DNA of 61,455 bases from a virus (taxonomy: Duplodnaviria > Caudoviricetes). The stretch covers positions 1-61,455 of the IMG/VR virus record IMGVR_UViG_3300032893_000045; one strand, given 5' to 3'. The notes below the pieces were generated by a model. That model made no database searches and was not told where the DNA came from. It saw only the letters and a program-made list of their open reading frames with translations. Shown here piece after piece: positions 1 through 61,455 of this stretch (positions within the stretch are counted from its first letter, which is position 1; the number at the start of each line of letters is the position of its first letter). The translations under genes were made by a program, and so were the position numbers.

Positions 1-127
1 GCGCAACGAAGTGATGGCGGCGACGTCGGCGCAGAACGCCTACACGCAGATGTTGGCGACGCTCGCCAACATGGCGAACTCCTACTCGTACTGAGGGGGC
101 CAAGATGGGATCGCTCAACAGCACCTA
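1..127. repeat. Terminal direct repeat, copy 1 (assembly circularisation overlap)
   Basis: Bases 1-127 are identical to 61329-61455. The repeat cuts through genes, and 127 is a common assembler k-mer size. Confidence 0.95.
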
Positions 128-632
128 TGGCTCAGGGCGGCTCGCGACGACGATGACCCCCGGGGACGATAGCGGCTCGCTCTCGCCCTACGGGATCAAC
201 GCCGGGATGTTGGCGGACGCGATGAGCAAGATGTTCAACCTCTCCGAGCGGGCCGGCGAGGAGGGGCTGAGCTCCGCGATGGAGCGGCGGAAGTGGGCCG
301 AGGACGACCGTCTGCGCCGCCAGCAGCCGAACTCCGGCCTCTCCGCGGCGGCGCCGACCTCGACGATGCCCCCGCAGCAGATGAGCCCCGAGCGCCGGCT
401 CTACATGAACAAGCAGGACCTCGACTACCAGATGAACCCGCTCCAGAACTACACGGGGACGAAGGGCCCGCAGAACGGCATGAATTTCTTCAACCTCCCC
501 GCGGCGCAGGCGATGAGCACGGGGAGCCAGTTCCCGAACGGCTTCGACATCTACGCCGAGCTGCTGAAGTCGGCGGGCGGCTCGCGGCCGCAGATCGGGC
601 TGCCGGAAGCGCCGTGGGGGCAGGGGACGTGA
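105..632 (+). CDS. Putative internal virion/ejection protein, 175 aa
   Basis: GAGGGGG RBS; G/S/M/Q-rich; lies between the nozzle genes and the giant ejection protein. Confidence 0.6.
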   Translation: MGSLNSTYGSGRLATTMTPGDDSGSLSPYGINAGMLADAMSKMFNLSERAGEEGLSSAMERRKWAEDDRLRRQQPNSGLSAAAPTSTMPPQQMSPERRLYMNKQDLDYQMNPLQNYTGTKGPQNGMNFFNLPAAQAMSTGSQFPNGFDIYAELLKSAGGSRPQIGLPEAPWGQGT

Positions 633-817
633 GCTCGATCCGTAACTGGAAGCACTTCCACTCGCCGGGGGACAAGCTGAGCACCTTCACCCGGAGCGAG
701 CCGGTCGACGCGAACGAGCGCGCCACGGAGCTCAAGCCGATCTATCCGCGGGCCCGGCAGCGCAAGAAGATCCGGGCGGGGGACCTGGCCGAGGCGATGG
801 CCGCGAGGAGGCTCTGA
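629..817 (+). CDS. Small basic protein, 62 aa, with shared C-terminal AGDLAEAMAARR motif
   Basis: GTGA overlap with the upstream stop and TGATG overlap with the downstream start. Confidence 0.6.
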   Translation: MSSIRNWKHFHSPGDKLSTFTRSEPVDANERATELKPIYPRARQRKKIRAGDLAEAMAARRL

Positions 818-1995
818 TGAGCAGCACGGTGATGCCGTCGCGCGTCGCGCTCTTCGGGCGAGCGGACCGCTACGGCCGGCTTCCTGACCCGAACGCTCCG
901 GTCAACATCAGCTTCGCTCCGGACCAGGGGCAGGCCGAGTTCGACCTCGAGAACCAGCGGCTCGCCGACCAGGCGCGGCAGGGCACGGAACAGTCCACGC
1001 AGGCCAAGCTCGATGCCGCGGCCAAGGCGCAGGCGAAGCCGGGCGAGGTCGTCGAGGTCCCGCAGTACGTCGACCCGGCTGACTCCTCGCTGGGAGCCGC
1101 CTTCCGGAGCACGGTCCGCGCCGAAGTGCCGAATCCGGCGCCGCGGCCGCCCACCGCTCCGGTGCCGCAGCCCGCTCGCCAGCCGTCTCCGGCCGCGGTC
1201 CAGGCCGGGGCGCACGCCGTCGGCGCCGCCTACGCGCAGACGCACGAGGACCCGCGCCAGACCGATCCGGCCAACCCGAAGAACCTGCTCCGCTACCAGC
1301 TTCCCGGGGAGGGCTGGCAGACCTACGACGCGACCGCGGTCGGCGGCGACCCGCGGCTCCGTGCGGGACTCCACAGCCCGCGGGATCCCTTCGCCTCCTC
1401 CCGGGCCGGGCAGCCGATGCCAGGGACCTTCGAGGCCAGCGGCAACTCGACGGCCGGCGACGAGGCTGTCGTCACCCAGATCGGGCCGAACGGCGCCACG
1501 GGCGGTCCGAGCGAGACCTTCCGGACGCCGACGAAGCAGGAGGCGCTGCTGGACTGGGCCTCGTGGAAGGGCCAGAGGGAGCGGCAGGAGGCAGCCGAGG
1601 GCGCGCAGGAGGAATCCGCCAAGGCGGCGGAGGCCGGCGCGCGGGCCGCGCAGGCGCGCTCGAAGATGCTCGCCGAGGAGCCCTTCCTGGCCGAGGAGAT
1701 CGCGGCCGGGGCGCACACGGGTGTCGAGCAGATCAAGGAGCGGATGGAGGCGCAGCGGCAGGCCGTCATCCGCGGCCGGATGGTGAAGCTCCAGAACGAC
1801 ATCAACGCCATCTGGACCGACCCGCGGTATGCGAAGGCCACCGCCATGCAGAAGCAACAGGCGCAGGACCGCCTCATGCGCCAGGCCGAACTCGAGATGG
1901 GGGCGCTCGTCGAGCGCAACCTCTCGCCTCGAGTGAACCCGCTCGAGGATCTCGTGACGTCGGGCGGAGGGCAGCAGCAGCCGAAGAAGGAGTAG
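817..1995 (+). CDS. Putative ejection protein, 392 aa
   Basis: Translationally coupled; Ala/Gln/Pro-rich with a helical C-terminus; position typical of podovirus core proteins. Confidence 0.6.
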   Translation: MSSTVMPSRVALFGRADRYGRLPDPNAPVNISFAPDQGQAEFDLENQRLADQARQGTEQSTQAKLDAAAKAQAKPGEVVEVPQYVDPADSSLGAAFRSTVRAEVPNPAPRPPTAPVPQPARQPSPAAVQAGAHAVGAAYAQTHEDPRQTDPANPKNLLRYQLPGEGWQTYDATAVGGDPRLRAGLHSPRDPFASSRAGQPMPGTFEASGNSTAGDEAVVTQIGPNGATGGPSETFRTPTKQEALLDWASWKGQRERQEAAEGAQEESAKAAEAGARAAQARSKMLAEEPFLAEEIAAGAHTGVEQIKERMEAQRQAVIRGRMVKLQNDINAIWTDPRYAKATAMQKQQAQDRLMRQAELEMGALVERNLSPRVNPLEDLVTSGGGQQQPKKE

Positions 1996-1998
1996 CCG

Positions 1999-4900
1999 GT
2001 GCCGCGGACGCGGTTCGACGACGAGATGGACCGGATCCTGGCACGGCTGCCTCCTTTGGCACCCGGCGCGGCCGCGCCCGACTACAGCGCGGACCCCGAC
2101 GCGCTCGCGTCCCTGGCCGCCGTCTCCGCCCAGACCCCCGAGGAGGAGGAGAAGAAGCGGGGGATCCTGTCCACGCTCGGAGCGATCATGAACGCTCCGA
2201 AGCGAGCCGTGGGCGTGGCCGCGAACTACTACGCAGGCGGCCCGCTACAGCAGCGAGTTCTCACTGGCGAGGAGCCAGTCCCGGCCGGAACCCTCCTGGC
2301 CGAGGGGCTCGCGGGGCGCCCAGACGTGAGCCAGTCTCCGGCCGAGCAGCACGCCCGGGGCGTCGGCCGGGCCGTGGGCGAGTTCGTCGGCGACATGGCG
2401 ACGGACCCGGTGAACGCAGGGCTGATGCTCGCGGGCCTACCGGGCGGCCCAGTAGGCTCCGCGGCGAAATGGCTCTTCCGCGCCATGATGGCGAAGGCGA
2501 CAGCCGAAGGCGTCGCTCGGACCTACGAGAACTACCGACGCGAAGGATGGACACCGACCACGTCTGAGGAGGGCGCCAAGGCAGCGCTCTCGGGCCTCAC
2601 GCTCGGAAGCACCTTCCTGGGAGGGGCGCCGCGCGAGCCGCTCAACGCGAATCCGGAAGGCTGGACAGCGGGAGGCGAGAACGCCGAGACGGGCGTCATG
2701 CCGCTGCGGCCGCCCGTGGTCTACGCGCGGGAGATCCCCCGCGAGCCCGGCGCGCCCCGCGCCCCGCGTCTACCTCCGGCGCCGCCCGACTACGGCGCCT
2801 ACCCCGCCCAGATCGCCCCCGGCTACCCCCTGCCGCCCGGTCCGGAGGCTGGCGTCGGCGAGGCTGGCGCCGAGGTCCCTCCGCCGCCGCGGCCCCCCGT
2901 GGCGCCGCCGGGCCCTCCGGCGCTCCCCGAGGTCAACATCCCCAAGACGCCCGACCAGATGTCGGACGAGGCCCTCCTCTCGACGCTGTCGGGCATCGAG
3001 GGGGCGATCCGGACGTCGATCCAGCAGAACGACCTGACCCGGGCGATGGACCTGCGGCGCCATCGCAGCGCCCTTCAGGACCTCTACCGCGCCAGGCGGT
3101 ACGGGCCGGACTACGTCGTCGGCCGCGCCGGGGACCTCCTCCAGCTTCGGGACCAACTCCAGCAGGAGCGGGCCGGCGGCGTCGACATGAACCGGGCCCT
3201 CCAGATCGAGGAATCCCTCCAGATCATCGAGGCCGAGCTCCAGCACGCCTCGCTCGGAGCCACCGCGGCGGCCGCCCCGGGCGCAGCGACCGGGCCAGCC
3301 GCGCCTCCGCGCCCTCCGGTGATGCCGGAGACGGCCCCCGTGACCGCTCCAGGCCCGGCGCCGTCCAGGATGCCCCACGTTGCGACGCAGGAGCCTCCGG
3401 CGACCGCCGAGCCGCTGACCCCCCTCGAGGGCGTGCAGGCGGGCAAGCTGGCAACGCGGCCGGGCATCCAGGAACTCCTCGAGCGCGCACAGGCCGAGGG
3501 CGCCGGCCAGCCGGAGGCGCCGCGGCCGGAGGAGGCCAAGGTTCTCACGGGAGGCGAAGCGGCTGGCGCGGGCGCGCGAGCCGGGGCCCAGGAGCCACCG
3601 CCGCCCGTCGAGGTGCTGCCGCCGGCTCCCGGGCCCATGCCCCCACCCGGCGCCCCGGTGGTGGACGTCACGCCGCCCGCGCCTCGCCTCCGGATACCGG
3701 CACCGACGCCGGCCCCAGCCCCCCGCCCGGAACCGGCACCGCCTGCCTCCGTCCCTGTTCCTACCGCTGCGGCCGGTCCGCAGCCGGCTCCCACCGCGCC
3801 ACCCCTTCCTTCGCCGGCACCCCGGGCGGGGCCTGCCGAAGAGGAAGCGCCGAGCATACCAGGCCGGGCGCTCACGCCCAAGGAGTCGACGCGGAAGCCG
3901 CAGGCGGCCCCGAAAGTCGGCCAGTTCGACCTCGACGGCGAGCCGTACTGGTCGAACAACCACATGATCGTCCACGGCCGAGCCCGCGGCGCCTCGAAGC
4001 TCGCGGTTGCGCCGGAGGCGATCGTCAAGGCCACGGCCGCGGACGTCCCGGCCCAGCCGATCGGCTTCGAGGAGGGCAGTCCGGCGATCACGCAACTCCA
4101 TGGCAAGACGACGCCGGAGCGCGTCCCGGCGGTCTGGCTCCAGGGCGCGATCCGGCCAGGCCAGCCGGTCTCCGTCCCGGTCGATCCGGACTACTTCCAC
4201 ACCGTCCGGGCGGCCGGCGAGGGCGAATGGCGCGTGGACCGCAAGGGGACGCGGGCGACGCTCTACGGGCCCGAGGGTCGGCTGGTCGGCTCGATCGCCC
4301 GGCTCCACGCCGAGCGGACGCCGCCCGAGGATCTCCAGCCGCTTCCTGCCCGCGGCGCGCCCACCGCGGACGTCGCCGCCGTGGCCCAGCACCAGGCCGC
4401 GCTCGAGGACGCCAAGGACAAGGCCGGCAAGGTCCGGTGGGCGAAGGTCCCCGACCCACCCCGAGACGAGGAGGGCAACCGCATCCTGCCGGGGCAGGAG
4501 GACTGGACTCCTGCGCGCCGGGCGCTCGTCCATGCCACCGCCGACGACGCCGTGCGGCAGGTGGCCGAGGAGGAGCGGCTCGAGCCGACCGGCCCTCGCG
4601 ACATCGTGGATGAGAACGGCCGGGCGCGCCGGGAGGGCCAGCGGGTCGGCCGGGCGAACCGGGACATGGGGCGCGGCTGGGAGGGCGAGCGGGAGACCTT
4701 CGCCGTCGGCTCGAAGAAGCCCGGGACGGCCGTCGAGGATGTGAACCTCGGCCCGAAGGAGATGGTCGCCGCCCTGAAGCGGGACAAGGGCAACCCGGAG
4801 GAGACGGAGATCCACCAGGCCGTCGACAAGTGGAACACCGAGTTCGCCTACCGCCATGCGTCTGAAATCCAGACTGACCCGCTGTGGTCCCGGGGATACC

Positions 4901-7900
4901 CCGACGAGATCGCGGCCGGGCTGCGGGACCGCCAGCGCGCGGGGGCGCCTCCGGAGCCAGCGCCGGTCGAGACGGCTCCCCGCCGGCCGCTCTACGAGAA
5001 GACGAAGGAGGGCGATCAAGCCCTGATCCCGGGGACGCTCGAGGCCGCGGCCGGCACGCCGGCCCCGAAGCCGGCCGAGACGTTCGCCGAGGCGCCGCTC
5101 TTCCGCCAGGACGAGGAGGCGGCCGCCCGCGAGCGCCAAGCCGCCTTCGAGCGGGCCCAGCAGCCGCTTCCGATCGAGGATCGTCTGGCGACGGTCGAGA
5201 AGGAGAACGCCGCGCTGAAGGAGCAGCGGCTCGCCCAACTCGAGGCGGAGAACAAGGCGCTCGCCGAGAAGGTGGCGCCGGTCAAGGCGCTGCCCCGCCT
5301 CGCGGAAGTGACGGCCGACGGAGGCCAGTTGACGCTCGCCTTCCACCGGGCAGAGGGCACGGTGGACAAGGAGACGCTGCGCTCCTTCCTTCAGCCGATG
5401 GCACCGGAGCACTCCGTCAACCTCGAGTCGGTGGACACCAGCCACGGCCTGAATCCCGACCTGCAAGTCTTCAAGGCGACCTTCTGGAACAAGGCGAACC
5501 AGCTTGATCCAGCCGCCGCGAAGCAGGTCGAGCAGGCGCTCGGCGGCCGGATGCGCCGCGAGCCGCCCCTGCCTATGGTCGAGGATCAGGCCAAGGAGAT
5601 CGGCGAGAGGCTCGCCCGCGCTGGCGCGACGCCCGGTATGCTGGGTCCGTGGGACGGCCACGGCGATCGGCCCGGCAGCCTCCAGCCGGACCCGACGGAC
5701 CGGAAACTGACCGCCTGGCTGCGCGTCCGCGACGCAGCCCGCGACCTCGGCGCCGAGATGAAGGACGGGATCGTGCGCCCTGACACCCAGCGTCAGGCGT
5801 TCGGCGCCCGGGAAGCCTTCGTCAGCAAGTACGGAGCGCTCCACAACGCGACTGCCTTCGCCGCGGATCCCGATTATGCCCTCACCCTGGCTCTCGAGGA
5901 CTGGACGCCGCCCAGCGAGAAGGTCCCCGGCAAGGTCGCGCCCATCCGGGCAGCCGCCGCGAAGCCGTCGAAGCTGCTGACGACGGACCAGATCAGCGAG
6001 CAGGAGTTCGGCGAGCGGCTCGCCCAGGCCGTCGATGAAGCCGGCCCGACGGCAGCCAAGCAGGCGGCCGAAGACGCGGACGACGCCTACCAGGCCGAGC
6101 TCGAGCGGGTCTACGGGAAGGAGGCCGGAGACGCCCGCTACGACCTGGCGCGCAACACCGCGACGCCTGAGCTCTTCCGGCTGCGGCAGGCGAAGGACGA
6201 GGCGGACCGGGTCAACCTCCGCCACGGCGGAGGCGGCCAGCAACCGCCGCCCCCGACCAAGCCGGCGCCGCCGGGCGCGCCCGAGGCGGAGCCGCCCGAA
6301 TCGAAGTGGAAGAAGATCGTCGACGGCGCCAAGAAGCGCAACCGGAAGCGGGCCCGCGGCGGGACGGCGAACATGGGCGTCGACCCCGAGCACCTGGCCG
6401 ACGTGGCGATCGAAGGCGCGGACCTCGCCTATCGCGGCGCCAAGAGCTTCGGCTCGTGGTCCGAGGCCATGATGCGGACGGTCGGCCGGATGTTCGGCGG
6501 CCTGCGCGACTTCCTGGCTGGGATCTGGCGCGCGATCCGGCGGCTCTTCAGTCCGGCTGAGCGCGAGGGCGCGCCGCGGGAGGAGGCCGGAGCCGGTGGT
6601 GGTGAGCCTCCGCGGCCCCCGCGTCCGCCCAGGATGCCGCCGCGAGGCGAGGCGCCCGAGCCCGAGGGGCGCCGCGGGCCCGAGCCGTTCACTGGCGCCG
6701 CTGCGCGCCGAGCGGGCGAAGCGGCTGCCCATGCCGGCGAAGAGCCGATGCCCGAGCGCGGGAAGCCGGGCGGCAGGCCAGACGACCCGATCAACTTCCG
6801 GCGCACGCAGACAGAGGAGGACGTCGCCGACTACGAGAAGCGCTTCGTCGACGCCGCGCGGGAGGAGTTTGCGAACGCGCGTAGGCCGATGACCTTCGAC
6901 GAGATCAAGCGCCTCGCCCTTCAGAACGGCTACACGGCAGAGGAAGTCATCCGGCTCCAGAAGCTACATGGCGTCCTCGATGCCGCCCAGATCACAGGCG
7001 GCCGCCGGGCCCGGGAGACGGCGGCGGCCTTCGCAACAGAGAAGCTCCGCGACTGGCGCGACCTCCAGAAGCGGTTCTCCGAAGAGACCGACGAGAAGGT
7101 GAAGGCGCGACTGAAGGAGGAGGTCCTCGAGGCCCAGCGCGAATACTTCATCGCCAACTCGAAGTTCGGAGCCATCGCGCTGCACAGCGTCGCCGCCGGG
7201 ACGGAGATCGGACGCGCCCTCGCGGCCATGCGTATCGCCTCCGAGCCGCTGAGCCCGCTCGAGCTCACCTTCCAGAAGCTACTCCGTGGCGCGATCAATC
7301 AGAAGCAGGCCGACGCGCTCGCCGACGCGCTGCTGCGGAAGGACGCCGCGGCGGTCACCCGGATTGCCCGGGAGATGAACAAGCCGAAGGTCTGGGACTA
7401 CGTCCGAGAATACTGGGTCAACTCTCTGATCTCCGGCCTGCCCACGTTCGCGGCGAAGCGGCTCTCGGACGTGGCCTTCGAGTCCTTCCTGCGGATCCCC
7501 GAGCGCGGCGTCGCGGGTGTCCTCGAGAAGGGCCCTCGGCAGTTCTTCGAGCGCATGTTCGGACGCAAGGTCTCGCCGGAGCCGGAGCGGTGGACCCGCG
7601 AGATGCAGGAGGCTTTCAAGGCTCACCTGAACGCCAACTTCGGGCTGATGGACTCGCTGAAGGCGGCGGCGGACTACCTGATCCACCCGGACAAGGCCGA
7701 GCTCGACCTCTTCACCTTCGGAGAGCTTCACCCTCCGGCGATCCCGGGCCCGTTCGGGACCGTGATCCGCAGCGCCAGCCGCATCATCAAGGGCCTCGAC
7801 TACGGGGCGAAGTACGCCGCGATGCAGAGCGAGGTGGCTGCGCGGATCCTCCGGCAGGTCATGGGCGAGGCGCAGAAGAGCGGCATCGCGTGGGACGAGG

Positions 7901-9210
7901 CGCACGTCCAGGCACGGATGGGCGAGCTCCAGGACCAGTTCGGCCGCTTCGCCGACATCATGACGCGAAAGCAGATGGGCGAGGTCCTCTCGCGCGAGGA
8001 GAACCGCTACGTCGCCCAGAACCCCAAGCTCCAGGCGATGTACGACGGCAGCATGGCCGCCGCGCGCCAAGCCACCTTCCAGGACCAGGTCGACCCGCTG
8101 ACCCGCGCCTTCATGCAGATGCGGCATCAGCACCCGTGGATCAGCCTCTTCGTCCCCTTCATGGCGGTGCCGAGCCGGATCCTGGCGAACGCGCTCCAGC
8201 GCTCCCCGTTCGGCGCCTACAGCGTCTTCCGCCGGGCGCAGACGGGCGAGCTCACGGGTGGCGCGCTCTCGGACGAGATGGCGAAGGTCGTCTGGGGCAA
8301 CCTGCTCGGAGCGGGCCTGTACCTCGCGGCGCGGCAGGGCTTCATCACCGGCTCCGGGCCGACCGATCCGGACGCGCAGCGGGTCTGGCGGGACACCGGC
8401 AAGGTCCCCTATGCCGTCAAGTTCGGGAACACCTGGGTCTCGCTGTCGCGCATGGAGCCGCTCGGCACCACGATCGGCTGGGCCGGCGACCTCGCGGAGG
8501 CGACGGATCCCAAGACCGCCGGCCACCTGTACGACAAGCTCCTCCAGAGCCTCACGACGAACCTCGTACAGAAGACCTACCTCCAGGGCATCGTCTCCCT
8601 GAGCGAGGCGATCGGCGACCCGGCCCGCGAGGGCCCGCTGGCCCTGCGTCGGATGGCCGGTGTCGTGGTGCCCAACATCTTCGCCAAGGCCGCGCAAGCG
8701 ATCGACCCCGTCGTGCGAGAGACGCCGGACATCAGCTCCACGATCCTCTCGAGGATCCCGATCCTTTCCGAGAGCGTCCCGGCGCGGCACGGCGGGACCG
8801 GCGAGGAGATCACGCGGCCCGAGGACGTCGTCTCGCGCTTCGCCTCGCCCTTCCGCTACTCCCCGGAAGCGGGCCCAGAGAAGAACCTTGAGCGCATCTT
8901 CCTCGAGACCGGCTACATCCCGTCGTCGTCGCCGAAGAACATGGTCGTGCCGGGGACGGAGGGAAAGAGCATCGACCTCACGCCCGACGAGCGGGCCACC
9001 TACGCCGGCTACGCCTCGCGCGCCACGGAGTTCGCCCGCGGCCTGGCCGAGGACGACAGCTTCACGAACCTGCCTCCTGTCGCTCAGGAGGAGGTCCTGC
9101 GTCGGATCTACCGCTACTCGCACGACGCCGCCCACGAAGCGCTGCTCGCCTCCGTGATGCAGCGGGTCTCCGGCGGCGAAGTCGAGTGGCGCGAGCGGAA
9201 GCGGAAGTAG
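1999..9210 (+). CDS. Giant internal virion/DNA-ejection (polyvalent-type) protein, 2403 aa
   Basis: AGGAG RBS. Pro-rich linkers. The C-terminal helical region (PFMAVPSRIL; GFITGSGP..WRDTGKVPYAVKFGNTWVSLSRMEPLG) resembles the C-termini of large podovirus ejection proteins. Confidence 0.75.
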   Translation: MPRTRFDDEMDRILARLPPLAPGAAAPDYSADPDALASLAAVSAQTPEEEEKKRGILSTLGAIMNAPKRAVGVAANYYAGGPLQQRVLTGEEPVPAGTLLAEGLAGRPDVSQSPAEQHARGVGRAVGEFVGDMATDPVNAGLMLAGLPGGPVGSAAKWLFRAMMAKATAEGVARTYENYRREGWTPTTSEEGAKAALSGLTLGSTFLGGAPREPLNANPEGWTAGGENAETGVMPLRPPVVYAREIPREPGAPRAPRLPPAPPDYGAYPAQIAPGYPLPPGPEAGVGEAGAEVPPPPRPPVAPPGPPALPEVNIPKTPDQMSDEALLSTLSGIEGAIRTSIQQNDLTRAMDLRRHRSALQDLYRARRYGPDYVVGRAGDLLQLRDQLQQERAGGVDMNRALQIEESLQIIEAELQHASLGATAAAAPGAATGPAAPPRPPVMPETAPVTAPGPAPSRMPHVATQEPPATAEPLTPLEGVQAGKLATRPGIQELLERAQAEGAGQPEAPRPEEAKVLTGGEAAGAGARAGAQEPPPPVEVLPPAPGPMPPPGAPVVDVTPPAPRLRIPAPTPAPAPRPEPAPPASVPVPTAAAGPQPAPTAPPLPSPAPRAGPAEEEAPSIPGRALTPKESTRKPQAAPKVGQFDLDGEPYWSNNHMIVHGRARGASKLAVAPEAIVKATAADVPAQPIGFEEGSPAITQLHGKTTPERVPAVWLQGAIRPGQPVSVPVDPDYFHTVRAAGEGEWRVDRKGTRATLYGPEGRLVGSIARLHAERTPPEDLQPLPARGAPTADVAAVAQHQAALEDAKDKAGKVRWAKVPDPPRDEEGNRILPGQEDWTPARRALVHATADDAVRQVAEEERLEPTGPRDIVDENGRARREGQRVGRANRDMGRGWEGERETFAVGSKKPGTAVEDVNLGPKEMVAALKRDKGNPEETEIHQAVDKWNTEFAYRHASEIQTDPLWSRGYPDEIAAGLRDRQRAGAPPEPAPVETAPRRPLYEKTKEGDQALIPGTLEAAAGTPAPKPAETFAEAPLFRQDEEAAARERQAAFERAQQPLPIEDRLATVEKENAALKEQRLAQLEAENKALAEKVAPVKALPRLAEVTADGGQLTLAFHRAEGTVDKETLRSFLQPMAPEHSVNLESVDTSHGLNPDLQVFKATFWNKANQLDPAAAKQVEQALGGRMRREPPLPMVEDQAKEIGERLARAGATPGMLGPWDGHGDRPGSLQPDPTDRKLTAWLRVRDAARDLGAEMKDGIVRPDTQRQAFGAREAFVSKYGALHNATAFAADPDYALTLALEDWTPPSEKVPGKVAPIRAAAAKPSKLLTTDQISEQEFGERLAQAVDEAGPTAAKQAAEDADDAYQAELERVYGKEAGDARYDLARNTATPELFRLRQAKDEADRVNLRHGGGGQQPPPPTKPAPPGAPEAEPPESKWKKIVDGAKKRNRKRARGGTANMGVDPEHLADVAIEGADLAYRGAKSFGSWSEAMMRTVGRMFGGLRDFLAGIWRAIRRLFSPAEREGAPREEAGAGGGEPPRPPRPPRMPPRGEAPEPEGRRGPEPFTGAAARRAGEAAAHAGEEPMPERGKPGGRPDDPINFRRTQTEEDVADYEKRFVDAAREEFANARRPMTFDEIKRLALQNGYTAEEVIRLQKLHGVLDAAQITGGRRARETAAAFATEKLRDWRDLQKRFSEETDEKVKARLKEEVLEAQREYFIANSKFGAIALHSVAAGTEIGRALAAMRIASEPLSPLELTFQKLLRGAINQKQADALADALLRKDAAAVTRIAREMNKPKVWDYVREYWVNSLISGLPTFAAKRLSDVAFESFLRIPERGVAGVLEKGPRQFFERMFGRKVSPEPERWTREMQEAFKAHLNANFGLMDSLKAAADYLIHPDKAELDLFTFGELHPPAIPGPFGTVIRSASRIIKGLDYGAKYAAMQSEVAARILRQVMGEAQKSGIAWDEAHVQARMGELQDQFGRFADIMTRKQMGEVLSREENRYVAQNPKLQAMYDGSMAAARQATFQDQVDPLTRAFMQMRHQHPWISLFVPFMAVPSRILANALQRSPFGAYSVFRRAQTGELTGGALSDEMAKVVWGNLLGAGLYLAARQGFITGSGPTDPDAQRVWRDTGKVPYAVKFGNTWVSLSRMEPLGTTIGWAGDLAEATDPKTAGHLYDKLLQSLTTNLVQKTYLQGIVSLSEAIGDPAREGPLALRRMAGVVVPNIFAKAAQAIDPVVRETPDISSTILSRIPILSESVPARHGGTGEEITRPEDVVSRFASPFRYSPEAGPEKNLERIFLETGYIPSSSPKNMVVPGTEGKSIDLTPDERATYAGYASRATEFARGLAEDDSFTNLPPVAQEEVLRRIYRYSHDAAHEALLASVMQRVSGGEVEWRERKRK

Positions 9211-9211
9211 C

Positions 9212-9622
9212 ATGGCGTGGCTCAGAGACTTCCGGTCGGGCACCTGGGAGAAGGTCAGGGGCGAGCTCTACCTGTTCCTTCAGGGCGTGCAGGAGAGCCT
9301 CGACGGCCGCAAGGGTTACACGAGCGAGCAGTACCAGGTCCGATCGGAGAAGGGTAAGGCGGGAGGCTACGCCAGCCTCGGCGGGGACGCCGCGGTCCTC
9401 GACATCCAGCTTCGCTCCCTCATCGGCGACACGGGCGCAGGCGGTCACCGCGGTCTCGTCCCGGCGCCGGTAGCCGGCGATGCGGCGGCGGGTCGGTTCC
9501 TCAAGGCGGACGCGACGTGGTCCGTCCCGGCCGGCGGCGGCGGCGGGTCACCCAACCTCGACGGCGGATTCCCCGATACCATCTACGGCGGCGTGACGCC
9601 GATTGACGGAGGGACGCCCTGA
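9212..9622 (+). CDS. Tail fibre adaptor / short fibre protein
   Basis: Fibre-type motifs EKGKAGGYASL and GLVPAPVAGDAAAGRFLKADATW; C-terminal LDGG..IDGG; coupled to the next gene. Confidence 0.65.
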   Translation: MAWLRDFRSGTWEKVRGELYLFLQGVQESLDGRKGYTSEQYQVRSEKGKAGGYASLGGDAAVLDIQLRSLIGDTGAGGHRGLVPAPVAGDAAAGRFLKADATWSVPAGGGGGSPNLDGGFPDTIYGGVTPIDGGTP

Positions 9623-12153
9623 TGGCGGTCCAGATCCAGCTTCGCCGGGGCACCGCGGCAGCCTGGACGGCCGCGAATCCGACCCTCGCGCAGGGCGAGT
9701 TCGGCGTCGAGACCGACACCCTCAAGGGCAAGCTCGGCGACGGCATCACGGCCTGGAACGCCCTGCCGTACACGCTCGCCGCGATCAGCGTGACGTCGAC
9801 GAAGGTGTCGAACGTCCTCTCGGTGGCGAACGCCGCCAGCAACGCGGCGTCAGTCGTCAGCCAGGCGCTCTCGGTAGAGGCGGCAGCCAGGGCCTCGAAG
9901 GACGACTCGCTCTCGAACGCGGTCTCGAACGCGATGAGCGTCGCCTCTGCCGCGTCGGCGGCCGCGGCCGCGCTGAGCGTCGCCCTCGCGGGACTGTCCG
10001 CCAAAAGCGCGGGCGGCACGTCTGTTAAGGGGCTCCAGAGCATCTTCAACGCTCTATCGAACCGAATCTCCGCCATCGCTGGAGGCTCCGTCACCTCGAC
10101 GAAAGTCTCGAACGTCCAGTCGAACCTTCAGAGCGCGATCAACGTGGTCTCGAACGCTCTCTCGAACGAGATCAGCGACAGGAAGAGCGCGCTGAACGTA
10201 GTCAGCAACGCGGTCTCGATCGTCTCGACGGCGGCCTCGAACGCGCTCTCCGTCGCAAACGCGGCGTCGAACGCGGCCTCGATCGTCAGCAACGCTCTCT
10301 CGAACGAGATCAGCAATCGCAACTCCGCCGTGAACGTGGTGAGCAACGCAGCGTCGAACGCCACCTCGATCGCGAACGCGGTCTCGAACGCGCTGAGCGC
10401 CCTGTCCGCCGGCCAGCTTTCCATCTTCTCGCAGCAGCTTTCGGTCCACAGCCAGAATCTCTCGGTCCTCTCGAACGCTCTGTCGAACGAGATCAGCAAT
10501 CGGCAGTCCGCCGACAACGCGCTCTCGAATGTCATCTCAGCGCTGTCCGCCGGCCAGCTTTCGATTCACAGCCAGGCCATCTCCGTCCTGAGCCAGCAGG
10601 TCTCGGTGATCTCGGCGCTCCTCGTCGGGGTGTCGGCGAGGAACTCCTCCGGAGCCTCCGTCAAAGGGCTCCAGTCGGCGATCAACGCGCTCTCGAACGA
10701 CATCTCGAACGTCCTCTCGGTCGCGAACGCGGCCTCGAACGCGGCGAGCATCGTCTCGACCGCCGCTTCCAACGCGCTGTCGGTAGCGAATGCCGCGAGC
10801 AACGCGGCCAGCGTCGTCTCCAATGCGCTCTCCAACGAGATCAGCAACCGCACGAGTGCCGTGAACGTCGTCTCGAACGCGGCGTCGAACGCGCTGAGCC
10901 TGGCGAACGCGGCCAGCGCGGCAGCCGCCGCCCTGAGCACGCTGCTCGCTGGCGTCTCGGTCAAGTCAGTCGGCGGGACCTCGGTGAAGGGGCTCCAGTC
11001 GATCCTCAACGCCCTGAGCAACCGCATCTCCGCGAGCGGAGGCGCTCCGACGAACGTCTCGGTGAAGTCGGTCGGCGGGGCGTCTGTCCAGGGCTGGCAG
11101 TCCGTCGTCGATGCCTTGAGCAATCGGATCTCGGCGGTGGTCGTGGGTGGAGGCGGGAGCGTCACCAGCACGAAGATCTCGAACCTCCAGTCAGCGCTCT
11201 CGGCCGCCGACACCACCATCAGCAACGCTGCCTCGAACGCGATGTCTGCCGCGATGGCGGCCTCGAACGCCGCCAGCATCGTGTCGAACGCGCTGAGCAA
11301 CGAAATCAGCAACAGGATCTCGGCCGACAACGCGCTCTCGACGGCGATCTCGAACGTCCTCTCGGCCCACAACGCGCTCTCCCAGGCGATGTCCGTCCTG
11401 AGTGCGGGCCAGTGGTCGGCGCTCTCACAGGCGGTCTCGGTCCTCTCGCAGCAGGTCTCGGTTCTCAGCCAGCAGATGTCCGTCACGACGGCGGCTCTGT
11501 CGAACCTGACCTCGGCCCACAACGCGCTGTCGAACGCCGTCTCTGCCCTCTCAGCGGGACAGCTTTCGATCCACAGCCAGGCGATCAGCGTCCTCTCCCA
11601 GCAGGTCTCGGTCCTGTCTCAGCAGGTCAGCGTCCTGAGCCAGCAAGCCTCCGTCGTCTCGGCCGGATTCGGGACCGTCCAGATGCGCAAGGTGACCGGC
11701 GCCCAGGTCATCTCGGCCGCGAGCTTCGCGAACGTCAGCGGTATGTCGCTGTCGGTCCAGTCCTCGAGCTACTACCAGATCGAGGGCCAAGTCCTCTTCA
11801 CGGTCTCCGTCGTCACCGGCACCGCGTTCGGTTTCACATTCCCGGCCGGAGTCTCCGTCGGCGCGATCACCTTCGAGTGCCTGACGAGCGTCATGGCCGG
11901 CGCGCCAGTCAACCTCGTCTCGACGAACTACGCCGTCAACAACATCACGGCGCCCTCGATGTCCACCGTTGCGACGGCCACGCTCTCGGTGCTCGGGGGC
12001 GCCTCGGCCGCCCAGTACACCGCCTATATCTACGGCCTCATCAGCCCAGGCGCGACGGCCGGGACGGTCCAGCTTCAGGCGAAGCAGTCGGCTACGGGCG
12101 GCGGCGTACAAATCCTTGCGGGATCCTTCCTGCGAGCGTATAAGATCGGGTAA
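9622..12153 (+). CDS. Tail fibre with Mtd-N/hyaluronidase-like N-terminal anchor, Ser/Ala/Asn/Val coiled-coil shaft and beta-rich tip, 843 aa
   Basis: N-terminal IQLRRGTAAAWTAANPTLAQGEFGVETDT..KLGDG..WNALPY motif; repeats SNALSNEISNR, SVLSQQV and SVKGLQS. Confidence 0.85.
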   Translation: MAVQIQLRRGTAAAWTAANPTLAQGEFGVETDTLKGKLGDGITAWNALPYTLAAISVTSTKVSNVLSVANAASNAASVVSQALSVEAAARASKDDSLSNAVSNAMSVASAASAAAAALSVALAGLSAKSAGGTSVKGLQSIFNALSNRISAIAGGSVTSTKVSNVQSNLQSAINVVSNALSNEISDRKSALNVVSNAVSIVSTAASNALSVANAASNAASIVSNALSNEISNRNSAVNVVSNAASNATSIANAVSNALSALSAGQLSIFSQQLSVHSQNLSVLSNALSNEISNRQSADNALSNVISALSAGQLSIHSQAISVLSQQVSVISALLVGVSARNSSGASVKGLQSAINALSNDISNVLSVANAASNAASIVSTAASNALSVANAASNAASVVSNALSNEISNRTSAVNVVSNAASNALSLANAASAAAAALSTLLAGVSVKSVGGTSVKGLQSILNALSNRISASGGAPTNVSVKSVGGASVQGWQSVVDALSNRISAVVVGGGGSVTSTKISNLQSALSAADTTISNAASNAMSAAMAASNAASIVSNALSNEISNRISADNALSTAISNVLSAHNALSQAMSVLSAGQWSALSQAVSVLSQQVSVLSQQMSVTTAALSNLTSAHNALSNAVSALSAGQLSIHSQAISVLSQQVSVLSQQVSVLSQQASVVSAGFGTVQMRKVTGAQVISAASFANVSGMSLSVQSSSYYQIEGQVLFTVSVVTGTAFGFTFPAGVSVGAITFECLTSVMAGAPVNLVSTNYAVNNITAPSMSTVATATLSVLGGASAAQYTAYIYGLISPGATAGTVQLQAKQSATGGGVQILAGSFLRAYKIG

Positions 12154-12158
12154 CGCCG

Positions 12159-12362
12159 ATGCCTGCCAAGAAGATCAAGCTGCGCCACGGCAGCGGGGTG
12201 ATCCTCGAGGTCAAGTCGATCCGGCTGCCCAACGGCAACCTGCTCTGCCCAGGCCGGGCGGAGCACGATCGCAAGGTGTTCGCGTGGATCGAGGCGGCTC
12301 CGGGCACCAGCCTGTTCAAGCGCTGGTCCACCGTCGCCGTCGACGAGCCCGATCCGCGGTGA
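12159..12362 (+). CDS. Hypothetical protein, 67 aa (possible fibre chaperone)
   Basis: ORF fills the gap and overlaps the next gene by GTGA. Confidence 0.55.
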   Translation: MPAKKIKLRHGSGVILEVKSIRLPNGNLLCPGRAEHDRKVFAWIEAAPGTSLFKRWSTVAVDEPDPR

Positions 12363-13714
12363 AGAGCCTCGAGTTCGGAACCAAGCACGAGACGCACTAC
12401 GCCGTACCGCTGTGGCTCCGAGACGAGCAGATCCGGCTGGCCTCGCGCCGTCCGATCCGGCGCCTCGAGACGTACACGGGTCCGCTGCGGACGGAGCCGA
12501 TCGCCATCGTCTGCTTCGGGCCGAGCCTCAACGACACCTGGGAGGAGATCCGCAACTTCAAGTGGATCATCACCTGCTCCGGCTCTCACCGCTTCCTGCT
12601 GGACCGCGGCATCGTCCCGACGTGGCACGTCGAGGTCGACCCGCGCGAGCACAAGGTCGCCCTCCTGGGCGAGCCTGACCCGCGGGTCGAGTACCTCGTC
12701 GCGTCGACGTGCCATCCGGCCTACTTCGACCACCTGAAGGACGGGCCCAACGTCGTCCTCTGGCACATCTTCCAGAACGAGCCGGACGCCTACCGCGTCC
12801 TGCCTCGAGGCGAGTGGTACGTCCTGGGCGGGACGAACGTCGGGCTGCGGGCGATGGCGCTGGCTCGGCTCTTCGGCTTCCGGAACCAGGTCATCTTCGG
12901 GATGGACGGCTGCCAGCGGGACGAGGTCCACAAGCACGCGACCGCCCATCCGCTCCAGGACGGCACGCCGTTCTCGACCGTGGAGTACGACGGCGTCGAG
13001 TACAAGACGACGGCGGCCATGCTCGAGAGCGCCAAGGGCACGTTCTACGAGCTCGACACCGACCTCCACGACGTCACGGCCGAGTTCCGCGGCGAGGGCC
13101 TCGTGCAGGCGATGGCTCGCAATTACGTGCGGAAGGAGCGCGATCCCGGCCGCAGCTACTTCCTGGCGATCCAGCCGCCCGAGCTGATCTCCGCCGAGTA
13201 CCGCGAGCTCAACGCGCGGCTCCATCGGGAGAGTCTCGCCTACGGCGTCGGCGGCGGCCGGTACGCCGGGCGCGTCGAGGAGATGGCGCGCGGCATGAAA
13301 ACGACGTCCGTCCTCGACTACGGCTGCGGCAAGGGCTACCTCGGCCGCGCGATGCCGTGGCCGATCTGGGAATACGATCCTGCGGTTCCGGGCAAAGACG
13401 ATCCGCCGCGGCCAGCCGACCTCGTCGTCTGCCTGGACGTCCTCGAGCACATCGAGCCGGACAAGATCCTGTTCGTCCTCGAGGACCTCGCCCGGGTGAC
13501 GCGCCAGGTCGGCTACTTCGTCGTCCACACGGGCCCGTCGAAGAAGAAGCTCGCCGACGGCCGCAACGCCCACCTGATCCAGCAGCCGCTGAAGTGGTGG
13601 TCGAAGCGGATCGGGATCTTCTTCCAGGTCGCCAAGGTCTTCAAGCAGGGACCGCTGCTTCACTACGTCGTCGGTCCAAAGCCGCACGCGAAAGCGGCTG
13701 CGAGGGTGGCATGA
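12359..13714 (+). CDS. Maf-like (DUF115/MptE-like) transferase fused to a class I SAM methyltransferase
   Basis: N-domain IAIVCFGPSL..GIVPTWHVEVDPR..GGTNVG..LFGFRNQVIFGMD; C-domain VLDYGCGKG..DLVVCLDVLEHI. GTG start inferred from the overlap. Confidence 0.8.
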   Translation: MKSLEFGTKHETHYAVPLWLRDEQIRLASRRPIRRLETYTGPLRTEPIAIVCFGPSLNDTWEEIRNFKWIITCSGSHRFLLDRGIVPTWHVEVDPREHKVALLGEPDPRVEYLVASTCHPAYFDHLKDGPNVVLWHIFQNEPDAYRVLPRGEWYVLGGTNVGLRAMALARLFGFRNQVIFGMDGCQRDEVHKHATAHPLQDGTPFSTVEYDGVEYKTTAAMLESAKGTFYELDTDLHDVTAEFRGEGLVQAMARNYVRKERDPGRSYFLAIQPPELISAEYRELNARLHRESLAYGVGGGRYAGRVEEMARGMKTTSVLDYGCGKGYLGRAMPWPIWEYDPAVPGKDDPPRPADLVVCLDVLEHIEPDKILFVLEDLARVTRQVGYFVVHTGPSKKKLADGRNAHLIQQPLKWWSKRIGIFFQVAKVFKQGPLLHYVVGPKPHAKAAARVA

Positions 13715-13812
13715 AGCAACCACGAAAGGCTTGGCTCCGCATGGCGCTGTGGGATCTGTCTCGCGGTCAAGTCCGCTTCGCCTTGATCGCACTTAAGCGA
13801 GCTTTCCGATGA
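13711..13812 (+). CDS. 33-aa basic peptide ORF
   Basis: ATGA overlaps at both ends couple it to both neighbours. Confidence 0.5.
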   Translation: MKQPRKAWLRMALWDLSRGQVRFALIALKRAFR

Positions 13813-14768
13813 GCATCACGAACCGGATCGACCGGATCACCCTGATCCCGGCCGAACGGCTCGCCACCGTGATCCCGCCTCCGCGCTCCGTCAAGATTGA
13901 GCTGACGGGGAGGTGCAACTACCGCTGCTCGTTCTGCGCCCTGGCGGCGCGGGAGTCCCAGCCGACGAAGGACATGGACCTCGACTTCTTCAAGCGGATC
14001 ACACGGGAGATGCGCGAGGCCGGCGTCGAGGAGATCGGCGTCTTCTTCATCGGCGAGTCGTTCCTCAGCCCGAAACTGCTCGTCGCGGCCGTCGAGTACC
14101 TGAAGCTCGAGCTCGGGATGCCCTACGTGTTCCTGACCTCGCAGGCCAGCCCGGCGACTCCGGCCAACGTCGAAGCCGTGATGCGCGCCGGCCTCGATTC
14201 CCTGAAGTGGTCGGTCAACTCTGCCGACGACCTCCAGTTCGAGGAGATCATGAAGGCGCCCGCGCATCTCCGGAAGAAGGCACTCGAAAACATCCGCTGG
14301 GCATGGCACATCCGCCAAGGCAAGGGCTACAAGACCAAGCTCTACGCCTCGTCGATCCAGTACGACGGCGAGCAGCAGGCGAAGATGGAGGCGGCGCTCC
14401 GGGTCGCGGTGCTGCCCTACGTGGACGAGCACTACTGGCTGCCGCTCTACTCGATGGGCAGCTTTGCAACCGCCCGCGAGGAGGCGCTCGGCTACCGTCC
14501 CGGCGCCGGCAATCAGGGCAGGATCGGCGCGCTACGCGAACCGCTACCGTGCTGGTCGGTCTTCACGGAGGGCCACGTCACTAGCGCCGGCCATCTGTCC
14601 GCGTGCTGCTTCGACGCCACGGACAACTGGTCGATGGCCGACCTTCACGAGACGCCCTTCGCGGAGGCGTGGAACTCCGAGGCGTTCCGCAGGCTCCGCC
14701 AGGCGCACCTCGCCCGGGACGTCAGCGGCACGGCCTGCGAGCATTGCATCGCTTACCAGGGGACCTAA
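13809..14768 (+). CDS. Radical SAM enzyme with SPASM/twitch domain
   Basis: CNYRCSFC (CxxxCxxC); C-terminal PC..G.LSACCFD..EAWNS..CEHC. Confidence 0.92.
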   Translation: MSITNRIDRITLIPAERLATVIPPPRSVKIELTGRCNYRCSFCALAARESQPTKDMDLDFFKRITREMREAGVEEIGVFFIGESFLSPKLLVAAVEYLKLELGMPYVFLTSQASPATPANVEAVMRAGLDSLKWSVNSADDLQFEEIMKAPAHLRKKALENIRWAWHIRQGKGYKTKLYASSIQYDGEQQAKMEAALRVAVLPYVDEHYWLPLYSMGSFATAREEALGYRPGAGNQGRIGALREPLPCWSVFTEGHVTSAGHLSACCFDATDNWSMADLHETPFAEAWNSEAFRRLRQAHLARDVSGTACEHCIAYQGT

Positions 14769-15079
14769 TCACTGCCCTCGCGGCCGCAGCGCGACTGCCA
14801 AAGGTGAAAGCAATTCGGGTGTAGGTTCACGTACTCGCTCTTTCGGGCGAGCACCATGACGACCTCCGTCTCGGCCGGAAAGATCCAGCCGCGTAGCCGC
14901 AGGATCTCGTCCCACGTCGGATAGCGGTCCGGGTGCGCGATCGAGGCATGGAGCCGGCCGCTGTCGACGCTCACGATCACGGTGAGGCGCTTCGCCATCG
15001 AGGCCCAGAGCTCGCCAGGGCAGGGCGCCGGCCCGATAGGCTCGAGGCCGAGCGGCGCCGACTGCGGATCGCCGATCAC
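14765..15079 (-). CDS. Conserved phage hypothetical protein
   Basis: HASI..RYPTWDEI..EYVNLHPNCFHLW is a motif I recognise from common phage proteins. Confidence 0.7.
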   Translation of the reverse strand: MIGDPQSAPLGLEPIGPAPCPGELWASMAKRLTVIVSVDSGRLHASIAHPDRYPTWDEILRLRGWIFPAETEVVMVLARKSEYVNLHPNCFHLWQSRCGREGSD

Positions 15080-15246
15080 CGGATCCTCCCGCTCACGACG
15101 GTCTTGCCTCCGGCCGCCTTGAGCTCCCGGATCCGCGCCTGCTCGACGAGCCAGCGGACTTGCTCGGCGTCGATCTGGACGCCGGCCTGCCGGAGTTCCT
15201 CAGCGAGCTCCCGGTAGACCTGCTCCTGTCGATCTTTCCAGTTCAC
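15076..15246 (-). CDS. Hypothetical protein
   Basis: GTG start after GGAG; 4-bp overlaps with both neighbours. Confidence 0.5.
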   Translation of the reverse strand: MNWKDRQEQVYRELAEELRQAGVQIDAEQVRWLVEQARIRELKAAGGKTVVSGRIR

Positions 15247-15512
15247 CGCTGCTCCTTCCCCTGGCCATGATTCCTTTCCTTCGCCGGCTGCAGTTCGCTC
15301 TCCAGCCATGGGTCGTCTTCGGCCAGTTCGTTATCGACCCTCTTCCGCAGCAGCTTCACCATGTCACGTACCTTCTCGGCGCTGTCCTCGTAACCCGAAG
15401 CCGCCTCGAATCCATCCGACTGGCGGAAGATCGACCAGTAGAGCAACGGATAGCCCGCCATGCAGCGCTCACGATGCGCTTCGATCTCATAGCCGCGGTA
15501 GGAGACCTTCAC
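15243..15512 (-). CDS. Hypothetical protein, 89 aa
   Basis: Coupled ORF with globular composition. Confidence 0.6.
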   Translation of the reverse strand: MKVSYRGYEIEAHRERCMAGYPLLYWSIFRQSDGFEAASGYEDSAEKVRDMVKLLRKRVDNELAEDDPWLESELQPAKERNHGQGKEQR

Positions 15513-17545
15513 GGCTGCTCCTTCCCCTGGGCGAGCTTGGCCCGCTCCTCGCGGACGATTGGCTGGGCGAGCGCAGCCAGCTCACGGAGGATTTCGGTCG
15601 TGCGGAACAACAACTCCCGCTTCGGGTCGTCGCAGTTGATCGCGTGCTCCAATTGAGCCGCCGAGCTAGCCTGCCTATCGATAGCGTCGCGTAACTTCCG
15701 CAGCGCCTCCTCGGCGGCGGCCAGCCGGGACTCAGTGCTGTCGATCTTCACCAGCGCAGCGTCGATGTCAGGCACGCCAAGCCGCTTTAGGACTCGGCTG
15801 CGCGCCCCGTCGAACAGCGGCTTCTGCCCGTTCAGCAGCGCGTCTCGCTCCGCCTCCGCTGCGCTGGCGCGGGCCTCGGCGGCTCGTGTAGCCAAGACAA
15901 TAGCGTTGTGTACCTGATCGTCTAGGAATGCCGCCCGTACTTCGGGACCAAACTGCTCCTCTAGATCGGCACGCAGCGACATGATCGCGTCGCCGTTGCT
16001 CTCCTCCAGTTTTAGCTGCGCTCGCAGCCGCTCGATCTCCTCGTCCTTCGCGGCGAGGCGGGCTTGTAGCTCGCGCTTGTCCTTGCCGCACTCACCGAGC
16101 CACTGGAGCGCCTGCTTCAACATCTCGCCGGCTGTCTTCTCGTCAGGCTCGTCCTGCGGGGCATGCACGCCCTCCCACGCCGCGAGCGCTTCATCCGAAC
16201 AGTCCGCCTCCCCCTGCGCCGGGGCCGGCTCGGCAGGATGTGTCAGCAGGTGATCGACGCGCTCCGAGAACTGCGGCGGTTTCCGTGGGCCTAGCAACTC
16301 AGCAGCGGTCAGCGGCTCCGGCTGCGGCTCAGCCTCCGGGGCAGGGGTGGGCGGCGGCACCGTTGCGGCAAGATCGCGGAGATCCTTCGCCAGAAACGGG
16401 TAGGACAACTCGCAAGCGTCGGCATAGGCTAGCAATGCCGGGCGCGAGAATGGATCGTGGTCGGTGTCGAGCACGAAGTAGTAGCAGTGCTCGTGCTTCC
16501 GCCCGCGACCGGACGAGCCGTCAGTGCGGATCACCTCGTACTTCCCGTACAGCCCCCGCTTCTCGTCCTCGGCTGGTGGGTACGGCGGCCCAGCCTCCGG
16601 GGCAGGGATGGTCGCGTCGATCTGCTCCGGCGGCATCTCGGGGTCCATCTCGCGGGAAGCTTCCAGGGCTGCGTTGGCGCGGGCCTCGGCGGCTCGCTCT
16701 CGCTTGCTGGCAGCGTGCCAGTGGTCACGCGCCCAGTCGAAGGCACCATGCCACCTGGCGATCTCCTCGTCCTTCGCGGCGAGGCGGGCCTGTAGTTGCA
16801 TCATCTTGCCTAGCAATTGATCGCGCTGCTTAACCATTGCAGCAAGACAAACCTCCAAGGGCGCCCCTTCTGCCTCCCCCTGCGCCGGGGCCTGTCTCGT
16901 CGCGGTGCCGTCCTTCCACTTCCCGGCTGTGGAGACGCCTCCGAGCAGCGGCGTGATCTCCTGCGCCGGGGCCTGGCACCGTGGATCAGCCACAAGAGCG
17001 GAACCTGCAGCGCCGCACTTCGCGCACTTCAACTCCCCCTGCGCCGGGGCCGGCTCGGCAGGCTGGTGTTGAACTGACTCCAAAACGCCAGTAACTGCTT
17101 GTTTTTCAGTGCGCTGAGCCGGTGTTGAAGCCGGCTCGGCAGGCGGCAGAAGCTCCCCAGCATGGCACCAGCAGTCGCAGCCCTCGCAATCGTCTACGCA
17201 GTTGTCGCCATGTACCGGCTCCTCCGGCTGCGGCCCAGCCTCCGGGGCAGGGGTGGGATTGAGGAACCGGAGCAGTTCGCCCGGAGCGTGGTCATGGCCG
17301 GGGTCATCGCACACCACGGCGCTGCCGGTGGGCGCGAGGGCGGCCCGAGCGTGATCAGCGATGGGGCAGTTCGGCGTGCCCATTGCCGCACATGCCTCAT
17401 CGTGGTGCTCCAGCAGTCCCTCGGCTAGCGCCCGCATCCTCCCCGCCTGCTCCAGCTCGGAGATCGCGGCGTCGATTGCCTTCACCACCCGTAGGCTGCC
17501 AACTGCTCGCAGCTCCCGAAGCGTCTCCATCTGCTCGCTCGTCAT
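15509..17545 (-). CDS. Mosaic accessory protein built from modules joined by repeated linkers, 678 aa
   Basis: GGAGG RBS; internal repeats PAPEAGP, PAEPAPAQGE, LQARLAAKDEEI and AAEARA. Confidence 0.7.
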   Translation of the reverse strand: MTSEQMETLRELRAVGSLRVVKAIDAAISELEQAGRMRALAEGLLEHHDEACAAMGTPNCPIADHARAALAPTGSAVVCDDPGHDHAPGELLRFLNPTPAPEAGPQPEEPVHGDNCVDDCEGCDCWCHAGELLPPAEPASTPAQRTEKQAVTGVLESVQHQPAEPAPAQGELKCAKCGAAGSALVADPRCQAPAQEITPLLGGVSTAGKWKDGTATRQAPAQGEAEGAPLEVCLAAMVKQRDQLLGKMMQLQARLAAKDEEIARWHGAFDWARDHWHAASKRERAAEARANAALEASREMDPEMPPEQIDATIPAPEAGPPYPPAEDEKRGLYGKYEVIRTDGSSGRGRKHEHCYYFVLDTDHDPFSRPALLAYADACELSYPFLAKDLRDLAATVPPPTPAPEAEPQPEPLTAAELLGPRKPPQFSERVDHLLTHPAEPAPAQGEADCSDEALAAWEGVHAPQDEPDEKTAGEMLKQALQWLGECGKDKRELQARLAAKDEEIERLRAQLKLEESNGDAIMSLRADLEEQFGPEVRAAFLDDQVHNAIVLATRAAEARASAAEAERDALLNGQKPLFDGARSRVLKRLGVPDIDAALVKIDSTESRLAAAEEALRKLRDAIDRQASSAAQLEHAINCDDPKRELLFRTTEILRELAALAQPIVREERAKLAQGKEQP
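16033..16789. repeat. 31-bp direct repeat at 16033-16063 and 16759-16789
   Basis: CGATCTCCTCGTCCTTCGCGGCGAGGCGGGC occurs twice. Confidence 0.9.
16208..17062. repeat. 30-bp direct repeat at 16208-16237 and 17033-17062, partial copy at 16874-16892
   Basis: CTCCCCCTGCGCCGGGGCCGGCTCGGCAGG read directly from the sequence. Confidence 0.9.
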
Positions 17546-17548
17546 CGG

Positions 17549-17779
17549 CTACACCTCCGTGGGCTTCTTCTCGTCGTGACAGTGGCAGTAGCGGATTGCC
17601 CAGGTCCCGAGGAGAGCGCGGACATTCTGGCGGGTGTTCTTTGTGCCGAGTGCTTCGACGATCTGCCGATCAGTACACCCACGTCGATACGCGTCCAAGA
17701 TGTCAGCACCCTCCGCTTCGGTTAGACCCGGCCTGAGCCGCGCGGCAGTAATTCCCTTGATCGCGTCAGTTCGATTCAT
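17549..17779 (-). CDS. Hypothetical protein, 76 aa
   Basis: GGAGGTG RBS upstream of the ATG. Confidence 0.6.
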   Translation of the reverse strand: MNRTDAIKGITAARLRPGLTEAEGADILDAYRRGCTDRQIVEALGTKNTRQNVRALLGTWAIRYCHCHDEKKPTEV

Positions 17780-17782
17780 CGG

Positions 17783-17965
17783 CTACACCTCCCGCACGTC
17801 CGCACGCCTCGCGGCCAGGACTGCCGTGACGCGGCGCCGGATCGCCTTAATCTGACGGTTGGACGGATGGCGGCCGAAGACGCGCCGGACCTCGCGCAGC
17901 GCCACGGCTTCCGCTTCGGTCCGCGCCACGCCGCGGCGGACGAGCTCTCGCAATCGCAGCTTCAT
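17783..17965 (-). CDS. Small Arg-rich protein, 60 aa, probably leaderless
   Basis: ATG sits directly downstream of the promoter-like motif. Confidence 0.5.
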   Translation of the reverse strand: MKLRLRELVRRGVARTEAEAVALREVRRVFGRHPSNRQIKAIRRRVTAVLAARRADVREV

Positions 17966-17976
17966 GCGCTACATCA

Positions 17977-17991
17977 TCGCACGCATGTCAA
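17977..17991 (-). promoter_or_regulatory. Shared motif TTGACATGCGTGCGA
   Basis: 14 bp identical to 49739-49752; 13/14 identical to 36630-36643. Confidence 0.6.
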
Positions 17992-18728
17992 GCGTCCGGA
18001 GTCCCTTTCGGGAAGCGCGCTAAGATCCTCGAGACGCTGCGGGTATGCCACCTGGACCCGCGGCACCGCACGCCCTGCCCGTTCAACACCTTGGCAATCG
18101 TCGGCGCCCGCAGCCCGCGCGAGGCCAGGTTCTCGATGAGCGCCAGCGTCCGCGCCTCGGCCGGATCCGGCTCCGTCCGGTAGCGCATCCGCCCGTCGCC
18201 GTCGCGTCCGGCCTCGCGCTTGGCGGAGCCGAACGGCGCCTCACCGCCCGCGTACTCGCCCCGGCGCCGCTTCACCGCCGCGGCCAGCGCCGTCCGAATC
18301 CCGATCATCGTGCGCTCGTAGTCGGCGACCGCATCAAGCAGCCGGCGGACGAGCTGGGCCTCGGGCGTGTTGCCGTTCGAGACGCCATCGGCCGCCGTGA
18401 GCTCGCCGCCGTTCTCCTTCACCGTTTGCTCGACGGCAGCAACCGCTACCGCATCGGCGCGGATGAAACGGTCCCGCTTCCAGACCAGGAGCCGGCCGGC
18501 GCCGAGCTCGCGCAGGTCACGAATCGCGCGCAGCAGCCGCGGCCGTTTCTCGATCGGCGTCGCGCCGGACACGCGCTCGACGCGCCAGCGCACGATGCGG
18601 ACTCCCTGCGTTCTGGCCCACGCGGCAATCTCGGCGCGCTGACCCTTCGGCCCGAGGTCTTGCTTGTTCGTGCTGACGCGGACGTAGGCGACCGCCCGCG
18701 CCAGGTCACCAGGTTTGCAGCGCCTCAC
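17988..18728 (-). CDS. Serine recombinase (resolvase/invertase catalytic domain plus short C-terminal DNA-binding region)
   Basis: AVAYVRVST..Q; ERVSGA..RPRL; LLVWKRDRF; GGEAPFG; IAKVLN..RW. Confidence 0.92.
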   Translation of the reverse strand: MRRCKPGDLARAVAYVRVSTNKQDLGPKGQRAEIAAWARTQGVRIVRWRVERVSGATPIEKRPRLLRAIRDLRELGAGRLLVWKRDRFIRADAVAVAAVEQTVKENGGELTAADGVSNGNTPEAQLVRRLLDAVADYERTMIGIRTALAAAVKRRRGEYAGGEAPFGSAKREAGRDGDGRMRYRTEPDPAEARTLALIENLASRGLRAPTIAKVLNGQGVRCRGSRWHTRSVSRILARFPKGTPDA

Positions 18729-18937
18729 CGCTCTATCGCGCGGCGGATGATCGTCGGTCGCGCCACCTCGTCTTCGCCCTCGCGCTCGCGCAACATGGAG
18801 CGCTTCTCAAGCTCGAAGTCCCCGCGCGCAACGAGGATGTTGAAGCTGCCGCGGACGTGGCCGCGAACGGTGGCGATGAATCCGGCGAGCGCCGCGCCGA
18901 CCAACAGCAACAGCCAGGCTCCGATCGTCTCGTTCAT
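18725..18937 (-). CDS. Small single-TM membrane protein
   Basis: N-terminal hydrophobic helix; AAAGGGA RBS; overlaps the recombinase start. Confidence 0.55.
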   Translation of the reverse strand: MNETIGAWLLLLVGAALAGFIATVRGHVRGSFNILVARGDFELEKRSMLREREGEDEVARPTIIRRAIER

Positions 18938-18967
18938 TGTGGAGTCCCTTTCGGAAAGTGCGGCAAG

Positions 18968-19384
18968 TTAGGGGTTGCAGACTCGGCACGCCTTGAACGC
19001 CTCCTCCGTTTCGTGCTCCTGCGGATCGCAGGTCTTGGGCCGCTCGACCCGCTTCGCGTGGACCAGCAGCGCCAGGTAGAGCGCGGCCGGCTTTCGGCTG
19101 GCGACCAGATGCGCCAGCGTCCGCGCGGCCTCGGCTGTCAGGCTATCCGGCAGGAACTGCAACACCGGGTTCTCCTCGTCGGTCCACTCGCCGGCGAAGG
19201 CCTCGCAGACGTCCGCGTGCTGCTCCCGGTAGAGCTTCGAGCCGCCACCGCCGCGCCGGCCCTGGCGCCGCGCCGCGTCCAACCAGTCATCCAACGTCCG
19301 GTTGAACATCGTGTTGATGTCGGTCCACTCGCCGCCGACCTTCGCCTGTACGGCCTTGATCGCCTCCGTGTAGTCCACGTTCAC
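18968..19384 (-). CDS. Hypothetical protein
   Basis: GGAGG RBS before GTG; C-terminal Cys/His cluster. Confidence 0.55.
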   Translation of the reverse strand: MNVDYTEAIKAVQAKVGGEWTDINTMFNRTLDDWLDAARRQGRRGGGGSKLYREQHADVCEAFAGEWTDEENPVLQFLPDSLTAEAARTLAHLVASRKPAALYLALLVHAKRVERPKTCDPQEHETEEAFKACRVCNP

Positions 19385-19434
19385 CACCTCCGACGGGCGG
19401 TCCTCCCGGGCCGCCCCCGCAGGCGCCGAACGGC

Positions 19435-20379
19435 CTACGCTTCGACCCTGCGCAACTCGGCCGGCAACGCCGCTTCCGGGCCGTACCAGCACCCGCCCGA
19501 CTTCGCCCAGCGGAACCCGGCCGCCTTCAACGCCGCGCGCACTTCCTCGACCGGCTTCGCGGGAAACACCACCTCGACGACGCCCGCGCGCCCGAGGCTT
19601 GACGCGCGCACCACGACACCTTCCGGGCGCGCGTCCAGGCCAACGCCGGCCAGTTCGGCGACCTTCACGGCCGTCGCCGCGGCTGCGCGCTCGATCCGGT
19701 CACACAGCGCGCCGACCTTCGCCGCCTGATTCGGCCGGTCGTTGCAGTCGGCGACAGAGTAAACGCCCGTCCCGCTGGCGACGACCACGCCGCCGCGCTC
19801 GACGTGCCAGGTGGCGCCGCGCGGATTCGCCTGGAACGTGGGCCACGGCTCGAGGTAGTGCTCGGTCTTCAGCAGGTGGCCGGCTCCGCTGCAACGGCGG
19901 CAGCGCTCGCGCCCGCGGAGCTCGGGCGGGTAGTCGTAGGTTTCGCCGTGGCCGCCGCCCCATCCTGAGCCGATGAACGGGATCGGCGACACGACGCCCG
20001 GCATCAGGGAAACCGCGCCCGTCCCCGCGTTGACCGAAGCGTGCCAGGCGCGCGGATCCTGCCGCGCCTTCTCGAGCGTCCATCCGTCCGGATCCGCCTG
20101 CGCGCCGTTGCAGCGCGGGCACACCTCGCCGGCCACGCGCCGCGTCATGGGGCAACCGCCCGAGCAACTCTTGACCGTGTACGGCGACACGTTGACGCAC
20201 ACCACGACGCCCGGCCGCTCCGGATGCGTGGCAATGCCGTCCCACGATTCCGGAGCGTAGTAGTCCGTCATCGGATCCGACTTGTCGTCGGTCCAGCCGA
20301 ACAGGGTCCAGCCGCGGCGCCGCAGCTCGGCACCGACCAGAGCTGTCCCCTCGCGCTTGTCCGTCCAATGCACCGCCAT
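19435..20379 (-). CDS. Early protein resembling polyvalent-protein-associated domains, with Zn-finger insert
   Basis: GW.LFGW..DKSDPMTDYY.P.SWDGIA; CPRC..CRRC; C-terminal FPAKP.EEVRAALKAAGFRW..CWY as seen in DUF3560-type proteins. Confidence 0.65.
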   Translation of the reverse strand: MAVHWTDKREGTALVGAELRRRGWTLFGWTDDKSDPMTDYYAPESWDGIATHPERPGVVVCVNVSPYTVKSCSGGCPMTRRVAGEVCPRCNGAQADPDGWTLEKARQDPRAWHASVNAGTGAVSLMPGVVSPIPFIGSGWGGGHGETYDYPPELRGRERCRRCSGAGHLLKTEHYLEPWPTFQANPRGATWHVERGGVVVASGTGVYSVADCNDRPNQAAKVGALCDRIERAAAATAVKVAELAGVGLDARPEGVVVRASSLGRAGVVEVVFPAKPVEEVRAALKAAGFRWAKSGGCWYGPEAALPAELRRVEA

Positions 20380-20488
20380 GCTCACCACCTCCGTCCGAAG
20401 AACACCGCCCACGCTTCGCGCGACGCCGGATCCGTCAGGATCACGAGCGCCGCGACCACGACCGCGCCCGACAGCCAGGCCGCCAGCA

Positions 20489-20752
20489 TCACGAGATCAC
20501 CGTAACGCCCAGGCCGCGGCCGGCGCCCGAGCCCATGACCGCCACCATCGACGCCGCGAGCGGCACCGGACGGCCGCCCACGAGATAGACCGTCCCCGCC
20601 GGGATCAGAACCTCGTCGCCCTGACCCATGAAGGACGAAACCGGCTCCTCGGCGATCAGAAACGCGCCCGCCTCGTCGCGGTCCGCGCCGACCGTCGCCA
20701 GGTAGTTCAGCAGGACCGCCTCCGGTCCGATCCAGCCAGCACCCACGCTCAT
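20489..20752 (-). CDS. Hypothetical protein, 87 aa
   Basis: GAAGGGGG RBS. Confidence 0.55.
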   Translation of the reverse strand: MSVGAGWIGPEAVLLNYLATVGADRDEAGAFLIAEEPVSSFMGQGDEVLIPAGTVYLVGGRPVPLAASMVAVMGSGAGRGLGVTVIS

Positions 20753-20833
20753 AACGTCCCCCTTCCAGCCGGCGCCCGCCGGCTCAGGTTGCCCGGCCCG
20801 ATGCGCGCAGCCGGGCGAACTGAACCGCCGAAC

Positions 20834-21199
20834 CTACGCCACGCCGTGCGCCCGCGCGCCGTCCTCCATCGCCGCGTGCAACGAAGCGAAGCGCCCGTCC
20901 TCGGCCGCGACGTCCAGGCGCCGGCGGTACTCGTCGAGGATCCAGACCTTCACGCGCTTGGCGTCCGCCGCGATGCCCTCGGCCGAGCGCAGGAAGTCGA
21001 AGAAGCGCCGCTCCGTCCCCGCCCCGAACGCCCGCGACGGGAAGGTCACATAGAATTCGCCCTCCGGCGAGCGCCAGATCGAGAAGCCGACGAGCTTCAT
21101 GCCGGCGAGCGGACCGGACTCCGACTCGAAGATGATCTCCGCCTCGCAGGCCAACCGCTCCGGACCATTCTCCCGTTCCACGAACATCACGCGCATCAT
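20834..21199 (-). CDS. SpoVG-like nucleic-acid-binding protein
   Basis: EAEIIF..MKLVGFSIWRSPEGEFYVTFPSR..FFDF follows the SpoVG pattern. Confidence 0.65.
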   Translation of the reverse strand: MMRVMFVERENGPERLACEAEIIFESESGPLAGMKLVGFSIWRSPEGEFYVTFPSRAFGAGTERRFFDFLRSAEGIAADAKRVKVWILDEYRRRLDVAAEDGRFASLHAAMEDGARAHGVA

Positions 21200-21279
21200 G
21201 TCCTGCCTTTCCGAGCCTTAGCGCCGGCTCAGGTCCGCCCGCGAACGGCCGCGCCGCTCGCGGGACACAACCTCAACCG

Positions 21280-21624
21280 CTACGCTCGCCGCCAGTCGCA
21301 CGCCGCCAGGACGCGCGGTCGTTCGCCCCGGCGCGCCAAGCCGACCCCCGCTAGGACGGAGCCGCAGTCCGAACACCGGAACCCGTCTTCGCCCGCTCGC
21401 GGGTCGCCGAGGTTCCGCGCCGCGAGGCTCCGGAGCGGATAGCCGGAACCGTGCGGACAGGCCGCCGCAGCGCCGCCCAGGTCGCCGGCCGCCAGGAGCC
21501 GGCGCGACTGCCGCAGCCGGCGCCCGTACTCGCGCCCGGCCGCCTCGAAGTCCGCTTGCTCTAGGTCGGCGTCCATCCGTTCGGCCTCGAGCGCTTCCGC
21601 GTCGAACCATCCCCCGCCGCTCAC
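21280..21624 (-). CDS. Hypothetical Zn-binding protein
   Basis: CPH..CSDC; GTGA coupling. Confidence 0.5.
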   Translation of the reverse strand: MSGGGWFDAEALEAERMDADLEQADFEAAGREYGRRLRQSRRLLAAGDLGGAAAACPHGSGYPLRSLAARNLGDPRAGEDGFRCSDCGSVLAGVGLARRGERPRVLAACDWRRA

Positions 21625-22013
21625 AGGACGATCCCGTTGAAAACGACGCCCTGCCACGACAGCCGCCAATGCGACGTCACGAGCCGCCCGCTCTCGTGGT
21701 ACGCGCGCCGATACGCCCGGAACAAGACCGCGAGCTTTTCCCGGCTCAGGTCGCGCCACCATCCCGACTCTGCCTCGGCCCGGAGCCCGACGTTGAGCGC
21801 CGCGATCCGCGGCAACTCACCGCGCGCGACCTGACAGCCCGTGTGTACGCAGTCCACCGGCCCCGCCCAGGTCGGGAACGCGCACGCGCAGCCGCAGCCG
21901 ATCAGCGCAAGCTGCTGTTTGTCGCCCTCGTCGAGCGCAAACCAATCCGACTCCGTGCCAGGAAACCAGCCGGCCGCGCGAATCCGATCGTTCATCGTTT
22001 CCCGTTCGCGCAT
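21621..22013 (-). CDS. Hypothetical Cys-rich protein
   Basis: CGCAC..CVHTGC; coupled to both neighbours. Confidence 0.55.
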   Translation of the reverse strand: MRERETMNDRIRAAGWFPGTESDWFALDEGDKQQLALIGCGCACAFPTWAGPVDCVHTGCQVARGELPRIAALNVGLRAEAESGWWRDLSREKLAVLFRAYRRAYHESGRLVTSHWRLSWQGVVFNGIVL

Positions 22014-22228
22014 CAGAAGCAGCCCTCCTCGGCATCGGCGCAACGGTCGCACTGGTAGCCGCGCGCCTTGTCCGCCGCCGTCAGTCGGTTCGCCGCGCCG
22101 CACGTCGGGCACGGGTAGATCCGCGGATTCCGCCGCGTCGCGCGCCTGAGCGCCGAACGGCCGCCGGGATCCGCAAACGTCCGCACGCCAGGATCGAACG
22201 TGTTGCCGTAGTCGTATTGCCGCTCCAT
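22013..22228 (-). CDS. Small Zn-ribbon protein, 71 aa
   Basis: CPTC..CDRC; GAGGGG RBS. Confidence 0.7.
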   Translation of the reverse strand: MERQYDYGNTFDPGVRTFADPGGRSALRRATRRNPRIYPCPTCGAANRLTAADKARGYQCDRCADAEEGCF

Positions 22229-22282
22229 GTCAGATCACCCCTCTGTTTTTCAACGACACCCAACGCCCCGAACCGTCGCCCG

Positions 22283-22552
22283 TTACCAGGTGGTCGAGCA
22301 CCTCGCCGGCATCGCCTCGATCCAACTGGAGAGCGCTTCCGCCAGCGCCGCCTGCGCTTCGTCTTCGTACACGTACACCGCGGCGCCGGCCGCAACGTGT
22401 CGCCCGGACTCGAGCGGCGCCGGCTCGTTCGCCTCGAGCAACCGCACCGCCTCATTCCAGGCATCGACCGGATGCCCGCAGCACTCCGGACGCATACAGC
22501 GGTCCGGGTCGCCCGTCCGGTGGTTGATCGCCGACAGCCGGGCGCCGCTCAC
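22283..22552 (-). CDS. Hypothetical protein, 89 aa
   Basis: GTGA coupling to the upstream gene. Confidence 0.5.
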   Translation of the reverse strand: MSGARLSAINHRTGDPDRCMRPECCGHPVDAWNEAVRLLEANEPAPLESGRHVAAGAAVYVYEDEAQAALAEALSSWIEAMPARCSTTW

Positions 22553-22785
22553 CGATCGCCCCGCTCGGCCTCATCCGCCATCTCCCGCGCGCAGCCGTCG
22601 CAGATCGTCTGCGTCCGCGACGCCGTGCCGCGCTCGCACTCGGAGCAAACGCCGCCGTCGTCGTCCTCGGCCACGCTCGCCGCACACTCGACCGCCGCCG
22701 ACCGAGAGAAAAACCCGCCCTCGACTAGACGGCCGCCAACGAACACGCCCCAGGTCCGACCCGTCCGCTTGACTTGAGCGGCCAT
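22549..22785 (-). CDS. First gene of the putative early operon; small Zn-finger protein
   Basis: GGAGGTG RBS; CSEC..CDGC. Confidence 0.65.
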   Translation of the reverse strand: MAAQVKRTGRTWGVFVGGRLVEGGFFSRSAAVECAASVAEDDDGGVCSECERGTASRTQTICDGCAREMADEAERGDR

Positions 22786-22826
22786 GCTCACCTCCGATGG
22801 ACAGTCCACCGACATCACGGCAAGCG

Positions 22827-22854
22827 AATCTAGGCAAGCCCGCGCGCGTGTCAA
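22827..22854 (-). promoter_or_regulatory. Sigma70-type promoter TTGACA-N16-TAGATT driving the small-gene cluster
   Basis: Read directly; lies about 40 nt upstream of the 22785 start. Confidence 0.7.
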
Positions 22855-22859
22855 TAGGC

Positions 22860-23760
22860 GCGCGGCAGAAACCCGCCAAACCTCTGAGCCATCGGCGAAT
22901 TCTCCCGCCGCTCCTGACTCGAGTCCGCGGCGCCGCTCGACCGCGGCTGTTACCGTTCGACACACGACCCAGGACACTAACCCTGCGGACTTCGTGTCCC
23001 CTGACGCGAACCCCCCCCGACTTCGTGTCAGGGGTCGCCGAACATTCCGAACGCCCAAGAAGGCCGCACAGCCCCGCGGCGCCTCGAGTCCGACCGCCAG
23101 GCCGTCGGCAGCTCGCCGAGCCCGAGCCCGCCCCGCCGCGGCAGCGCCAGGCGGATCCGCGCGCCCGGTCGCCGACCCTCGGAGCCGGCACACAGCCAGG
23201 TCAAAGAGAGCAGACTCCCCGGTCCTCTGTCCGTTCACGTCCGCCAGGCCGCGCCGGCGTCCAGATCTCAGACTCCGCCGCGCTCCTGCGCGACACCGCG
23301 CGGCCGTCCAGATCTCAGACAAACGCCCCGCCGCCGCGGCAGGACGCGAACGAACGCCCAGGCCACCGCTCCCGCCGGCGTCCGACGAAACGAGGATCGG
23401 GGCGCACACGCCGCGCCCGGCCGGCGAACGAACGCCCGCGCCGCGGCGCCTCGACCTCGGAGCTCGGCCCGGCCAGCGGGCAGGGATCCAGGCCACCCGG
23501 CCCGGCCCGGCGTCCGAAGGTGGACGGCGCGAACCCGCCGTCTAGTGGGGAGCCGCTACTGCTCAGCTACTTAGAGCAGCCGTCCCTCCTCCGCCGCCGC
23601 CTGACCGCCCGCCCCGCGCGCCCGCGCCGCGGCCCCGGGCCGGGGCATCGGTTCCCCGGCGGGGGGTCCGGACCTTTTCGCGCCCCCCCCCCACCCCTCA
23701 ATCGGGGCATCCGTTCAGTCAGGCGCGCGGAGGGGCAGGTTGAGGCGTGGGCGGGGAAGG
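22860..23760. other. ~900-bp non-coding, repeat-rich region (candidate genome end, pac site or origin)
   Basis: Only low-complexity ORFs. 16-bp repeats at 23258 and 23305; 14-bp repeats at 23346 and 23424; hairpin at 22998-23034; C-rich to G-rich switch near 23700. Confidence 0.55.
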
Positions 23761-23763
23761 TTC

Positions 23764-24021
23764 TTAGAGGAGGGGTCCGAAGAACTCGTTGACGAGCATC
23801 TTCTTGACCAGGGCGTCGACGGTGATCCAGTCGAGTTTCGGCTCCTCGAGAGACCACTGGGGGACGGTTCCGACCTCGAGGTGCACGGCGCGGCGGAGGG
23901 CCGAGCGGCAGAAGGGGCAGGGGCCCGGTTGGGCGGGTTCGCCGATGAAGTGTGGGAGCGGCTCGCCGACGTGTCCGAGGGTGGCGCAGTCCTCCCACCA
24001 AGGGGTCGCGCGGGCTCTCAC
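23764..24021 (-). CDS. Hypothetical protein, 85 aa
   Basis: Coupled ORF; C..H..CPFC. Confidence 0.5.
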   Translation of the reverse strand: MRARATPWWEDCATLGHVGEPLPHFIGEPAQPGPCPFCRSALRRAVHLEVGTVPQWSLEEPKLDWITVDALVKKMLVNEFFGPLL

Positions 24022-24335
24022 GGGAGGGTTTCTCCTGGGGCGATGGTGGGGGCGGTGCCGGATAGGAGGGCGTCGGCGAAGCTCTCAAGGAGGGCGTCGA
24101 CGCGCTCGTGGATGGGTGTGCGCGTGAGGCCGATCTTAAGCTGGCAGTAGGGGTAGCGGCCGTCGGGGCGCTGGCGGGCGTAGGCGTAGGCGACGTAGGC
24201 GGTGATGAAGGCGCGCTCGCGGGGACCGATCTGGAGGATCTCGTCGTCGCTGAGCCAGTGGACGTCGGCGAGTTCAGGGCGGCGCTCTTGGGCAGCCGCC
24301 AGGCGTTCGCGGAGGATGTCTCCGAAGTCGAGCAC
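24018..24335 (-). CDS. Hypothetical protein, 105 aa
   Basis: GGAGG RBS. Confidence 0.55.
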   Translation of the reverse strand: MLDFGDILRERLAAAQERRPELADVHWLSDDEILQIGPRERAFITAYVAYAYARQRPDGRYPYCQLKIGLTRTPIHERVDALLESFADALLSGTAPTIAPGETLP

Positions 24336-24875
24336 CTACGCCTCCTTGAGCTTGCCGGCTCTGGCGAGCAGGACGATGAGGTGGCAGACGGCGACGAGGG
24401 GGTGCGGGCCGCCGCCCCAGCGCGCGCACTCCGGGGGCCGGAGGTCGCCGCAGCCCTGCCACGCCTCCCACCATCCGGGTGTCCGGGGGTGTGGGGCAAC
24501 GGCGATGCCGTGCTTCTCGATCAGCGGGCCCGTGGCAGACCAGTCGTGCTCGTAGTCGCGCGGGTCGACGGTCAGGACCCGGGTGCCATCGTCGAAGGCG
24601 ATGCTGGCGCCGTCGAAGACCGCTCGGCGGGTGTCGTCGTCCAACGTCGGCGGCACGGTTCCGAGGTCGATCGACCAGGCCCCCGTGCCGTCCGGACGCA
24701 GGCCGCGGCGAGCGAGGGAGTCGGACGTGACCGGCGCGTGGGGGAAGTGCCAAGCGATCAGCTTCGAGCCCAGCGCCTCCGCCACCTGGACGTGGAGCGG
24801 CGTGGCACCTGTGTCACCGCCGGACTCGTCTCCTCGCGCCTTGGACCCGCCGGTGCCCCGCAAGGTCGGTGCCAT
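24336..24875 (-). CDS. Hypothetical protein with NinX-like C-terminal motif
   Basis: DYEHDWSATGPLIEKHGI..GPHPLVAVCH resembles NinX-family motifs. Confidence 0.55.
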   Translation of the reverse strand: MAPTLRGTGGSKARGDESGGDTGATPLHVQVAEALGSKLIAWHFPHAPVTSDSLARRGLRPDGTGAWSIDLGTVPPTLDDDTRRAVFDGASIAFDDGTRVLTVDPRDYEHDWSATGPLIEKHGIAVAPHPRTPGWWEAWQGCGDLRPPECARWGGGPHPLVAVCHLIVLLARAGKLKEA

Positions 24876-24877
24876 TG

Positions 24878-25216
24878 CTACTTGCCTTCGAGGGCGATCG
24901 CTGCGGACGCCCACATCTTCGCCTCGCGGGCGCGGGAGATGGCGGTGGAGCGCTCGGGGCCCGGGGGCGCGTTCGTGACGATGGCGTGGAGGAACGCGGC
25001 GAGCGACGCCGAGAGGTTCGCGTGGCGGGCCACCTGGTCGCCTTCGGGCTTCTGGTACGTGGCGATGGTGGCGCAGGCGGACAGCAGCTCGGAGCCGGAG
25101 CAGGCGGTGGGGTTGAACTGGAGCGTCTGGAGCGCGCCGCGGCTGGCCGGCGGGATGCCGAGCGTCTTCGGCTGCTCGGTGGCGCCGAGCGGGTACTGGT
25201 CTTGTGGCGTGTTCAT
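24878..25216 (-). CDS. Acb2/Tad1-like helical-hairpin protein (candidate immune-signal sponge)
   Basis: TYQKP..Q..RH..PPGPERSTAISRAREAKMWASAAIA; AAGGAG RBS. Confidence 0.65.
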   Translation of the reverse strand: MNTPQDQYPLGATEQPKTLGIPPASRGALQTLQFNPTACSGSELLSACATIATYQKPEGDQVARHANLSASLAAFLHAIVTNAPPGPERSTAISRAREAKMWASAAIALEGK

Positions 25217-25449
25217 CGTTTCTCTCCTTCGTCGAGGATCCTCTCGACCTTGAGCCACTGGCCCGGGGCGTAGGCGCGGACGTAGCCGGAGATTCCGTCC
25301 TGGGAGAGCAGGAGGACGCCGTGGTGGTAGTTGATCTCGCCGACGAACTCCTCCTCTCTGTGCTTCTCCAGGATCAGTTCTCCGGTGACGGGATTGACTA
25401 CCCGTTCCATCGGGCCGAACGCAATCTTCCAGCGGCGGCTCTCGCTCAT
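25213..25449 (-). CDS. Hypothetical protein
   Basis: GGAGGAG RBS; ATGA coupling. Confidence 0.55.
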   Translation of the reverse strand: MSESRRWKIAFGPMERVVNPVTGELILEKHREEEFVGEINYHHGVLLLSQDGISGYVRAYAPGQWLKVERILDEGEKR

Positions 25450-25676
25450 GGCTCCTCCGGTAGCGGCTCGATCTTCTCGTCGAACAGGTGGGCTTTGATG
25501 TCGGCGACGACGGCTTGCGTCTCGAGGGACACCCGCTGAAGGGCGTCGTACTTCTGCCTGAAGACGGCCTCGCACTTCGGGCAGAAGAAGAGGACGCCTT
25601 CGGGCAGCGGGTTCTTGCATCCGGCGCAGAGAGGCGGCTCCGGCGGCCGCTTCAGCGGGTAGTAGCGCTCAGACAT
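25446..25676 (-). CDS. Small Zn-ribbon protein
   Basis: CAGC..FCPKC. Confidence 0.6.
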   Translation of the reverse strand: MSERYYPLKRPPEPPLCAGCKNPLPEGVLFFCPKCEAVFRQKYDALQRVSLETQAVVADIKAHLFDEKIEPLPEEP

Positions 25677-25682
25677 GGCGGG

Positions 25683-25982
25683 TCAGAGCGCGATGCTCGC
25701 GATGAGGTAGTCCACGGCGGAGTCGCAGTCAACTAAACGGTTCCGGGCCTCGCGCACGGCCGTCCCCACCCTACAGGAGGCAGGTGGCTCCTGTACCGGG
25801 CTTTCGGATTTCTGCGGGATGTCCGTCCGTCGGATCGGATCCAGCCTCTCCGAGAGTGCCTGGATCCTCTTCTCGAGCATGGCGAGCACGGACCCAAGGG
25901 CCTCGAACTCGGCCTGAACGGAAGAGGGGTCGATGGTCCTTTCTCCTCCCGTCAATTGCGGCTCGATGCGATTCATCACCAT
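25683..25982 (-). CDS. Small coiled-coil protein
   Basis: GAGG RBS; heptad pattern. Confidence 0.55.
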   Translation of the reverse strand: MVMNRIEPQLTGGERTIDPSSVQAEFEALGSVLAMLEKRIQALSERLDPIRRTDIPQKSESPVQEPPASCRVGTAVREARNRLVDCDSAVDYLIASIAL

Positions 25983-25997
25983 CTCTGGCCTCTCTTT

Positions 25998-26423
25998 CTA
26001 CTTCCCCTTGTCAGGCGCCGCTTCCTTCTCGATCACGGCGAGCTTCTCCTCGGCCGCGGCGGCGCGCTCGACCGCCAGGGCGAGCTCGGCCTCGGCCTGG
26101 TCCGCCCGTTGGTTCTCCTTGTCCGCGGTCAGCTTCCACTTCTGGACCTCATCGGTGAGGTCTAGGTTCGCCTTCATCAGGTCGTCGCGCGTCGGGACGG
26201 GCTCGGGCGCGAAGATCAAGGCGAAGTCCTCGTTGCGGTAGACCATGAGGGCGCCGGACGAGTTGACGATCCAGTCGCCTTCGCGGATCCCGACGCGGCC
26301 TGCCTTCGTGAGCACGGAGGCGGCCTCGCCGTCGCAGGGGATGTCCTCGACGCCGGGGACCGTGTCTCCGCGGTGGTACTGCGCGGCCTCGACTGCGGCC
26401 GCTTTCCGGATGAACCTGTCCAT
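25998..26423 (-). CDS. Conserved phage protein (RKKPVVIEA/PGDYG-like) with C-terminal coiled coil
   Basis: FIRK..VEAAQY..TKAG..EGDWIV..F..IF. Confidence 0.6.
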   Translation of the reverse strand: MDRFIRKAAAVEAAQYHRGDTVPGVEDIPCDGEAASVLTKAGRVGIREGDWIVNSSGALMVYRNEDFALIFAPEPVPTRDDLMKANLDLTDEVQKWKLTADKENQRADQAEAELALAVERAAAAEEKLAVIEKEAAPDKGK

Positions 26424-26761
26424 CACTCCCGTCCTTTCTCCGATGGCATCCACGGATGACGCCGCGGAGGCCAGACCGTTCGGGTCGACTGGTTGCGGTT
26501 GCACGGCGCGCAGAGCGGCATGAGGTTGGCGAGCGTGTCCTCGCCTCCGTGCGCGATCGACTGGACGTGGCCGCGCTCTTCCCAGTACCGGCCGCATCCC
26601 ATCGCGCAGCGGTAGCCGTAGAACTCGATGACCGCCTGCCAGCCGTCGGGGTCGACGAAGCCGGCGGCTTTCGCCAGGCGGCGCTTCGCGCCGAGCGTCC
26701 GCGAGCGGCGGATCCGCTGGCGCGGCTTGCGGCTGCGGCGTGGAGGTTTCTCGAGGATCAT
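26423..26761 (-). CDS. HNH endonuclease
   Basis: CAMGC..HVQSIAHGG..NLMPLCAPCN. Confidence 0.85.
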   Translation of the reverse strand: MILEKPPRRSRKPRQRIRRSRTLGAKRRLAKAAGFVDPDGWQAVIEFYGYRCAMGCGRYWEERGHVQSIAHGGEDTLANLMPLCAPCNRNQSTRTVWPPRRHPWMPSEKGRE

Positions 26762-26940
26762 CGGTGCTTGTGGAGTTGCTGGATCTGGTCGTTCGCCTGA
26801 GTCCAGAGGTCGGAGAGCTCGGCGCGCAGGAGCCGGATGTCGTGCTTGAGTACCTGGACGTCGACGTAGGTCTGGACGAGCGCGGCGACGAGGCCCATGA
26901 CGACGGCTGGAAGAAGCCGATCGACGATCCAGCGTTTCAT
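26758..26940 (-). CDS. Small TM plus coiled-coil protein
   Basis: One hydrophobic helix; coupled. Confidence 0.55.
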   Translation of the reverse strand: MKRWIVDRLLPAVVMGLVAALVQTYVDVQVLKHDIRLLRAELSDLWTQANDQIQQLHKHR

Positions 26941-27158
26941 CGGTCCTTCAGCCGCTCGAGGGTCTCGCGGGAGACGCTCTCGGGGGGCGGCTCCCAGAGC
27001 TTCGCCAGGAACGTGAGCGCGGCGTAGGCCAGGACGGCGAGGACGACTCCTCCGAGCGGGCTTCTCCAGGCGAGCGCGCCTATCACGAGGCCAATGAAGG
27101 TCCCGTACCAGAACGAGGGGCTATTCAGATGCCGGCCGATCCGGTGCCGCAGCCGCAT
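26937..27158 (-). CDS. Small two-TM membrane protein
   Basis: Two hydrophobic segments. Confidence 0.55.
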   Translation of the reverse strand: MRLRHRIGRHLNSPSFWYGTFIGLVIGALAWRSPLGGVVLAVLAYAALTFLAKLWEPPPESVSRETLERLKDR

Positions 27159-27672
27159 TCCAACTCCTTCTCATTTCCTCGCGCTGGAGGGCGCGCTGTT
27201 TCCGCACCTTCTGGGCGCGGAGCTTGTTCCTCATGATCCGGAGCCGCACGACGAGCCATTTGATCTCACGCTCGAAGTTGGCGGGGCTGTCTTTCTTGAC
27301 TTCCGCGCGCTCGTAGTGGCGCCGGCCGCAGATGGGGCAGCAATGCGTCAGGCCGCGCTTCGTGATCGGGATGATGAGCGTGTGCTCGTAGCGCTTCTTC
27401 TGGAGGCGCAGCCGGGCGAGCGCCCGAAGCTGGCCGTGCTCCGTCGCCAGCATCATCGCCTTCTCGATCTGGGCGCGTTCCTGCGTCGTGTAGCTGCCCT
27501 TGAAGATGCCCTTGCGGGAGCGGAGCTCGAGCGCCGACTCGATCAGGCGCCGGACCGCGTCGGGGAGCGGGATCTCGATCCGCGCGACCTGGGCCTCCCG
27601 GTGCATCTGCCGGAGCAACTGGAGGTACTTCTTCCGGCCGATGCGGACGGGTTCGGGATCCTCGTCGCTCAT
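27121..27672 (-). CDS. Basic Zn-finger protein (possible transcription regulator)
   Basis: HCCPICG; Arg/Lys-rich. Confidence 0.55.
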   Translation of the reverse strand: MSDEDPEPVRIGRKKYLQLLRQMHREAQVARIEIPLPDAVRRLIESALELRSRKGIFKGSYTTQERAQIEKAMMLATEHGQLRALARLRLQKKRYEHTLIIPITKRGLTHCCPICGRRHYERAEVKKDSPANFEREIKWLVVRLRIMRNKLRAQKVRKQRALQREEMRRSWNAAAAPDRPASE

Positions 27673-27869
27673 TCGATGAAGACGCAGCGGGGGTAGTTCC
27701 GCGGAGGCTTGGGGAACTTGTCGAGCGCGACCTCCTGGAGGACGGAGGCGGAGGTCACCTCGCGCACGTCTGGGATGCCGCTCGATTCGACGACGACGGG
27801 CATGTCGCCGATCTGTTCGTCCTCGGCGATGAGGTCGATCAGCTTGTGGGCGAGCTCGCGGGTGTTCAT
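27669..27869 (-). CDS. Hypothetical protein
   Basis: ATGA coupling on both sides. Confidence 0.55.
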   Translation of the reverse strand: MNTRELAHKLIDLIAEDEQIGDMPVVVESSGIPDVREVTSASVLQEVALDKFPKPPRNYPRCVFIE

Positions 27870-28372
27870 ACGCGCTCGTTCCTGATCGGCCATTCCGAAT
27901 CGGCCGATCCCATGAAAACTCGGCCGTACTCAGCGATCAGCAGCGCGTCCACGATGCCGGAATGCGGCTTGCGGTAGCCGCCCGGGACGAGCGCGAGCCC
28001 GGGGAAGAACATCCCGGCAGCGGTGAGCGCCCGCTGCTTCGTGTCGTCGCCGGGGATTCCAGCCAGCATGACCTTCTGCCAGGTCTTCGGGTAGACCGCG
28101 TGGCAGGGGATCTTGGCTCCCGCGCAGACGCCCTCGATGACTCCCCCCGCGCGGCCGAAGGCGAAGTTCCTCGTGCCGAATCCCGGCATCGGCTGGAGGC
28201 GCTCGACGAACACGATCTCCGCGTGGATCAGGTTGGCCCGGATCCCTTCGAGGTCGAACTGGTCGCGCTTCTTACCGCTGATGACCGGCATCGGGACGAG
28301 CACCGGGGCGCATCCCGGCTGGAGGATGGCGATGCCGCCCTTCAGCCCCGGGTCGACTCCAGCGACGATCAC
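27866..28372 (-). CDS. RuvC-like Holliday junction resolvase
   Basis: AGVDPGLKGGIA; VFVE; FAFGR..G; V.PKTWQK; DALLIA. Confidence 0.88.
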   Translation of the reverse strand: MIVAGVDPGLKGGIAILQPGCAPVLVPMPVISGKKRDQFDLEGIRANLIHAEIVFVERLQPMPGFGTRNFAFGRAGGVIEGVCAGAKIPCHAVYPKTWQKVMLAGIPGDDTKQRALTAAGMFFPGLALVPGGYRKPHSGIVDALLIAEYGRVFMGSADSEWPIRNERV

Positions 28373-28644
28373 CGCTTCGCCTCCTTGTTCGCGATCACCG
28401 TGTAGGCGAACAGCCCGTTTCCGCAGTAGCGGCGGAGGACCTGGTGCAGGCCGAAGCGGCGCTTCCGGAGGTTCCTGAGCTGGGCTGACACGGAGGCTTC
28501 CGGAGCCCCCGTCTGGGCCGCGATGTCGGCGAGCGTGCGCTCACGGCCGTCCTTCATGAGCTCGAAGATGCGGTCGATCTGGTGGCTCAGGCGCTCGTTG
28601 TCCCGTTCTGGGACGACCTCGGCTCCGTCGAAGTGGGGGATCAT
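28369..28644 (-). CDS. Winged HTH protein
   Basis: TLADIAAQTGAPEASVSAQLRNLRK. Confidence 0.75.
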   Translation of the reverse strand: MIPHFDGAEVVPERDNERLSHQIDRIFELMKDGRERTLADIAAQTGAPEASVSAQLRNLRKRRFGLHQVLRRYCGNGLFAYTVIANKEAKR

Positions 28645-29117
28645 GCGGGCTCCTTTCCTGCCTTGAGATCCTGCGCTTTCTGGGCGATCCGCCGGATGTA
28701 GGCGGTGAATCCCTCGCCGGGCCGGGCCGGGCCCTCAAGCCGGACGGCCTCCTCGTACTCCGGATCCGGAGGCGGCAGGCCGCTCAGGACGCCCTTCGCC
28801 TCTGCCTCGCCGAGGACCTCCTCGAGCGGACGTCCGCCGACCACCGGAGTGCCCTCCGGAAGGCTGATCTGGGACGCCTCGCGCTCGGCCGGCGTCTCGT
28901 CCGACAGCCCGGCCCACTGGCGCAGCATCCCCGGCAGCGGCATCTCGCCGGGCTTCCGCCAGTTCGTCAGCGCGTACTGGACGAGGACCTCGAAGCGGCT
29001 GTCGGTGAGGGTCGCCAGCGCCGCCTGGTAGACGCGCCGCTCCGGGGCGGTGAGCGCCCGGCCGAGGAAGAGCTGCTCCATGCGGGCCATGCCGAGGGCG
29101 AACGCCTCCGGGCTCAT
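28641..29117 (-). CDS. Replication accessory protein (helicase loader/inhibitor-like)
   Basis: Downstream of the initiator; F..GM..M..Y..L..L..W..MP pattern. Confidence 0.5.
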   Translation of the reverse strand: MSPEAFALGMARMEQLFLGRALTAPERRVYQAALATLTDSRFEVLVQYALTNWRKPGEMPLPGMLRQWAGLSDETPAEREASQISLPEGTPVVGGRPLEEVLGEAEAKGVLSGLPPPDPEYEEAVRLEGPARPGEGFTAYIRRIAQKAQDLKAGKEPA

Positions 29118-30010
29118 CGCGGAAACTCCCGGACCCGCAGATCCTCGGGCCACTCGGACGGGTCGCCGCCCTTTGGATGCTGGAGTCGGAGACGGGACCA
29201 TTCAACTGGCGTCCCGCTTTCCCGGAGCACGGCCCATTCTGTCCAGTCGGCGATCGGACGCGCCCCGAGCTGCTTCACAAAGCACGCCACGCCCGCCTCG
29301 CGGCACTGGCAGACGACGGAGCGAATCCAGGCCACATCGCAGGGGCGCGCTCCAGGACCGCTCTCGCCGCCGACGATCACCCAGTCGACCGCGTTCGAGC
29401 CATCCTTATTGCAGCGCGGTCCGCTTGGTTCTCCATGCTTGTCGTAGACGGAGAATGCAGCCTCAAGGTCAACCGTCCCCAGCGCCGGCTCGTACGAGAC
29501 GAAGCGCTTGGCCGCCGGCGTCTGGAGCAGGAGCGGCGTCCGTTCATCCGCCGTCTTCTGGTTCTCCACGCTGACGCCGAGCCAGACGTTCGGCGGCACT
29601 GTGTCGCTATGCTTGCGGCTGCGGTTGAGGCAGAACTCTCGCATCCGCTCCGGGCGCTTCGTGAGCACCTGAAAGGTGTGACGCTCAGCCAGAACCATGA
29701 TCCTGAAGACGCTCTCGACAGCATCGAACGGCAGCGCTTCGTGAAACAGGTCCGACATGCTATTGACAAACACTCGCCGCGGCTTGCGCCAGCGAAGAGG
29801 GGCATCAAGGCGATCTGACCGCAGATCAACTCGTCCGGTCCAACGCGGACCGCTCGGCGTCATGCGAGCGAGCGGCTCACCCGGCCAGAGGGCGCGCGTC
29901 GCCATCCGCGCGGCATAACAGTTCAGGCAGCCGCCGGTTTCGCTGCCGCGGGCCATGCTGCACCCGACGACGGGGTTCCAGGTGGCGTCCGTCCACTCGA
30001 TCGCGCTCAT
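29114..30010 (-). CDS. DUF5131 (phage Gp37/Gp68 family) protein
   Basis: IEWTDATWNPVVGC..GCLNCYA; VFVNSMSDLFH; FQVLTKRPER; NVWLGVSVE; WVIVGGESG. Confidence 0.92.
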   Translation of the reverse strand: MSAIEWTDATWNPVVGCSMARGSETGGCLNCYAARMATRALWPGEPLARMTPSGPRWTGRVDLRSDRLDAPLRWRKPRRVFVNSMSDLFHEALPFDAVESVFRIMVLAERHTFQVLTKRPERMREFCLNRSRKHSDTVPPNVWLGVSVENQKTADERTPLLLQTPAAKRFVSYEPALGTVDLEAAFSVYDKHGEPSGPRCNKDGSNAVDWVIVGGESGPGARPCDVAWIRSVVCQCREAGVACFVKQLGARPIADWTEWAVLRESGTPVEWSRLRLQHPKGGDPSEWPEDLRVREFPR

Positions 30011-30789
30011 CCCCGCCTCCTGGCCAGGGACGGTACCACCGGCTCGAAGTCACCGGCCTGCGCCTGCCGGTCGATGGAATTGGCGATGTCGAGCGTGTGC
30101 TGGTCGACGTCCGGCTCCGACGCGAGGTGCGAGCGCCAGCGCTTCGCCCACGCTGTCGGGCTGGCGTAGCGCGGCTCCGTGAACCGCAGGTAGCGGGTCA
30201 GCGACTCGCGAACCTCGTCGAACGGGGCGCCATTCCGGCGCATCCGGCCCAGAACGCCTGCGAGCTGCCCTCCGATGATGGAGCCGGAGCCCTCGCCAAA
30301 CCGTTGATCCCACAGCCCTATCGCCCATTTCCCGGGATCCCTGGGCCATCCGTCTTCCATCAGCATTCCGTCAGCATCCCGTGAGGAATGCCCGACGACA
30401 GCGGGCAGCAGGCTCGCCTGATGGGGCTTGCGCCAGCGGGTGAGGCTGGCGTTTCGCGCCTGGTCCGTGGCCGCTTCAGCCCGCGCCTTCTCTTCGGCGG
30501 CCGCCCGGGTCGCGAACGGGAAGTAGACGACTCCCCCGCCTCGGACGAGCCAGCCCTCGGCGACCCAGAGGTCGAGGGCCCGCGTGATGAGCGCGGGCTG
30601 TAGGCCGGTGGCGGCGGCGATGCGCTCCGGGTCGTCTGGGAAGGAGCCCCGGCTGTCTCCGGGCTGAGTCCAGGACGCGCAGATCATGAGCATCAGGGCG
30701 CCGAGCGCCTCGAAGTCCTGCCGTAGGATGGCGACGCGGACGCCCGCGTTGGACAGGAAGTCCGCCGCCGGGAACGGGATCGGGGTCAT
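30007..30789 (-). CDS. Putative replication initiator (DUF1376/YdaU-like N-terminus)
   Basis: PF..ADFL..GA.M.MI..SW..G.FPDD..IA; position in the replication module. Confidence 0.6.
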   Translation of the reverse strand: MTPIPFPAADFLSNAGVRVAILRQDFEALGALMLMICASWTQPGDSRGSFPDDPERIAAATGLQPALITRALDLWVAEGWLVRGGGVVYFPFATRAAAEEKARAEAATDQARNASLTRWRKPHQASLLPAVVGHSSRDADGMLMEDGWPRDPGKWAIGLWDQRFGEGSGSIIGGQLAGVLGRMRRNGAPFDEVRESLTRYLRFTEPRYASPTAWAKRWRSHLASEPDVDQHTLDIANSIDRQAQAGDFEPVVPSLARRRG

Positions 30790-30895
30790 CCGCGCCTCCA
30801 GCACGCGCCGGGAGCCCGTATCTCCCCCCGGGACACGGAGAGCGACGGACAGGGACGTCGCCTCCCGGCGCGTGCTCGAGACCGGATGGCCGGCA

Positions 30896-31867
30896 TCAGC
30901 GTGCGACCTCCTGGGTGGTGGCGAACAGCGGCCCGGCGATGCGCTTGCGGGCCATCTGGACATAGCCGGGGTTCAGCTCCACGCCGACGAAGCGCCGGCC
31001 GTGCCGCAGCGCCACGACGCCGACCGTCCCGCTGCCAGCGAAGGGGTCGAGCACCGTGTCGCCCGGCGCCGAGCCTGCGAGGATGCACGGCTCGACCAGC
31101 GCCTCCGGCATCACAGCGAAGTGCGCCTCGGGGAAGGGCTGCGTTGCCACCGTCCAGACGGAGCGGCGGTTGCGGGTTTTCGGCGGAGGCTCTGAGAAGT
31201 ACCGCCCATTGAATCCCTTGTGCCGGCGGCCGTGTCCGTCTTGCTTCGTCTGCCCCGGCACATCGGTCCGGGGCGGGCCCGTCACGTCGTGCCATGTCCG
31301 TCCATCGGTCGGCTCAGCCACCGCCGTGGCCTCGTAGAAGTACCGCTCGCTCTTGGCGAGCAGGAACAGGTACTCATGCGCCTTCGTCGGCCGGTCCGTC
31401 ACCGACTCCGGCATCGGGTTCGGCTTCGCCCAGATGATGTCGGCGCGCAGCCACCACCCGTCCGCCTGGAGTGCGAAGGCCACACGCCACGGAATGCCGA
31501 CCAGGTCCTTCGGCTTGGGGCCGGGGCCAATGCCCCACCTCCTGTTCTCCATCACCGTCCCGGCGTTCGATTGCTGTTTGCCGTTCCCACCTGCGCCTTT
31601 GGTACTCATTGAGTACGAGTCGCCGAGGTTGAGCCACAGCGTCCCGTCGTCGGCCAGCACGCGCCGCACCTCGGCGAACACAGCCACCAGCCGAGAGACG
31701 TACTCCTCGGGCGTGCGCTCCAGGCCGATCTGCCCCGCGGCGCCGTAGTCGCGCAGCCCCCAATACGGCGGAGACGTGACGCAGCAGCGAACAGAACCGG
31801 CATCGAGCTGGCGCAGCCCGTCCAGCACGTCCGCGTTGATGAGGCGGAAGCTCACGCGATCCCCCAC
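30896..31867 (-). CDS. Beta-class N4-cytosine/N6-adenine DNA methyltransferase
   Basis: VTSPPYW catalytic motif precedes VLDPFAGSGT. The true start may be the GTG at 31855. Confidence 0.93.
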   Translation of the reverse strand: MGDRVSFRLINADVLDGLRQLDAGSVRCCVTSPPYWGLRDYGAAGQIGLERTPEEYVSRLVAVFAEVRRVLADDGTLWLNLGDSYSMSTKGAGGNGKQQSNAGTVMENRRWGIGPGPKPKDLVGIPWRVAFALQADGWWLRADIIWAKPNPMPESVTDRPTKAHEYLFLLAKSERYFYEATAVAEPTDGRTWHDVTGPPRTDVPGQTKQDGHGRRHKGFNGRYFSEPPPKTRNRRSVWTVATQPFPEAHFAVMPEALVEPCILAGSAPGDTVLDPFAGSGTVGVVALRHGRRFVGVELNPGYVQMARKRIAGPLFATTQEVAR

Positions 31868-31895
31868 ACCGTCGCCATCCGCCCGGAGCGGCGGC

Positions 31896-33431
31896 TCAAT
31901 CGAAGAGCCCTCGGGTCTGCACCTCGAGCGGCCCCTCGCTGACCCGGGCGAGGAACGCCTGGACGCCGGCCTTGTCGAGCGCCGTGACGAGCGCCTCGAA
32001 GTGCTCCTCGTCGAGCGCCTCGGCCCCGTCCACGAACACGGCCTTGAGCGGCCCCTTAGCGCGCGCGATGGCGACGGCCGCCCAGAGCTCGACCTTAGCC
32101 TGGGTGTTGAGCAGGTCGTACGGCACGTCGTTCAAGAAGATGGCGTTGCCGCGGATCTCCAGCCCCTTGATGGGCAAGTCCTTCGCCATCTGGAGCTTGA
32201 ACTCGTCGAGCGCGGCGAGCGCCTTCGTGAGTCGGTCGGACTCGAGCTTCAGATCCTCGGCCTCGCGCTCGAAGGCGAGGGCCTGCTCATAGAGCGTCCG
32301 GCCCTTCTCGGCGATCCGAACCTGCTCGCGCAGCGCCGAAAGCTCCTCGCGATGGGCAGCAAGGGTCTGACGGACCCGGTCGACCCCGGCGAGGTCTTGG
32401 TCGTAGGCTCCCTCGGCCTCCTCCTCCGCGCGTCCCGTCTCGGCGCTGGTGTTCTCCACCACGCCGTCGCGCCGCGTCTCGATGGCGTCGATCGCTGACT
32501 CCATCTCCATGCGCGCCTTCTCGATCTCCCGCTCGAGAGCGGCGCGCCGTTCGGCGGACCACGCCTCGTGGTGAGCCTTCAATTCGAGGATGGCCGCCGT
32601 CGCCCCGCTGCGTTCGCGCTGGAGGATCACTTCCGCGGCGTGCTGCGCGTCCTTGATGGCCTTGAGGCGCTTCTCCTCGGCACGCTGCTGGGCGTTGGCG
32701 ACCTCGGCTGCTAAGGTCTCGACCCTGCTCTCGACGGACAGGATCCGGGCGGAGAGGTCTTCGGGCGGCGCCGCTGGCGCGGACTGGCGCATCTGGTCGG
32801 CGCTCGACCGCTTCGCCTTCTCGTCCCGGTTCACGCCCGTGCGCGTCTCGAAGACGGCGTCGCGGATGAGGCCGATCTCCTGGAGAGGGTGCAGTCCTCC
32901 AGTCGGCGGCGGAGGGATCATGGCCTTGATCTGAGCCAGCCCCATCGCCTCGTAGAGCGCTGCACGGTCGAACTCGAGCGGGATCGCCTCGAGCAGCATC
33001 GTCGCGCGGTCGGCGTCCTTGGCCGTGAGGAACGGCACCGGGTTGGAGCCGAGACCGTCGTACAGGCTCCGGAGCCACGCCTGCGGCTTGTCCACGTCCT
33101 TGAAGCCGGCCGTGTCGCCCACGCGGGCCTTCACCTTCACGCCGTCGGCTGTCCGGCTGACACGGTAGGCTTCGGAGCCGTCCTCGGCCGCCAGCACGAG
33201 CACGACCTCCGGCTCCGTCTCCTTCTTCGTGGGGTCGATTCGGGCGAGCCTCGCGAGCGAGCCGCCGCCGAGCGTGGACTCGATCGCCTTCAGGATCGAC
33301 GACTTACCGAGCCCGTTCTTCCCGCCGATCACGTTGATCCGGCCCGGCTCGATCCCGAACTCGGAGAGGCCCAGGACATCCCGAATCTGGATGCGGACGG
33401 CGCGAAGGTGCGGCCGCTTCTTCGTGGGCAT
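31896..33431 (-). CDS. SMC/Rad50-like ATPase
   Basis: Walker A GKNGLGKSS; long coiled coil; LNTQAK signature; VFVDGAEALD Walker B. Confidence 0.85.
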   Translation of the reverse strand: MPTKKRPHLRAVRIQIRDVLGLSEFGIEPGRINVIGGKNGLGKSSILKAIESTLGGGSLARLARIDPTKKETEPEVVLVLAAEDGSEAYRVSRTADGVKVKARVGDTAGFKDVDKPQAWLRSLYDGLGSNPVPFLTAKDADRATMLLEAIPLEFDRAALYEAMGLAQIKAMIPPPPTGGLHPLQEIGLIRDAVFETRTGVNRDEKAKRSSADQMRQSAPAAPPEDLSARILSVESRVETLAAEVANAQQRAEEKRLKAIKDAQHAAEVILQRERSGATAAILELKAHHEAWSAERRAALEREIEKARMEMESAIDAIETRRDGVVENTSAETGRAEEEAEGAYDQDLAGVDRVRQTLAAHREELSALREQVRIAEKGRTLYEQALAFEREAEDLKLESDRLTKALAALDEFKLQMAKDLPIKGLEIRGNAIFLNDVPYDLLNTQAKVELWAAVAIARAKGPLKAVFVDGAEALDEEHFEALVTALDKAGVQAFLARVSEGPLEVQTRGLFD

Positions 33432-34501
33432 CAGCGCAGGTCCTTTCCAGGCCAGCCGCAGAGCTCGCAGCCTCCGAGCTCGTTGAGCCGGGTGCCGCAG
33501 CGCTCGCATTTCGTCTTGGCGGCCGGCTTCTCCGCGGCTCGGGCGGCCGGCGTGCCGGGCGGCGGCACGCCGAGAGCCTTCTCAGCGGCGGCGATCACAC
33601 GCTCTCTCGCGGGCCCCGGAGCAGGCGTAGCAGCCGGAGGTGGTAGCTGCTGCGGGGCGTCCTGCTCCGGGGCCCCCTCGGTTGTGGAGGGCGACGGTAG
33701 AGCTTCGTCGACGGACTGGGAGATCGCGGCCTCGAGGGCGGGATCGACCCTCGGGGCGCGCTCGTTCTGCTGGATCTGCTGGAGCAGCGGATCCGGGCCC
33801 TGGACTACGGGCTTCGCCTCGACCGGGACGGAGCCGCGGCGCTCCTGCTCGGCCGCGTCGGCGTCCTCGGCGATCCCTTCGGTCGGGATGCCCAGCGTCA
33901 CGTCGGAGAATCCCTCGTCCAGCACCCGACCGCGCGCCCGCGAGATGAGCATGTCCTTCAGGTAGAGGTCGTAGGTCGAGTCGTACTCCCCTCCGGAGCC
34001 GCTGCGCCGCTTCTCGAGGAGCTTCGCCGTCTTGGCGTCCTCCCAGGAGAACTCTTTGACGATGGCGCTAGGCTGGCCGACGCGCTTCGCCATGACGCAG
34101 CCCTTGAGCGTCTCGCCGCTGCCCTCGGTCCACTCCTTGTAGTCGGCCAGGAGCCCGCTCTTCCGGACGAGCCCGAGCGCGCCCTTCGTCTGGAGCGCCA
34201 CGCGCCCGGCCTTCGTCAGGTAGAGGCTGCGCCAGGCGGCCCACGGCTTGAGCCCGAGCTCGAGTCCCGCGGCCATCAGGGCGAACGCCTGAGCCCCGTT
34301 CTTGATCTGCTGGGGCAGGAGGTTGCTCCGGTAGCACGCCTCGGCGTAGGCCACGGCTTCCTTGACCGTCGGGAAGGTGACGCCGCGCTCGCTGATCGTG
34401 AGGCCCTGCGCGGTGTTGACGCGCTCCTGAACCTTCGCTTCGGCCTTCGCGAGTTCGTCCTGCGGGATGCCGACCGCCGTGATCGCCTGCTCCTCAGACA
34501 C
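33431..34501 (-). CDS. RecT-like single-strand annealing protein
   Basis: AGLELGLKP..LGLVRKSG..EFSWEDAKTAKL..YLKDML.SRA; close to the RecE-like gene. Confidence 0.8.
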   Translation of the reverse strand: MSEEQAITAVGIPQDELAKAEAKVQERVNTAQGLTISERGVTFPTVKEAVAYAEACYRSNLLPQQIKNGAQAFALMAAGLELGLKPWAAWRSLYLTKAGRVALQTKGALGLVRKSGLLADYKEWTEGSGETLKGCVMAKRVGQPSAIVKEFSWEDAKTAKLLEKRRSGSGGEYDSTYDLYLKDMLISRARGRVLDEGFSDVTLGIPTEGIAEDADAAEQERRGSVPVEAKPVVQGPDPLLQQIQQNERAPRVDPALEAAISQSVDEALPSPSTTEGAPEQDAPQQLPPPAATPAPGPARERVIAAAEKALGVPPPGTPAARAAEKPAAKTKCERCGTRLNELGGCELCGWPGKDLR

Positions 34502-34697
34502 TCGCGTGGGCCCTTTCTGTCACGGCCTGCTCGGATCCGTAGACCCGCGGCGCTCCGCATTCGACGCAGGCGTGCCAGAGCTTGTATCCGGCGACCCTGC
34601 CTCCCGGCTCGAGTTGGGGCACGCGCTCGACGAGGCGGTGCCGCGTGACCCTCGGCTGACAGCGACCCTCACAGAGAAGAAACGGCTCGTATTCCAT
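34494..34697 (-). CDS. Small Zn-binding protein
   Basis: CEGRC..CVEC; GGAGGG RBS. Confidence 0.55.
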   Translation of the reverse strand: MEYEPFLLCEGRCQPRVTRHRLVERVPQLEPGGRVAGYKLWHACVECGAPRVYGSEQAVTERAHASV

Positions 34698-34717
34698 TCG
34701 TCGCCCTCCGGTGTCCC

Positions 34718-35380
34718 CTATACGCCTAACGGATCGAGGAACGTCTTGAGGTGTCGGGATCTTCTAGGTTCGCGCAGCGCTCGAAGCGCCCGGGACTCGA
34801 TCTGTCGGACGCGCTCTCGAGAGACCCCGAGAACTTTTGCGGCTTGCTCGAGACCGTGCTCTCGTTCGCCGTCCAGTCCGAATCGCAGCGCGACCACCTG
34901 CCTGTCGCGCGGACGGAGCGTCGACAAGAGTGCCGTGACGGCGCTCCTCAACGAATCTCGGTCCAGCCGCTCGTCCAGACCCGGCTTCGCGAGAAGCCCG
35001 CGCGCCGCCGCCAGAGGGAGGAGCCGGGCGCTGTCCACCACGAACGCGAACTTGTGGCGTCGAGCCTGCTCGACCTGGGGATAGAGCGCTTCAGGAAAGA
35101 TTTCCTCCGGAAGTGCCCCGAGGAATTCTGCCAACTTCTGCGCTGAGATTCTCCAGGCGATCTCCCCATTCCGCCAGTTCTTCTTTCCGTCGCGGCACCG
35201 GAGGATCCTCTTTGGGGATATCTCGCAGTTGAGGTAGCCAAGTAGCGTCCCGTAGCTGATCCCGGCACGGCGCGCCAGTTCGGGTGTTCCCGTGCTGCGC
35301 GGATCGTCGCTCCGACGACGCCAGCACTCCTCAAAGAGACGCTGGTTCTTGAACCGGACCTCGACTCGAAGGTCGTTCAT
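34718..35380 (-). CDS. XRE-like HTH fused to sigma70 region 4
   Basis: ELARRAGISYGTLLGYLN; LRPRDRQVVALRFGLDG..LEQAAKVLGVSRERVRQIESRALRALR. No region 2 is evident. Confidence 0.8.
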   Translation of the reverse strand: MNDLRVEVRFKNQRLFEECWRRRSDDPRSTGTPELARRAGISYGTLLGYLNCEISPKRILRCRDGKKNWRNGEIAWRISAQKLAEFLGALPEEIFPEALYPQVEQARRHKFAFVVDSARLLPLAAARGLLAKPGLDERLDRDSLRSAVTALLSTLRPRDRQVVALRFGLDGEREHGLEQAAKVLGVSRERVRQIESRALRALREPRRSRHLKTFLDPLGV

Positions 35381-36288
35381 TGGGAGAGCTCGAAGACCTT
35401 GCTGCGCCACGGCGGAAGCGAGCATGTCTCGACCCCATCGTCCCAGCCGCGCCAGACGTTCGTGCGCTTGCACTCCGCGTACATCTCGAGGTGCTGGCGG
35501 TACTGCTTGCGCCCCCAGGCGAGCGCCTCCTCGTCAGGCTCGAAGCAGCGGACCCCGTGCGGAGGTTCCGTCTCGACCACGATCCAGACGAAGTGACGGT
35601 CCGACCGCGGAGACAGGGCGTCCAGCCCGTCGAGGTACATCCCGGCCTGCTCGAAGTACCCGTAGTTGTCGGCTTGGCGCTCGAAGACCCGGAGCTCGGC
35701 CGGCTCCCCGATCGTCTTCAAATCGGCTACGACCGTGACCTCGGCGCCCAGGTCGAGCCCCTCGCGCGGCAGGAGGTCGCCCCGGTTCCGCATCCCTCCG
35801 AGGCGGTCGAGCCGACCCTTGCAGAGGACCCCGGTCTGCTTGTCCGTCCAGACGACGGAGACCTCGTTCGACCCCTGGCCCCGGAGGATCTCCCGCGCCG
35901 TCGGGTGCTCGTCGATCGCGCGGCGCATCCCTCGCAGCTTGTCCATCTCGTCTTCCTGGACGGTTTTCCGCCCGGCCGCCCGCCGCTGGAAAGCATCCCA
36001 CTGGAGCTTGCCGGCGGTGGTCCGGCGGTCGAGCTTGGGGATCGGGAGGATCTCCTCTTCCAGCCGCTCCGGCTCGAGGATCGCGATGTGCGCGCACCAG
36101 CCGAACTCGAACGCCCGTGTCTGTTTCGGGGGCTCGAGGAGGGCCTGCCGGGCGTGGAGGGGCGTCTTGCTGAAGTGCCGCAGGCTCGAGTGGTTGATCG
36201 CCGGCCATGCGGCGTAGACGTCGTAGGGGACCTTGGTGTGGAGGCCGGGCCGGGGATGAGTCGCGTCTGGGGGGCCGACGCTCGTCAA
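35377..36288 (-). CDS. RecE/exonuclease VIII-like PD-(D/E)XK nuclease
   Basis: INHSSL; FG..AH.AILEP; EVS..W..CKGRLD; DLKT; Y..Q..Y; FVWIVVE. Confidence 0.88.
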   Translation of the reverse strand: MTSVGPPDATHPRPGLHTKVPYDVYAAWPAINHSSLRHFSKTPLHARQALLEPPKQTRAFEFGWCAHIAILEPERLEEEILPIPKLDRRTTAGKLQWDAFQRRAAGRKTVQEDEMDKLRGMRRAIDEHPTAREILRGQGSNEVSVVWTDKQTGVLCKGRLDRLGGMRNRGDLLPREGLDLGAEVTVVADLKTIGEPAELRVFERQADNYGYFEQAGMYLDGLDALSPRSDRHFVWIVVETEPPHGVRCFEPDEEALAWGRKQYRQHLEMYAECKRTNVWRGWDDGVETCSLPPWRSKVFELSQ

Positions 36289-36312
36289 GTTACTGATCTC
36301 CTTGTGCTTGGG

Positions 36313-36606
36313 CTACTTCCCTTCGCGGTTGCTCTGCATCTCCTTCATGCGCTTCTGGCGGAGCTTGACGCCCTTGGCGCGCCGCTTCCGCATGATCGCC
36401 GCCCGCTCGGCCGCGCTCTTTCCGTCCCAGAACGCGCGGGCGGCGTTGCGGGCCTGGACCAGCTTGGCGCTCTTTCCGACCACCTGGGCCTGCCGTCGGG
36501 CCAGAAGGGCGAACGCTTCGGACCGCTGTAGAGGAGTCGAGCCCACGGCGTTCGCGACCTTTGCCGCCGACGAGGCTTCCTCTTTGCTGACCATCACTCC
36601 TGCCAT
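36313..36606 (-). CDS. Small basic protein, first gene of the leftward operon, probably leaderless
   Basis: ATG 8 nt downstream of the -10 box; W..KSAAERAAIMRK. Confidence 0.6.
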   Translation of the reverse strand: MAGVMVSKEEASSAAKVANAVGSTPLQRSEAFALLARRQAQVVGKSAKLVQARNAARAFWDGKSAAERAAIMRKRRAKGVKLRQKRMKEMQSNREGK

Positions 36607-36614
36607 GCCGACGG

Positions 36615-36644
36615 ACTCTAGCGCCACCGTCGCGCGCATGTCAA
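36615..36644 (-). promoter_or_regulatory. Promoter TTGACA-N18-TAGAGT containing the shared motif
   Basis: Read directly; sits at the divergence point of the two arms. Confidence 0.7.
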
Positions 36645-36879
36645 GGGGAAAGTAGAGGAACTCCTTGCGCGCCTTGGGCAAAACGTAGACACTCTAGCGG
36701 CAGGAGGGAGCCGGTGGCGCAACCACTAGAAGTTGTGCCGGTGGGAACCACCGACTCACGCTCCTCCGGGGAGGCCCCGCTCTGCTGCAACTGCGAGCGC
36801 CGCTGCTGGCCGTCCTACATTCAGATCGAGGACCAGGTCTTCTGCGCGGACTGCTACTCGCTCCTCCGATCGGATCCCG

Positions 36880-37272
36880 ATGTCGACGGAAGCTCCTGAT
36901 ACGGCCGCCCTCCAGAAGGGCGTAGAGGACTGGCGCCTCACGCTCAAGGGGGACAAGCCTCTCCACGGACGTGCGAAGGAGATCGCCCTCAAGCTCATCA
37001 CGGATCCCGAGTACCTCGCCGAGCTCCAGATCCGGCTCAAGGCGGGACTCGCGGGTCCGATCGAGCCCTACCTCTGGAAGCTGGGCCTGGGCGATTGGAC
37101 CGTTCACCATCCGAAGGCGACGGCCGCGGACGACGAGCGCTTCGAGAAGATCCGCGAGGAAGCGAAGCGCATCCTCCACAACGATCCAGAGAAGGCCCGC
37201 GAGGTCGATCTCGCCATCGCATCGAGCGCCGGCCTGCCGATCACGCTGACGCCGGAGACGAAGGATGGGTGA
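36880..37272 (+). CDS. Hypothetical protein, possible terminase small subunit
   Basis: Helical 130-aa protein near the start of the late arm; function inferred from position only. Confidence 0.45.
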   Translation: MSTEAPDTAALQKGVEDWRLTLKGDKPLHGRAKEIALKLITDPEYLAELQIRLKAGLAGPIEPYLWKLGLGDWTVHHPKATAADDERFEKIREEAKRILHNDPEKAREVDLAIASSAGLPITLTPETKDG

Positions 37273-37654
37273 CTCAGACGACCGGAGCCAGTTCGACCGT
37301 GAGGTGTTGCTGCTCGCCTGCCTCGCCAAGCTCTTCACCTACGCGCAGTCGCGAGGCTACGCCCTCACGGCCGGCGAGGGGAAGATCCTCACTCCGCGGA
37401 AGGGAGCCGACGGCGTGCTGCGCCAGGACGGCGAGCACATGCTCGGATCGCTCCACTACCTCGGCCTCGCGCAGGACCTCAACCTGTTCGTGAAGAAGAA
37501 CGGCGTCTGGACCTACGTCTCCGACGGCGGCGATCCGGCCTGGGCCGACCTCGGCGTCTACTGGGAATCGCTGGATCCGCTCTGCCGCTGGGGCGGTCGC
37601 TTCCAGACGCGCGACGACAACCACGTCTCGATCGCGTACCAGGGTCGAGCGTAA
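37265..37654 (+). CDS. Endolysin, M15-family Zn peptidase
   Basis: SLHYLGLAQD..WESL..RWGGRF..DDNHVS. Confidence 0.9.
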   Translation: MGDSDDRSQFDREVLLLACLAKLFTYAQSRGYALTAGEGKILTPRKGADGVLRQDGEHMLGSLHYLGLAQDLNLFVKKNGVWTYVSDGGDPAWADLGVYWESLDPLCRWGGRFQTRDDNHVSIAYQGRA

Positions 37655-37664
37655 GGGAGGCTTG

Positions 37665-38777
37665 ATGCCCCGATCAGAGCGGCTCGGTCTCGCCGTGGCG
37701 CTGATCGTCCTGGCGGCGCTGCTGACAAGCTGCAAGCCATCGGCAGAGTGCCAGGCCGCCACGGAGGCGCTTCCGGCAGCCTGCGTGCTGGGGTCGCAGA
37801 GTTGCCTTGACGCGGTCGCTGCGGCGGAGAAGGCGTGCGGCGGCCCGGTCGTGGTGCCGACGCCGCAGCCCACCCCGACCCCAACTCCGGCTCCGACTCC
37901 CACGCCGACGCCCGTCCCCACGCCGACACCCACGCCGACCCCGGCGCCGCTGCCGTCGCCGCAGCCCTACCTGGACGACAGCAAGCTGACCGCGAAGGCC
38001 GGCGACATGAGCGCGACGCAGTTCGGCACGGTGACGGCTGCGGTCAAGGCCTATCAGCAGGCCGAGCCGAGCCACTGGGCTTCAGAGCTCAAGCTCGCGG
38101 TGCCGGTAGCGACCGGCTACGCGCGGCTCTCGGCGTGGCTGCGGCCGGTCGTGGCTGCGCAGTCGATCAGCGCGAGCGGCCAGGTGTCGGACGCGATCTT
38201 CGTCTGCGATTCGAGCCCGGTGCGGCGCTGCGAGGAGTGGCACGTCTTCGCCTCGAACGGCGCCTATGCGAACACCACGGGAGCGATGAAGGGTGTTTGG
38301 AGCTACGGCGGCGCCGCGCCCGGGCCGACGCCGACGCCGGACCCGCTGGCCGCGCTGGCGCCCCTGCCCGACCGCGCGAAGCTCCAGATCGTAGGGCACC
38401 TGCTGGGCCAGATCACGGATGCCTCCGGCCAGGCCGTCCCCCTCCTCGACCTCACCTTCCGCGTCTGCGACGCCGCGATGTGCAACGCCTACGGCTTCGC
38501 CGGACGCCAGTGCTGCCCGCTCGGCCCTGACGGGACGGCTGCGCGCTACGGCCGCGAGCGCTGGGCGGCGGGCCGGCTCGACGGATCGACGGCGCCTCCC
38601 GGCGTTCCTGAGCCGAACGCGAGGTGCGTGGCACAGCCGGCCCCGCAGGCGATCGGCGCTCCGAATCCGGCGAACTGGAGCCAATGCACCGCGAACGGCT
38701 GGACCCAGACGCTCCAGATGTGCGGCTCCGGCGTCGCGGCGTCACTCTGCGGCCCGGTGCCGCCGGTGGCCTACTGA
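37665..38777 (+). CDS. Cys-rich lipoprotein with (PT)n linkers
   Basis: Hydrophobic signal ending in lipobox LLTS-C; Pro-Thr repeat at about 37855-37945. Confidence 0.75.
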   Translation: MPRSERLGLAVALIVLAALLTSCKPSAECQAATEALPAACVLGSQSCLDAVAAAEKACGGPVVVPTPQPTPTPTPAPTPTPTPVPTPTPTPTPAPLPSPQPYLDDSKLTAKAGDMSATQFGTVTAAVKAYQQAEPSHWASELKLAVPVATGYARLSAWLRPVVAAQSISASGQVSDAIFVCDSSPVRRCEEWHVFASNGAYANTTGAMKGVWSYGGAAPGPTPTPDPLAALAPLPDRAKLQIVGHLLGQITDASGQAVPLLDLTFRVCDAAMCNAYGFAGRQCCPLGPDGTAARYGRERWAAGRLDGSTAPPGVPEPNARCVAQPAPQAIGAPNPANWSQCTANGWTQTLQMCGSGVAASLCGPVPPVAY

Positions 38778-39010
38778 TGAAGCCCGGCGACTGGTTCAAG
38801 GGAGCAGGCGGGTTGCTCGCGTGGCTGCTCCTCTTCTGGAAGGCCAAGCCGAAGCCGCAAGCCAACTTCGACTACAACCCGCAGGGCTGGGCGCCCGTGC
38901 CCTGTCCCAAGTGCGGCCAGCCGGCTGTGAACGACTATCAGTCGATGGACGGCCATGAGTTCGGCTACTACTGCAACGCCTGCAAGGCGGCATTCACGGT
39001 GAAACGCTGA
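38777..39010 (+). CDS. Small membrane-anchored Zn-ribbon protein
   Basis: LLAWLLLFW; CPKC..CNAC; TGATG coupling. Confidence 0.55.
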   Translation: MKPGDWFKGAGGLLAWLLLFWKAKPKPQANFDYNPQGWAPVPCPKCGQPAVNDYQSMDGHEFGYYCNACKAAFTVKR

Positions 39011-39828
39011 TGCGCCGGCTCCTCTCGCGCTTCCTCGAATGGCTGCCCGCGGCGGCCTACCGGCTCGACCGCAAGTCGCTGCGCAACCCGCTCGCCACCG
39101 ACCTCGGCTGCTCGGCGATCCTCATTGCGTGTCTGGCCCTGTTCGTCCTGGGCCTGGGCGCGGTGATCGCGCATTGTGAGGAGGTGATGCCTTCTGTCGG
39201 ATACGACGGGTCTGAATCCGATGTATCGCCAGCCGTAGCCGGGGGTGGCGCATCCGGTGAAAACACGCCAGCCGTACCTGACCCGCAGGCCGTCCAGCCG
39301 CTCGCGCAGGTCTGGCTGGGAGGAGAGAGCACCTACGCCGCCAACTCCGCGCAGAAGTACACGCCCGTAGGCCAGATCTCGCTCATCGCGGGGATGGGCC
39401 GCTGGGGCGGCGGCTTGCGCGTCCGCACGATGGGCGTCAGCGGGGTGTACCAGCCCAATCAGCCTTCGACCTTCACCGCGGCCGAAGCCTACGCGCTCCT
39501 CTTTCTCAACGTGGCCGACACCTCGAGGACCGGATACACCATCACGATCGCGCCGGCGATCTTCGCTGGCTACGCGGTTCCGTTGCAGACGCAGAACGGC
39601 GTGTCACCCACCCTCGCCCGCACCTGCACCGCGATGGTCGGACTCAGGCTCGCGGGCCCGAGTTGGCGTGCCGAGATCGGGGCTGGCATGTACCAGCAGC
39701 TCTCTGGCTTCGCGGTCGGGGCAACCACGCACGCGCAGCTTACGGATCATAGTGCCTGGGTGGTCGACGCGGCGGTCGGGTCGGCGGGCAAGTACGTCGC
39801 CTCGATCGCTCTTCTACTGAGGCCATAG
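39010..39828 (+). CDS. Putative exported beta-barrel-like protein
   Basis: Hydrophobic N-terminal segment followed by about 8 amphipathic Gly/aromatic beta strands. Confidence 0.5.
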   Translation: MRRLLSRFLEWLPAAAYRLDRKSLRNPLATDLGCSAILIACLALFVLGLGAVIAHCEEVMPSVGYDGSESDVSPAVAGGGASGENTPAVPDPQAVQPLAQVWLGGESTYAANSAQKYTPVGQISLIAGMGRWGGGLRVRTMGVSGVYQPNQPSTFTAAEAYALLFLNVADTSRTGYTITIAPAIFAGYAVPLQTQNGVSPTLARTCTAMVGLRLAGPSWRAEIGAGMYQQLSGFAVGATTHAQLTDHSAWVVDAAVGSAGKYVASIALLLRP

Positions 39829-40176
39829 ATGCAGCCCTTCGTGCCGATCTTCTGGTACTGGTTCTTCGGGATCACGGTCGCGTTTCTAGTTCCCGAGCTC
39901 CTCGCCGCGCACCAGCACAAGACGACCGGCTTCTGGGGCTGGCTCCTCTCGCGGGGCACCTTCAGCGAGTTCGTCTTCTGGCTGTTCGGCATCAAGCCGA
40001 GGCCGGATGGGAAGCCGGTACGCTGGATCGCGGGACGCCACCTCGTCCTCGACGCGATCTGCTTCGTCCTCTGGTATCACTTCCGGTTCGCGAGCTCGGC
40101 TGTGCCGGTCGCGCTCGTCGGCCTCGTGGTTTTCATCCTGATGGTCCGCGCGATGTTCTGGGAAAGGAAAGACTGA
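39829..40176 (+). CDS. Trp/Phe-rich membrane protein
   Basis: About 3 TM segments. Confidence 0.6.
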   Translation: MQPFVPIFWYWFFGITVAFLVPELLAAHQHKTTGFWGWLLSRGTFSEFVFWLFGIKPRPDGKPVRWIAGRHLVLDAICFVLWYHFRFASSAVPVALVGLVVFILMVRAMFWERKD

Positions 40177-40177
40177 G

Positions 40178-40633
40178 ATGGGTCTGATTCAGGACGTGAA
40201 GCATCTGCTCACGCTGAAAGAGGTCCGAGACCGGCTGAGCCTCTCGGCTGGCGGCCGCGCCCTCATGACCGCGGTCTTCGCCGTTGTGGGGGCGGTCCTC
40301 ACCGCCATCGTCGCGCAGTACACGGCCGCCTGCCCGGCCCTACTGACCAACCTGAGCTCGATTCTCACGGCTGGCTTCGGAGGCGGAGCCACGTACTTTT
40401 TCCTGCGAAAGCCGCTCCAGAACGCGGCCGGGAAGGCGACGATCACGGGCCTCCTCGGCGCAGCCGTCGCAGGGCTGCTTCAGCAGGTAACGGCGCTCTG
40501 CGGCTCCGACTTCGTCCACCAGCTCGGTCCGCTCGCGATGGCCGGCGTCTGGATCGGCCTCGGCCACTACTTGCAGGCGCCGCATGAGAGCCCTGCCCCG
40601 GCGTCCGTTCCGCCGACCGCTGCCGGGCATTGA
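40178..40633 (+). CDS. Holin-like membrane protein with internal duplication
   Basis: Four hydrophobic segments in two similar halves (G(R/K)A..T..GA..A..Q.TA.C). Confidence 0.55.
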   Translation: MGLIQDVKHLLTLKEVRDRLSLSAGGRALMTAVFAVVGAVLTAIVAQYTAACPALLTNLSSILTAGFGGGATYFFLRKPLQNAAGKATITGLLGAAVAGLLQQVTALCGSDFVHQLGPLAMAGVWIGLGHYLQAPHESPAPASVPPTAAGH

Positions 40634-40935
40634 GCCCCGGGGCCGATCTCGCGCTGCGGATCGCGGCAATCGCGATTGCGGGGATCTTCAGCGGAGGCTC
40701 TGTGACGCTCATGCTCTTGGCGCACCGCGCTGCCCGTCGGCGCCGCCTGCGCGACGAGGCGCGGGACGAACTCCTGACGGCGCTCTGCATCGCTGTCCTC
40801 TTCACCCTGAGCGTCTCGGCGGGCGACGTCGTCGAGCTCCAGCGGGTGATCGAAGAGCGGGCCTCGGCAGTCGAGCAACTCAAGCGCGCCCGCGAGAGGC
40901 TGCGCGAACTCACTCCCAAGGAGCAGGTCTCGTGA
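40630..40935 (+). CDS. Membrane protein with coiled-coil tail
   Basis: Two hydrophobic segments; coupled. Confidence 0.5.
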   Translation: MSPGADLALRIAAIAIAGIFSGGSVTLMLLAHRAARRRRLRDEARDELLTALCIAVLFTLSVSAGDVVELQRVIEERASAVEQLKRARERLRELTPKEQVS

Positions 40936-41135
40936 GCAAAGAGAATGGCACCTCTGCCAGTCCCGGGCTGTGTCCCCTTTCCGACTTCCCTGCCTCCTGC
41001 GAGCGCCGCTTCACCTCTCTCGAGGAGAAGCTGCGCCAGGCGGACGACGTGATCGACTGGACGGCCCAGCACGTCGAAGCCCTCGTCATCGCGAGCGGCG
41101 GTAAACTCAAGCGGAAGCGGCCGCGGCTGGAGTGA
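40932..41135 (+). CDS. Small coiled-coil protein
   Basis: GGAG RBS; GTGA coupling. Confidence 0.45.
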   Translation: MSKENGTSASPGLCPLSDFPASCERRFTSLEEKLRQADDVIDWTAQHVEALVIASGGKLKRKRPRLE

Positions 41136-41144
41136 GACACCGGA

Positions 41145-42734
41145 ATGGCTGATCCGATCCGCGCCGACGAATACGCGCATCTCGTGAGCCCAGCGGCTCT
41201 CGCGGTTACGCTGACGCGCGGGTCCGCCCAGCCGTGGGTTCCGAGCAAGTACCACTGGCTCCTGAGCGACGAACTCGTCCGCCTCTACCGCCGAGAACCG
41301 GGCCAGCCGTCCATCCTCCTCGTCATGATGCCGCCCCAGCACGGGAAGAGCACGGAGACCTCCCAGTGGTTCCCCGCCTGGGCACTCGCTCTCGAACCTT
41401 CGACCCGGATCATCCTCTGTTCCTACGGACTCAACCTCGCGGCGAAGTTCGGCCGCGCGACTCGGCAAATAATCGAGACGAACTACCCGATGCTCGGCAC
41501 CTCCGTGCTCGAGGACTCGCGAGCGGCGCACCGCTGGGGGACGCGGGACGGCGGAGGGATGGAGTGCCGGGGCGTCGGCGGCGGCATCTCAGGCTTCGGC
41601 TTCGACATCGGCATCGTCGACGACCCGGTGAAGGACGCGCAGGACGCGCAGAGTCAGATCATCCGCGACAACCTCTGGGACTGGTGGCAGCAGGCGTTCC
41701 TGACCCGCCGTTCGCCAACGGCCATCATCGTCGTCGTCATGACCCGGTGGCACGAGGACGACCTGATCGGCCGCATCCTCCAGACCTCTCCCGAGAAGTG
41801 CCGCGTCCTCCGTCTACCGGCGCTCGCGGAGGAGGGAGATCCGCTCGGCCGGCTCCCCGGCGAGGGCCTCTGGCCGGAGCGCTACCCTCTGGACTTCTAC
41901 GAGGACGTCCGCCGGAAGAGCCCGCGGGTCTTCAACGCGCTCTACCAGCAGCGTCCGACGGCCCCCGAAGGATCCGGCATTCGGCGTGACTGGTGGCGCT
42001 ACTACACGGAGCGGCAGGACCCTTCGTCCTTCGACCGCATCATCCAGGTCTGGGATCCCACCTTCAAAGACGTCGACTCGAGCGACTTCGTCGCGGGCGG
42101 CGTCATCGGGATCCGGCGCGAGGACTCGTACCTGCTCGACGCGACGCACGCGCGACTGGACACGCCGAAGACGATCCGGGCGATCCAGGAGATGCGGCGC
42201 CGATGGCCGACCGCGAAACGGATCCTCATCGAGGAGACCGCGTCCGGGCCCGCGATCATCCAGCTTCTCCAGCATACCGTTCCTGGCATCCTGCCCGTCC
42301 GAACGGGCAACCGCTCGAAGGAGACGCGGCTCAACTGGGGCGTGAACTCCGTCTCGGGCTACATCGAGGCGGGTCACTTCTACCTGCCGCGCGAGATCCG
42401 CCCAGACGAGGAGGAGGCGATCGACCCTCCGGACCCGGGCCTCTGCGAGATCGCCCAGAAGCTCGTAAACGAGGCGGCCGCCTTCCCCTACGGCGAGCAC
42501 GACGACCTGGTCGACATGCTCGTCCACGGCGTCCAGCATCTCATGCCGGCCTCGTGGTCCGCGGCGCGTCGCGAGCAGAAGGCGCTGGCGCAGAACGAGC
42601 CCGTGGACCTCGTGGCCCTGCACCGGAAGCAGCTTCAGGACGCGATCACAAAGCGGATGGACGCTCTCTACGAGGACCGACGGCGAGCGCAGCGCGATCC
42701 GTCGCTGGGTCTCGCCGGCTGGAGCACCTACTGA
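41145..42734 (+). CDS. terL: Terminase large subunit
   Basis: Walker A MPPQHGKS; IVDDPVKD; VMTRWHEDDL; ALYQQRP; nuclease motifs WDP..SDF and FPYGEHDDLVD. Confidence 0.96.
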   Translation: MADPIRADEYAHLVSPAALAVTLTRGSAQPWVPSKYHWLLSDELVRLYRREPGQPSILLVMMPPQHGKSTETSQWFPAWALALEPSTRIILCSYGLNLAAKFGRATRQIIETNYPMLGTSVLEDSRAAHRWGTRDGGGMECRGVGGGISGFGFDIGIVDDPVKDAQDAQSQIIRDNLWDWWQQAFLTRRSPTAIIVVVMTRWHEDDLIGRILQTSPEKCRVLRLPALAEEGDPLGRLPGEGLWPERYPLDFYEDVRRKSPRVFNALYQQRPTAPEGSGIRRDWWRYYTERQDPSSFDRIIQVWDPTFKDVDSSDFVAGGVIGIRREDSYLLDATHARLDTPKTIRAIQEMRRRWPTAKRILIEETASGPAIIQLLQHTVPGILPVRTGNRSKETRLNWGVNSVSGYIEAGHFYLPREIRPDEEEAIDPPDPGLCEIAQKLVNEAAAFPYGEHDDLVDMLVHGVQHLMPASWSAARREQKALAQNEPVDLVALHRKQLQDAITKRMDALYEDRRRAQRDPSLGLAGWSTY

Positions 42735-43165
42735 TGCTCGTCAAGACAGCCGAGGTCGAGGCGATCACGCCCGAGCAGATGATGCAGATCGTGGAGGACT
42801 GGACGGGGCGCTGCCCAAACCGCCCCGGCCTCAAGTCGAACACCGACGTGCTGCTCGTGCTGGTCGACACCAGGATGAAGGGGAAGAAAGCGATGGGGCT
42901 GGGCATCGAGCCGCACGTCCTCGCGGAGATGGCGCGGCGCCTAGCCTGCGTCGAGCTCTCGCGCTACGAGATCGGCAAGCTGATCTGCGACCTACTGGGC
43001 AACAGCCGCTCGAAGGCCGCGATCGTCCAGCACGCTCGCCGCTTCCACGGGCTCACGGGCGAGGAGGCGAAGCGCGACCTTGCCGAGCTCCACGCGGAGG
43101 CCCGGGAGATGGTCCAGCGCGAGGTGCTGGCGACGATCGGAAGGAGGCGGGGCCGTGCTCACTGA
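42734..43165 (+). CDS. Hypothetical protein
   Basis: TGATG coupling to terL. Confidence 0.6.
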   Translation: MLVKTAEVEAITPEQMMQIVEDWTGRCPNRPGLKSNTDVLLVLVDTRMKGKKAMGLGIEPHVLAEMARRLACVELSRYEIGKLICDLLGNSRSKAAIVQHARRFHGLTGEEAKRDLAELHAEAREMVQREVLATIGRRRGRAH

Positions 43166-43436
43166 CCTGTTTCGTTGCAGGGCGTGCCGCGCCAAAGACC
43201 AGGAGATCGAGCGCCTCGTGGCTCAGGTGCGGTGGGCCCAGGACCAGATGGACCTCCAGAACCGGCGGCTCGCGGAAATCGCCGCGCCCCGCACGAACGA
43301 GCGCGTGGCGGCCTCGCTGCGCCAGCCCAGGACTCCACCGCCCCCGCGCGTCCTCCGCGCCGAGGAGATCCCTCCGATGGGATTCGAGGTTCCTCCGGAG
43401 CCCGACTTCGTGATCGTCGACGAGAACAGGGGATAG
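43155..43436 (+). CDS. Hypothetical coiled-coil protein
   Basis: AGGAGG RBS; CRAC. Confidence 0.55.
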   Translation: MLTDLFRCRACRAKDQEIERLVAQVRWAQDQMDLQNRRLAEIAAPRTNERVAASLRQPRTPPPPRVLRAEEIPPMGFEVPPEPDFVIVDENRG

Positions 43437-43439
43437 CCA

Positions 43440-46151
43440 ATGGAGACGGAGACCGCTCCGGTTCTGAGCGCGAACTGGCAGGACAACTCCATCCCAAGCC
43501 TGGAGGACCCCGAGGACAAGATCCGCAACTACATGCTGCGGATGATGAATCCGCTCTCGCCGAGGCGCCGCTGGCACACGCTGAAGGCCGCGCACCGCTC
43601 GTGGATGTACATGGGGAACCAGTGGATCGAGCCCAACTGGGGGCTGGCCCCCGGCAACGGCGCCTATCACTTCTTCGGCGTCCACAAGCGCGACACGCTG
43701 GCTGCGTTCAAGCGGCCGGTGATGAACATCACCCGCGTCGCGGTTCGCAACGAGGTCGCGCGGCTCGGAAAGAAGGAGTACGTCCCCGACGTGCTGGCTT
43801 CGCGGAACGTCCCTACCTGGGTCGCTGCCGCGCGTGCCGCCAAGGACATCCTCGTCTCGGAGGCGTACAGGCTCGCATGGGGAGAGAAACGGGAACAGGC
43901 GATCTTCAACTTCGTGGTCGACGGGACGCTGATCGTCAAGACCTACTGGGACGAGGTCCAGACGCAGACGGTCACGATCGGCAGTCCCGACGCGGTCTCC
44001 TGTCCCCAGTGCAACTTCCTGCTCGCAAGCGACGTCGTGCCGGCCTCTTTCCTCGCGGACGGCTTCCCCGGACCCGCCGGCCAGATGGTCCCGATCGCGC
44101 GCCCGGACACGGTCGAGCGTCCGGAGCCGGTCCCGGGCATGACCGCGGCGACGGTCCGTCTGCACACCTGCCCCCTCTGCGGCCAGCCGGTCCAGAAGTA
44201 CGACGTCAGTGAGGACGAGGCGGCGCAGCGGAAGGACTCGATCGGAAATCCGCTCGGGATGCCCGTGCCAAAGGGCGACAGCGCCCTCGACGTCGTCTCG
44301 ATGCACGAGTATTACCCAGAGAACGGCGGAGTCCACAAGGATCCGTACAATGCGAAGGTCCACCACCAACTCAGCGTCATGTCGATCGAGGACATCCTCG
44401 AGCGCTGGGGAGACGACCTCGACGAGGATCCCAACGCGGAGGATCCGTCGACCCTGATCCGGCTCGATCCGCTTTTCTCGGATCCGGCGCTGCTCCAGAA
44501 GCCGAGCGTCTACCAGTCCGTCGGCAACGAGGTCTTCGCGGCCCACGCTCGCGTCTGGGAGACGGTGGTCAAGCCGCAGCCGGGCGTCCCGGGGAAGGAG
44601 TTCGGGGCGCACTTTATCCGGATCGCCAACCAGAACCAGGTCATCTCGCGGCCGCTCTGCGTGCCGGCGACCGACGAGAACGGCAAGGAGGTGCTCGTCC
44701 CGCGCGTCGAGTACCACGTCGCCCGGTACTGGAAGGTCCCCGGCCACTTCTTCGGGACGAGCTTCGTCGAGGACCTCATCCCCACGAACCGGCGCATCAA
44801 CGAGATCATCGCGCAGGGCATGGACCTCCGTGAGCGCGGCAAGCCGAGCGTCTGGGTGCCGGAGGGAGTCGAGATCACGCTGCGGGATGACAAGGAGGGA
44901 TCGCTTCAGGTCATGGAGTACGACACCGGGGAGCATCCGGAGTGGAATCCGCGCGACGGCTTCCAGCCGGTCCCGGCCCTGACCGCGAGCCCCTACTACC
45001 AGGAGTACCAGCAATGCCTCGCGGACGCGCAGCTTCTCGGCGCTCCGCAGGACATCGAGATGGGCCAGCCGGCCGGCTCCGTGAAGACGACCTCGGGCCT
45101 GATGCTCATGTCGGACCAGGCACAGGAGAAGCGCGGCCCGATGGAGCGGGGACTCGTAGGCGTCTACGAGAGCGTCTTCCAACACCTGCTCATCATGACC
45201 AAGACCTTCCGGCAGGAGGAAGCAGCCTACGAGGTCCGCAACGACTCGGGGATCTTCGAGGAGAAGAGCTTCAGGGCGGAGACGCTTCAGGGTGCACGCC
45301 GGGTGCGGGTCACAACGAAACAGGGCGTCGACCAGCGGCTCTTCTTAAAGGAGGCGACGGCCGAGGCGATCGAGATGCAGCTCTACCAGATCAACACGCC
45401 GCTCGCCCGCGAGCAACTCCTCGAAAACATGAGCCTGCCGAAGATCGACGAGAAGCAGTCGGTCCAGATCGAGCGCGCCGAGATGGCTTGGTCCGACTTC
45501 GTCCAGACGGGAGCCGTCCCGATCATCGACACGCTCTTCGATCCGGCCGTCTGGTACGCGGTCCTGGGGGTCGCCTGGCTCGAGGACGAAGCGTATTCGA
45601 TGCAGCAGGCCGTCGGCTTCCCGAGCGTCATGGCCGCGCTCGACGGCTGGGAGGACACGTTCACCCAGATGCAGCAGACCGACCAAGCGCAACGGTCGAT
45701 CTACTCCAGCCAGCCGCCGGAGGCGTGGCAGGGGATCTACAACCAACTCGAGCAGATCCGGAAGGCCGCGAACGCGCACGCCCAGAAGGCGGCTCAACTG
45801 GCGATGCAGGCCGGGCAGCCTCCCGCGGCACCGCCGCAGCAGATCCCTCCGACGCCGCCGCCTCCCCAGAACGGCTTCCTGCCGAAGCCGCTCCAGCAGC
45901 GCATCCTGGCGTGCTGGATGAAGATCCTCGGGCCGCAGTTCGGTGACGCGCGCCTGGCCGTGGCCGTTTCGCAGCAGGTCGGGGTCCCGCTCGCGCCGGA
46001 GGGAGCGCGGATCCAGAAGCTCATGCCGCTGCTTCAGATGCGCGCCGTGATCGAAGCCTTCCGCATCCTCGCCCAAGAGCAGCAGGCCGCGGCGGCGCCG
46101 CCCGCCCCCGGTCCGCCCCAGACCAACGCCGCACCCCCGCCGCCGCAGTAG
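43440..46151 (+). CDS. Portal protein (P22-like) with Zn-ribbon insertion, 903 aa
   Basis: YMGNQW; N; DGTLIVKTYWD; FFGTSFVEDLIP..RIN; TTSG; Gln/Pro-rich tail; follows terL. Confidence 0.85.
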   Translation: METETAPVLSANWQDNSIPSLEDPEDKIRNYMLRMMNPLSPRRRWHTLKAAHRSWMYMGNQWIEPNWGLAPGNGAYHFFGVHKRDTLAAFKRPVMNITRVAVRNEVARLGKKEYVPDVLASRNVPTWVAAARAAKDILVSEAYRLAWGEKREQAIFNFVVDGTLIVKTYWDEVQTQTVTIGSPDAVSCPQCNFLLASDVVPASFLADGFPGPAGQMVPIARPDTVERPEPVPGMTAATVRLHTCPLCGQPVQKYDVSEDEAAQRKDSIGNPLGMPVPKGDSALDVVSMHEYYPENGGVHKDPYNAKVHHQLSVMSIEDILERWGDDLDEDPNAEDPSTLIRLDPLFSDPALLQKPSVYQSVGNEVFAAHARVWETVVKPQPGVPGKEFGAHFIRIANQNQVISRPLCVPATDENGKEVLVPRVEYHVARYWKVPGHFFGTSFVEDLIPTNRRINEIIAQGMDLRERGKPSVWVPEGVEITLRDDKEGSLQVMEYDTGEHPEWNPRDGFQPVPALTASPYYQEYQQCLADAQLLGAPQDIEMGQPAGSVKTTSGLMLMSDQAQEKRGPMERGLVGVYESVFQHLLIMTKTFRQEEAAYEVRNDSGIFEEKSFRAETLQGARRVRVTTKQGVDQRLFLKEATAEAIEMQLYQINTPLAREQLLENMSLPKIDEKQSVQIERAEMAWSDFVQTGAVPIIDTLFDPAVWYAVLGVAWLEDEAYSMQQAVGFPSVMAALDGWEDTFTQMQQTDQAQRSIYSSQPPEAWQGIYNQLEQIRKAANAHAQKAAQLAMQAGQPPAAPPQQIPPTPPPPQNGFLPKPLQQRILACWMKILGPQFGDARLAVAVSQQVGVPLAPEGARIQKLMPLLQMRAVIEAFRILAQEQQAAAAPPAPGPPQTNAAPPPPQ

Positions 46152-46160
46152 GAGGAGAGC

Positions 46161-46418
46161 ATGTTCGGACAGAAGAAGAAGCCGCAGCCCCCGCCGCAGG
46201 AGGAGCCGGACGAGGACGACGACAGGATGGATTCAGGCTCCAACCTCGCCACGGAGCCGCTTCCTCGGCCCCCGGCGATCGGCCAGCCTCGGCCCAAGCC
46301 GCCGCAGCACGCGATCATCGAGCCGGCCCCCGGATCGCTCCGGAAGGCGGCCGCCAAGCACAAGAGCCGGACGAAGGTCACGGCGGCGCAGCTTGCGGAG
46401 GCGATGTCGGAGCGGTAG
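46161..46418 (+). CDS. Small disordered protein with shared C-terminal motif
   Basis: AGGAG RBS; ends KVTAAQLAEAMSER. Confidence 0.65.
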   Translation: MFGQKKKPQPPPQEEPDEDDDRMDSGSNLATEPLPRPPAIGQPRPKPPQHAIIEPAPGSLRKAAAKHKSRTKVTAAQLAEAMSER

Positions 46419-46455
46419 AACGAGACCGCCGGGCCGACCCCGGCAGGAGGAAACG

Positions 46456-46776
46456 ATGGAGAGCATCTGGACGCCGCTGTGGGACAAGGTCATCGTGGAG
46501 CGCGAGGCCCCCGACGAGAAGCTCTCGAAGGAGGCCGACATCGTCGTTGCCGACGCCCACAAGCGCCGGAAGAACCGGGGGATCGTGCTCTCGACCGGCC
46601 CCGGCCGTCTGACGTCCAGCGGGGCGGTGGTGCCGCTGTACGTGAAGGTCGGGATGCAGGTGCTCTTCGGCGAGCATTCGGGCATCGACCTCGAGGAGAA
46701 GGACCACGTCATGCTGCGCGAGGACGAGATCCTCGCGTGCCGCGAGGTGGCCGCGGAGGAAGTCGCCGCGGCGTAG
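46456..46776 (+). CDS. groES: Co-chaperonin GroES-like
   Basis: PLWDKVIV..GIVLSTGPGR..PLYVKVGMQVLFGEHSG..MLREDEILA; AGGAGG RBS. Confidence 0.92.
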   Translation: MESIWTPLWDKVIVEREAPDEKLSKEADIVVADAHKRRKNRGIVLSTGPGRLTSSGAVVPLYVKVGMQVLFGEHSGIDLEEKDHVMLREDEILACREVAAEEVAAA

Positions 46777-46792
46777 AAACGGAGGCCGTTCC

Positions 46793-47011
46793 ATGCCGGG
46801 CATGAAGGCGACGATGGACGAGTGGAAGGCCGGGACGCTGCACAGCGGCAGCAAGACCGGCCCCGTCGTGACGAACCAGAAGCAGGCCGTCGCCATCGGG
46901 CTCAGCGAGGAGCGCAAGGCCGGCGGTGACGTTCCGCCTCCGCCGAAGAAGAAGCGGCAACCGCGCGTCACGGCTTCGCAGGCTGCGGACGCGCTGGCCG
47001 CGCGAGGCTGA
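46793..47011 (+). CDS. DUF6496-like small basic protein with shared C-terminal motif
   Basis: M.EWKAGTLHSGS..V.N.KQAVAIGLSE; ends RVTASQAADALAARG. Confidence 0.75.
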   Translation: MPGMKATMDEWKAGTLHSGSKTGPVVTNQKQAVAIGLSEERKAGGDVPPPPKKKRQPRVTASQAADALAARG

Positions 47012-47022
47012 AGGAGACTCCG

Positions 47023-47271
47023 ATGGCAGAGCACTGGATGAAAGAGGCGTTCGGGGAGAACCGGGGTGCGCTGCACCGCGAGCTCCACGTTCCGGAGGAC
47101 CAGCCGATCCCGGCGTCGAAGCTCCAGAAGGCCGAGCACTCGTCGAATCCGCTGCTGCGGAAGCGGGCGGTGGCGGGCGAGACCGGAGCGCGGATCGCGC
47201 GGGCCCACGCCCGCAAGCGCAGCAAGGCGACCGCGGCCCAGGCGGCGGACGCGATGGCGTCTCGAGGCTGA
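47023..47271 (+). CDS. Small basic phage protein with shared C-terminal motif
   Basis: W..A..GALHRELHVP..IPASKL.KA..KRA..ET; ends KATAAQAADAMASRG. Confidence 0.75.
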   Translation: MAEHWMKEAFGENRGALHRELHVPEDQPIPASKLQKAEHSSNPLLRKRAVAGETGARIARAHARKRSKATAAQAADAMASRG

Positions 47272-47272
47272 C

Positions 47273-47650
47273 GTGGACGCTGCCGCGCTCGCTGACGCGA
47301 TGGCTGATGCGGCTGGCAACCTGCGCTATGGGATGCCGACCTCCCAGAAGGAGGTCCTGGCAGCCGGCCGGCGCCTGCCGGGGGCGCCGATCGACAACTC
47401 CGCAGACCAGGACGTCGCGAACCGCTACGCCGCCGGCTACCTGTTCACCATGCAGCATCCGGACCTGGCACCCTACGTGATGCCCGTGGCGAACTTCCTC
47501 CACGGACTCTTCGGAGACGACCCGTCCGTCCAGAGCTACGCCCAGGAGGGCATGAACCGTGCGCTGGTCGACACACAGAACGCGAGACGGCAGGGGGTGC
47601 CGGCGGCGGCGGTCTACGCTTCGCTCGCAGCGGGGCTAGCCCCCAGGTAA
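47273..47650 (+). CDS. Hypothetical protein
   Basis: GTG start after GAGG; begins DAAALADAMADA. Confidence 0.55.
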   Translation: MDAAALADAMADAAGNLRYGMPTSQKEVLAAGRRLPGAPIDNSADQDVANRYAAGYLFTMQHPDLAPYVMPVANFLHGLFGDDPSVQSYAQEGMNRALVDTQNARRQGVPAAAVYASLAAGLAPR

Positions 47651-47663
47651 AGGAGCATTGAAG

Positions 47664-48854
47664 ATGAAGCGACTCTCGCTGTTGCTGCTGGCTCTGCTGG
47701 CGGCGGCGCCGCTCTGGGCTCAGACGGAGGTGCGGATCAACCGTCAGTCGAGATCGACGACGCTCCAGTCGGGCTACGACCTCAACGCGGCCGCCCAGAA
47801 CGACGCTCGGATCTTCGCCGACACGAACGTCGTCGCGTCGAACACCTACACGCTCTCAGGCCAGCCGGACGTGTGCCGGCTCCAGACGATCACGATCACG
47901 GACGCGAACTCGTCGATCACCGCCGGAATCGTCACGATCGTCGGCCTCGACTGCGTGGGCCGGGCGCGGACCTGCACGTTCGACTTCTCCGTCGTCGCCA
48001 CGCGCGGCTCCGGGGCGAAGGTGCTGACCTCGAACGGGCCCCTCGGCGCCGGATGCTACCTGTCCTCAGTGACGAGCGTCAGCGACGCCTCAATGACGGG
48101 CATCGACGCAGGGACCGACAAGATCCGCATGGGGGACTCGAGCACGGGCAACTTCCTCCAGTGGGCCACCTGGGGCCAGCTCCTACCTCCCGGCGCGTCC
48201 GGCGAGAACCGGGTCGACCCCTTCGGCCGCTACGATCCGCAGCCCGGCTACAACCTCATCACCACGGGAGGCGCAGCCTCGACCACCGTGACCGGCGTCT
48301 CCACGAACAACGCCTTCACGAACGTCCTCCAGGGCGACCTCATCACCTTCATAATCAACAACCAGCGCTACGAGCGCAAGGTGACGGCACGCGGCTCCGC
48401 CAACTCGATCACCATCTCGAGCCCGGCCGTGAAGATCCCCGCAGGAGGCGTGCCCTTCCAGTATGCCCACTGGTACGTGACCGCGGATCCGACGGACGAC
48501 TTCTCCGTTGACCTCACGGCGGGCTGGCGAGCGCTGGTCCTCACCTGGTCCGTGGACAACAACGTGGACACGGGCGGCGTCTACATGAAGCTCGAGTGCT
48601 CGACTGAGAGGACGCCGGCCTGGCCGACGGCTCCTTGGGTCGTGGTCCCATCGCGGACCTCGCCGATCACTTGTGACTCGAACGGATGCGCCGTCGCTTC
48701 AGCAGCCACACAGATCCCAGTGGAGGAGTCGGTCAACCTCGACCTCTCTCTCTTCTCGCGGTGCCGCGTTGGCTGGCGATTCGGGACAGCAGACGACGCG
48801 GACGGAGCAGGGAACACCGAGTCACTGAACGCCCAGATCACGCTCGGCCGGTAG
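47664..48854 (+). CDS. Secreted beta-rich protein with Sec signal peptide
   Basis: MKRLSLLLLALLAAAPLWA-Q; Thr/Gly/Ser-rich; 8 Cys in the mature part. Confidence 0.75.
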   Translation: MKRLSLLLLALLAAAPLWAQTEVRINRQSRSTTLQSGYDLNAAAQNDARIFADTNVVASNTYTLSGQPDVCRLQTITITDANSSITAGIVTIVGLDCVGRARTCTFDFSVVATRGSGAKVLTSNGPLGAGCYLSSVTSVSDASMTGIDAGTDKIRMGDSSTGNFLQWATWGQLLPPGASGENRVDPFGRYDPQPGYNLITTGGAASTTVTGVSTNNAFTNVLQGDLITFIINNQRYERKVTARGSANSITISSPAVKIPAGGVPFQYAHWYVTADPTDDFSVDLTAGWRALVLTWSVDNNVDTGGVYMKLECSTERTPAWPTAPWVVVPSRTSPITCDSNGCAVASAATQIPVEESVNLDLSLFSRCRVGWRFGTADDADGAGNTESLNAQITLGR

Positions 48855-48865
48855 GAGGGAAAGCG

Positions 48866-49405
48866 ATGCGACGAGTGCTCTTCGTCATCCTCGCCCTCCT
48901 GTCCACGCCCGCTTGGGCCCAGGTCTACACGTATCCATCGACAGGTGGATCGGGCGGCCTGGACCACTGGCCGAAGCCCCTCAATAAGCTCCAAGTCACG
49001 CTCTCGGCCGCCCAGATGGATAGCCTCTACTCCTCCCCCATCACTCTGCTGGCGGGTAAGTCGGGATACTTCTACGACGTCTTCCAGATGGTGATCGTCA
49101 AGGAAGACACGGTCGCCTTCTCCTCGGTGGGGCAGAATCTCACGCTCTCTTGGAATGCGAGTCCTGCTGTTTCCATCTTCACCTGGGCCGTTACGAGTTG
49201 GCTCACTTCGACGAACGTCGGCAGCGCTCGTTGGGGGCGCTTGGGCCAGCCCCAGTGGCAGATCGACGAGGCTGCGGCGAACCTTGGCGGGAAAGGACTC
49301 GTGCTCTCGCTTCCCACCGGAGACATGACGGGCGGAGGCCCCTGCACGGTCTACATCTGGTACTGGCAGGTTCCGGACACGAGCGCGGGACTGGCTGGGC
49401 TCTAG
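48866..49405 (+). CDS. Secreted beta-sandwich-like protein with Sec signal peptide
   Basis: MRRVLFVILALLSTPAWA-Q; GGAGGG RBS. Confidence 0.7.
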   Translation: MRRVLFVILALLSTPAWAQVYTYPSTGGSGGLDHWPKPLNKLQVTLSAAQMDSLYSSPITLLAGKSGYFYDVFQMVIVKEDTVAFSSVGQNLTLSWNASPAVSIFTWAVTSWLTSTNVGSARWGRLGQPQWQIDEAAANLGGKGLVLSLPTGDMTGGGPCTVYIWYWQVPDTSAGLAGL

Positions 49406-49725
49406 CGCACGCGCAGGTTCCGGACGGCGATCGCCCCGCCGACGACTCCGAAGCTCGCCGCCAGCCATCCGGCCGTCCGCCCATGCCCGCGCCTCCGCAG
49501 CGCGTGGCACCCGTAACCCACGGCGCCGGCCACCGCCAGCTTCGCGAACGGAGAGCCCAGCACGGGATTCGCTTCCCGGCAGCCCGCGCAGCGGTTGAGC
49601 ACGTAGTACGTGCTCCCCAGATCCGCCGCCTGACCTCCCAGGATCAGCGTCCAGTTGAGCCCCTCGCCCGCTACGGCGGGCGCGGCCAGAGCCGTCAGAA
49701 GCAGCACGGTCAAGATCCTCTTCAT
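49402..49725 (-). CDS. Small exported/membrane protein, antisense to the structural operon
   Basis: Signal-like N-terminus; AADLGSTYY..CREANP motif; shared promoter motif upstream. Confidence 0.7.
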   Translation of the reverse strand: MKRILTVLLLTALAAPAVAGEGLNWTLILGGQAADLGSTYYVLNRCAGCREANPVLGSPFAKLAVAGAVGYGCHALRRRGHGRTAGWLAASFGVVGGAIAVRNLRVR

Positions 49726-49738
49726 GCGCGGTAGCTTC

Positions 49739-49803
49739 TCGCACGCATGTCATCCGGGTCAAGCGGAAAACGCTTGACAGGGGTCCGAGGACGGGCGCAG
49801 GAT
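49739..49803. promoter_or_regulatory. Divergent promoter pair with palindromic -35 boxes
   Basis: GTCAAGCG-gaaaa-CGCTTGAC (49758-49778); rightward TTGACA-N18-CAGGAT; shared motif at 49739-49752. Confidence 0.65.
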
Positions 49804-49809
49804 GGCCGG

Positions 49810-50290
49810 CGTTCGTCGGCCGGACAGACGAACGGCCCGGGAGACCGGAGGATCAACCCGGGCCGGAGTGCCTGCTGGGGTCACAGCAGGGCGTGGGAGG
49901 ACATTTTCCCACACCAAGCTGGACCCTGCAAGGAGAGAACGGGGACCTCTTTGGGTCTGGCTGCGACAACTCGGCGAGCAGAAACCGTCCAGGGGCTCCG
50001 CGCCCAGCAGCACGCGGACCTCCTGCGCGCGAGGCAAGAGAGGGAGACCCCCCAGCCCGCGCACCGCGAAACCCTCCCTATACCGGAAGTTCGGAGCCTT
50101 CTTTGCCTTGAAGGCGCTGAGCCGGGGACTCGTGCCGGCGCTCGTGCGTGGGCTCGGGGCTGGGCTGGGCTCGGGGCTGACAGGAACCGTCTCACCGACT
50201 GAACTTCCGGGTAGGGCTGGGAGGAGCGGGGGGCGGGGGGTCGGTGTGCCAAGGAGACAACGTATAGCGCAGGAGGCTGCTTCGACCCCA
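49810..50290 (+). ncRNA. Candidate large structured non-coding RNA
   Basis: At least 9 complementary segment pairs found by eye; upstream promoter; no credible ORF. Confidence 0.6.
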
Positions 50291-50295
50291 ATTCC

Positions 50296-50324
50296 TTGAC
50301 ACGCTACCGAAGGTAACGCATCAT
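50296..50324 (+). promoter_or_regulatory. Promoter TTGACA-N17-CATCAT for the scaffold/capsid operon, with palindromic spacer
   Basis: The spacer CGCTACC-GAA-GGTAACG is a near-perfect inverted repeat. Confidence 0.65.
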
Positions 50325-50368
50325 GCAGCCGTCCGAAGCGGGCGCCGCCCGCCCGCAGGAGGCGCACG

Positions 50369-51430
50369 ATGTCAGACGCACCAGTGGCCGACGCGGTCCC
50401 AGCCGAACCGACGGAACCCGTCGAGCCCACCGAGCCGCCCTCGGGAGAAGGAGAACCGGAGCCGGCGCCGCCCGCCGAGCCTGGCGAAGACGAGCCTCAA
50501 GACCTGAAGGACCTCCGAGCGAAGTACCCCGGGGAAGACGACGCGAAGCTGTTGCGGCGCCTGGCCCCCTCGTACTGGGAGCAGACGAGAGAAATCTCCC
50601 GACTCCACAAGGAACGCAGCGACTCGACGGTCGAGGAGCTACGCAACCGCGTGAAGGAGCTCGAGGCTCGAACGGCGCCGCCCGCCGACAAGAACGAGCC
50701 ACCCCCTCCAGAGATCCAGAGACTCGAGCAGGAGATCACGAGCCTCACGCAGGAACGCGACGGCCTGTACCAGCAGCAGGCGGCCGCCCTCCAGCAACTC
50801 ACCGAGACGAACGTCAAGATCGAGCGGCTGAAGGGGCAGGTCGAGTCGCCGCACACGCCCGAGGACGAGAAGCCGCACATCCAGCGGAGCATCGACGCCC
50901 TCGAAGCGCGATACGCGGCCATCTACGCGCAATGGCAGAGCTCCGGCCTCGACGCGAAGCGGACCCAGCGCGAACTGAGCCATCTCGTGAACGAACGAGA
51001 CTGGACGAAGCAGGTCGTCACCGAGCGCGCGGCCAGGCAAAAGCAGGAGCAGGAGCAGGCCCAGACCGACCTCAAGGCGGTCGTGGCGGACGTAGACGCG
51101 CAGATCGCAAAGACCGTGACGGACCTGAAATTCGGGGACTTGGCGGACGACGCCAAGGAGTACATCTTCACCAAGGTCACGAACGACTTCCGGAAGCTCG
51201 GGAACACCCCGGTCGGCGACATCGACGTGGAGGGCCTCGTCAGGCAACACGCCGAGAAGTACGCCAAGATCAGCCGCCTCGAAGCCCGTCGCGACTTCGC
51301 CAAGAGAAGCGAGAACAAGGCTGCGGTCTCCGGCCGCCCAGGCGCGCCGGCCCCGCGCTCCGCTCCCCCGAAGCCGCCACTAGACCAGATGGCGAGGGCG
51401 AGAAAGGCCCTCGAAGCGAAGGGGTGGTAG
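50369..51430 (+). CDS. Capsid scaffolding protein
   Basis: Acidic Pro/Glu N-terminus and long coiled coil; directly upstream of the capsid gene. Confidence 0.8.
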   Translation: MSDAPVADAVPAEPTEPVEPTEPPSGEGEPEPAPPAEPGEDEPQDLKDLRAKYPGEDDAKLLRRLAPSYWEQTREISRLHKERSDSTVEELRNRVKELEARTAPPADKNEPPPPEIQRLEQEITSLTQERDGLYQQQAAALQQLTETNVKIERLKGQVESPHTPEDEKPHIQRSIDALEARYAAIYAQWQSSGLDAKRTQRELSHLVNERDWTKQVVTERAARQKQEQEQAQTDLKAVVADVDAQIAKTVTDLKFGDLADDAKEYIFTKVTNDFRKLGNTPVGDIDVEGLVRQHAEKYAKISRLEARRDFAKRSENKAAVSGRPGAPAPRSAPPKPPLDQMARARKALEAKGW

Positions 51431-51449
51431 GCGGCCTGAAGGACCCGAC

Positions 51450-52721
51450 ATGACCACGGGCGCCATCGAGGACATCAGCGCCGAGTTGAAGACGCAGTAC
51501 CCGCCGGGGACGTTCGAGGAGCCGGTCAACAAGAACGCCCCGTACCGCAAGAGCCTCCAGAACGTGAACCTCGTCGTGCGCGAGGGCTACACCGCCGTGG
51601 TGCCCCTCGGCGTGGCGAGCGCCTGGAACGTCGCCTCGCCGGCAGACGCCGGCCCGGCCCAGGCCCCGATCGACCCGACCCGCGTGCAGGGCACGGTGAA
51701 CCCGGAGCTCTTCGTCGGTTCGTTCCAGATCGGCGTCAAGACGAAGAACATGGCGACCTCGGGGAAGAGCACGTTCAACCCCGGGGGCATCCTGCCCGAC
51801 CGCGTCGAGTCGACCGTGGCGGACCTCGGCAAGTACATCGAGGAGGTCTACGTCGGCTCCAACCGCGGCCGCCTCGCGATCGTCGCGACCAACCCCGGCG
51901 CGAACCAGTTCACCTGCGACGTGCCGATGCTCGATCTGCTGCTCCACAAGAACAAGCGGATCATGGCCTTCGACGCGCTCCAGTCCGGCAACTACCGGGG
52001 CTCGAGCGCGGCCGACGGACGGAAGATCACGGTCCTCGACCGCTCGACCCACACCGTCACCTACGACGGTGCCGACATGGGCGCGGTGGCCCCGGGCGAC
52101 TCGATCTTCATCCAGGGCACCTACGGCCGGACCCACTGGTCCCTGCGGGACATCGTGGACGACGGCACGCTCTGCCTGACGATCTACGGGCAGTCGCGGA
52201 ACACCTACCCCGAGCTCAAGGCGTTCGTCCAGAACGGCTCCGCGGGCTACCGGGACCTCAACGAGGCCCTGATCCTGGACATCATCGCGAACATCGCTCG
52301 CGAGACCGGCCAGAAGGTCACGCGGGCCCTCGCCAACGACGGCCAGGGCCGCAAGTACGTGGAGTTCATCCAGGCCGAGCGCCGCTACATGGGCCCGACC
52401 GGCTCCGACGTCAAGTACACGATCGGCTACAAGGACGGCTCGCTGAAGATCCTGGCGCCGGGCGTGGACGTCGACCTCGAGGCGGCGCCGGACGCGGAGC
52501 CGGGCGCGATCTTCTTCCTGACCTGGTCCACCTTCGGCCGCTACGAAGGCATGTCGATGGACTGGATCGACGACGACGCGCTCCTGCACCTGATCCCCGG
52601 CACCTCCGTGCACTCGATGGGCTTCCTGGCCTACGTGGGCTCGATCGAGAACCAGATCAACACGATGCCCCGAGCCAACGGCAAGCTCGGCAGCCTCAAC
52701 GACCCGATCCTGGGCACGTAG
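51450..52721 (+). CDS. Major capsid protein, 423 aa
   Basis: Position after the scaffold; strongly biased codons; size; LK..Y, IYG.SR.TYP and PRANGKL motifs. Confidence 0.85.
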   Translation: MTTGAIEDISAELKTQYPPGTFEEPVNKNAPYRKSLQNVNLVVREGYTAVVPLGVASAWNVASPADAGPAQAPIDPTRVQGTVNPELFVGSFQIGVKTKNMATSGKSTFNPGGILPDRVESTVADLGKYIEEVYVGSNRGRLAIVATNPGANQFTCDVPMLDLLLHKNKRIMAFDALQSGNYRGSSAADGRKITVLDRSTHTVTYDGADMGAVAPGDSIFIQGTYGRTHWSLRDIVDDGTLCLTIYGQSRNTYPELKAFVQNGSAGYRDLNEALILDIIANIARETGQKVTRALANDGQGRKYVEFIQAERRYMGPTGSDVKYTIGYKDGSLKILAPGVDVDLEAAPDAEPGAIFFLTWSTFGRYEGMSMDWIDDDALLHLIPGTSVHSMGFLAYVGSIENQINTMPRANGKLGSLNDPILGT

Positions 52722-52748
52722 AGGCAGCGCCCCAGATGAATGAGCGGC

Positions 52749-52784
52749 GCCCCCCGTCACGGCTCGCCGAGCGTGGCGGGGGGT
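52749..52784 (+). other. GC-rich hairpin after the capsid gene, without a U-tract
   Basis: GCCCCCCGTCACG pairs with CGTGGCGGGGGGT. Confidence 0.55.
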
Positions 52785-52802
52785 AGCCCAAAGAGGGAGA
52801 AC

Positions 52803-54020
52803 ATGAAGCTCCGCAACTTCTTTCTGATCGGGTGCGCCGCGCTTCTGCTGGCAGCGCCCGCGTGGGCCCAGTACCAGCCGGGCACGTCCGGGGGCATCCA
52901 GACCTTCACAGGCGTCACCGCGGGCGTCATCACGGCATCGAAGCCCGTCGTCGTCGACGTGAACAAGGACGTCAAGACCTTCCGGAACGTCTACGTCCTG
53001 TCGATCCAGGGGACGGCGGGGAGCGGCCTCAACCAGGCCGGGACCAACGTCTCGCTGGCGGCAGGCATCGGCACCGGGACCGGCGCCTCGGGGGCTCTCA
53101 TCGGGCAGGTCGCGCCTCCCGGGACGAGCGGCTCCGGCGCCAACTCGCTCGCCACGGCTTTCAGCTTCGGCGGCCTTTCGTACTCCATCGGCGGCTACGC
53201 CCAGGTCTCCGGCGGGGCCGTCGCGAGCAACAGCACGATCGCAGGCGTGAACGGAACCGGCACGAACCAGGTGGGCGGCAACCTCACGCTGACCGCCGGG
53301 CTCGGCACGGGCACGGGGACCGCCGGGACGCTGACCGGCCAGGTCGGGCCTCCGCTCGGGACCGGCTCGACGCAGGCGACGGCCCAGAACGTCTTCAACT
53401 TCGCCGGGACGAGCTACTCGATCGGCGGCTACTCGCAGATCTCCGGCGGCGCGGCCGCGGCGGCGTCGACGATCACGGGCGTCAACGGCGTCGGTACGGA
53501 TCAGGCCGGCGGCAGCCTCACGCTCGCTCCGGGAGCCGGCAGCGGTGCCGGCGGGACCGGGACGCTCGTAGCGATCCAGCGCAACCTCCCCGTCACGACC
53601 GGCGCTGCGACCCAGAACCAGGCTCCGGGACTCATCGTCTGTCCCCGCAAGACGCTCTCGACCTCGACCGGGACGGCGCAGGCTGTCGCCAACGTGGCCG
53701 TGGGAGCGAACGGTGCCGGCTCGATCCACGCCTGGATCACCGTGACCTGCAACGACGGGACGAACTTCGACAGCAACACCGTGGACGTCTACCAGGCATA
53801 CGTCGACAAGGCGTCCTCCTTCACGTTCGGCACGCCGACGGCCGGGACCGCGGCCGCGGCGAACAACTCCGGATCGTGCACGGTGGTTCCGACCTTCGTG
53901 GCGAACGGAACCGGAGTCGACGTGAAGGTCACGCCGGCCTTCACGACGATCGTGCCAACAGCCGTTTACGGGTACACGACGTTGCAGAACAACGGGGACG
54001 GAGCCGTTACCTGTCAGTGA
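52803..54020 (+). CDS. Gly/Thr-rich repetitive fibre/decoration-like protein with Sec signal peptide
   Basis: MKLRNFFLIGCAALLLAAPAWA-Q; three copies of G.GT(N/D)Q.G..L(S/T)L.(A/P)G.G(T/S)G.G..G.L; GAGGGAG RBS. Confidence 0.75.
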   Translation: MKLRNFFLIGCAALLLAAPAWAQYQPGTSGGIQTFTGVTAGVITASKPVVVDVNKDVKTFRNVYVLSIQGTAGSGLNQAGTNVSLAAGIGTGTGASGALIGQVAPPGTSGSGANSLATAFSFGGLSYSIGGYAQVSGGAVASNSTIAGVNGTGTNQVGGNLTLTAGLGTGTGTAGTLTGQVGPPLGTGSTQATAQNVFNFAGTSYSIGGYSQISGGAAAAASTITGVNGVGTDQAGGSLTLAPGAGSGAGGTGTLVAIQRNLPVTTGAATQNQAPGLIVCPRKTLSTSTGTAQAVANVAVGANGAGSIHAWITVTCNDGTNFDSNTVDVYQAYVDKASSFTFGTPTAGTAAAANNSGSCTVVPTFVANGTGVDVKVTPAFTTIVPTAVYGYTTLQNNGDGAVTCQ

Positions 54021-54086
54021 CGTCCAACCGACGCAACCCGTGGGCCGCCGCGAAGACCGCGGCCGCCTAGCACGGAGGGAAAACAG

Positions 54087-54443
54087 ATGGCAGTCAAGCT
54101 GAAGCGATTCTCGAGCACGACGGCCGCGGCGCTCTCCTCGACCTCGTGCTTCGGCACGAGCCGGCAGGCGGCGCAGTTCTTGGAGGTCGCCAACGCCCCG
54201 CAGGCGAACGGCTCCCCGAGCAGCGGCGTCGTCTTCCTGGGGCCGTCGACCGTGACGAGCGCTGGCCTGAACGCGACGAAGGCGCTGGCTCCGGGCCAGA
54301 CCTTCACGCTCCCGATCGGAGGCGGCTGGGCCGGCTTCCTCGTCGACCTCAGTTCGCTCTACGTCGTCTGCTCGGACGGCACGACGTTCGCCGACCTCAC
54401 GCTCGTCACCGCCGACGGGCGCAGGATCCCGACGCAGATCTGA
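54087..54443 (+). CDS. Small beta-rich virion protein
   Basis: GGAGGG RBS; structural module. Confidence 0.6.
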   Translation: MAVKLKRFSSTTAAALSSTSCFGTSRQAAQFLEVANAPQANGSPSSGVVFLGPSTVTSAGLNATKALAPGQTFTLPIGGGWAGFLVDLSSLYVVCSDGTTFADLTLVTADGRRIPTQI

Positions 54444-54445
54444 CG

Positions 54446-55159
54446 ATGGGCTGGCGCGACTGGCAGCGTAGGCGCATCGAGGTCCCGCTCGACCGTCAGG
54501 TCGACACCTGGCGTGTCGGCGGCCCCGACGTGCATACCTGCGTCGCGCCGCCCGGCTTCGAGAAGGATCCGGCCGTCACCGCCGCGATCCGAGAGTTCGA
54601 CCCGGGCGTCATCCCGATGTGGCGCGTCCAAATCTGGCTGCCGCCCGGGGAGTTCCAGCCGTACCTCGCCGTGCATCATGTGATCGGCCGTCACTACCCC
54701 CATCCGCGCTACCTCCGACGCCAGTTCCACGTCGAGGTCCCGCAGGGCTGGGAAGGGCCGGTGCCGAACTTCCTCGATGCCGTGCTCGAGGACCGTGAGG
54801 CGACGAAGTGGACCGGGCCCGCGGGCTACCTGCCGTGGGACTGGTCGGCGTACCGCTGGTGCCGCTTCCAGTACGAGGCGCTGACGGTTGCCGCCTACTA
54901 CGAGCGCGTGAAGGCGGCGCGAGAGCGCCAGGACCGCGCCCGCGACGGTGCCTTCAGCGAGCTCGAGTACCGAACGAAGGACTTCGAGCGCTGGGCGCTA
55001 CATCACCTCGAGAAGCACAACGTCAGCGATCAGGACTGGCAGGAGTACCAGGAGCTCGTTCGTCGCGGACGACAGCGAAAGCCGTTCGTGCAGATGCCGG
55101 GCCCGGCGGCCGCCCCCCGGGCCTTCACCCCACACGGGGCCGCCCCCCGGGAAGGATAG
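54446..55159 (+). CDS. Hypothetical Trp-rich protein
   Basis: ATG two bases after the upstream stop; globular composition. Confidence 0.6.
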   Translation: MGWRDWQRRRIEVPLDRQVDTWRVGGPDVHTCVAPPGFEKDPAVTAAIREFDPGVIPMWRVQIWLPPGEFQPYLAVHHVIGRHYPHPRYLRRQFHVEVPQGWEGPVPNFLDAVLEDREATKWTGPAGYLPWDWSAYRWCRFQYEALTVAAYYERVKAARERQDRARDGAFSELEYRTKDFERWALHHLEKHNVSDQDWQEYQELVRRGRQRKPFVQMPGPAAAPRAFTPHGAAPREG

Positions 55160-55164
55160 ACGCG

Positions 55165-56019
55165 ATGCCGAGGAAGAAGCTGTCGGACCGGACGCGGATG
55201 TACGTGATCGTGTGGCCCGGCGACGAGGACCTCCAGCTTCAGTTCGACGGGGAGCTCTTCTGGGTGCCGAGCCGCGACCACTCCGCGGACCCGCGAGACC
55301 GATCGAAGCACTGGCGGATGCCCTCCGCCACGACGCCGAAGGGCGAGTTCATCCCCGGGACGATCGTGGTGAAGGACGAGTATGCCGTCATCGACGGCAA
55401 CCGCATCAAGCGCTTCGACGCCTACGAGATGGTCACCCACCTCGAGAGCGTCTCCGGCGAGAAGGTGACGCAGCGGGGACTGGCCGTCGTCGAAAGCTGG
55501 GACGAGGTCGCGGAAGCGATGGCCGAGGGGCGTCCGCTCTACGAAGCCTCGCGCGACCGCGAAGCCGAGAAGTACCTCCAGGACGAGCTCGCCCGGCGCG
55601 CGGAGTTGCAGCGGATGGGCCAGCCGGTCATGCCGTCCTCGTCGGAGCCGAAGGTGAAGTGGGCCATCGCCCATCTCCAGAGCCGCGGCCTGAGCCGCCT
55701 CTCGGCGATCGAGACTGACGCGATCCGCGCTGCCCTGTCGGGGAATGCCGCGCCCGCCGGTCCCGCCGTGCCGCGGCCGCCGATCGCTCCCGCGACTCCG
55801 GTGGCGGCGGAGTTGGCATCGGCCGAGGAGATCTTCGAGCAGGCCGCCAACGTCGGGCTGACTCTCAAGAAGCCTGAGCTCGAGGGACTCCTGCGGGGAG
55901 ACGTCGAGACGCGGAAGGCCATCGCGGAACAGATCAAGAAGCGGACCGAAGACGTCCTGGGGGCGGTCAAGGCCGCCGGGACGGACACGCAGGACGAGGG
56001 CGCTCCGGCAAGCGCCTGA
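55165..56019 (+). CDS. Hypothetical protein
   Basis: AAGGA RBS. Confidence 0.6.
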   Translation: MPRKKLSDRTRMYVIVWPGDEDLQLQFDGELFWVPSRDHSADPRDRSKHWRMPSATTPKGEFIPGTIVVKDEYAVIDGNRIKRFDAYEMVTHLESVSGEKVTQRGLAVVESWDEVAEAMAEGRPLYEASRDREAEKYLQDELARRAELQRMGQPVMPSSSEPKVKWAIAHLQSRGLSRLSAIETDAIRAALSGNAAPAGPAVPRPPIAPATPVAAELASAEEIFEQAANVGLTLKKPELEGLLRGDVETRKAIAEQIKKRTEDVLGAVKAAGTDTQDEGAPASA

Positions 56020-56035
56020 AGCCGGGGAGGGGTCG

Positions 56036-56773
56036 GTGCTGTGTAGCGAGGTCATCGACTACCAGATCACCTTCATCGACAGCACCGGAGCGGATCCCGA
56101 CGAGGACGAGAACCGCCGGAGCCGCCACCTCTTCAACCTGAAGGTCGGCGTCAACACGATCCGCCACCATCGGGATTGGGCCTTCGCGCGCACCTCGGCC
56201 AGCCTGACCCTCGTAGACGGCTCCGTGAAGCTCCCCGACGACTTCCTCCAGATCGGGAAGTACGGCGGCCTCTTCAACACGAGCGAGGGCGGCTTCGAGA
56301 TGCTGGAGGAGCCGGAGACCACGATCAACCAGATCAGAAACTCCGGCCAGGAGAACACGGCGGTCTTTGCCATCTTCGGCTCGGACGAGGGGACGAGGCA
56401 CGTCCCGGCCGGAGAGAACAACAACCCACCGGAGGTCGTCGCGGTCCCCCCGGCGCGGCTGATCCAGGTCCCCACGAACACGCAGCTCGTCCTGATGCTG
56501 AGCTACATCGCCAAGACCCCCGACCTCGCAGACTCGGCAGTCCATGGCGGGGACGATCTACTGGACCAGAACCTCGAGCGCGCGATTCCGCTCGAGTACC
56601 ACGAGACCGTCGTCCTGCCGTATTGCAGCGCGAAAGCGCGCGAATCGAAGGGCGACGCCCGGTGGAAGAACGACCAGGCCGCCTTCATGCTCGGCCTCCA
56701 GTCTATGCTCCGCACCTGCCGGCGATCCCAAGGGACCGTGCGGCAGTTGCCCTCCTTCTTCGGCCGGAGATAG
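56036..56773 (+). CDS. Head-tail adaptor
   Basis: WAF..LPDDF..Y..P.L..IP.EYH pattern of podovirus adaptors; position. Confidence 0.7.
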   Translation: MLCSEVIDYQITFIDSTGADPDEDENRRSRHLFNLKVGVNTIRHHRDWAFARTSASLTLVDGSVKLPDDFLQIGKYGGLFNTSEGGFEMLEEPETTINQIRNSGQENTAVFAIFGSDEGTRHVPAGENNNPPEVVAVPPARLIQVPTNTQLVLMLSYIAKTPDLADSAVHGGDDLLDQNLERAIPLEYHETVVLPYCSAKARESKGDARWKNDQAAFMLGLQSMLRTCRRSQGTVRQLPSFFGRR

Positions 56774-56776
56774 CCC

Positions 56777-58231
56777 GTGCCGATCGAACAGAGCGACGAG
56801 GGAATCAAGCCCTTCCAGGTACGCCCCGGCGTGGGCGAGATGCCCAACTGGGGAGGGATGTTCCGCCGCGGCGACCCGTCGCGGATCCCGCCCAATCGCT
56901 TTCACGCGCTCTTGAACGTCCGCTGGGAGCACAGCGAGCTTCAGTCTCGTCCCGGCCTCGCGAAGTCAGCGGACTCCGGGCCCCAGATGGACGCCTGTAT
57001 CACGGGCCTCGCGGACCTCGACGACGCGGAAGGGGCGGGGACGGCCGTTCACCTCGACCTCGTGCAACTCGACTCGACCAGCCCCAGCCGGTACGGCCTC
57101 TACGGCGCCGGCACCGTCACGGCGTTCAACGAGGACCAGGACCCTCCCGCGCACGCCTACTGGCAGACCGACGCCCTGACGCGCAACACCGTGCCCGCGA
57201 AGCGCTCGGCCCAGAGTCTCGTCCCGACGAGCCGCGCGATCTACGCCTTTCGCGGGAAGCAGTACGCGATGTGCGACCAGCCGATCTCTGGCGGAAGCGA
57301 CACCATCGGCTACCTGTTCGAGGTCACCTACTCCTTCGACGGTGGGGTGCCGCGAGTCGACCTCGCCTTCGCTCTCGATCCAGACGAGGCGACGAACGGG
57401 CACGTCATCGACGGCTGCGTGCGCTCGGAGCGCGCGGACGACTCTCAGACGGGAACGCGCATCGTCGGGGACGCCCTCTACCTCACGACCGATCAGGGGA
57501 AGATCCTGCGATGGGACGGCACGACGCTCTCCGTCGAGCACACGATGGCGTCCGCAACTCCGACTCACGTCATCACCCACAAGGGGCAGATCCTCTTCGC
57601 TGCCGCTGACGGGGCCGGCGGCTACGCCTACCAACTCGCCGCGGGAGGCGCGTGGGTCGACGGGACCTGGCCGGTTCCGACAGCCGGCGGCACGATCCAG
57701 ATTTCGGGACTGGCCGACTGGCTCAACCGAGTCACGATCGTCTCCTGGAGCAAGAACGGCGAGCCCGATGCGTCTCACCACGGAGACCTCTTCTACTGGG
57801 ACGCTGGCACGCCGGCGGTGGTGACACAGTTCTTCGACGGCGCCGCCGTTGCGCCCGACCCGGTTCGTCTGCTGGGTCAGGCGATCGTCGTCTCTGGGGA
57901 GCTCTACGTGGTCGGACGCCAGGTCAGCGGGACCGCCGGGCTCGTGCTCCGGGCGACGAGTTACGCTGATCCCAACCCGACCTGGTACAGCCCAGAGACC
58001 CAGTTCGACCCCTACGTCGCGATGGCCCTCGACAACCGCCTCGTCTTCTGGTCGCGGTGGGACGGGGAGGAATCCGTCTACCTCTACGAAGGGCTCCGCG
58101 CCCTGATCCCGGGCGAGATCGCTCTCGTGGAGGAGATTCTCCGCTGGGATCTTCCCTCGGACGTGCACAGCTACTTCAGCCCCAAGGGCAACTTCACTCC
58201 GCTTCGCCACCCTGAGATCTGGACGATCTAG
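56777..58231 (+). CDS. Tail protein (beta-propeller/nozzle-like)
   Basis: WGGM..P..IP.N..NV..L.SRPG, an N-terminal motif typical of nozzle proteins. Confidence 0.6.
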   Translation: MPIEQSDEGIKPFQVRPGVGEMPNWGGMFRRGDPSRIPPNRFHALLNVRWEHSELQSRPGLAKSADSGPQMDACITGLADLDDAEGAGTAVHLDLVQLDSTSPSRYGLYGAGTVTAFNEDQDPPAHAYWQTDALTRNTVPAKRSAQSLVPTSRAIYAFRGKQYAMCDQPISGGSDTIGYLFEVTYSFDGGVPRVDLAFALDPDEATNGHVIDGCVRSERADDSQTGTRIVGDALYLTTDQGKILRWDGTTLSVEHTMASATPTHVITHKGQILFAAADGAGGYAYQLAAGGAWVDGTWPVPTAGGTIQISGLADWLNRVTIVSWSKNGEPDASHHGDLFYWDAGTPAVVTQFFDGAAVAPDPVRLLGQAIVVSGELYVVGRQVSGTAGLVLRATSYADPNPTWYSPETQFDPYVAMALDNRLVFWSRWDGEESVYLYEGLRALIPGEIALVEEILRWDLPSDVHSYFSPKGNFTPLRHPEIWTI

Positions 58232-58236
58232 AGAAG

Positions 58237-60675
58237 ATGGCCCTCCTCTACGCCCGCACCTACGAGCGCTTCCAGCCGGGCAGCGGGAGCTACGCGACGG
58301 ACCTCGTCTCGTCGAGCGGGAAGGTCTGGAGCGACGACTACTGGGTGACGCAAGGGATCCTCTCGACGGGCCGACCGCCGATCATGATCCCGTACCGCGG
58401 AGACACGTACATCGTCGGCGCCTACTCGCGCGTCCTCGTTCGCCAGAAGCAGACGCGGAGCATGGTGCCGGCGGGGATCAAGCCCCCTCCGCTCGAGATC
58501 GCTGTCGTCGAAGGGGCCGACACCGGGGGCTCGACAGGGGCCGCCCTCTGCTTCACGACGTTTCTCCACAAGGAAGGCGACGCCGTCCTGGCCGAATCCG
58601 AGCGCAGCAACATCGTCGAGCTCGACGGCATGACGGGCAAGGGCTACGTCTGGAGCAACCTCAACGCGCCACACGAGAAGCGCGTCACGCACATCCGCGG
58701 CTACCGTTCGATGGATGGCGCCGACTACGCCCTCGCCTGGGAGGCTCCGGTCGGGATCAGCACGATCACGGAGAACGTCCTCACCCAGAACCTCCTCCAG
58801 ATCGCGCCGGACATCGACCAGCGGTGGATCCCTCCGACCGGGCTCTTCTACGGCGTCGAGTTCGCGGGCTCGATGTGGTACGCGCGCAACGCGCAGTACC
58901 CGCATCGGCTCTGGCGCTCCGTCCCAGGCTATCCGCAGTACGTGGACCCGAACAACTACGGCGACACGCTGGGCCGGGAGACGATCACCGCCATCGCGCG
59001 CACGCCAGGCCAGGAGCTCATCGTCTTCTGCGTCGACCGCAGCTACATCGTCCGGATCACAGGGGACGGCGATTCGGACTGGAGGCTGGACCGCCTCGAC
59101 TCGTCCGTCGGCTGCATCAACAACCGCGGCATCGTCGAGATCCATCGGCGCTTGTGGTTCCCCGGACTCGAGGGCTTCTGGACGTGGGACAACTCCACGT
59201 TTCACTTCATGGGTCACGACATCAAGCCCTTCTGGGTCGAGGACCGGAAGGAGAATGCACTCGCCTTCGGGACCGGATTCGCCATCGACGACCGCGAGGG
59301 AAAGAACCTGCTCTTCTTCACTCCTCGGAGGCCGGCGAGCCTGCTCGAGGGCGACCGCTGCGGGACCGTCGTCTACGTCGCCGCCTACGAGGACTGCGAG
59401 CCGGCGATGGGCGGCCAGGAGGATCAGCCTGTCTGGTCGCTCGACAACTACGGGCGTCGCGCATCGGCGGCGCTCTACGACGCCAACGGCAACATTCAGA
59501 TCGGCTGGTGCGACGGCGAGATCCGCAATCCTGATCCGACGAACGGCGACGACGATGGAGACCCACTTGGCAAGGACGGCCTGATCCGGCACGGCGTCAT
59601 GTACTTCAACACGCCCGGAGACGACCCAGAGGGAGGCGGGAAGAAGCTACAGCGCTTCTGGGCCCACGTCGAAAGCGAGGCGACGCCGTGGGTCCTCAAC
59701 CTCCTCATGGGGGACGAGCAGGTCTACCGCCAGATGGCGCCCGACAACGACCGCTTCTTCTGGCGCCGCGCGGTCGCGGCCTCGCGCTACATCACGACGA
59801 AGGTCATCGACGGGGTGACGAAGGTCCTCCAGTCGCTTCCCAAGGGGACGCACTACTGGGCTGACATCGAGAAGCTCTCAGGAAGCGGCCTCTGCGTCGG
59901 GCTGCGCTTCCCCGGCGCCATCGGCCTCGCCTACCGGGGCTACGGGGGCACGTACTCGCCGAGCCGCTCGTCGAGGCCGCAGGAGTTCGAGACCGGCTTC
60001 ACGATGCTCTTCCAGTGGCGCATCCTCGGCGAATCCGAGTGGCGAGAGCTCCCCTTCCAGGGCCTCATGAGGTCCGCGACCTTCCCGTACATCCTCGAGA
60101 TGAGGATCACAGCCACCTACACCTACGGACCCGAAGCCTCCCCGATCACCTACTCGCTCAGTTGGAGCGGAACCGGCGCCCCGGCCGGGACCAACTCGAC
60201 GCTCGCCTCGCCCGCCTACGAGGAGATCGTGCAGTATCCGTTGGGAGGGGACCAGAGAGCGTTCGGCAGATGGAACCTCTCGGGGACGGATGCGGCGGGG
60301 CTCGCGGCGCAGATCGACGGGCCGGTGGACCTCTCCGCCTGGGAGATCCTCCTCGAGTACCAGGTCGACGGAAGCGGATGGTCGCTCCTCGACCTTTCTC
60401 TCGCGCAGGCCGTCGGTGTTGGGCTGGGCCACACGCTGAGCCTGCGCTACCGGGTCTACGGGACCAACCTGCCGCTGACGCTCGAGATCGTCGGCTACGA
60501 GGACGGGAGCTACCTGGCCTCAGTCGACGTCGAAGCGGCCGGGGCCTCGGGGACGACCTACGGGGACTACGACGAGGTCTTCAGCGTCGCGGGGGAGTAC
60601 CAGGTCACGGGGACGTTGACGGACAGCCAGGGGCGCACGATCGAGCGAGCAGTCACGGTCGTCGTCACGCCGTAG
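58237..60675 (+). CDS. Tail nozzle/stabilisation protein (P22 gp10-like) with Ig-like C-terminal extension
   Basis: RLWRS..P; ITAI; LIVF; VGCI..I; GF..WD; beta-rich C-terminus. Confidence 0.7.
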   Translation: MALLYARTYERFQPGSGSYATDLVSSSGKVWSDDYWVTQGILSTGRPPIMIPYRGDTYIVGAYSRVLVRQKQTRSMVPAGIKPPPLEIAVVEGADTGGSTGAALCFTTFLHKEGDAVLAESERSNIVELDGMTGKGYVWSNLNAPHEKRVTHIRGYRSMDGADYALAWEAPVGISTITENVLTQNLLQIAPDIDQRWIPPTGLFYGVEFAGSMWYARNAQYPHRLWRSVPGYPQYVDPNNYGDTLGRETITAIARTPGQELIVFCVDRSYIVRITGDGDSDWRLDRLDSSVGCINNRGIVEIHRRLWFPGLEGFWTWDNSTFHFMGHDIKPFWVEDRKENALAFGTGFAIDDREGKNLLFFTPRRPASLLEGDRCGTVVYVAAYEDCEPAMGGQEDQPVWSLDNYGRRASAALYDANGNIQIGWCDGEIRNPDPTNGDDDGDPLGKDGLIRHGVMYFNTPGDDPEGGGKKLQRFWAHVESEATPWVLNLLMGDEQVYRQMAPDNDRFFWRRAVAASRYITTKVIDGVTKVLQSLPKGTHYWADIEKLSGSGLCVGLRFPGAIGLAYRGYGGTYSPSRSSRPQEFETGFTMLFQWRILGESEWRELPFQGLMRSATFPYILEMRITATYTYGPEASPITYSLSWSGTGAPAGTNSTLASPAYEEIVQYPLGGDQRAFGRWNLSGTDAAGLAAQIDGPVDLSAWEILLEYQVDGSGWSLLDLSLAQAVGVGLGHTLSLRYRVYGTNLPLTLEIVGYEDGSYLASVDVEAAGASGTTYGDYDEVFSVAGEYQVTGTLTDSQGRTIERAVTVVVTP

Positions 60676-60699
60676 AATAGGCGGCAGGAGGAGGGAGCT

Positions 60700-61422
60700 A
60701 TGTCGAGCGCCGTTCCTGGGATCCGGATTCCGGGGATCTCCCGCACTCCCGACCAGGGCGGGGGTTGGTCGACGAACTCCAACGGCGGCGTGGTGCGGCC
60801 GCTTCCGCCGGGACAGCAGGGGCCACCAGGAGCTCCCCCGAATCCTTTCGCCACCGGAGCTTCGGCCACCAGCGGTCTCGGTGGCGGCTCCGCTCTCGTT
60901 CCCGCGGCGGTCAGCAAGATCAACGTCACCGGCACCGCTCCGAAGGAGCTCACCGACTACGCCGCGCAGTACGAGCAGCACCTCAAGGACCTCGAGGCCG
61001 GCAAGACCCGAGAGGCGGACGTCTACGCGAGCGGGCTCAACTCCGACATCGAGCGCCAGATCGCGACCGCCCGCCAGCAGGCCGCCAGCGAGGGGCGTCC
61101 CTTCAACGAGGCCGCGATGCGGGCCGAGCTCACCCGGGGCAAGAACAGCGGCATGGCGCAGTTCGAGTTGGGCTCCCAGCAGCAGGCGACGTCGGCTCTT
61201 CAGGGCGGCCTGCCGATCATGCAGGCTCCCGAAAACGCCTCGCTCGCCGAGAAGAACCTCTCGCTCGACACCCAGAAGGAGCTCCTCGACTACGCCCTCG
61301 GCAGGGGCCAGTTGGGGGTCGACGAGCAGCGCAACGAAGTGATGGCGGCGACGTCGGCGCAGAACGCCTACACGCAGATGTTGGCGACGCTCGCCAACAT
61401 GGCGAACTCCTACTCGTACTGA
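60700..61422 (+). CDS. Putative ejection/pilot protein, 240 aa
   Basis: GGAGGAGGG RBS; Gly/Ala/Gln-rich helical protein; follows the nozzle gene. Confidence 0.65.
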   Translation: MSSAVPGIRIPGISRTPDQGGGWSTNSNGGVVRPLPPGQQGPPGAPPNPFATGASATSGLGGGSALVPAAVSKINVTGTAPKELTDYAAQYEQHLKDLEAGKTREADVYASGLNSDIERQIATARQQAASEGRPFNEAAMRAELTRGKNSGMAQFELGSQQQATSALQGGLPIMQAPENASLAEKNLSLDTQKELLDYALGRGQLGVDEQRNEVMAATSAQNAYTQMLATLANMANSYSY

Positions 61423-61455
61423 GGGGGCCAAGATGGGATCGCTCAACAGCACCTA
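61329..61455. repeat. Terminal direct repeat, copy 2
   Basis: Identical to 1-127; the gene at 60700-61422 runs through it. Confidence 0.95.

What the first reader, a model, noticed from the sequence alone, without database searches (positions are those of the whole stretch)
49810..50290. Highly structured ~480-nt non-coding RNA candidate upstream of the scaffold and capsid genes
Seen: after a TTGACA-N18-CAGGAT promoter, pairing starts at about the expected +1. Local stems are 49810-17/49827-34, 49835-41/49857-63, 49871-77/49884-90, 49893-98/49907-12, 49919-24/49987-92 and 49997-50002/50013-18. A nested ~260-nt rod follows: 50019-28/50267-76 (10 bp), 50046-53/50235-42 (8 bp) and 50083-92/50201-10 (10 bp). 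TGGGGTC (49876-82, mostly a hairpin loop) is complementary to GACCCCA (50284-90) at the 3' end, a possible pseudoknot or switch. The element stops just before the next promoter. I do not recognise it as tRNA, tmRNA, 6S, SRP RNA or an intron. Inference: an independent RNA gene in the head-assembly module, possibly a packaging or assembly RNA, an RNA polymerase decoy or an anti-defence RNA.
Basis: partly seen in the sequence, partly recalled or inferred. Interest (0 to 1): 0.82.

Follow-up and report, generated by a model that had tools for sequence, protein, structure and literature searches.

The report
Conserved structured RNA before phage scaffold gene
A roughly 490-base non-coding stretch just upstream of the scaffold and capsid genes of an uncultured wetland phage folds into a stable rod-like RNA that two related phages also carry in the same place, so it is probably a new phage RNA element whose function is still unknown.

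Summary
The + strand folds far better than shuffles (z -4.49), and 17 other 481-nt windows of the same genome do not (mean z 0.20, minimum -1.60).

The window is a complete 61.5-kb phage genome with terminal repeats. The element fills the gap between a minus-strand cargo gene and the scaffold gene.

Two related metagenomic phages, L012 and L019, carry a homologous element at the same position. They share a TTGACA-N18 promoter-like site in front, a 5'-terminal hairpin and a ~200-nt rod. The rod keeps its helices through changes on both strands.

No reading frame is conserved, and there is no Rfam match. Twenty other relatives put a GroES-like gene directly before the scaffold gene and lack the element.

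My best reading is a new structured phage RNA made from its own promoter. I put a stand-alone ncRNA at about 0.45 and a cis-acting leader or insulator of the scaffold-capsid operon at about 0.35. No transcript data exist, only three copies are known, and the function is unknown.

The parts
49774..49803 (+). P1, promoter-like site: -35 TTGACA (49774-79), 18-nt spacer, -10-like CAGGAT (49798-803)
   Evidence: Sequence read. CTTGACAG is invariant in the 3-way alignment. L012 has TTGACA-N18-TAGTCT and L019 has TTGACA-N18-TAGAGT at the same place. Only L019's P1 passes the tool's consensus scan; the window's and L012's -10 match 3 of 6. There are only 6 TTGACA in the whole genome, on both strands.
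49810..49834 (+). 5'-terminal hairpin HP1 (CGUUCGUC/GACGAACG, 8 bp), starting at about +1 of P1
   Evidence: L012 (3377-81/3393-97) and L019 have a hairpin at the same place with a different stem sequence.
49833..49865 (+). Hairpin HP2 (CGGCCCGGG/CCCGGGCCG, 9 bp)
   Evidence: I10. L012 (3401-30) and L019 (1013-43) have a GC-rich hairpin in second position whose inner stem differs between them on both arms.
49866..50018 (+). Variable 5' domain. Holds hairpins 49871-90 and 49893-912 and the 49940-50000 stem. Its last ~40 nt (AAACCG...GCCCAGC) can be aligned with the homologues.
50019..50028 (+). 5' arm of the outer closing stem (CCUCCUGCGC). It is also complementary to the scaffold Shine-Dalgarno region (50350-62, 12 of 13).
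   Evidence: (I8 and I6).
50035..50043 (+). Invariant, mostly unpaired CAAGAGAGG motif just 5' of the rod
   Evidence: Invariant. Unpaired in the MFE. Occurs once in the genome.
50046..50242 (+). Conserved rod domain. Helices: R1 50046-53/50235-42; R3 50064-67/50226-29; R4 50072-81/50211-21; R5 50083-94/50199-210.
   Evidence: R1, R4 and R5 are fully paired in all 3 phages, with 6 pairs changed on both sides. Native arms give -12.7 to -13.2 kcal/mol against -6.2 to -8.1 for chimeric arms.
50096..50198 (+). Branched tip of the rod (hairpins 50096-50115, 50116-50170, 50171-50198). Variable in length and sequence. Includes the 14-nt repeat TGGGCUCGGGGCUG twice.
   Evidence: D2. The first tip hairpin is present in all 3 with a quite different sequence in L019.
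50267..50276 (+). 3' arm of the outer closing stem (GCGCAGGAGG). 50268-77 is an exact 10-nt copy of the scaffold ribosome-binding region 50354-63.
   Evidence: I8, D7.
50296..50324 (+). P2, promoter-like site of the scaffold gene (TTGACA-17-CATCAT)
   Evidence: 10 of 12; shuffles give 0.0. Homologous sites TTGACA-18-GAGAAT in L012 and TTGACA-18-CAGAAT in L019 and L020. Similar TTGACG-N18-nACACT sites occur in relatives without the element (read by eye).
50303..50368 (+). Short scaffold leader: GCUACCGAAGGUAAC hairpin, a GC-rich stretch, then the AGGAGG ribosome-binding site
   Evidence: The GTTACnnnnnGTAAC hairpin and the GC hairpin next to the GGAGG are conserved across the family, including phages that lack the element.
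49802..50299 (+). ORF of 165 codons: not a gene
   Evidence: No Pfam or PHROG match. No tblastn match in any relative. All six frames are open here. Peptide similarity to the homologues is short and appears in all frames. Indels are not multiples of three. Absent from the list of ORFs with GC3 above 0.8.
49402..49725 (-). Neighbouring cargo gene (107 aa, hydrophobic), diverging from P1
   Evidence: No homologue in any related locus.
50369..51430 (+). Scaffold-like gene (353 aa, acidic and coiled), directly before the capsid gene
   Evidence: Named from position and composition only; it has no family match.
51450..52721 (+). Major capsid protein gene
   Evidence: phrog_14242 major head protein, E 1.7e-18.

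Best explanation
The gap 49726-50368 holds a real, conserved, non-coding structured RNA element. It is about 490 nt here and 400-425 nt in two related phages, and it is read from the + strand.

Host RNA polymerase would start at P1 (TTGACA-N18-CAGGAT, 49774-49803). The RNA opens with 5'-terminal hairpins. Its conserved core is a ~200-nt bulged rod (50046-50242) closed by GACCCCCC/GGGGGGUC. The rod has an invariant CCGGAAG/CUUCCGG helix, a branched variable tip, and an invariant unpaired CAAGAGAGG at its foot. The element ends about 20 nt before the scaffold gene's own promoter P2.

Shown: the structure, its conservation through compensatory changes, the lack of a conserved frame, and the conserved flanking promoter-like sites.

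Inferred, at about 0.45: the element is a stand-alone RNA product that works through its fold, as a protein-binding scaffold or decoy. On this reading it is not the working leader of the scaffold mRNA. The scaffold gene has its own promoter and short leader, which relatives without the element also have. Transcripts that read through from P1 are also predicted to have the scaffold ribosome-binding site masked.

I put the more modest claim, that this is a functional structured RNA element of some kind, at about 0.85.
For: Structure beyond chance:
- z -4.49 for the whole element and -3.34 for the rod.
- Genome background: mean z 0.20, minimum -1.60, in 17 windows.
- The homologues also fold better than shuffles: L019 z -3.01, L012 z -1.95.

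Strand. In all 3 phages the + strand beats the - strand. The - strand z values are -3.68 (window, whole element), -1.64 (window rod), -0.56 (L019) and -0.94 (L012).

Homology:
- L012 and L019 hold alignable elements directly upstream of their scaffold genes. nhmmer E-values are 1e-60 to 1e-65 and the covariance model scores 158-223 bits.
- The capsid proteins are only 62-64% identical and the scaffold proteins about 27-31%.
- Core nucleotide identity of 0.71-0.77 is similar to the capsid gene and above the scaffold gene.

Covariation:
- Helices R1 (8 bp), R4a (3), R4b (4) and R5 (7) are fully paired in all 3 phages.
- One pair in R1 changes C-G to U-A in L019. Five of the 7 R4 pairs differ on both sides between the window and L012/L019.
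- Native R4 arms give -12.7 to -13.2 kcal/mol, chimeric arms -6.2 to -8.1.
- RNAalifold finds 23 of 89 pairs with a change on both sides.
- On the model-fitted alignment 84.8% of cells are paired, against 68% or less when the 3' partners are slid.

Not coding:
- No family match and no tblastn match.
- Short similarities appear in all six frames.
- Every frame is open in this GC-rich DNA.

Promoters:
- The -35 CTTGACAG is invariant and the spacer is 18 nt in all 3.
- The same TTGACA-N18-TAGAGT architecture occurs at another promoter-like site of this genome, at 36639 on the - strand.
- P2 passes the consensus scan in 3 of 3 phages and P1 in 1 of 3.

Stand-alone reading:
- 20 of 20 other loci where both genes are visible have the GroES-like gene, then a 75-230-nt gap, then the scaffold gene. 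Read by eye, many of these gaps show promoter-like sites and the same short leader, without the element.
- In predicted folds the scaffold GGAGG has an unpaired probability of 0.00-0.11 in P1 read-through transcripts. In P2-initiated transcripts it is 0.22-0.47 (transcription start sites guessed).
Against: - No transcript evidence of any kind.
- No intrinsic terminator-like site on the + strand between P1 and the scaffold gene in any of the 3 phages. Read-through into the scaffold gene, which would make the element a leader, is quite possible.
- Only 3 copies are known, and they amount to two lineages, because L012 and L019 share the same R4 and R5 sequences.
- The formal covariation count on the model-fitted alignment is modest: 3 pairs changed on both sides, and 18 of 500 shuffles reach the observed values. 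That alignment is out of register by 1 nt for some 3' arms. The stronger pair table rests on my own coordinate matching.
- The window's and L012's P1 -10 hexamers match the consensus at only 3 of 6 positions.
- The ribosome-binding-site masking argument depends on guessed start sites and on thermodynamic folding.
- Single-stranded DNA parameters also give a significant fold (z -3.17 on +, -2.68 on -). A DNA-level role is therefore not excluded by folding alone.
- No partner, target or phenotype is known.
Confidence: 0.45

Rival explanations
1. Cis-acting structured leader or insulator of the scaffold-capsid operon. Transcripts from P1, or from the cargo upstream, run through the element into the scaffold and capsid genes. 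The rod would serve as a processing site (for example for a double-strand-specific RNase), a stabiliser or a pause/attenuation site. It would uncouple capsid-gene expression from the variable cargo inserted upstream. In the window, the anti-SD (50019-31), SD copy (50268-77) and SD (50354-63) triad would act as a translational switch.
For: - The element always sits immediately upstream of the scaffold gene, on the same strand.
- No terminator-like site separates it from the scaffold gene in 3 of 3 phages.
- It is found only in the 3 phages where cargo separates the GroES-like gene from the scaffold gene: 3.6 kb in the window and about 8.6 kb in L012's contig.
- Relatives without cargo have a long GC-rich hairpin at the equivalent place.
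- In the window, a 13-nt stretch is 92% complementary to the scaffold SD region. An exact 10-nt copy of that region pairs with the stretch inside the element.
- A 5'-terminal hairpin is typical of mRNA stabilisers (recalled).
Against: - The scaffold gene has its own promoter-like site P2 downstream of the element in 3 of 3 phages. P2 transcripts would lack the element.
- The anti-SD/SD-copy triad is inside the element only in the window. In L012 and L019 the anti-SD lies at P2 itself.
- 20 relatives express the same genes without the element.
- It is unclear why a promoter would be conserved directly in front of a pure insulator.
Confidence: 0.35
2. Relic of a palindromic mobile element (MITE-like), or another DNA-level structure. 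It would have inserted at the scaffold promoter in the common ancestor of the three phages, duplicating the TTGACAG target. The fold would be a by-product of inverted repeats.
For: - The element is flanked by direct repeats: TTGACA(G) in all 3 phages and an 11-nt TTGACAGCCGG in L012.
- Its core is a long imperfect inverted repeat (I1).
- The fold is also significant with DNA parameters.
- It lies at a hot spot of cargo insertion.
Against: - There is one copy in the phage genome. No other copy turned up among the 28 loci searched with the covariance model. The sequence profile found none in any fetched locus, and the model found none in 4 whole relatives' records.
- No consistent terminal inverted repeats lie next to the direct repeats in L012 or L019 (by eye).
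- 170-200 nt of the element lie outside the palindrome.
- The helices are kept by compensatory changes, and the core is conserved about as well as the capsid gene. A neutral relic would not show this at such divergence.
- The + strand folds better than the - strand in 3 of 3 phages.
Confidence: 0.08
3. A small protein is encoded, either ORF 49802-50299 or another frame.
For: - A 165-codon ORF spans the element.
- GC at its third codon positions is raised to 0.80-0.84 between about 49960 and 50230.
Against: - No Pfam or PHROG hit.
- No tblastn hit in about 60 related loci.
- All six frames are open in all 3 elements. Short peptide matches occur in every frame with similar scores.
- L012 has a stop inside the conserved GCCTTGAAGG block in its long frame.
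- Alignment gaps of 1, 2, 3, 7 and 11 nt break any frame.
- Differences cluster in the helix arms rather than at every third base.
Confidence: 0.03

Closest known systems
Short constitutive late-promoter transcript of lambdoid phages (lambda '6S' RNA; StxS of Stx2 phages; PMC7547250, search listing and start of abstract seen, the rest recalled)
   Same: A host-type promoter fires into a short, structured, non-coding stretch placed in front of late or structural genes. The by-product RNA can act in trans.
   Different: - That RNA is far shorter (size recalled), ends at a strong terminator and depends on a Q antiterminator.
- Here no terminator-like site was found.
- No Q-family protein is present in the complete genome.
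- The element is about 490 nt, and a second promoter follows it.
GOLLD and ROOL large ornate RNAs, often in phages and prophages (PMC12286853, search listing and start of abstract seen)
   Same: Large, highly structured, non-coding RNAs of unknown function carried by phage genomes.
   Different: - No match to any Rfam model, which includes these families.
- Different size and architecture: a rod plus hairpins.
- No tRNA genes nearby.
- Oligomer formation was not tested.
6S RNA and Ms1, rod-shaped RNAs that bind RNA polymerase (recalled)
   Same: A long bulged rod, made from its own promoter.
   Different: - No Rfam 6S match at E up to 10.
- The rod here has a branched tip and no evident large central bubble.
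- There is an extra ~200-nt 5' domain.
- Binding to RNA polymerase was not tested.
phi29 packaging RNA (pRNA) (recalled)
   Same: A phage-encoded structured RNA linked by position to head genes.
   Different: - No Rfam match.
- This phage has a standard large terminase with ATPase and nuclease domains, unlike phi29-type packaging.
- The element is absent from 20 relatives with the same head genes.
RNase III-processed hairpins between genes of T7, and the lambda N leader (recalled)
   Same: Long imperfect duplexes in non-coding stretches ahead of highly expressed genes. They can affect stability and translation of the downstream message.
   Different: - Those are about 60-200 nt and lie inside known transcripts.
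- Processing could not be tested here.
- This element has its own promoter-like site.

Membership tests
Any Rfam family (6S, pRNA, GOLLD, ROOL, tmRNA, SRP, RNase P, introns, riboswitches, phage motifs) | Score at or above the family's covariance-model threshold | tested here: not met
   0 matches at gathering score in the whole window. At E up to 10 in 49500-50600 there are only two weak CRISPR-repeat-like hits at 49654-87, outside the element. L012 and L019 have nothing in the element at E up to 1. ARAGORN finds no tRNA or tmRNA.
Lambdoid PR'-tR' short late transcript (lambda 6S / StxS type) | Intrinsic terminator closing the short transcript | tested here: not met
   No + strand terminator-like site in the window, L012 or L019. 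Terminators without a U-tract would be missed by this scan.
Lambdoid PR'-tR' short late transcript (lambda 6S / StxS type) | Q-type antiterminator encoded by the phage | tested here: not met
   PF06530 and PF03589 have no match in the complete genome. Unrelated antiterminators are not excluded.
Lambdoid PR'-tR' short late transcript (lambda 6S / StxS type) | Promoter directly in front of a non-coding stretch that precedes late genes | tested here: met
   P1 is conserved in 3 of 3 phages. It passes the consensus scan in 1 of 3.
phi29-type pRNA | phi29-like packaging system, and an RNA of about 120-175 nt with interlocking loops | tested here: not met
   A T4-type large terminase is present (Terminase_6N and Terminase_6C). 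The element is 400-490 nt. There is no Rfam hit. Loop-loop pairing was not tested.
6S RNA / Ms1 | Binding to RNA polymerase through a rod with an open-promoter-like bubble | not testable with these tools
   Only the rod shape can be seen. No Rfam match.
CsrB/RsmZ-type CsrA sponge | Many GGA motifs presented in hairpin loops, conserved among homologues | tested here: not met
   GGA counts are 20 against 10.7 expected in the window, but 12 against 11.0 in L012 and 16 against 12.9 in L019. Most lie in stems.
MITE or other palindromic mobile-element relic | Multiple dispersed copies, terminal inverted repeats and a target-site duplication | tested here: inconclusive
   Single copy in the phage. 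No copy elsewhere in the loci or in 4 relatives' records. Direct repeats TTGACA(G) flank it, but they are also the -35 boxes. No consistent terminal inverted repeats. Host genomes could not be searched because the host is unknown.
Protein-coding gene | A reading frame conserved among homologues | tested here: not met
   (see the rival explanations).

The most novel reading that the evidence does not exclude
This is the founding member of a new class of large (0.4-0.5 kb), promoter-equipped, rod-shaped phage RNAs that act in trans. It could be a structural cofactor or timer of capsid assembly next to the scaffold gene, or a decoy for a host protein (RNA polymerase, an RNase or a defence sensor). 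It may be expressed even from the prophage, since one relative's record is classed as a provirus and this genome carries a serine recombinase.
Probability: 0.2. Interest if true: 0.8.

Novelty: new variant of a known kind. Interest (0 to 1): 0.55.

Why it matters
Large structured RNAs in phages are rare, and most have no known function. Each new family with real covariation is a lead to new RNA biology: protein decoys, assembly cofactors or unusual gene control.

This one has a clear architecture:
- a promoter,
- a 5' hairpin,
- a conserved rod with an invariant single-stranded motif.

It also sits at a defined place, the junction between a fast-changing cargo region and the scaffold-capsid operon. 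That makes it directly testable with reporter constructs and end mapping, even without the natural host.

It also shows how these phages keep capsid-gene expression separate from inserted cargo, using a dedicated promoter and a masked ribosome-binding site. If the element turns out to be only a leader or insulator, it is a tidy but ordinary example of phage gene control.

Tried and rejected
Functional ideas tested and dropped:
- CsrA-sponge idea. GGA motifs are enriched only in the window, not in L012 or L019, and mostly lie in stems.
- Antisense target for the invariant CAAGAGAGG. Its complement, with up to 1 mismatch, occurs 6 times in the genome against 17.6 expected, none at a start region. 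The motif itself occurs once.
- Pseudoknot TGGGGTC/GACCCCA. The complementarity is real, but there is no counterpart in L012 or L019.

Searches for more copies:
- Four DNA-motif scans of viral contigs gave 6, 10, 14 and 7 stretches. Each time only L012's contig was a true relative; the rest showed no extended similarity.
- blastn of the element against 50,697 phage records gave no match.
- The capsid protein against the same records gave one weak hit at 22% identity.
- Protein-guided scans gave 11 and 18 viral loci, 19 metagenome loci and 2 genome loci. The element was found in L012 and L019 only. L036 holds just the last 48 nt at a contig end.
- Covariance model R1 over 28 loci and 4 whole relatives' records gave only noise at or below 11 bits. 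L019's record is not held and was not searched.

Expression:
- No RNA holder was listed among the public runs.
- The contigs of the three DNA runs laid on 49300-51000 showed no differing letters. In two of the runs one contig spans the whole stretch without a difference. They therefore gave no variation to use.

Alignment:
- The formal pair count needed a structure-aware alignment. MAFFT and the model-fitted alignment stay 1 nt out of register on some 3' arms. I therefore also matched helices by coordinates.

Literature:
- One full-text search on structured or non-coding RNA with phage scaffolding genes listed nothing relevant.
- Two further searches only supplied references for the comparisons.

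Tool status:
- Searches failed on mistyped coordinates and were corrected.
Full report
**What is there**

The window is a complete 61,455-bp virus record with direct terminal repeats and 69% G+C. It encodes:
- a large terminase at 41145-42734;
- a large portal-like protein at 43440-46151;
- a major capsid protein at 51450-52721 (phrog_14242, E 1.7e-18);
- a 2403-aa internal virion protein and a tail-fibre-like protein;
- a serine recombinase.

The finding lies in the 643-nt gap 49726-50368. This gap separates a minus-strand 107-codon gene (49402-49725) from the acidic, coiled 353-codon gene that directly precedes the capsid gene (50369-51430). I call that gene the scaffold gene from position and composition only, because it has no family match. 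No ORF in the gap passes a codon-position G+C filter that recovers the neighbouring genes. Third-position G+C periodicity is lost across the gap, apart from a weak rise at 49960-50230.

**Check of the observation**

TTGACA, 18 nt and CAGGAT sit at 49774-49803.

Fold statistics, RNA parameters unless stated:

| Stretch | Strand | z |
|---|---|---|
| 49810-50290 | + | -4.49 (-255.5 kcal/mol; 0 of 100 shuffles as good) |
| 49810-50290 | - | -3.68 |
| Rod 50030-50262 | + | -3.34 |
| Rod 50030-50262 | - | -1.64 |
| 49810-50290, DNA parameters | + | -3.17 |
| 49810-50290, DNA parameters | - | -2.68 |

Seventeen other 481-nt windows spread over the first 41 kb of the genome give z from -1.60 to +4.00, with a mean of 0.20. 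The element is therefore an outlier in its own genome.

**Not a known RNA and not a protein**

- Rfam gives nothing at gathering score in the whole window.
- At E up to 10 there is nothing in the element. The only hits are two weak CRISPR-repeat-like matches inside the 107-codon gene.
- The two homologues have nothing in the element at E up to 1.
- ARAGORN finds no tRNA or tmRNA.
- ORF 49802-50299 and the long minus-strand ORF have no Pfam or PHROG match. They have no tblastn match in any related locus.
- In this GC-rich DNA all six frames are open across the element in all three phages.
- Peptide similarities between the three elements are short and occur in every frame with similar scores.
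- Alignment gaps of 1, 2, 3, 7 and 11 nt break any frame.

**Relatives**

Capsid-guided scans gave 11 and 18 loci in viral contigs, 19 in metagenome contigs and 2 in genome contigs. Many of these are the same contigs seen twice.

Two of them carry an element homologous to the window's, directly upstream of the scaffold gene:
- L012, an IMG/VR contig, at about 3372-3771;
- L019, a metagenome contig, at about 985-1406.

A third locus, L036, holds only the last 48 nt at a contig end. A sequence profile and a covariance model over 28 loci find no other copy. The model also finds none in four whole records of relatives, one of them a complete 66.8-kb genome.

In 20 of 20 other loci where both genes are visible, a Cpn10/GroES-like gene lies 75-230 nt before the scaffold gene. 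Its homologue in the window is 46393-46776 (PF00166, E 3.6e-16).

In the three element-bearing phages this junction is filled with unrelated cargo. There are 3.6 kb in the window: DUF6496, small genes, two secreted proteins and the minus-strand gene. There are about 8.6 kb in L012's contig, with a LamG-domain protein, a lipoprotein and a Cys-rich protein. The cargo differs completely between the phages, but the element does not.

**Conservation of structure**

The three elements share four things:
- the promoter-like site;
- a 5'-terminal hairpin and a second GC-rich hairpin, whose stem sequences differ;
- an alignable stretch leading to an invariant, mostly unpaired CAAGAGAGG;
- a rod.

Independent MFE folds of all three predict the same rod helices. 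I matched helices by their position relative to invariant blocks. R1 (8 bp), R4a (3), R4b (4) and R5 (7) are then fully paired in all three phages. One R1 pair is C-G in two phages and U-A in L019. Five of the seven R4 pairs differ on both sides between the window and L012/L019.

The variable segments that form R4 pair well with their own partner (-12.7 to -13.2 kcal/mol). They pair poorly with the partner from the other lineage (-6.2 to -8.1). The first hairpin of the tip is kept with an unrelated sequence in L019. RNAalifold on a MAFFT alignment reports 89 pairs, 23 of them with a change on both sides.

The formal count on the model-fitted alignment is weaker:
- 84.8% of cells are paired, against 68% or less for slid partners.
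- Three pairs change on both sides.
- 18 of 500 shuffles reach the observed values.

That alignment remains one base out of register on some 3' arms, so I regard it as a lower bound. With three sequences, which amount to two lineages, the statistics cannot be strong.

Nucleotide identity of the rod core is 0.71-0.77 over aligned pairs. This is similar to the capsid gene (0.73-0.82) and above the scaffold gene (0.65-0.67). Such global identities are inflated in GC-rich DNA.

**Strand, start and end**

The + strand folds better than the - strand, relative to shuffles, in all three phages. This is expected if G-U pairs matter, that is, for an RNA read from the + strand.

The -35 box CTTGACAG is invariant and the spacer is 18 nt in all three. 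The -10-like hexamers are CAGGAT, TAGTCT and TAGAGT. Only L019's passes the tool's consensus threshold. The genome has only six TTGACA on both strands. Two of the others look like the same kind of promoter: N18-TAGAGT at 36639 and N16-TAGATT at 22849, both on the - strand.

A second promoter-like site, P2, follows the element in all three and passes the scan in all three. After P2 comes a short leader (a GTTAC...GTAAC hairpin, a GC-rich hairpin and GGAGG). Relatives without the element have this leader too, and read by eye many of them also have TTGACG-N18-nACACT sites. No + strand terminator-like site lies between P1 and the scaffold gene in any of the three.

**Ribosome-binding site**

In the window, 50019-31 is 92% complementary over 13 nt to the scaffold SD region. 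It is perfectly complementary to 50267-76, which contains an exact 10-nt copy of that region.

In L012 and L019 an anti-SD of 7-8 nt lies just downstream of the P2 -10 box.

In predicted folds the scaffold GGAGG is paired in P1 read-through transcripts (unpaired probability 0.00-0.11). It is more open in transcripts that start at P2 (0.22-0.47). The start sites in that calculation are my guesses, so this is inference.

**Interpretation**

I am confident, at about 0.85, that this is a functional structured RNA element and not chance, a gene or a neutral relic. What it does is not shown.

I favour a stand-alone RNA made from P1 (about 0.45), for three reasons:
- P1 and the 5'-terminal hairpin are conserved.
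- The scaffold gene has its own promoter and leader, which suffice in 20 relatives.
- Read-through transcripts look translationally masked.

The main rival is a cis-acting leader, processing site or insulator that separates capsid-gene expression from the cargo (about 0.35). It is favoured by the constant position, the lack of a terminator and the link with cargo. The two readings are not exclusive, as lambdoid late-promoter transcripts show.

A mobile-element or DNA-level relic gets about 0.08, and a small protein about 0.03.

**Comparison with known systems**

- It works most like the short late-promoter transcripts of lambdoid phages (PMC7547250; listing and start of abstract seen). It fails that family's tests, with no terminator found and no Q-type protein.
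- It also resembles the large orphan RNAs of phages, GOLLD and ROOL (PMC12286853; listing and start of abstract seen). It has no model match to them.
- 6S/Ms1, phi29 pRNA and RNase III sites are looser analogies, recalled from memory.

I file it as a new family within the known kind 'structured non-coding RNA of phages'.

**Limits**

- There are no RNA data.
- The host is unknown. Two distant relatives lie in Planctomycetota MAGs, and one related record is classed as a provirus.
- Only three copies are known.

Noticed in passing
window 46393-46776: A phage-encoded Cpn10/GroES-like co-chaperonin (PF00166, E 3.6e-16). In 20 related loci its homologue sits directly before the scaffold and capsid genes, which suggests chaperonin-assisted capsid folding in this family.
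   Followed up: partly
window 46777-49725; L012 1-3346 and further upstream in its contig: The junction between the GroES-like gene and the scaffold gene is a hot spot for unrelated cargo. The window has 3.6 kb: DUF6496, small genes, two signal-peptide proteins and a minus-strand membrane protein. L012's contig has about 8.6 kb: a LamG-domain protein, a lipoprotein and a Cys-rich protein. No cargo protein is shared between the phages.
   Followed up: partly
related loci, e.g. L003 3720-3790, L006 3700-3760, L030 1290-1340, L008 3650-3700: In relatives without the element, the GroES-like gene is followed by a long GC-rich hairpin. Its 5' arm is G-rich, and the loop often reads (G)TCTGTCTGG or TTTCTGG. 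It lies just before the scaffold promoter and leader. It could be a terminator without a U-tract or a processing site (read by eye).
   Followed up: no
window 50019-50031, 50268-50277, 50354-50363: An anti-SD, SD-copy and SD triad. CGCAGGAGGC occurs twice exactly, once inside the element and once as the scaffold ribosome-binding region. Both are complementary to 50019-31. In L012 and L019 the anti-SD sits at the P2 -10/+1 region instead.
   Followed up: partly
window 17986, 22849, 29763, 36639, 49774, 50296: There are only six TTGACA in 61 kb on both strands. At least four are followed at 16-18 nt by an nAGnnT-type hexamer (TAGATT, TAGAGT, CAGGAT) or by CATCAT. They look like the phage's host-type promoters.
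   Followed up: partly
window 17988-18728 (-); related record G003: A serine recombinase or integrase (phrog_95, E 1.2e-35). One related IMG/VR record is classed as a provirus. The family is probably temperate.
   Followed up: no
window 1999-9210 and 9622-12153: A 2403-aa protein with an internal-virion-protein domain, and an 843-aa protein with a T7-type tail-fibre N-terminal domain. This points to a podovirus-like virion.
   Followed up: no
window 50149-50179: The 14-nt unit TGGGCTCGGGGCTG occurs twice, 17 nt apart, in the variable tip of the rod (D2). L012 keeps GGGCTGGGCTCGG there.
   Followed up: no
window 49654-49687 (-): Weak CRISPR-repeat-like Rfam hits (21 and 19 bits, far below threshold) on a GC hairpin inside the 107-codon gene. 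Most likely chance.
   Followed up: no
L020 1-100: In a close relative whose contig ends 163 nt before the scaffold gene, a canonical hairpin plus T-run terminator lies directly before the scaffold promoter. The hosts of this group can therefore use standard intrinsic terminators, which the element lacks (by eye).
   Followed up: no
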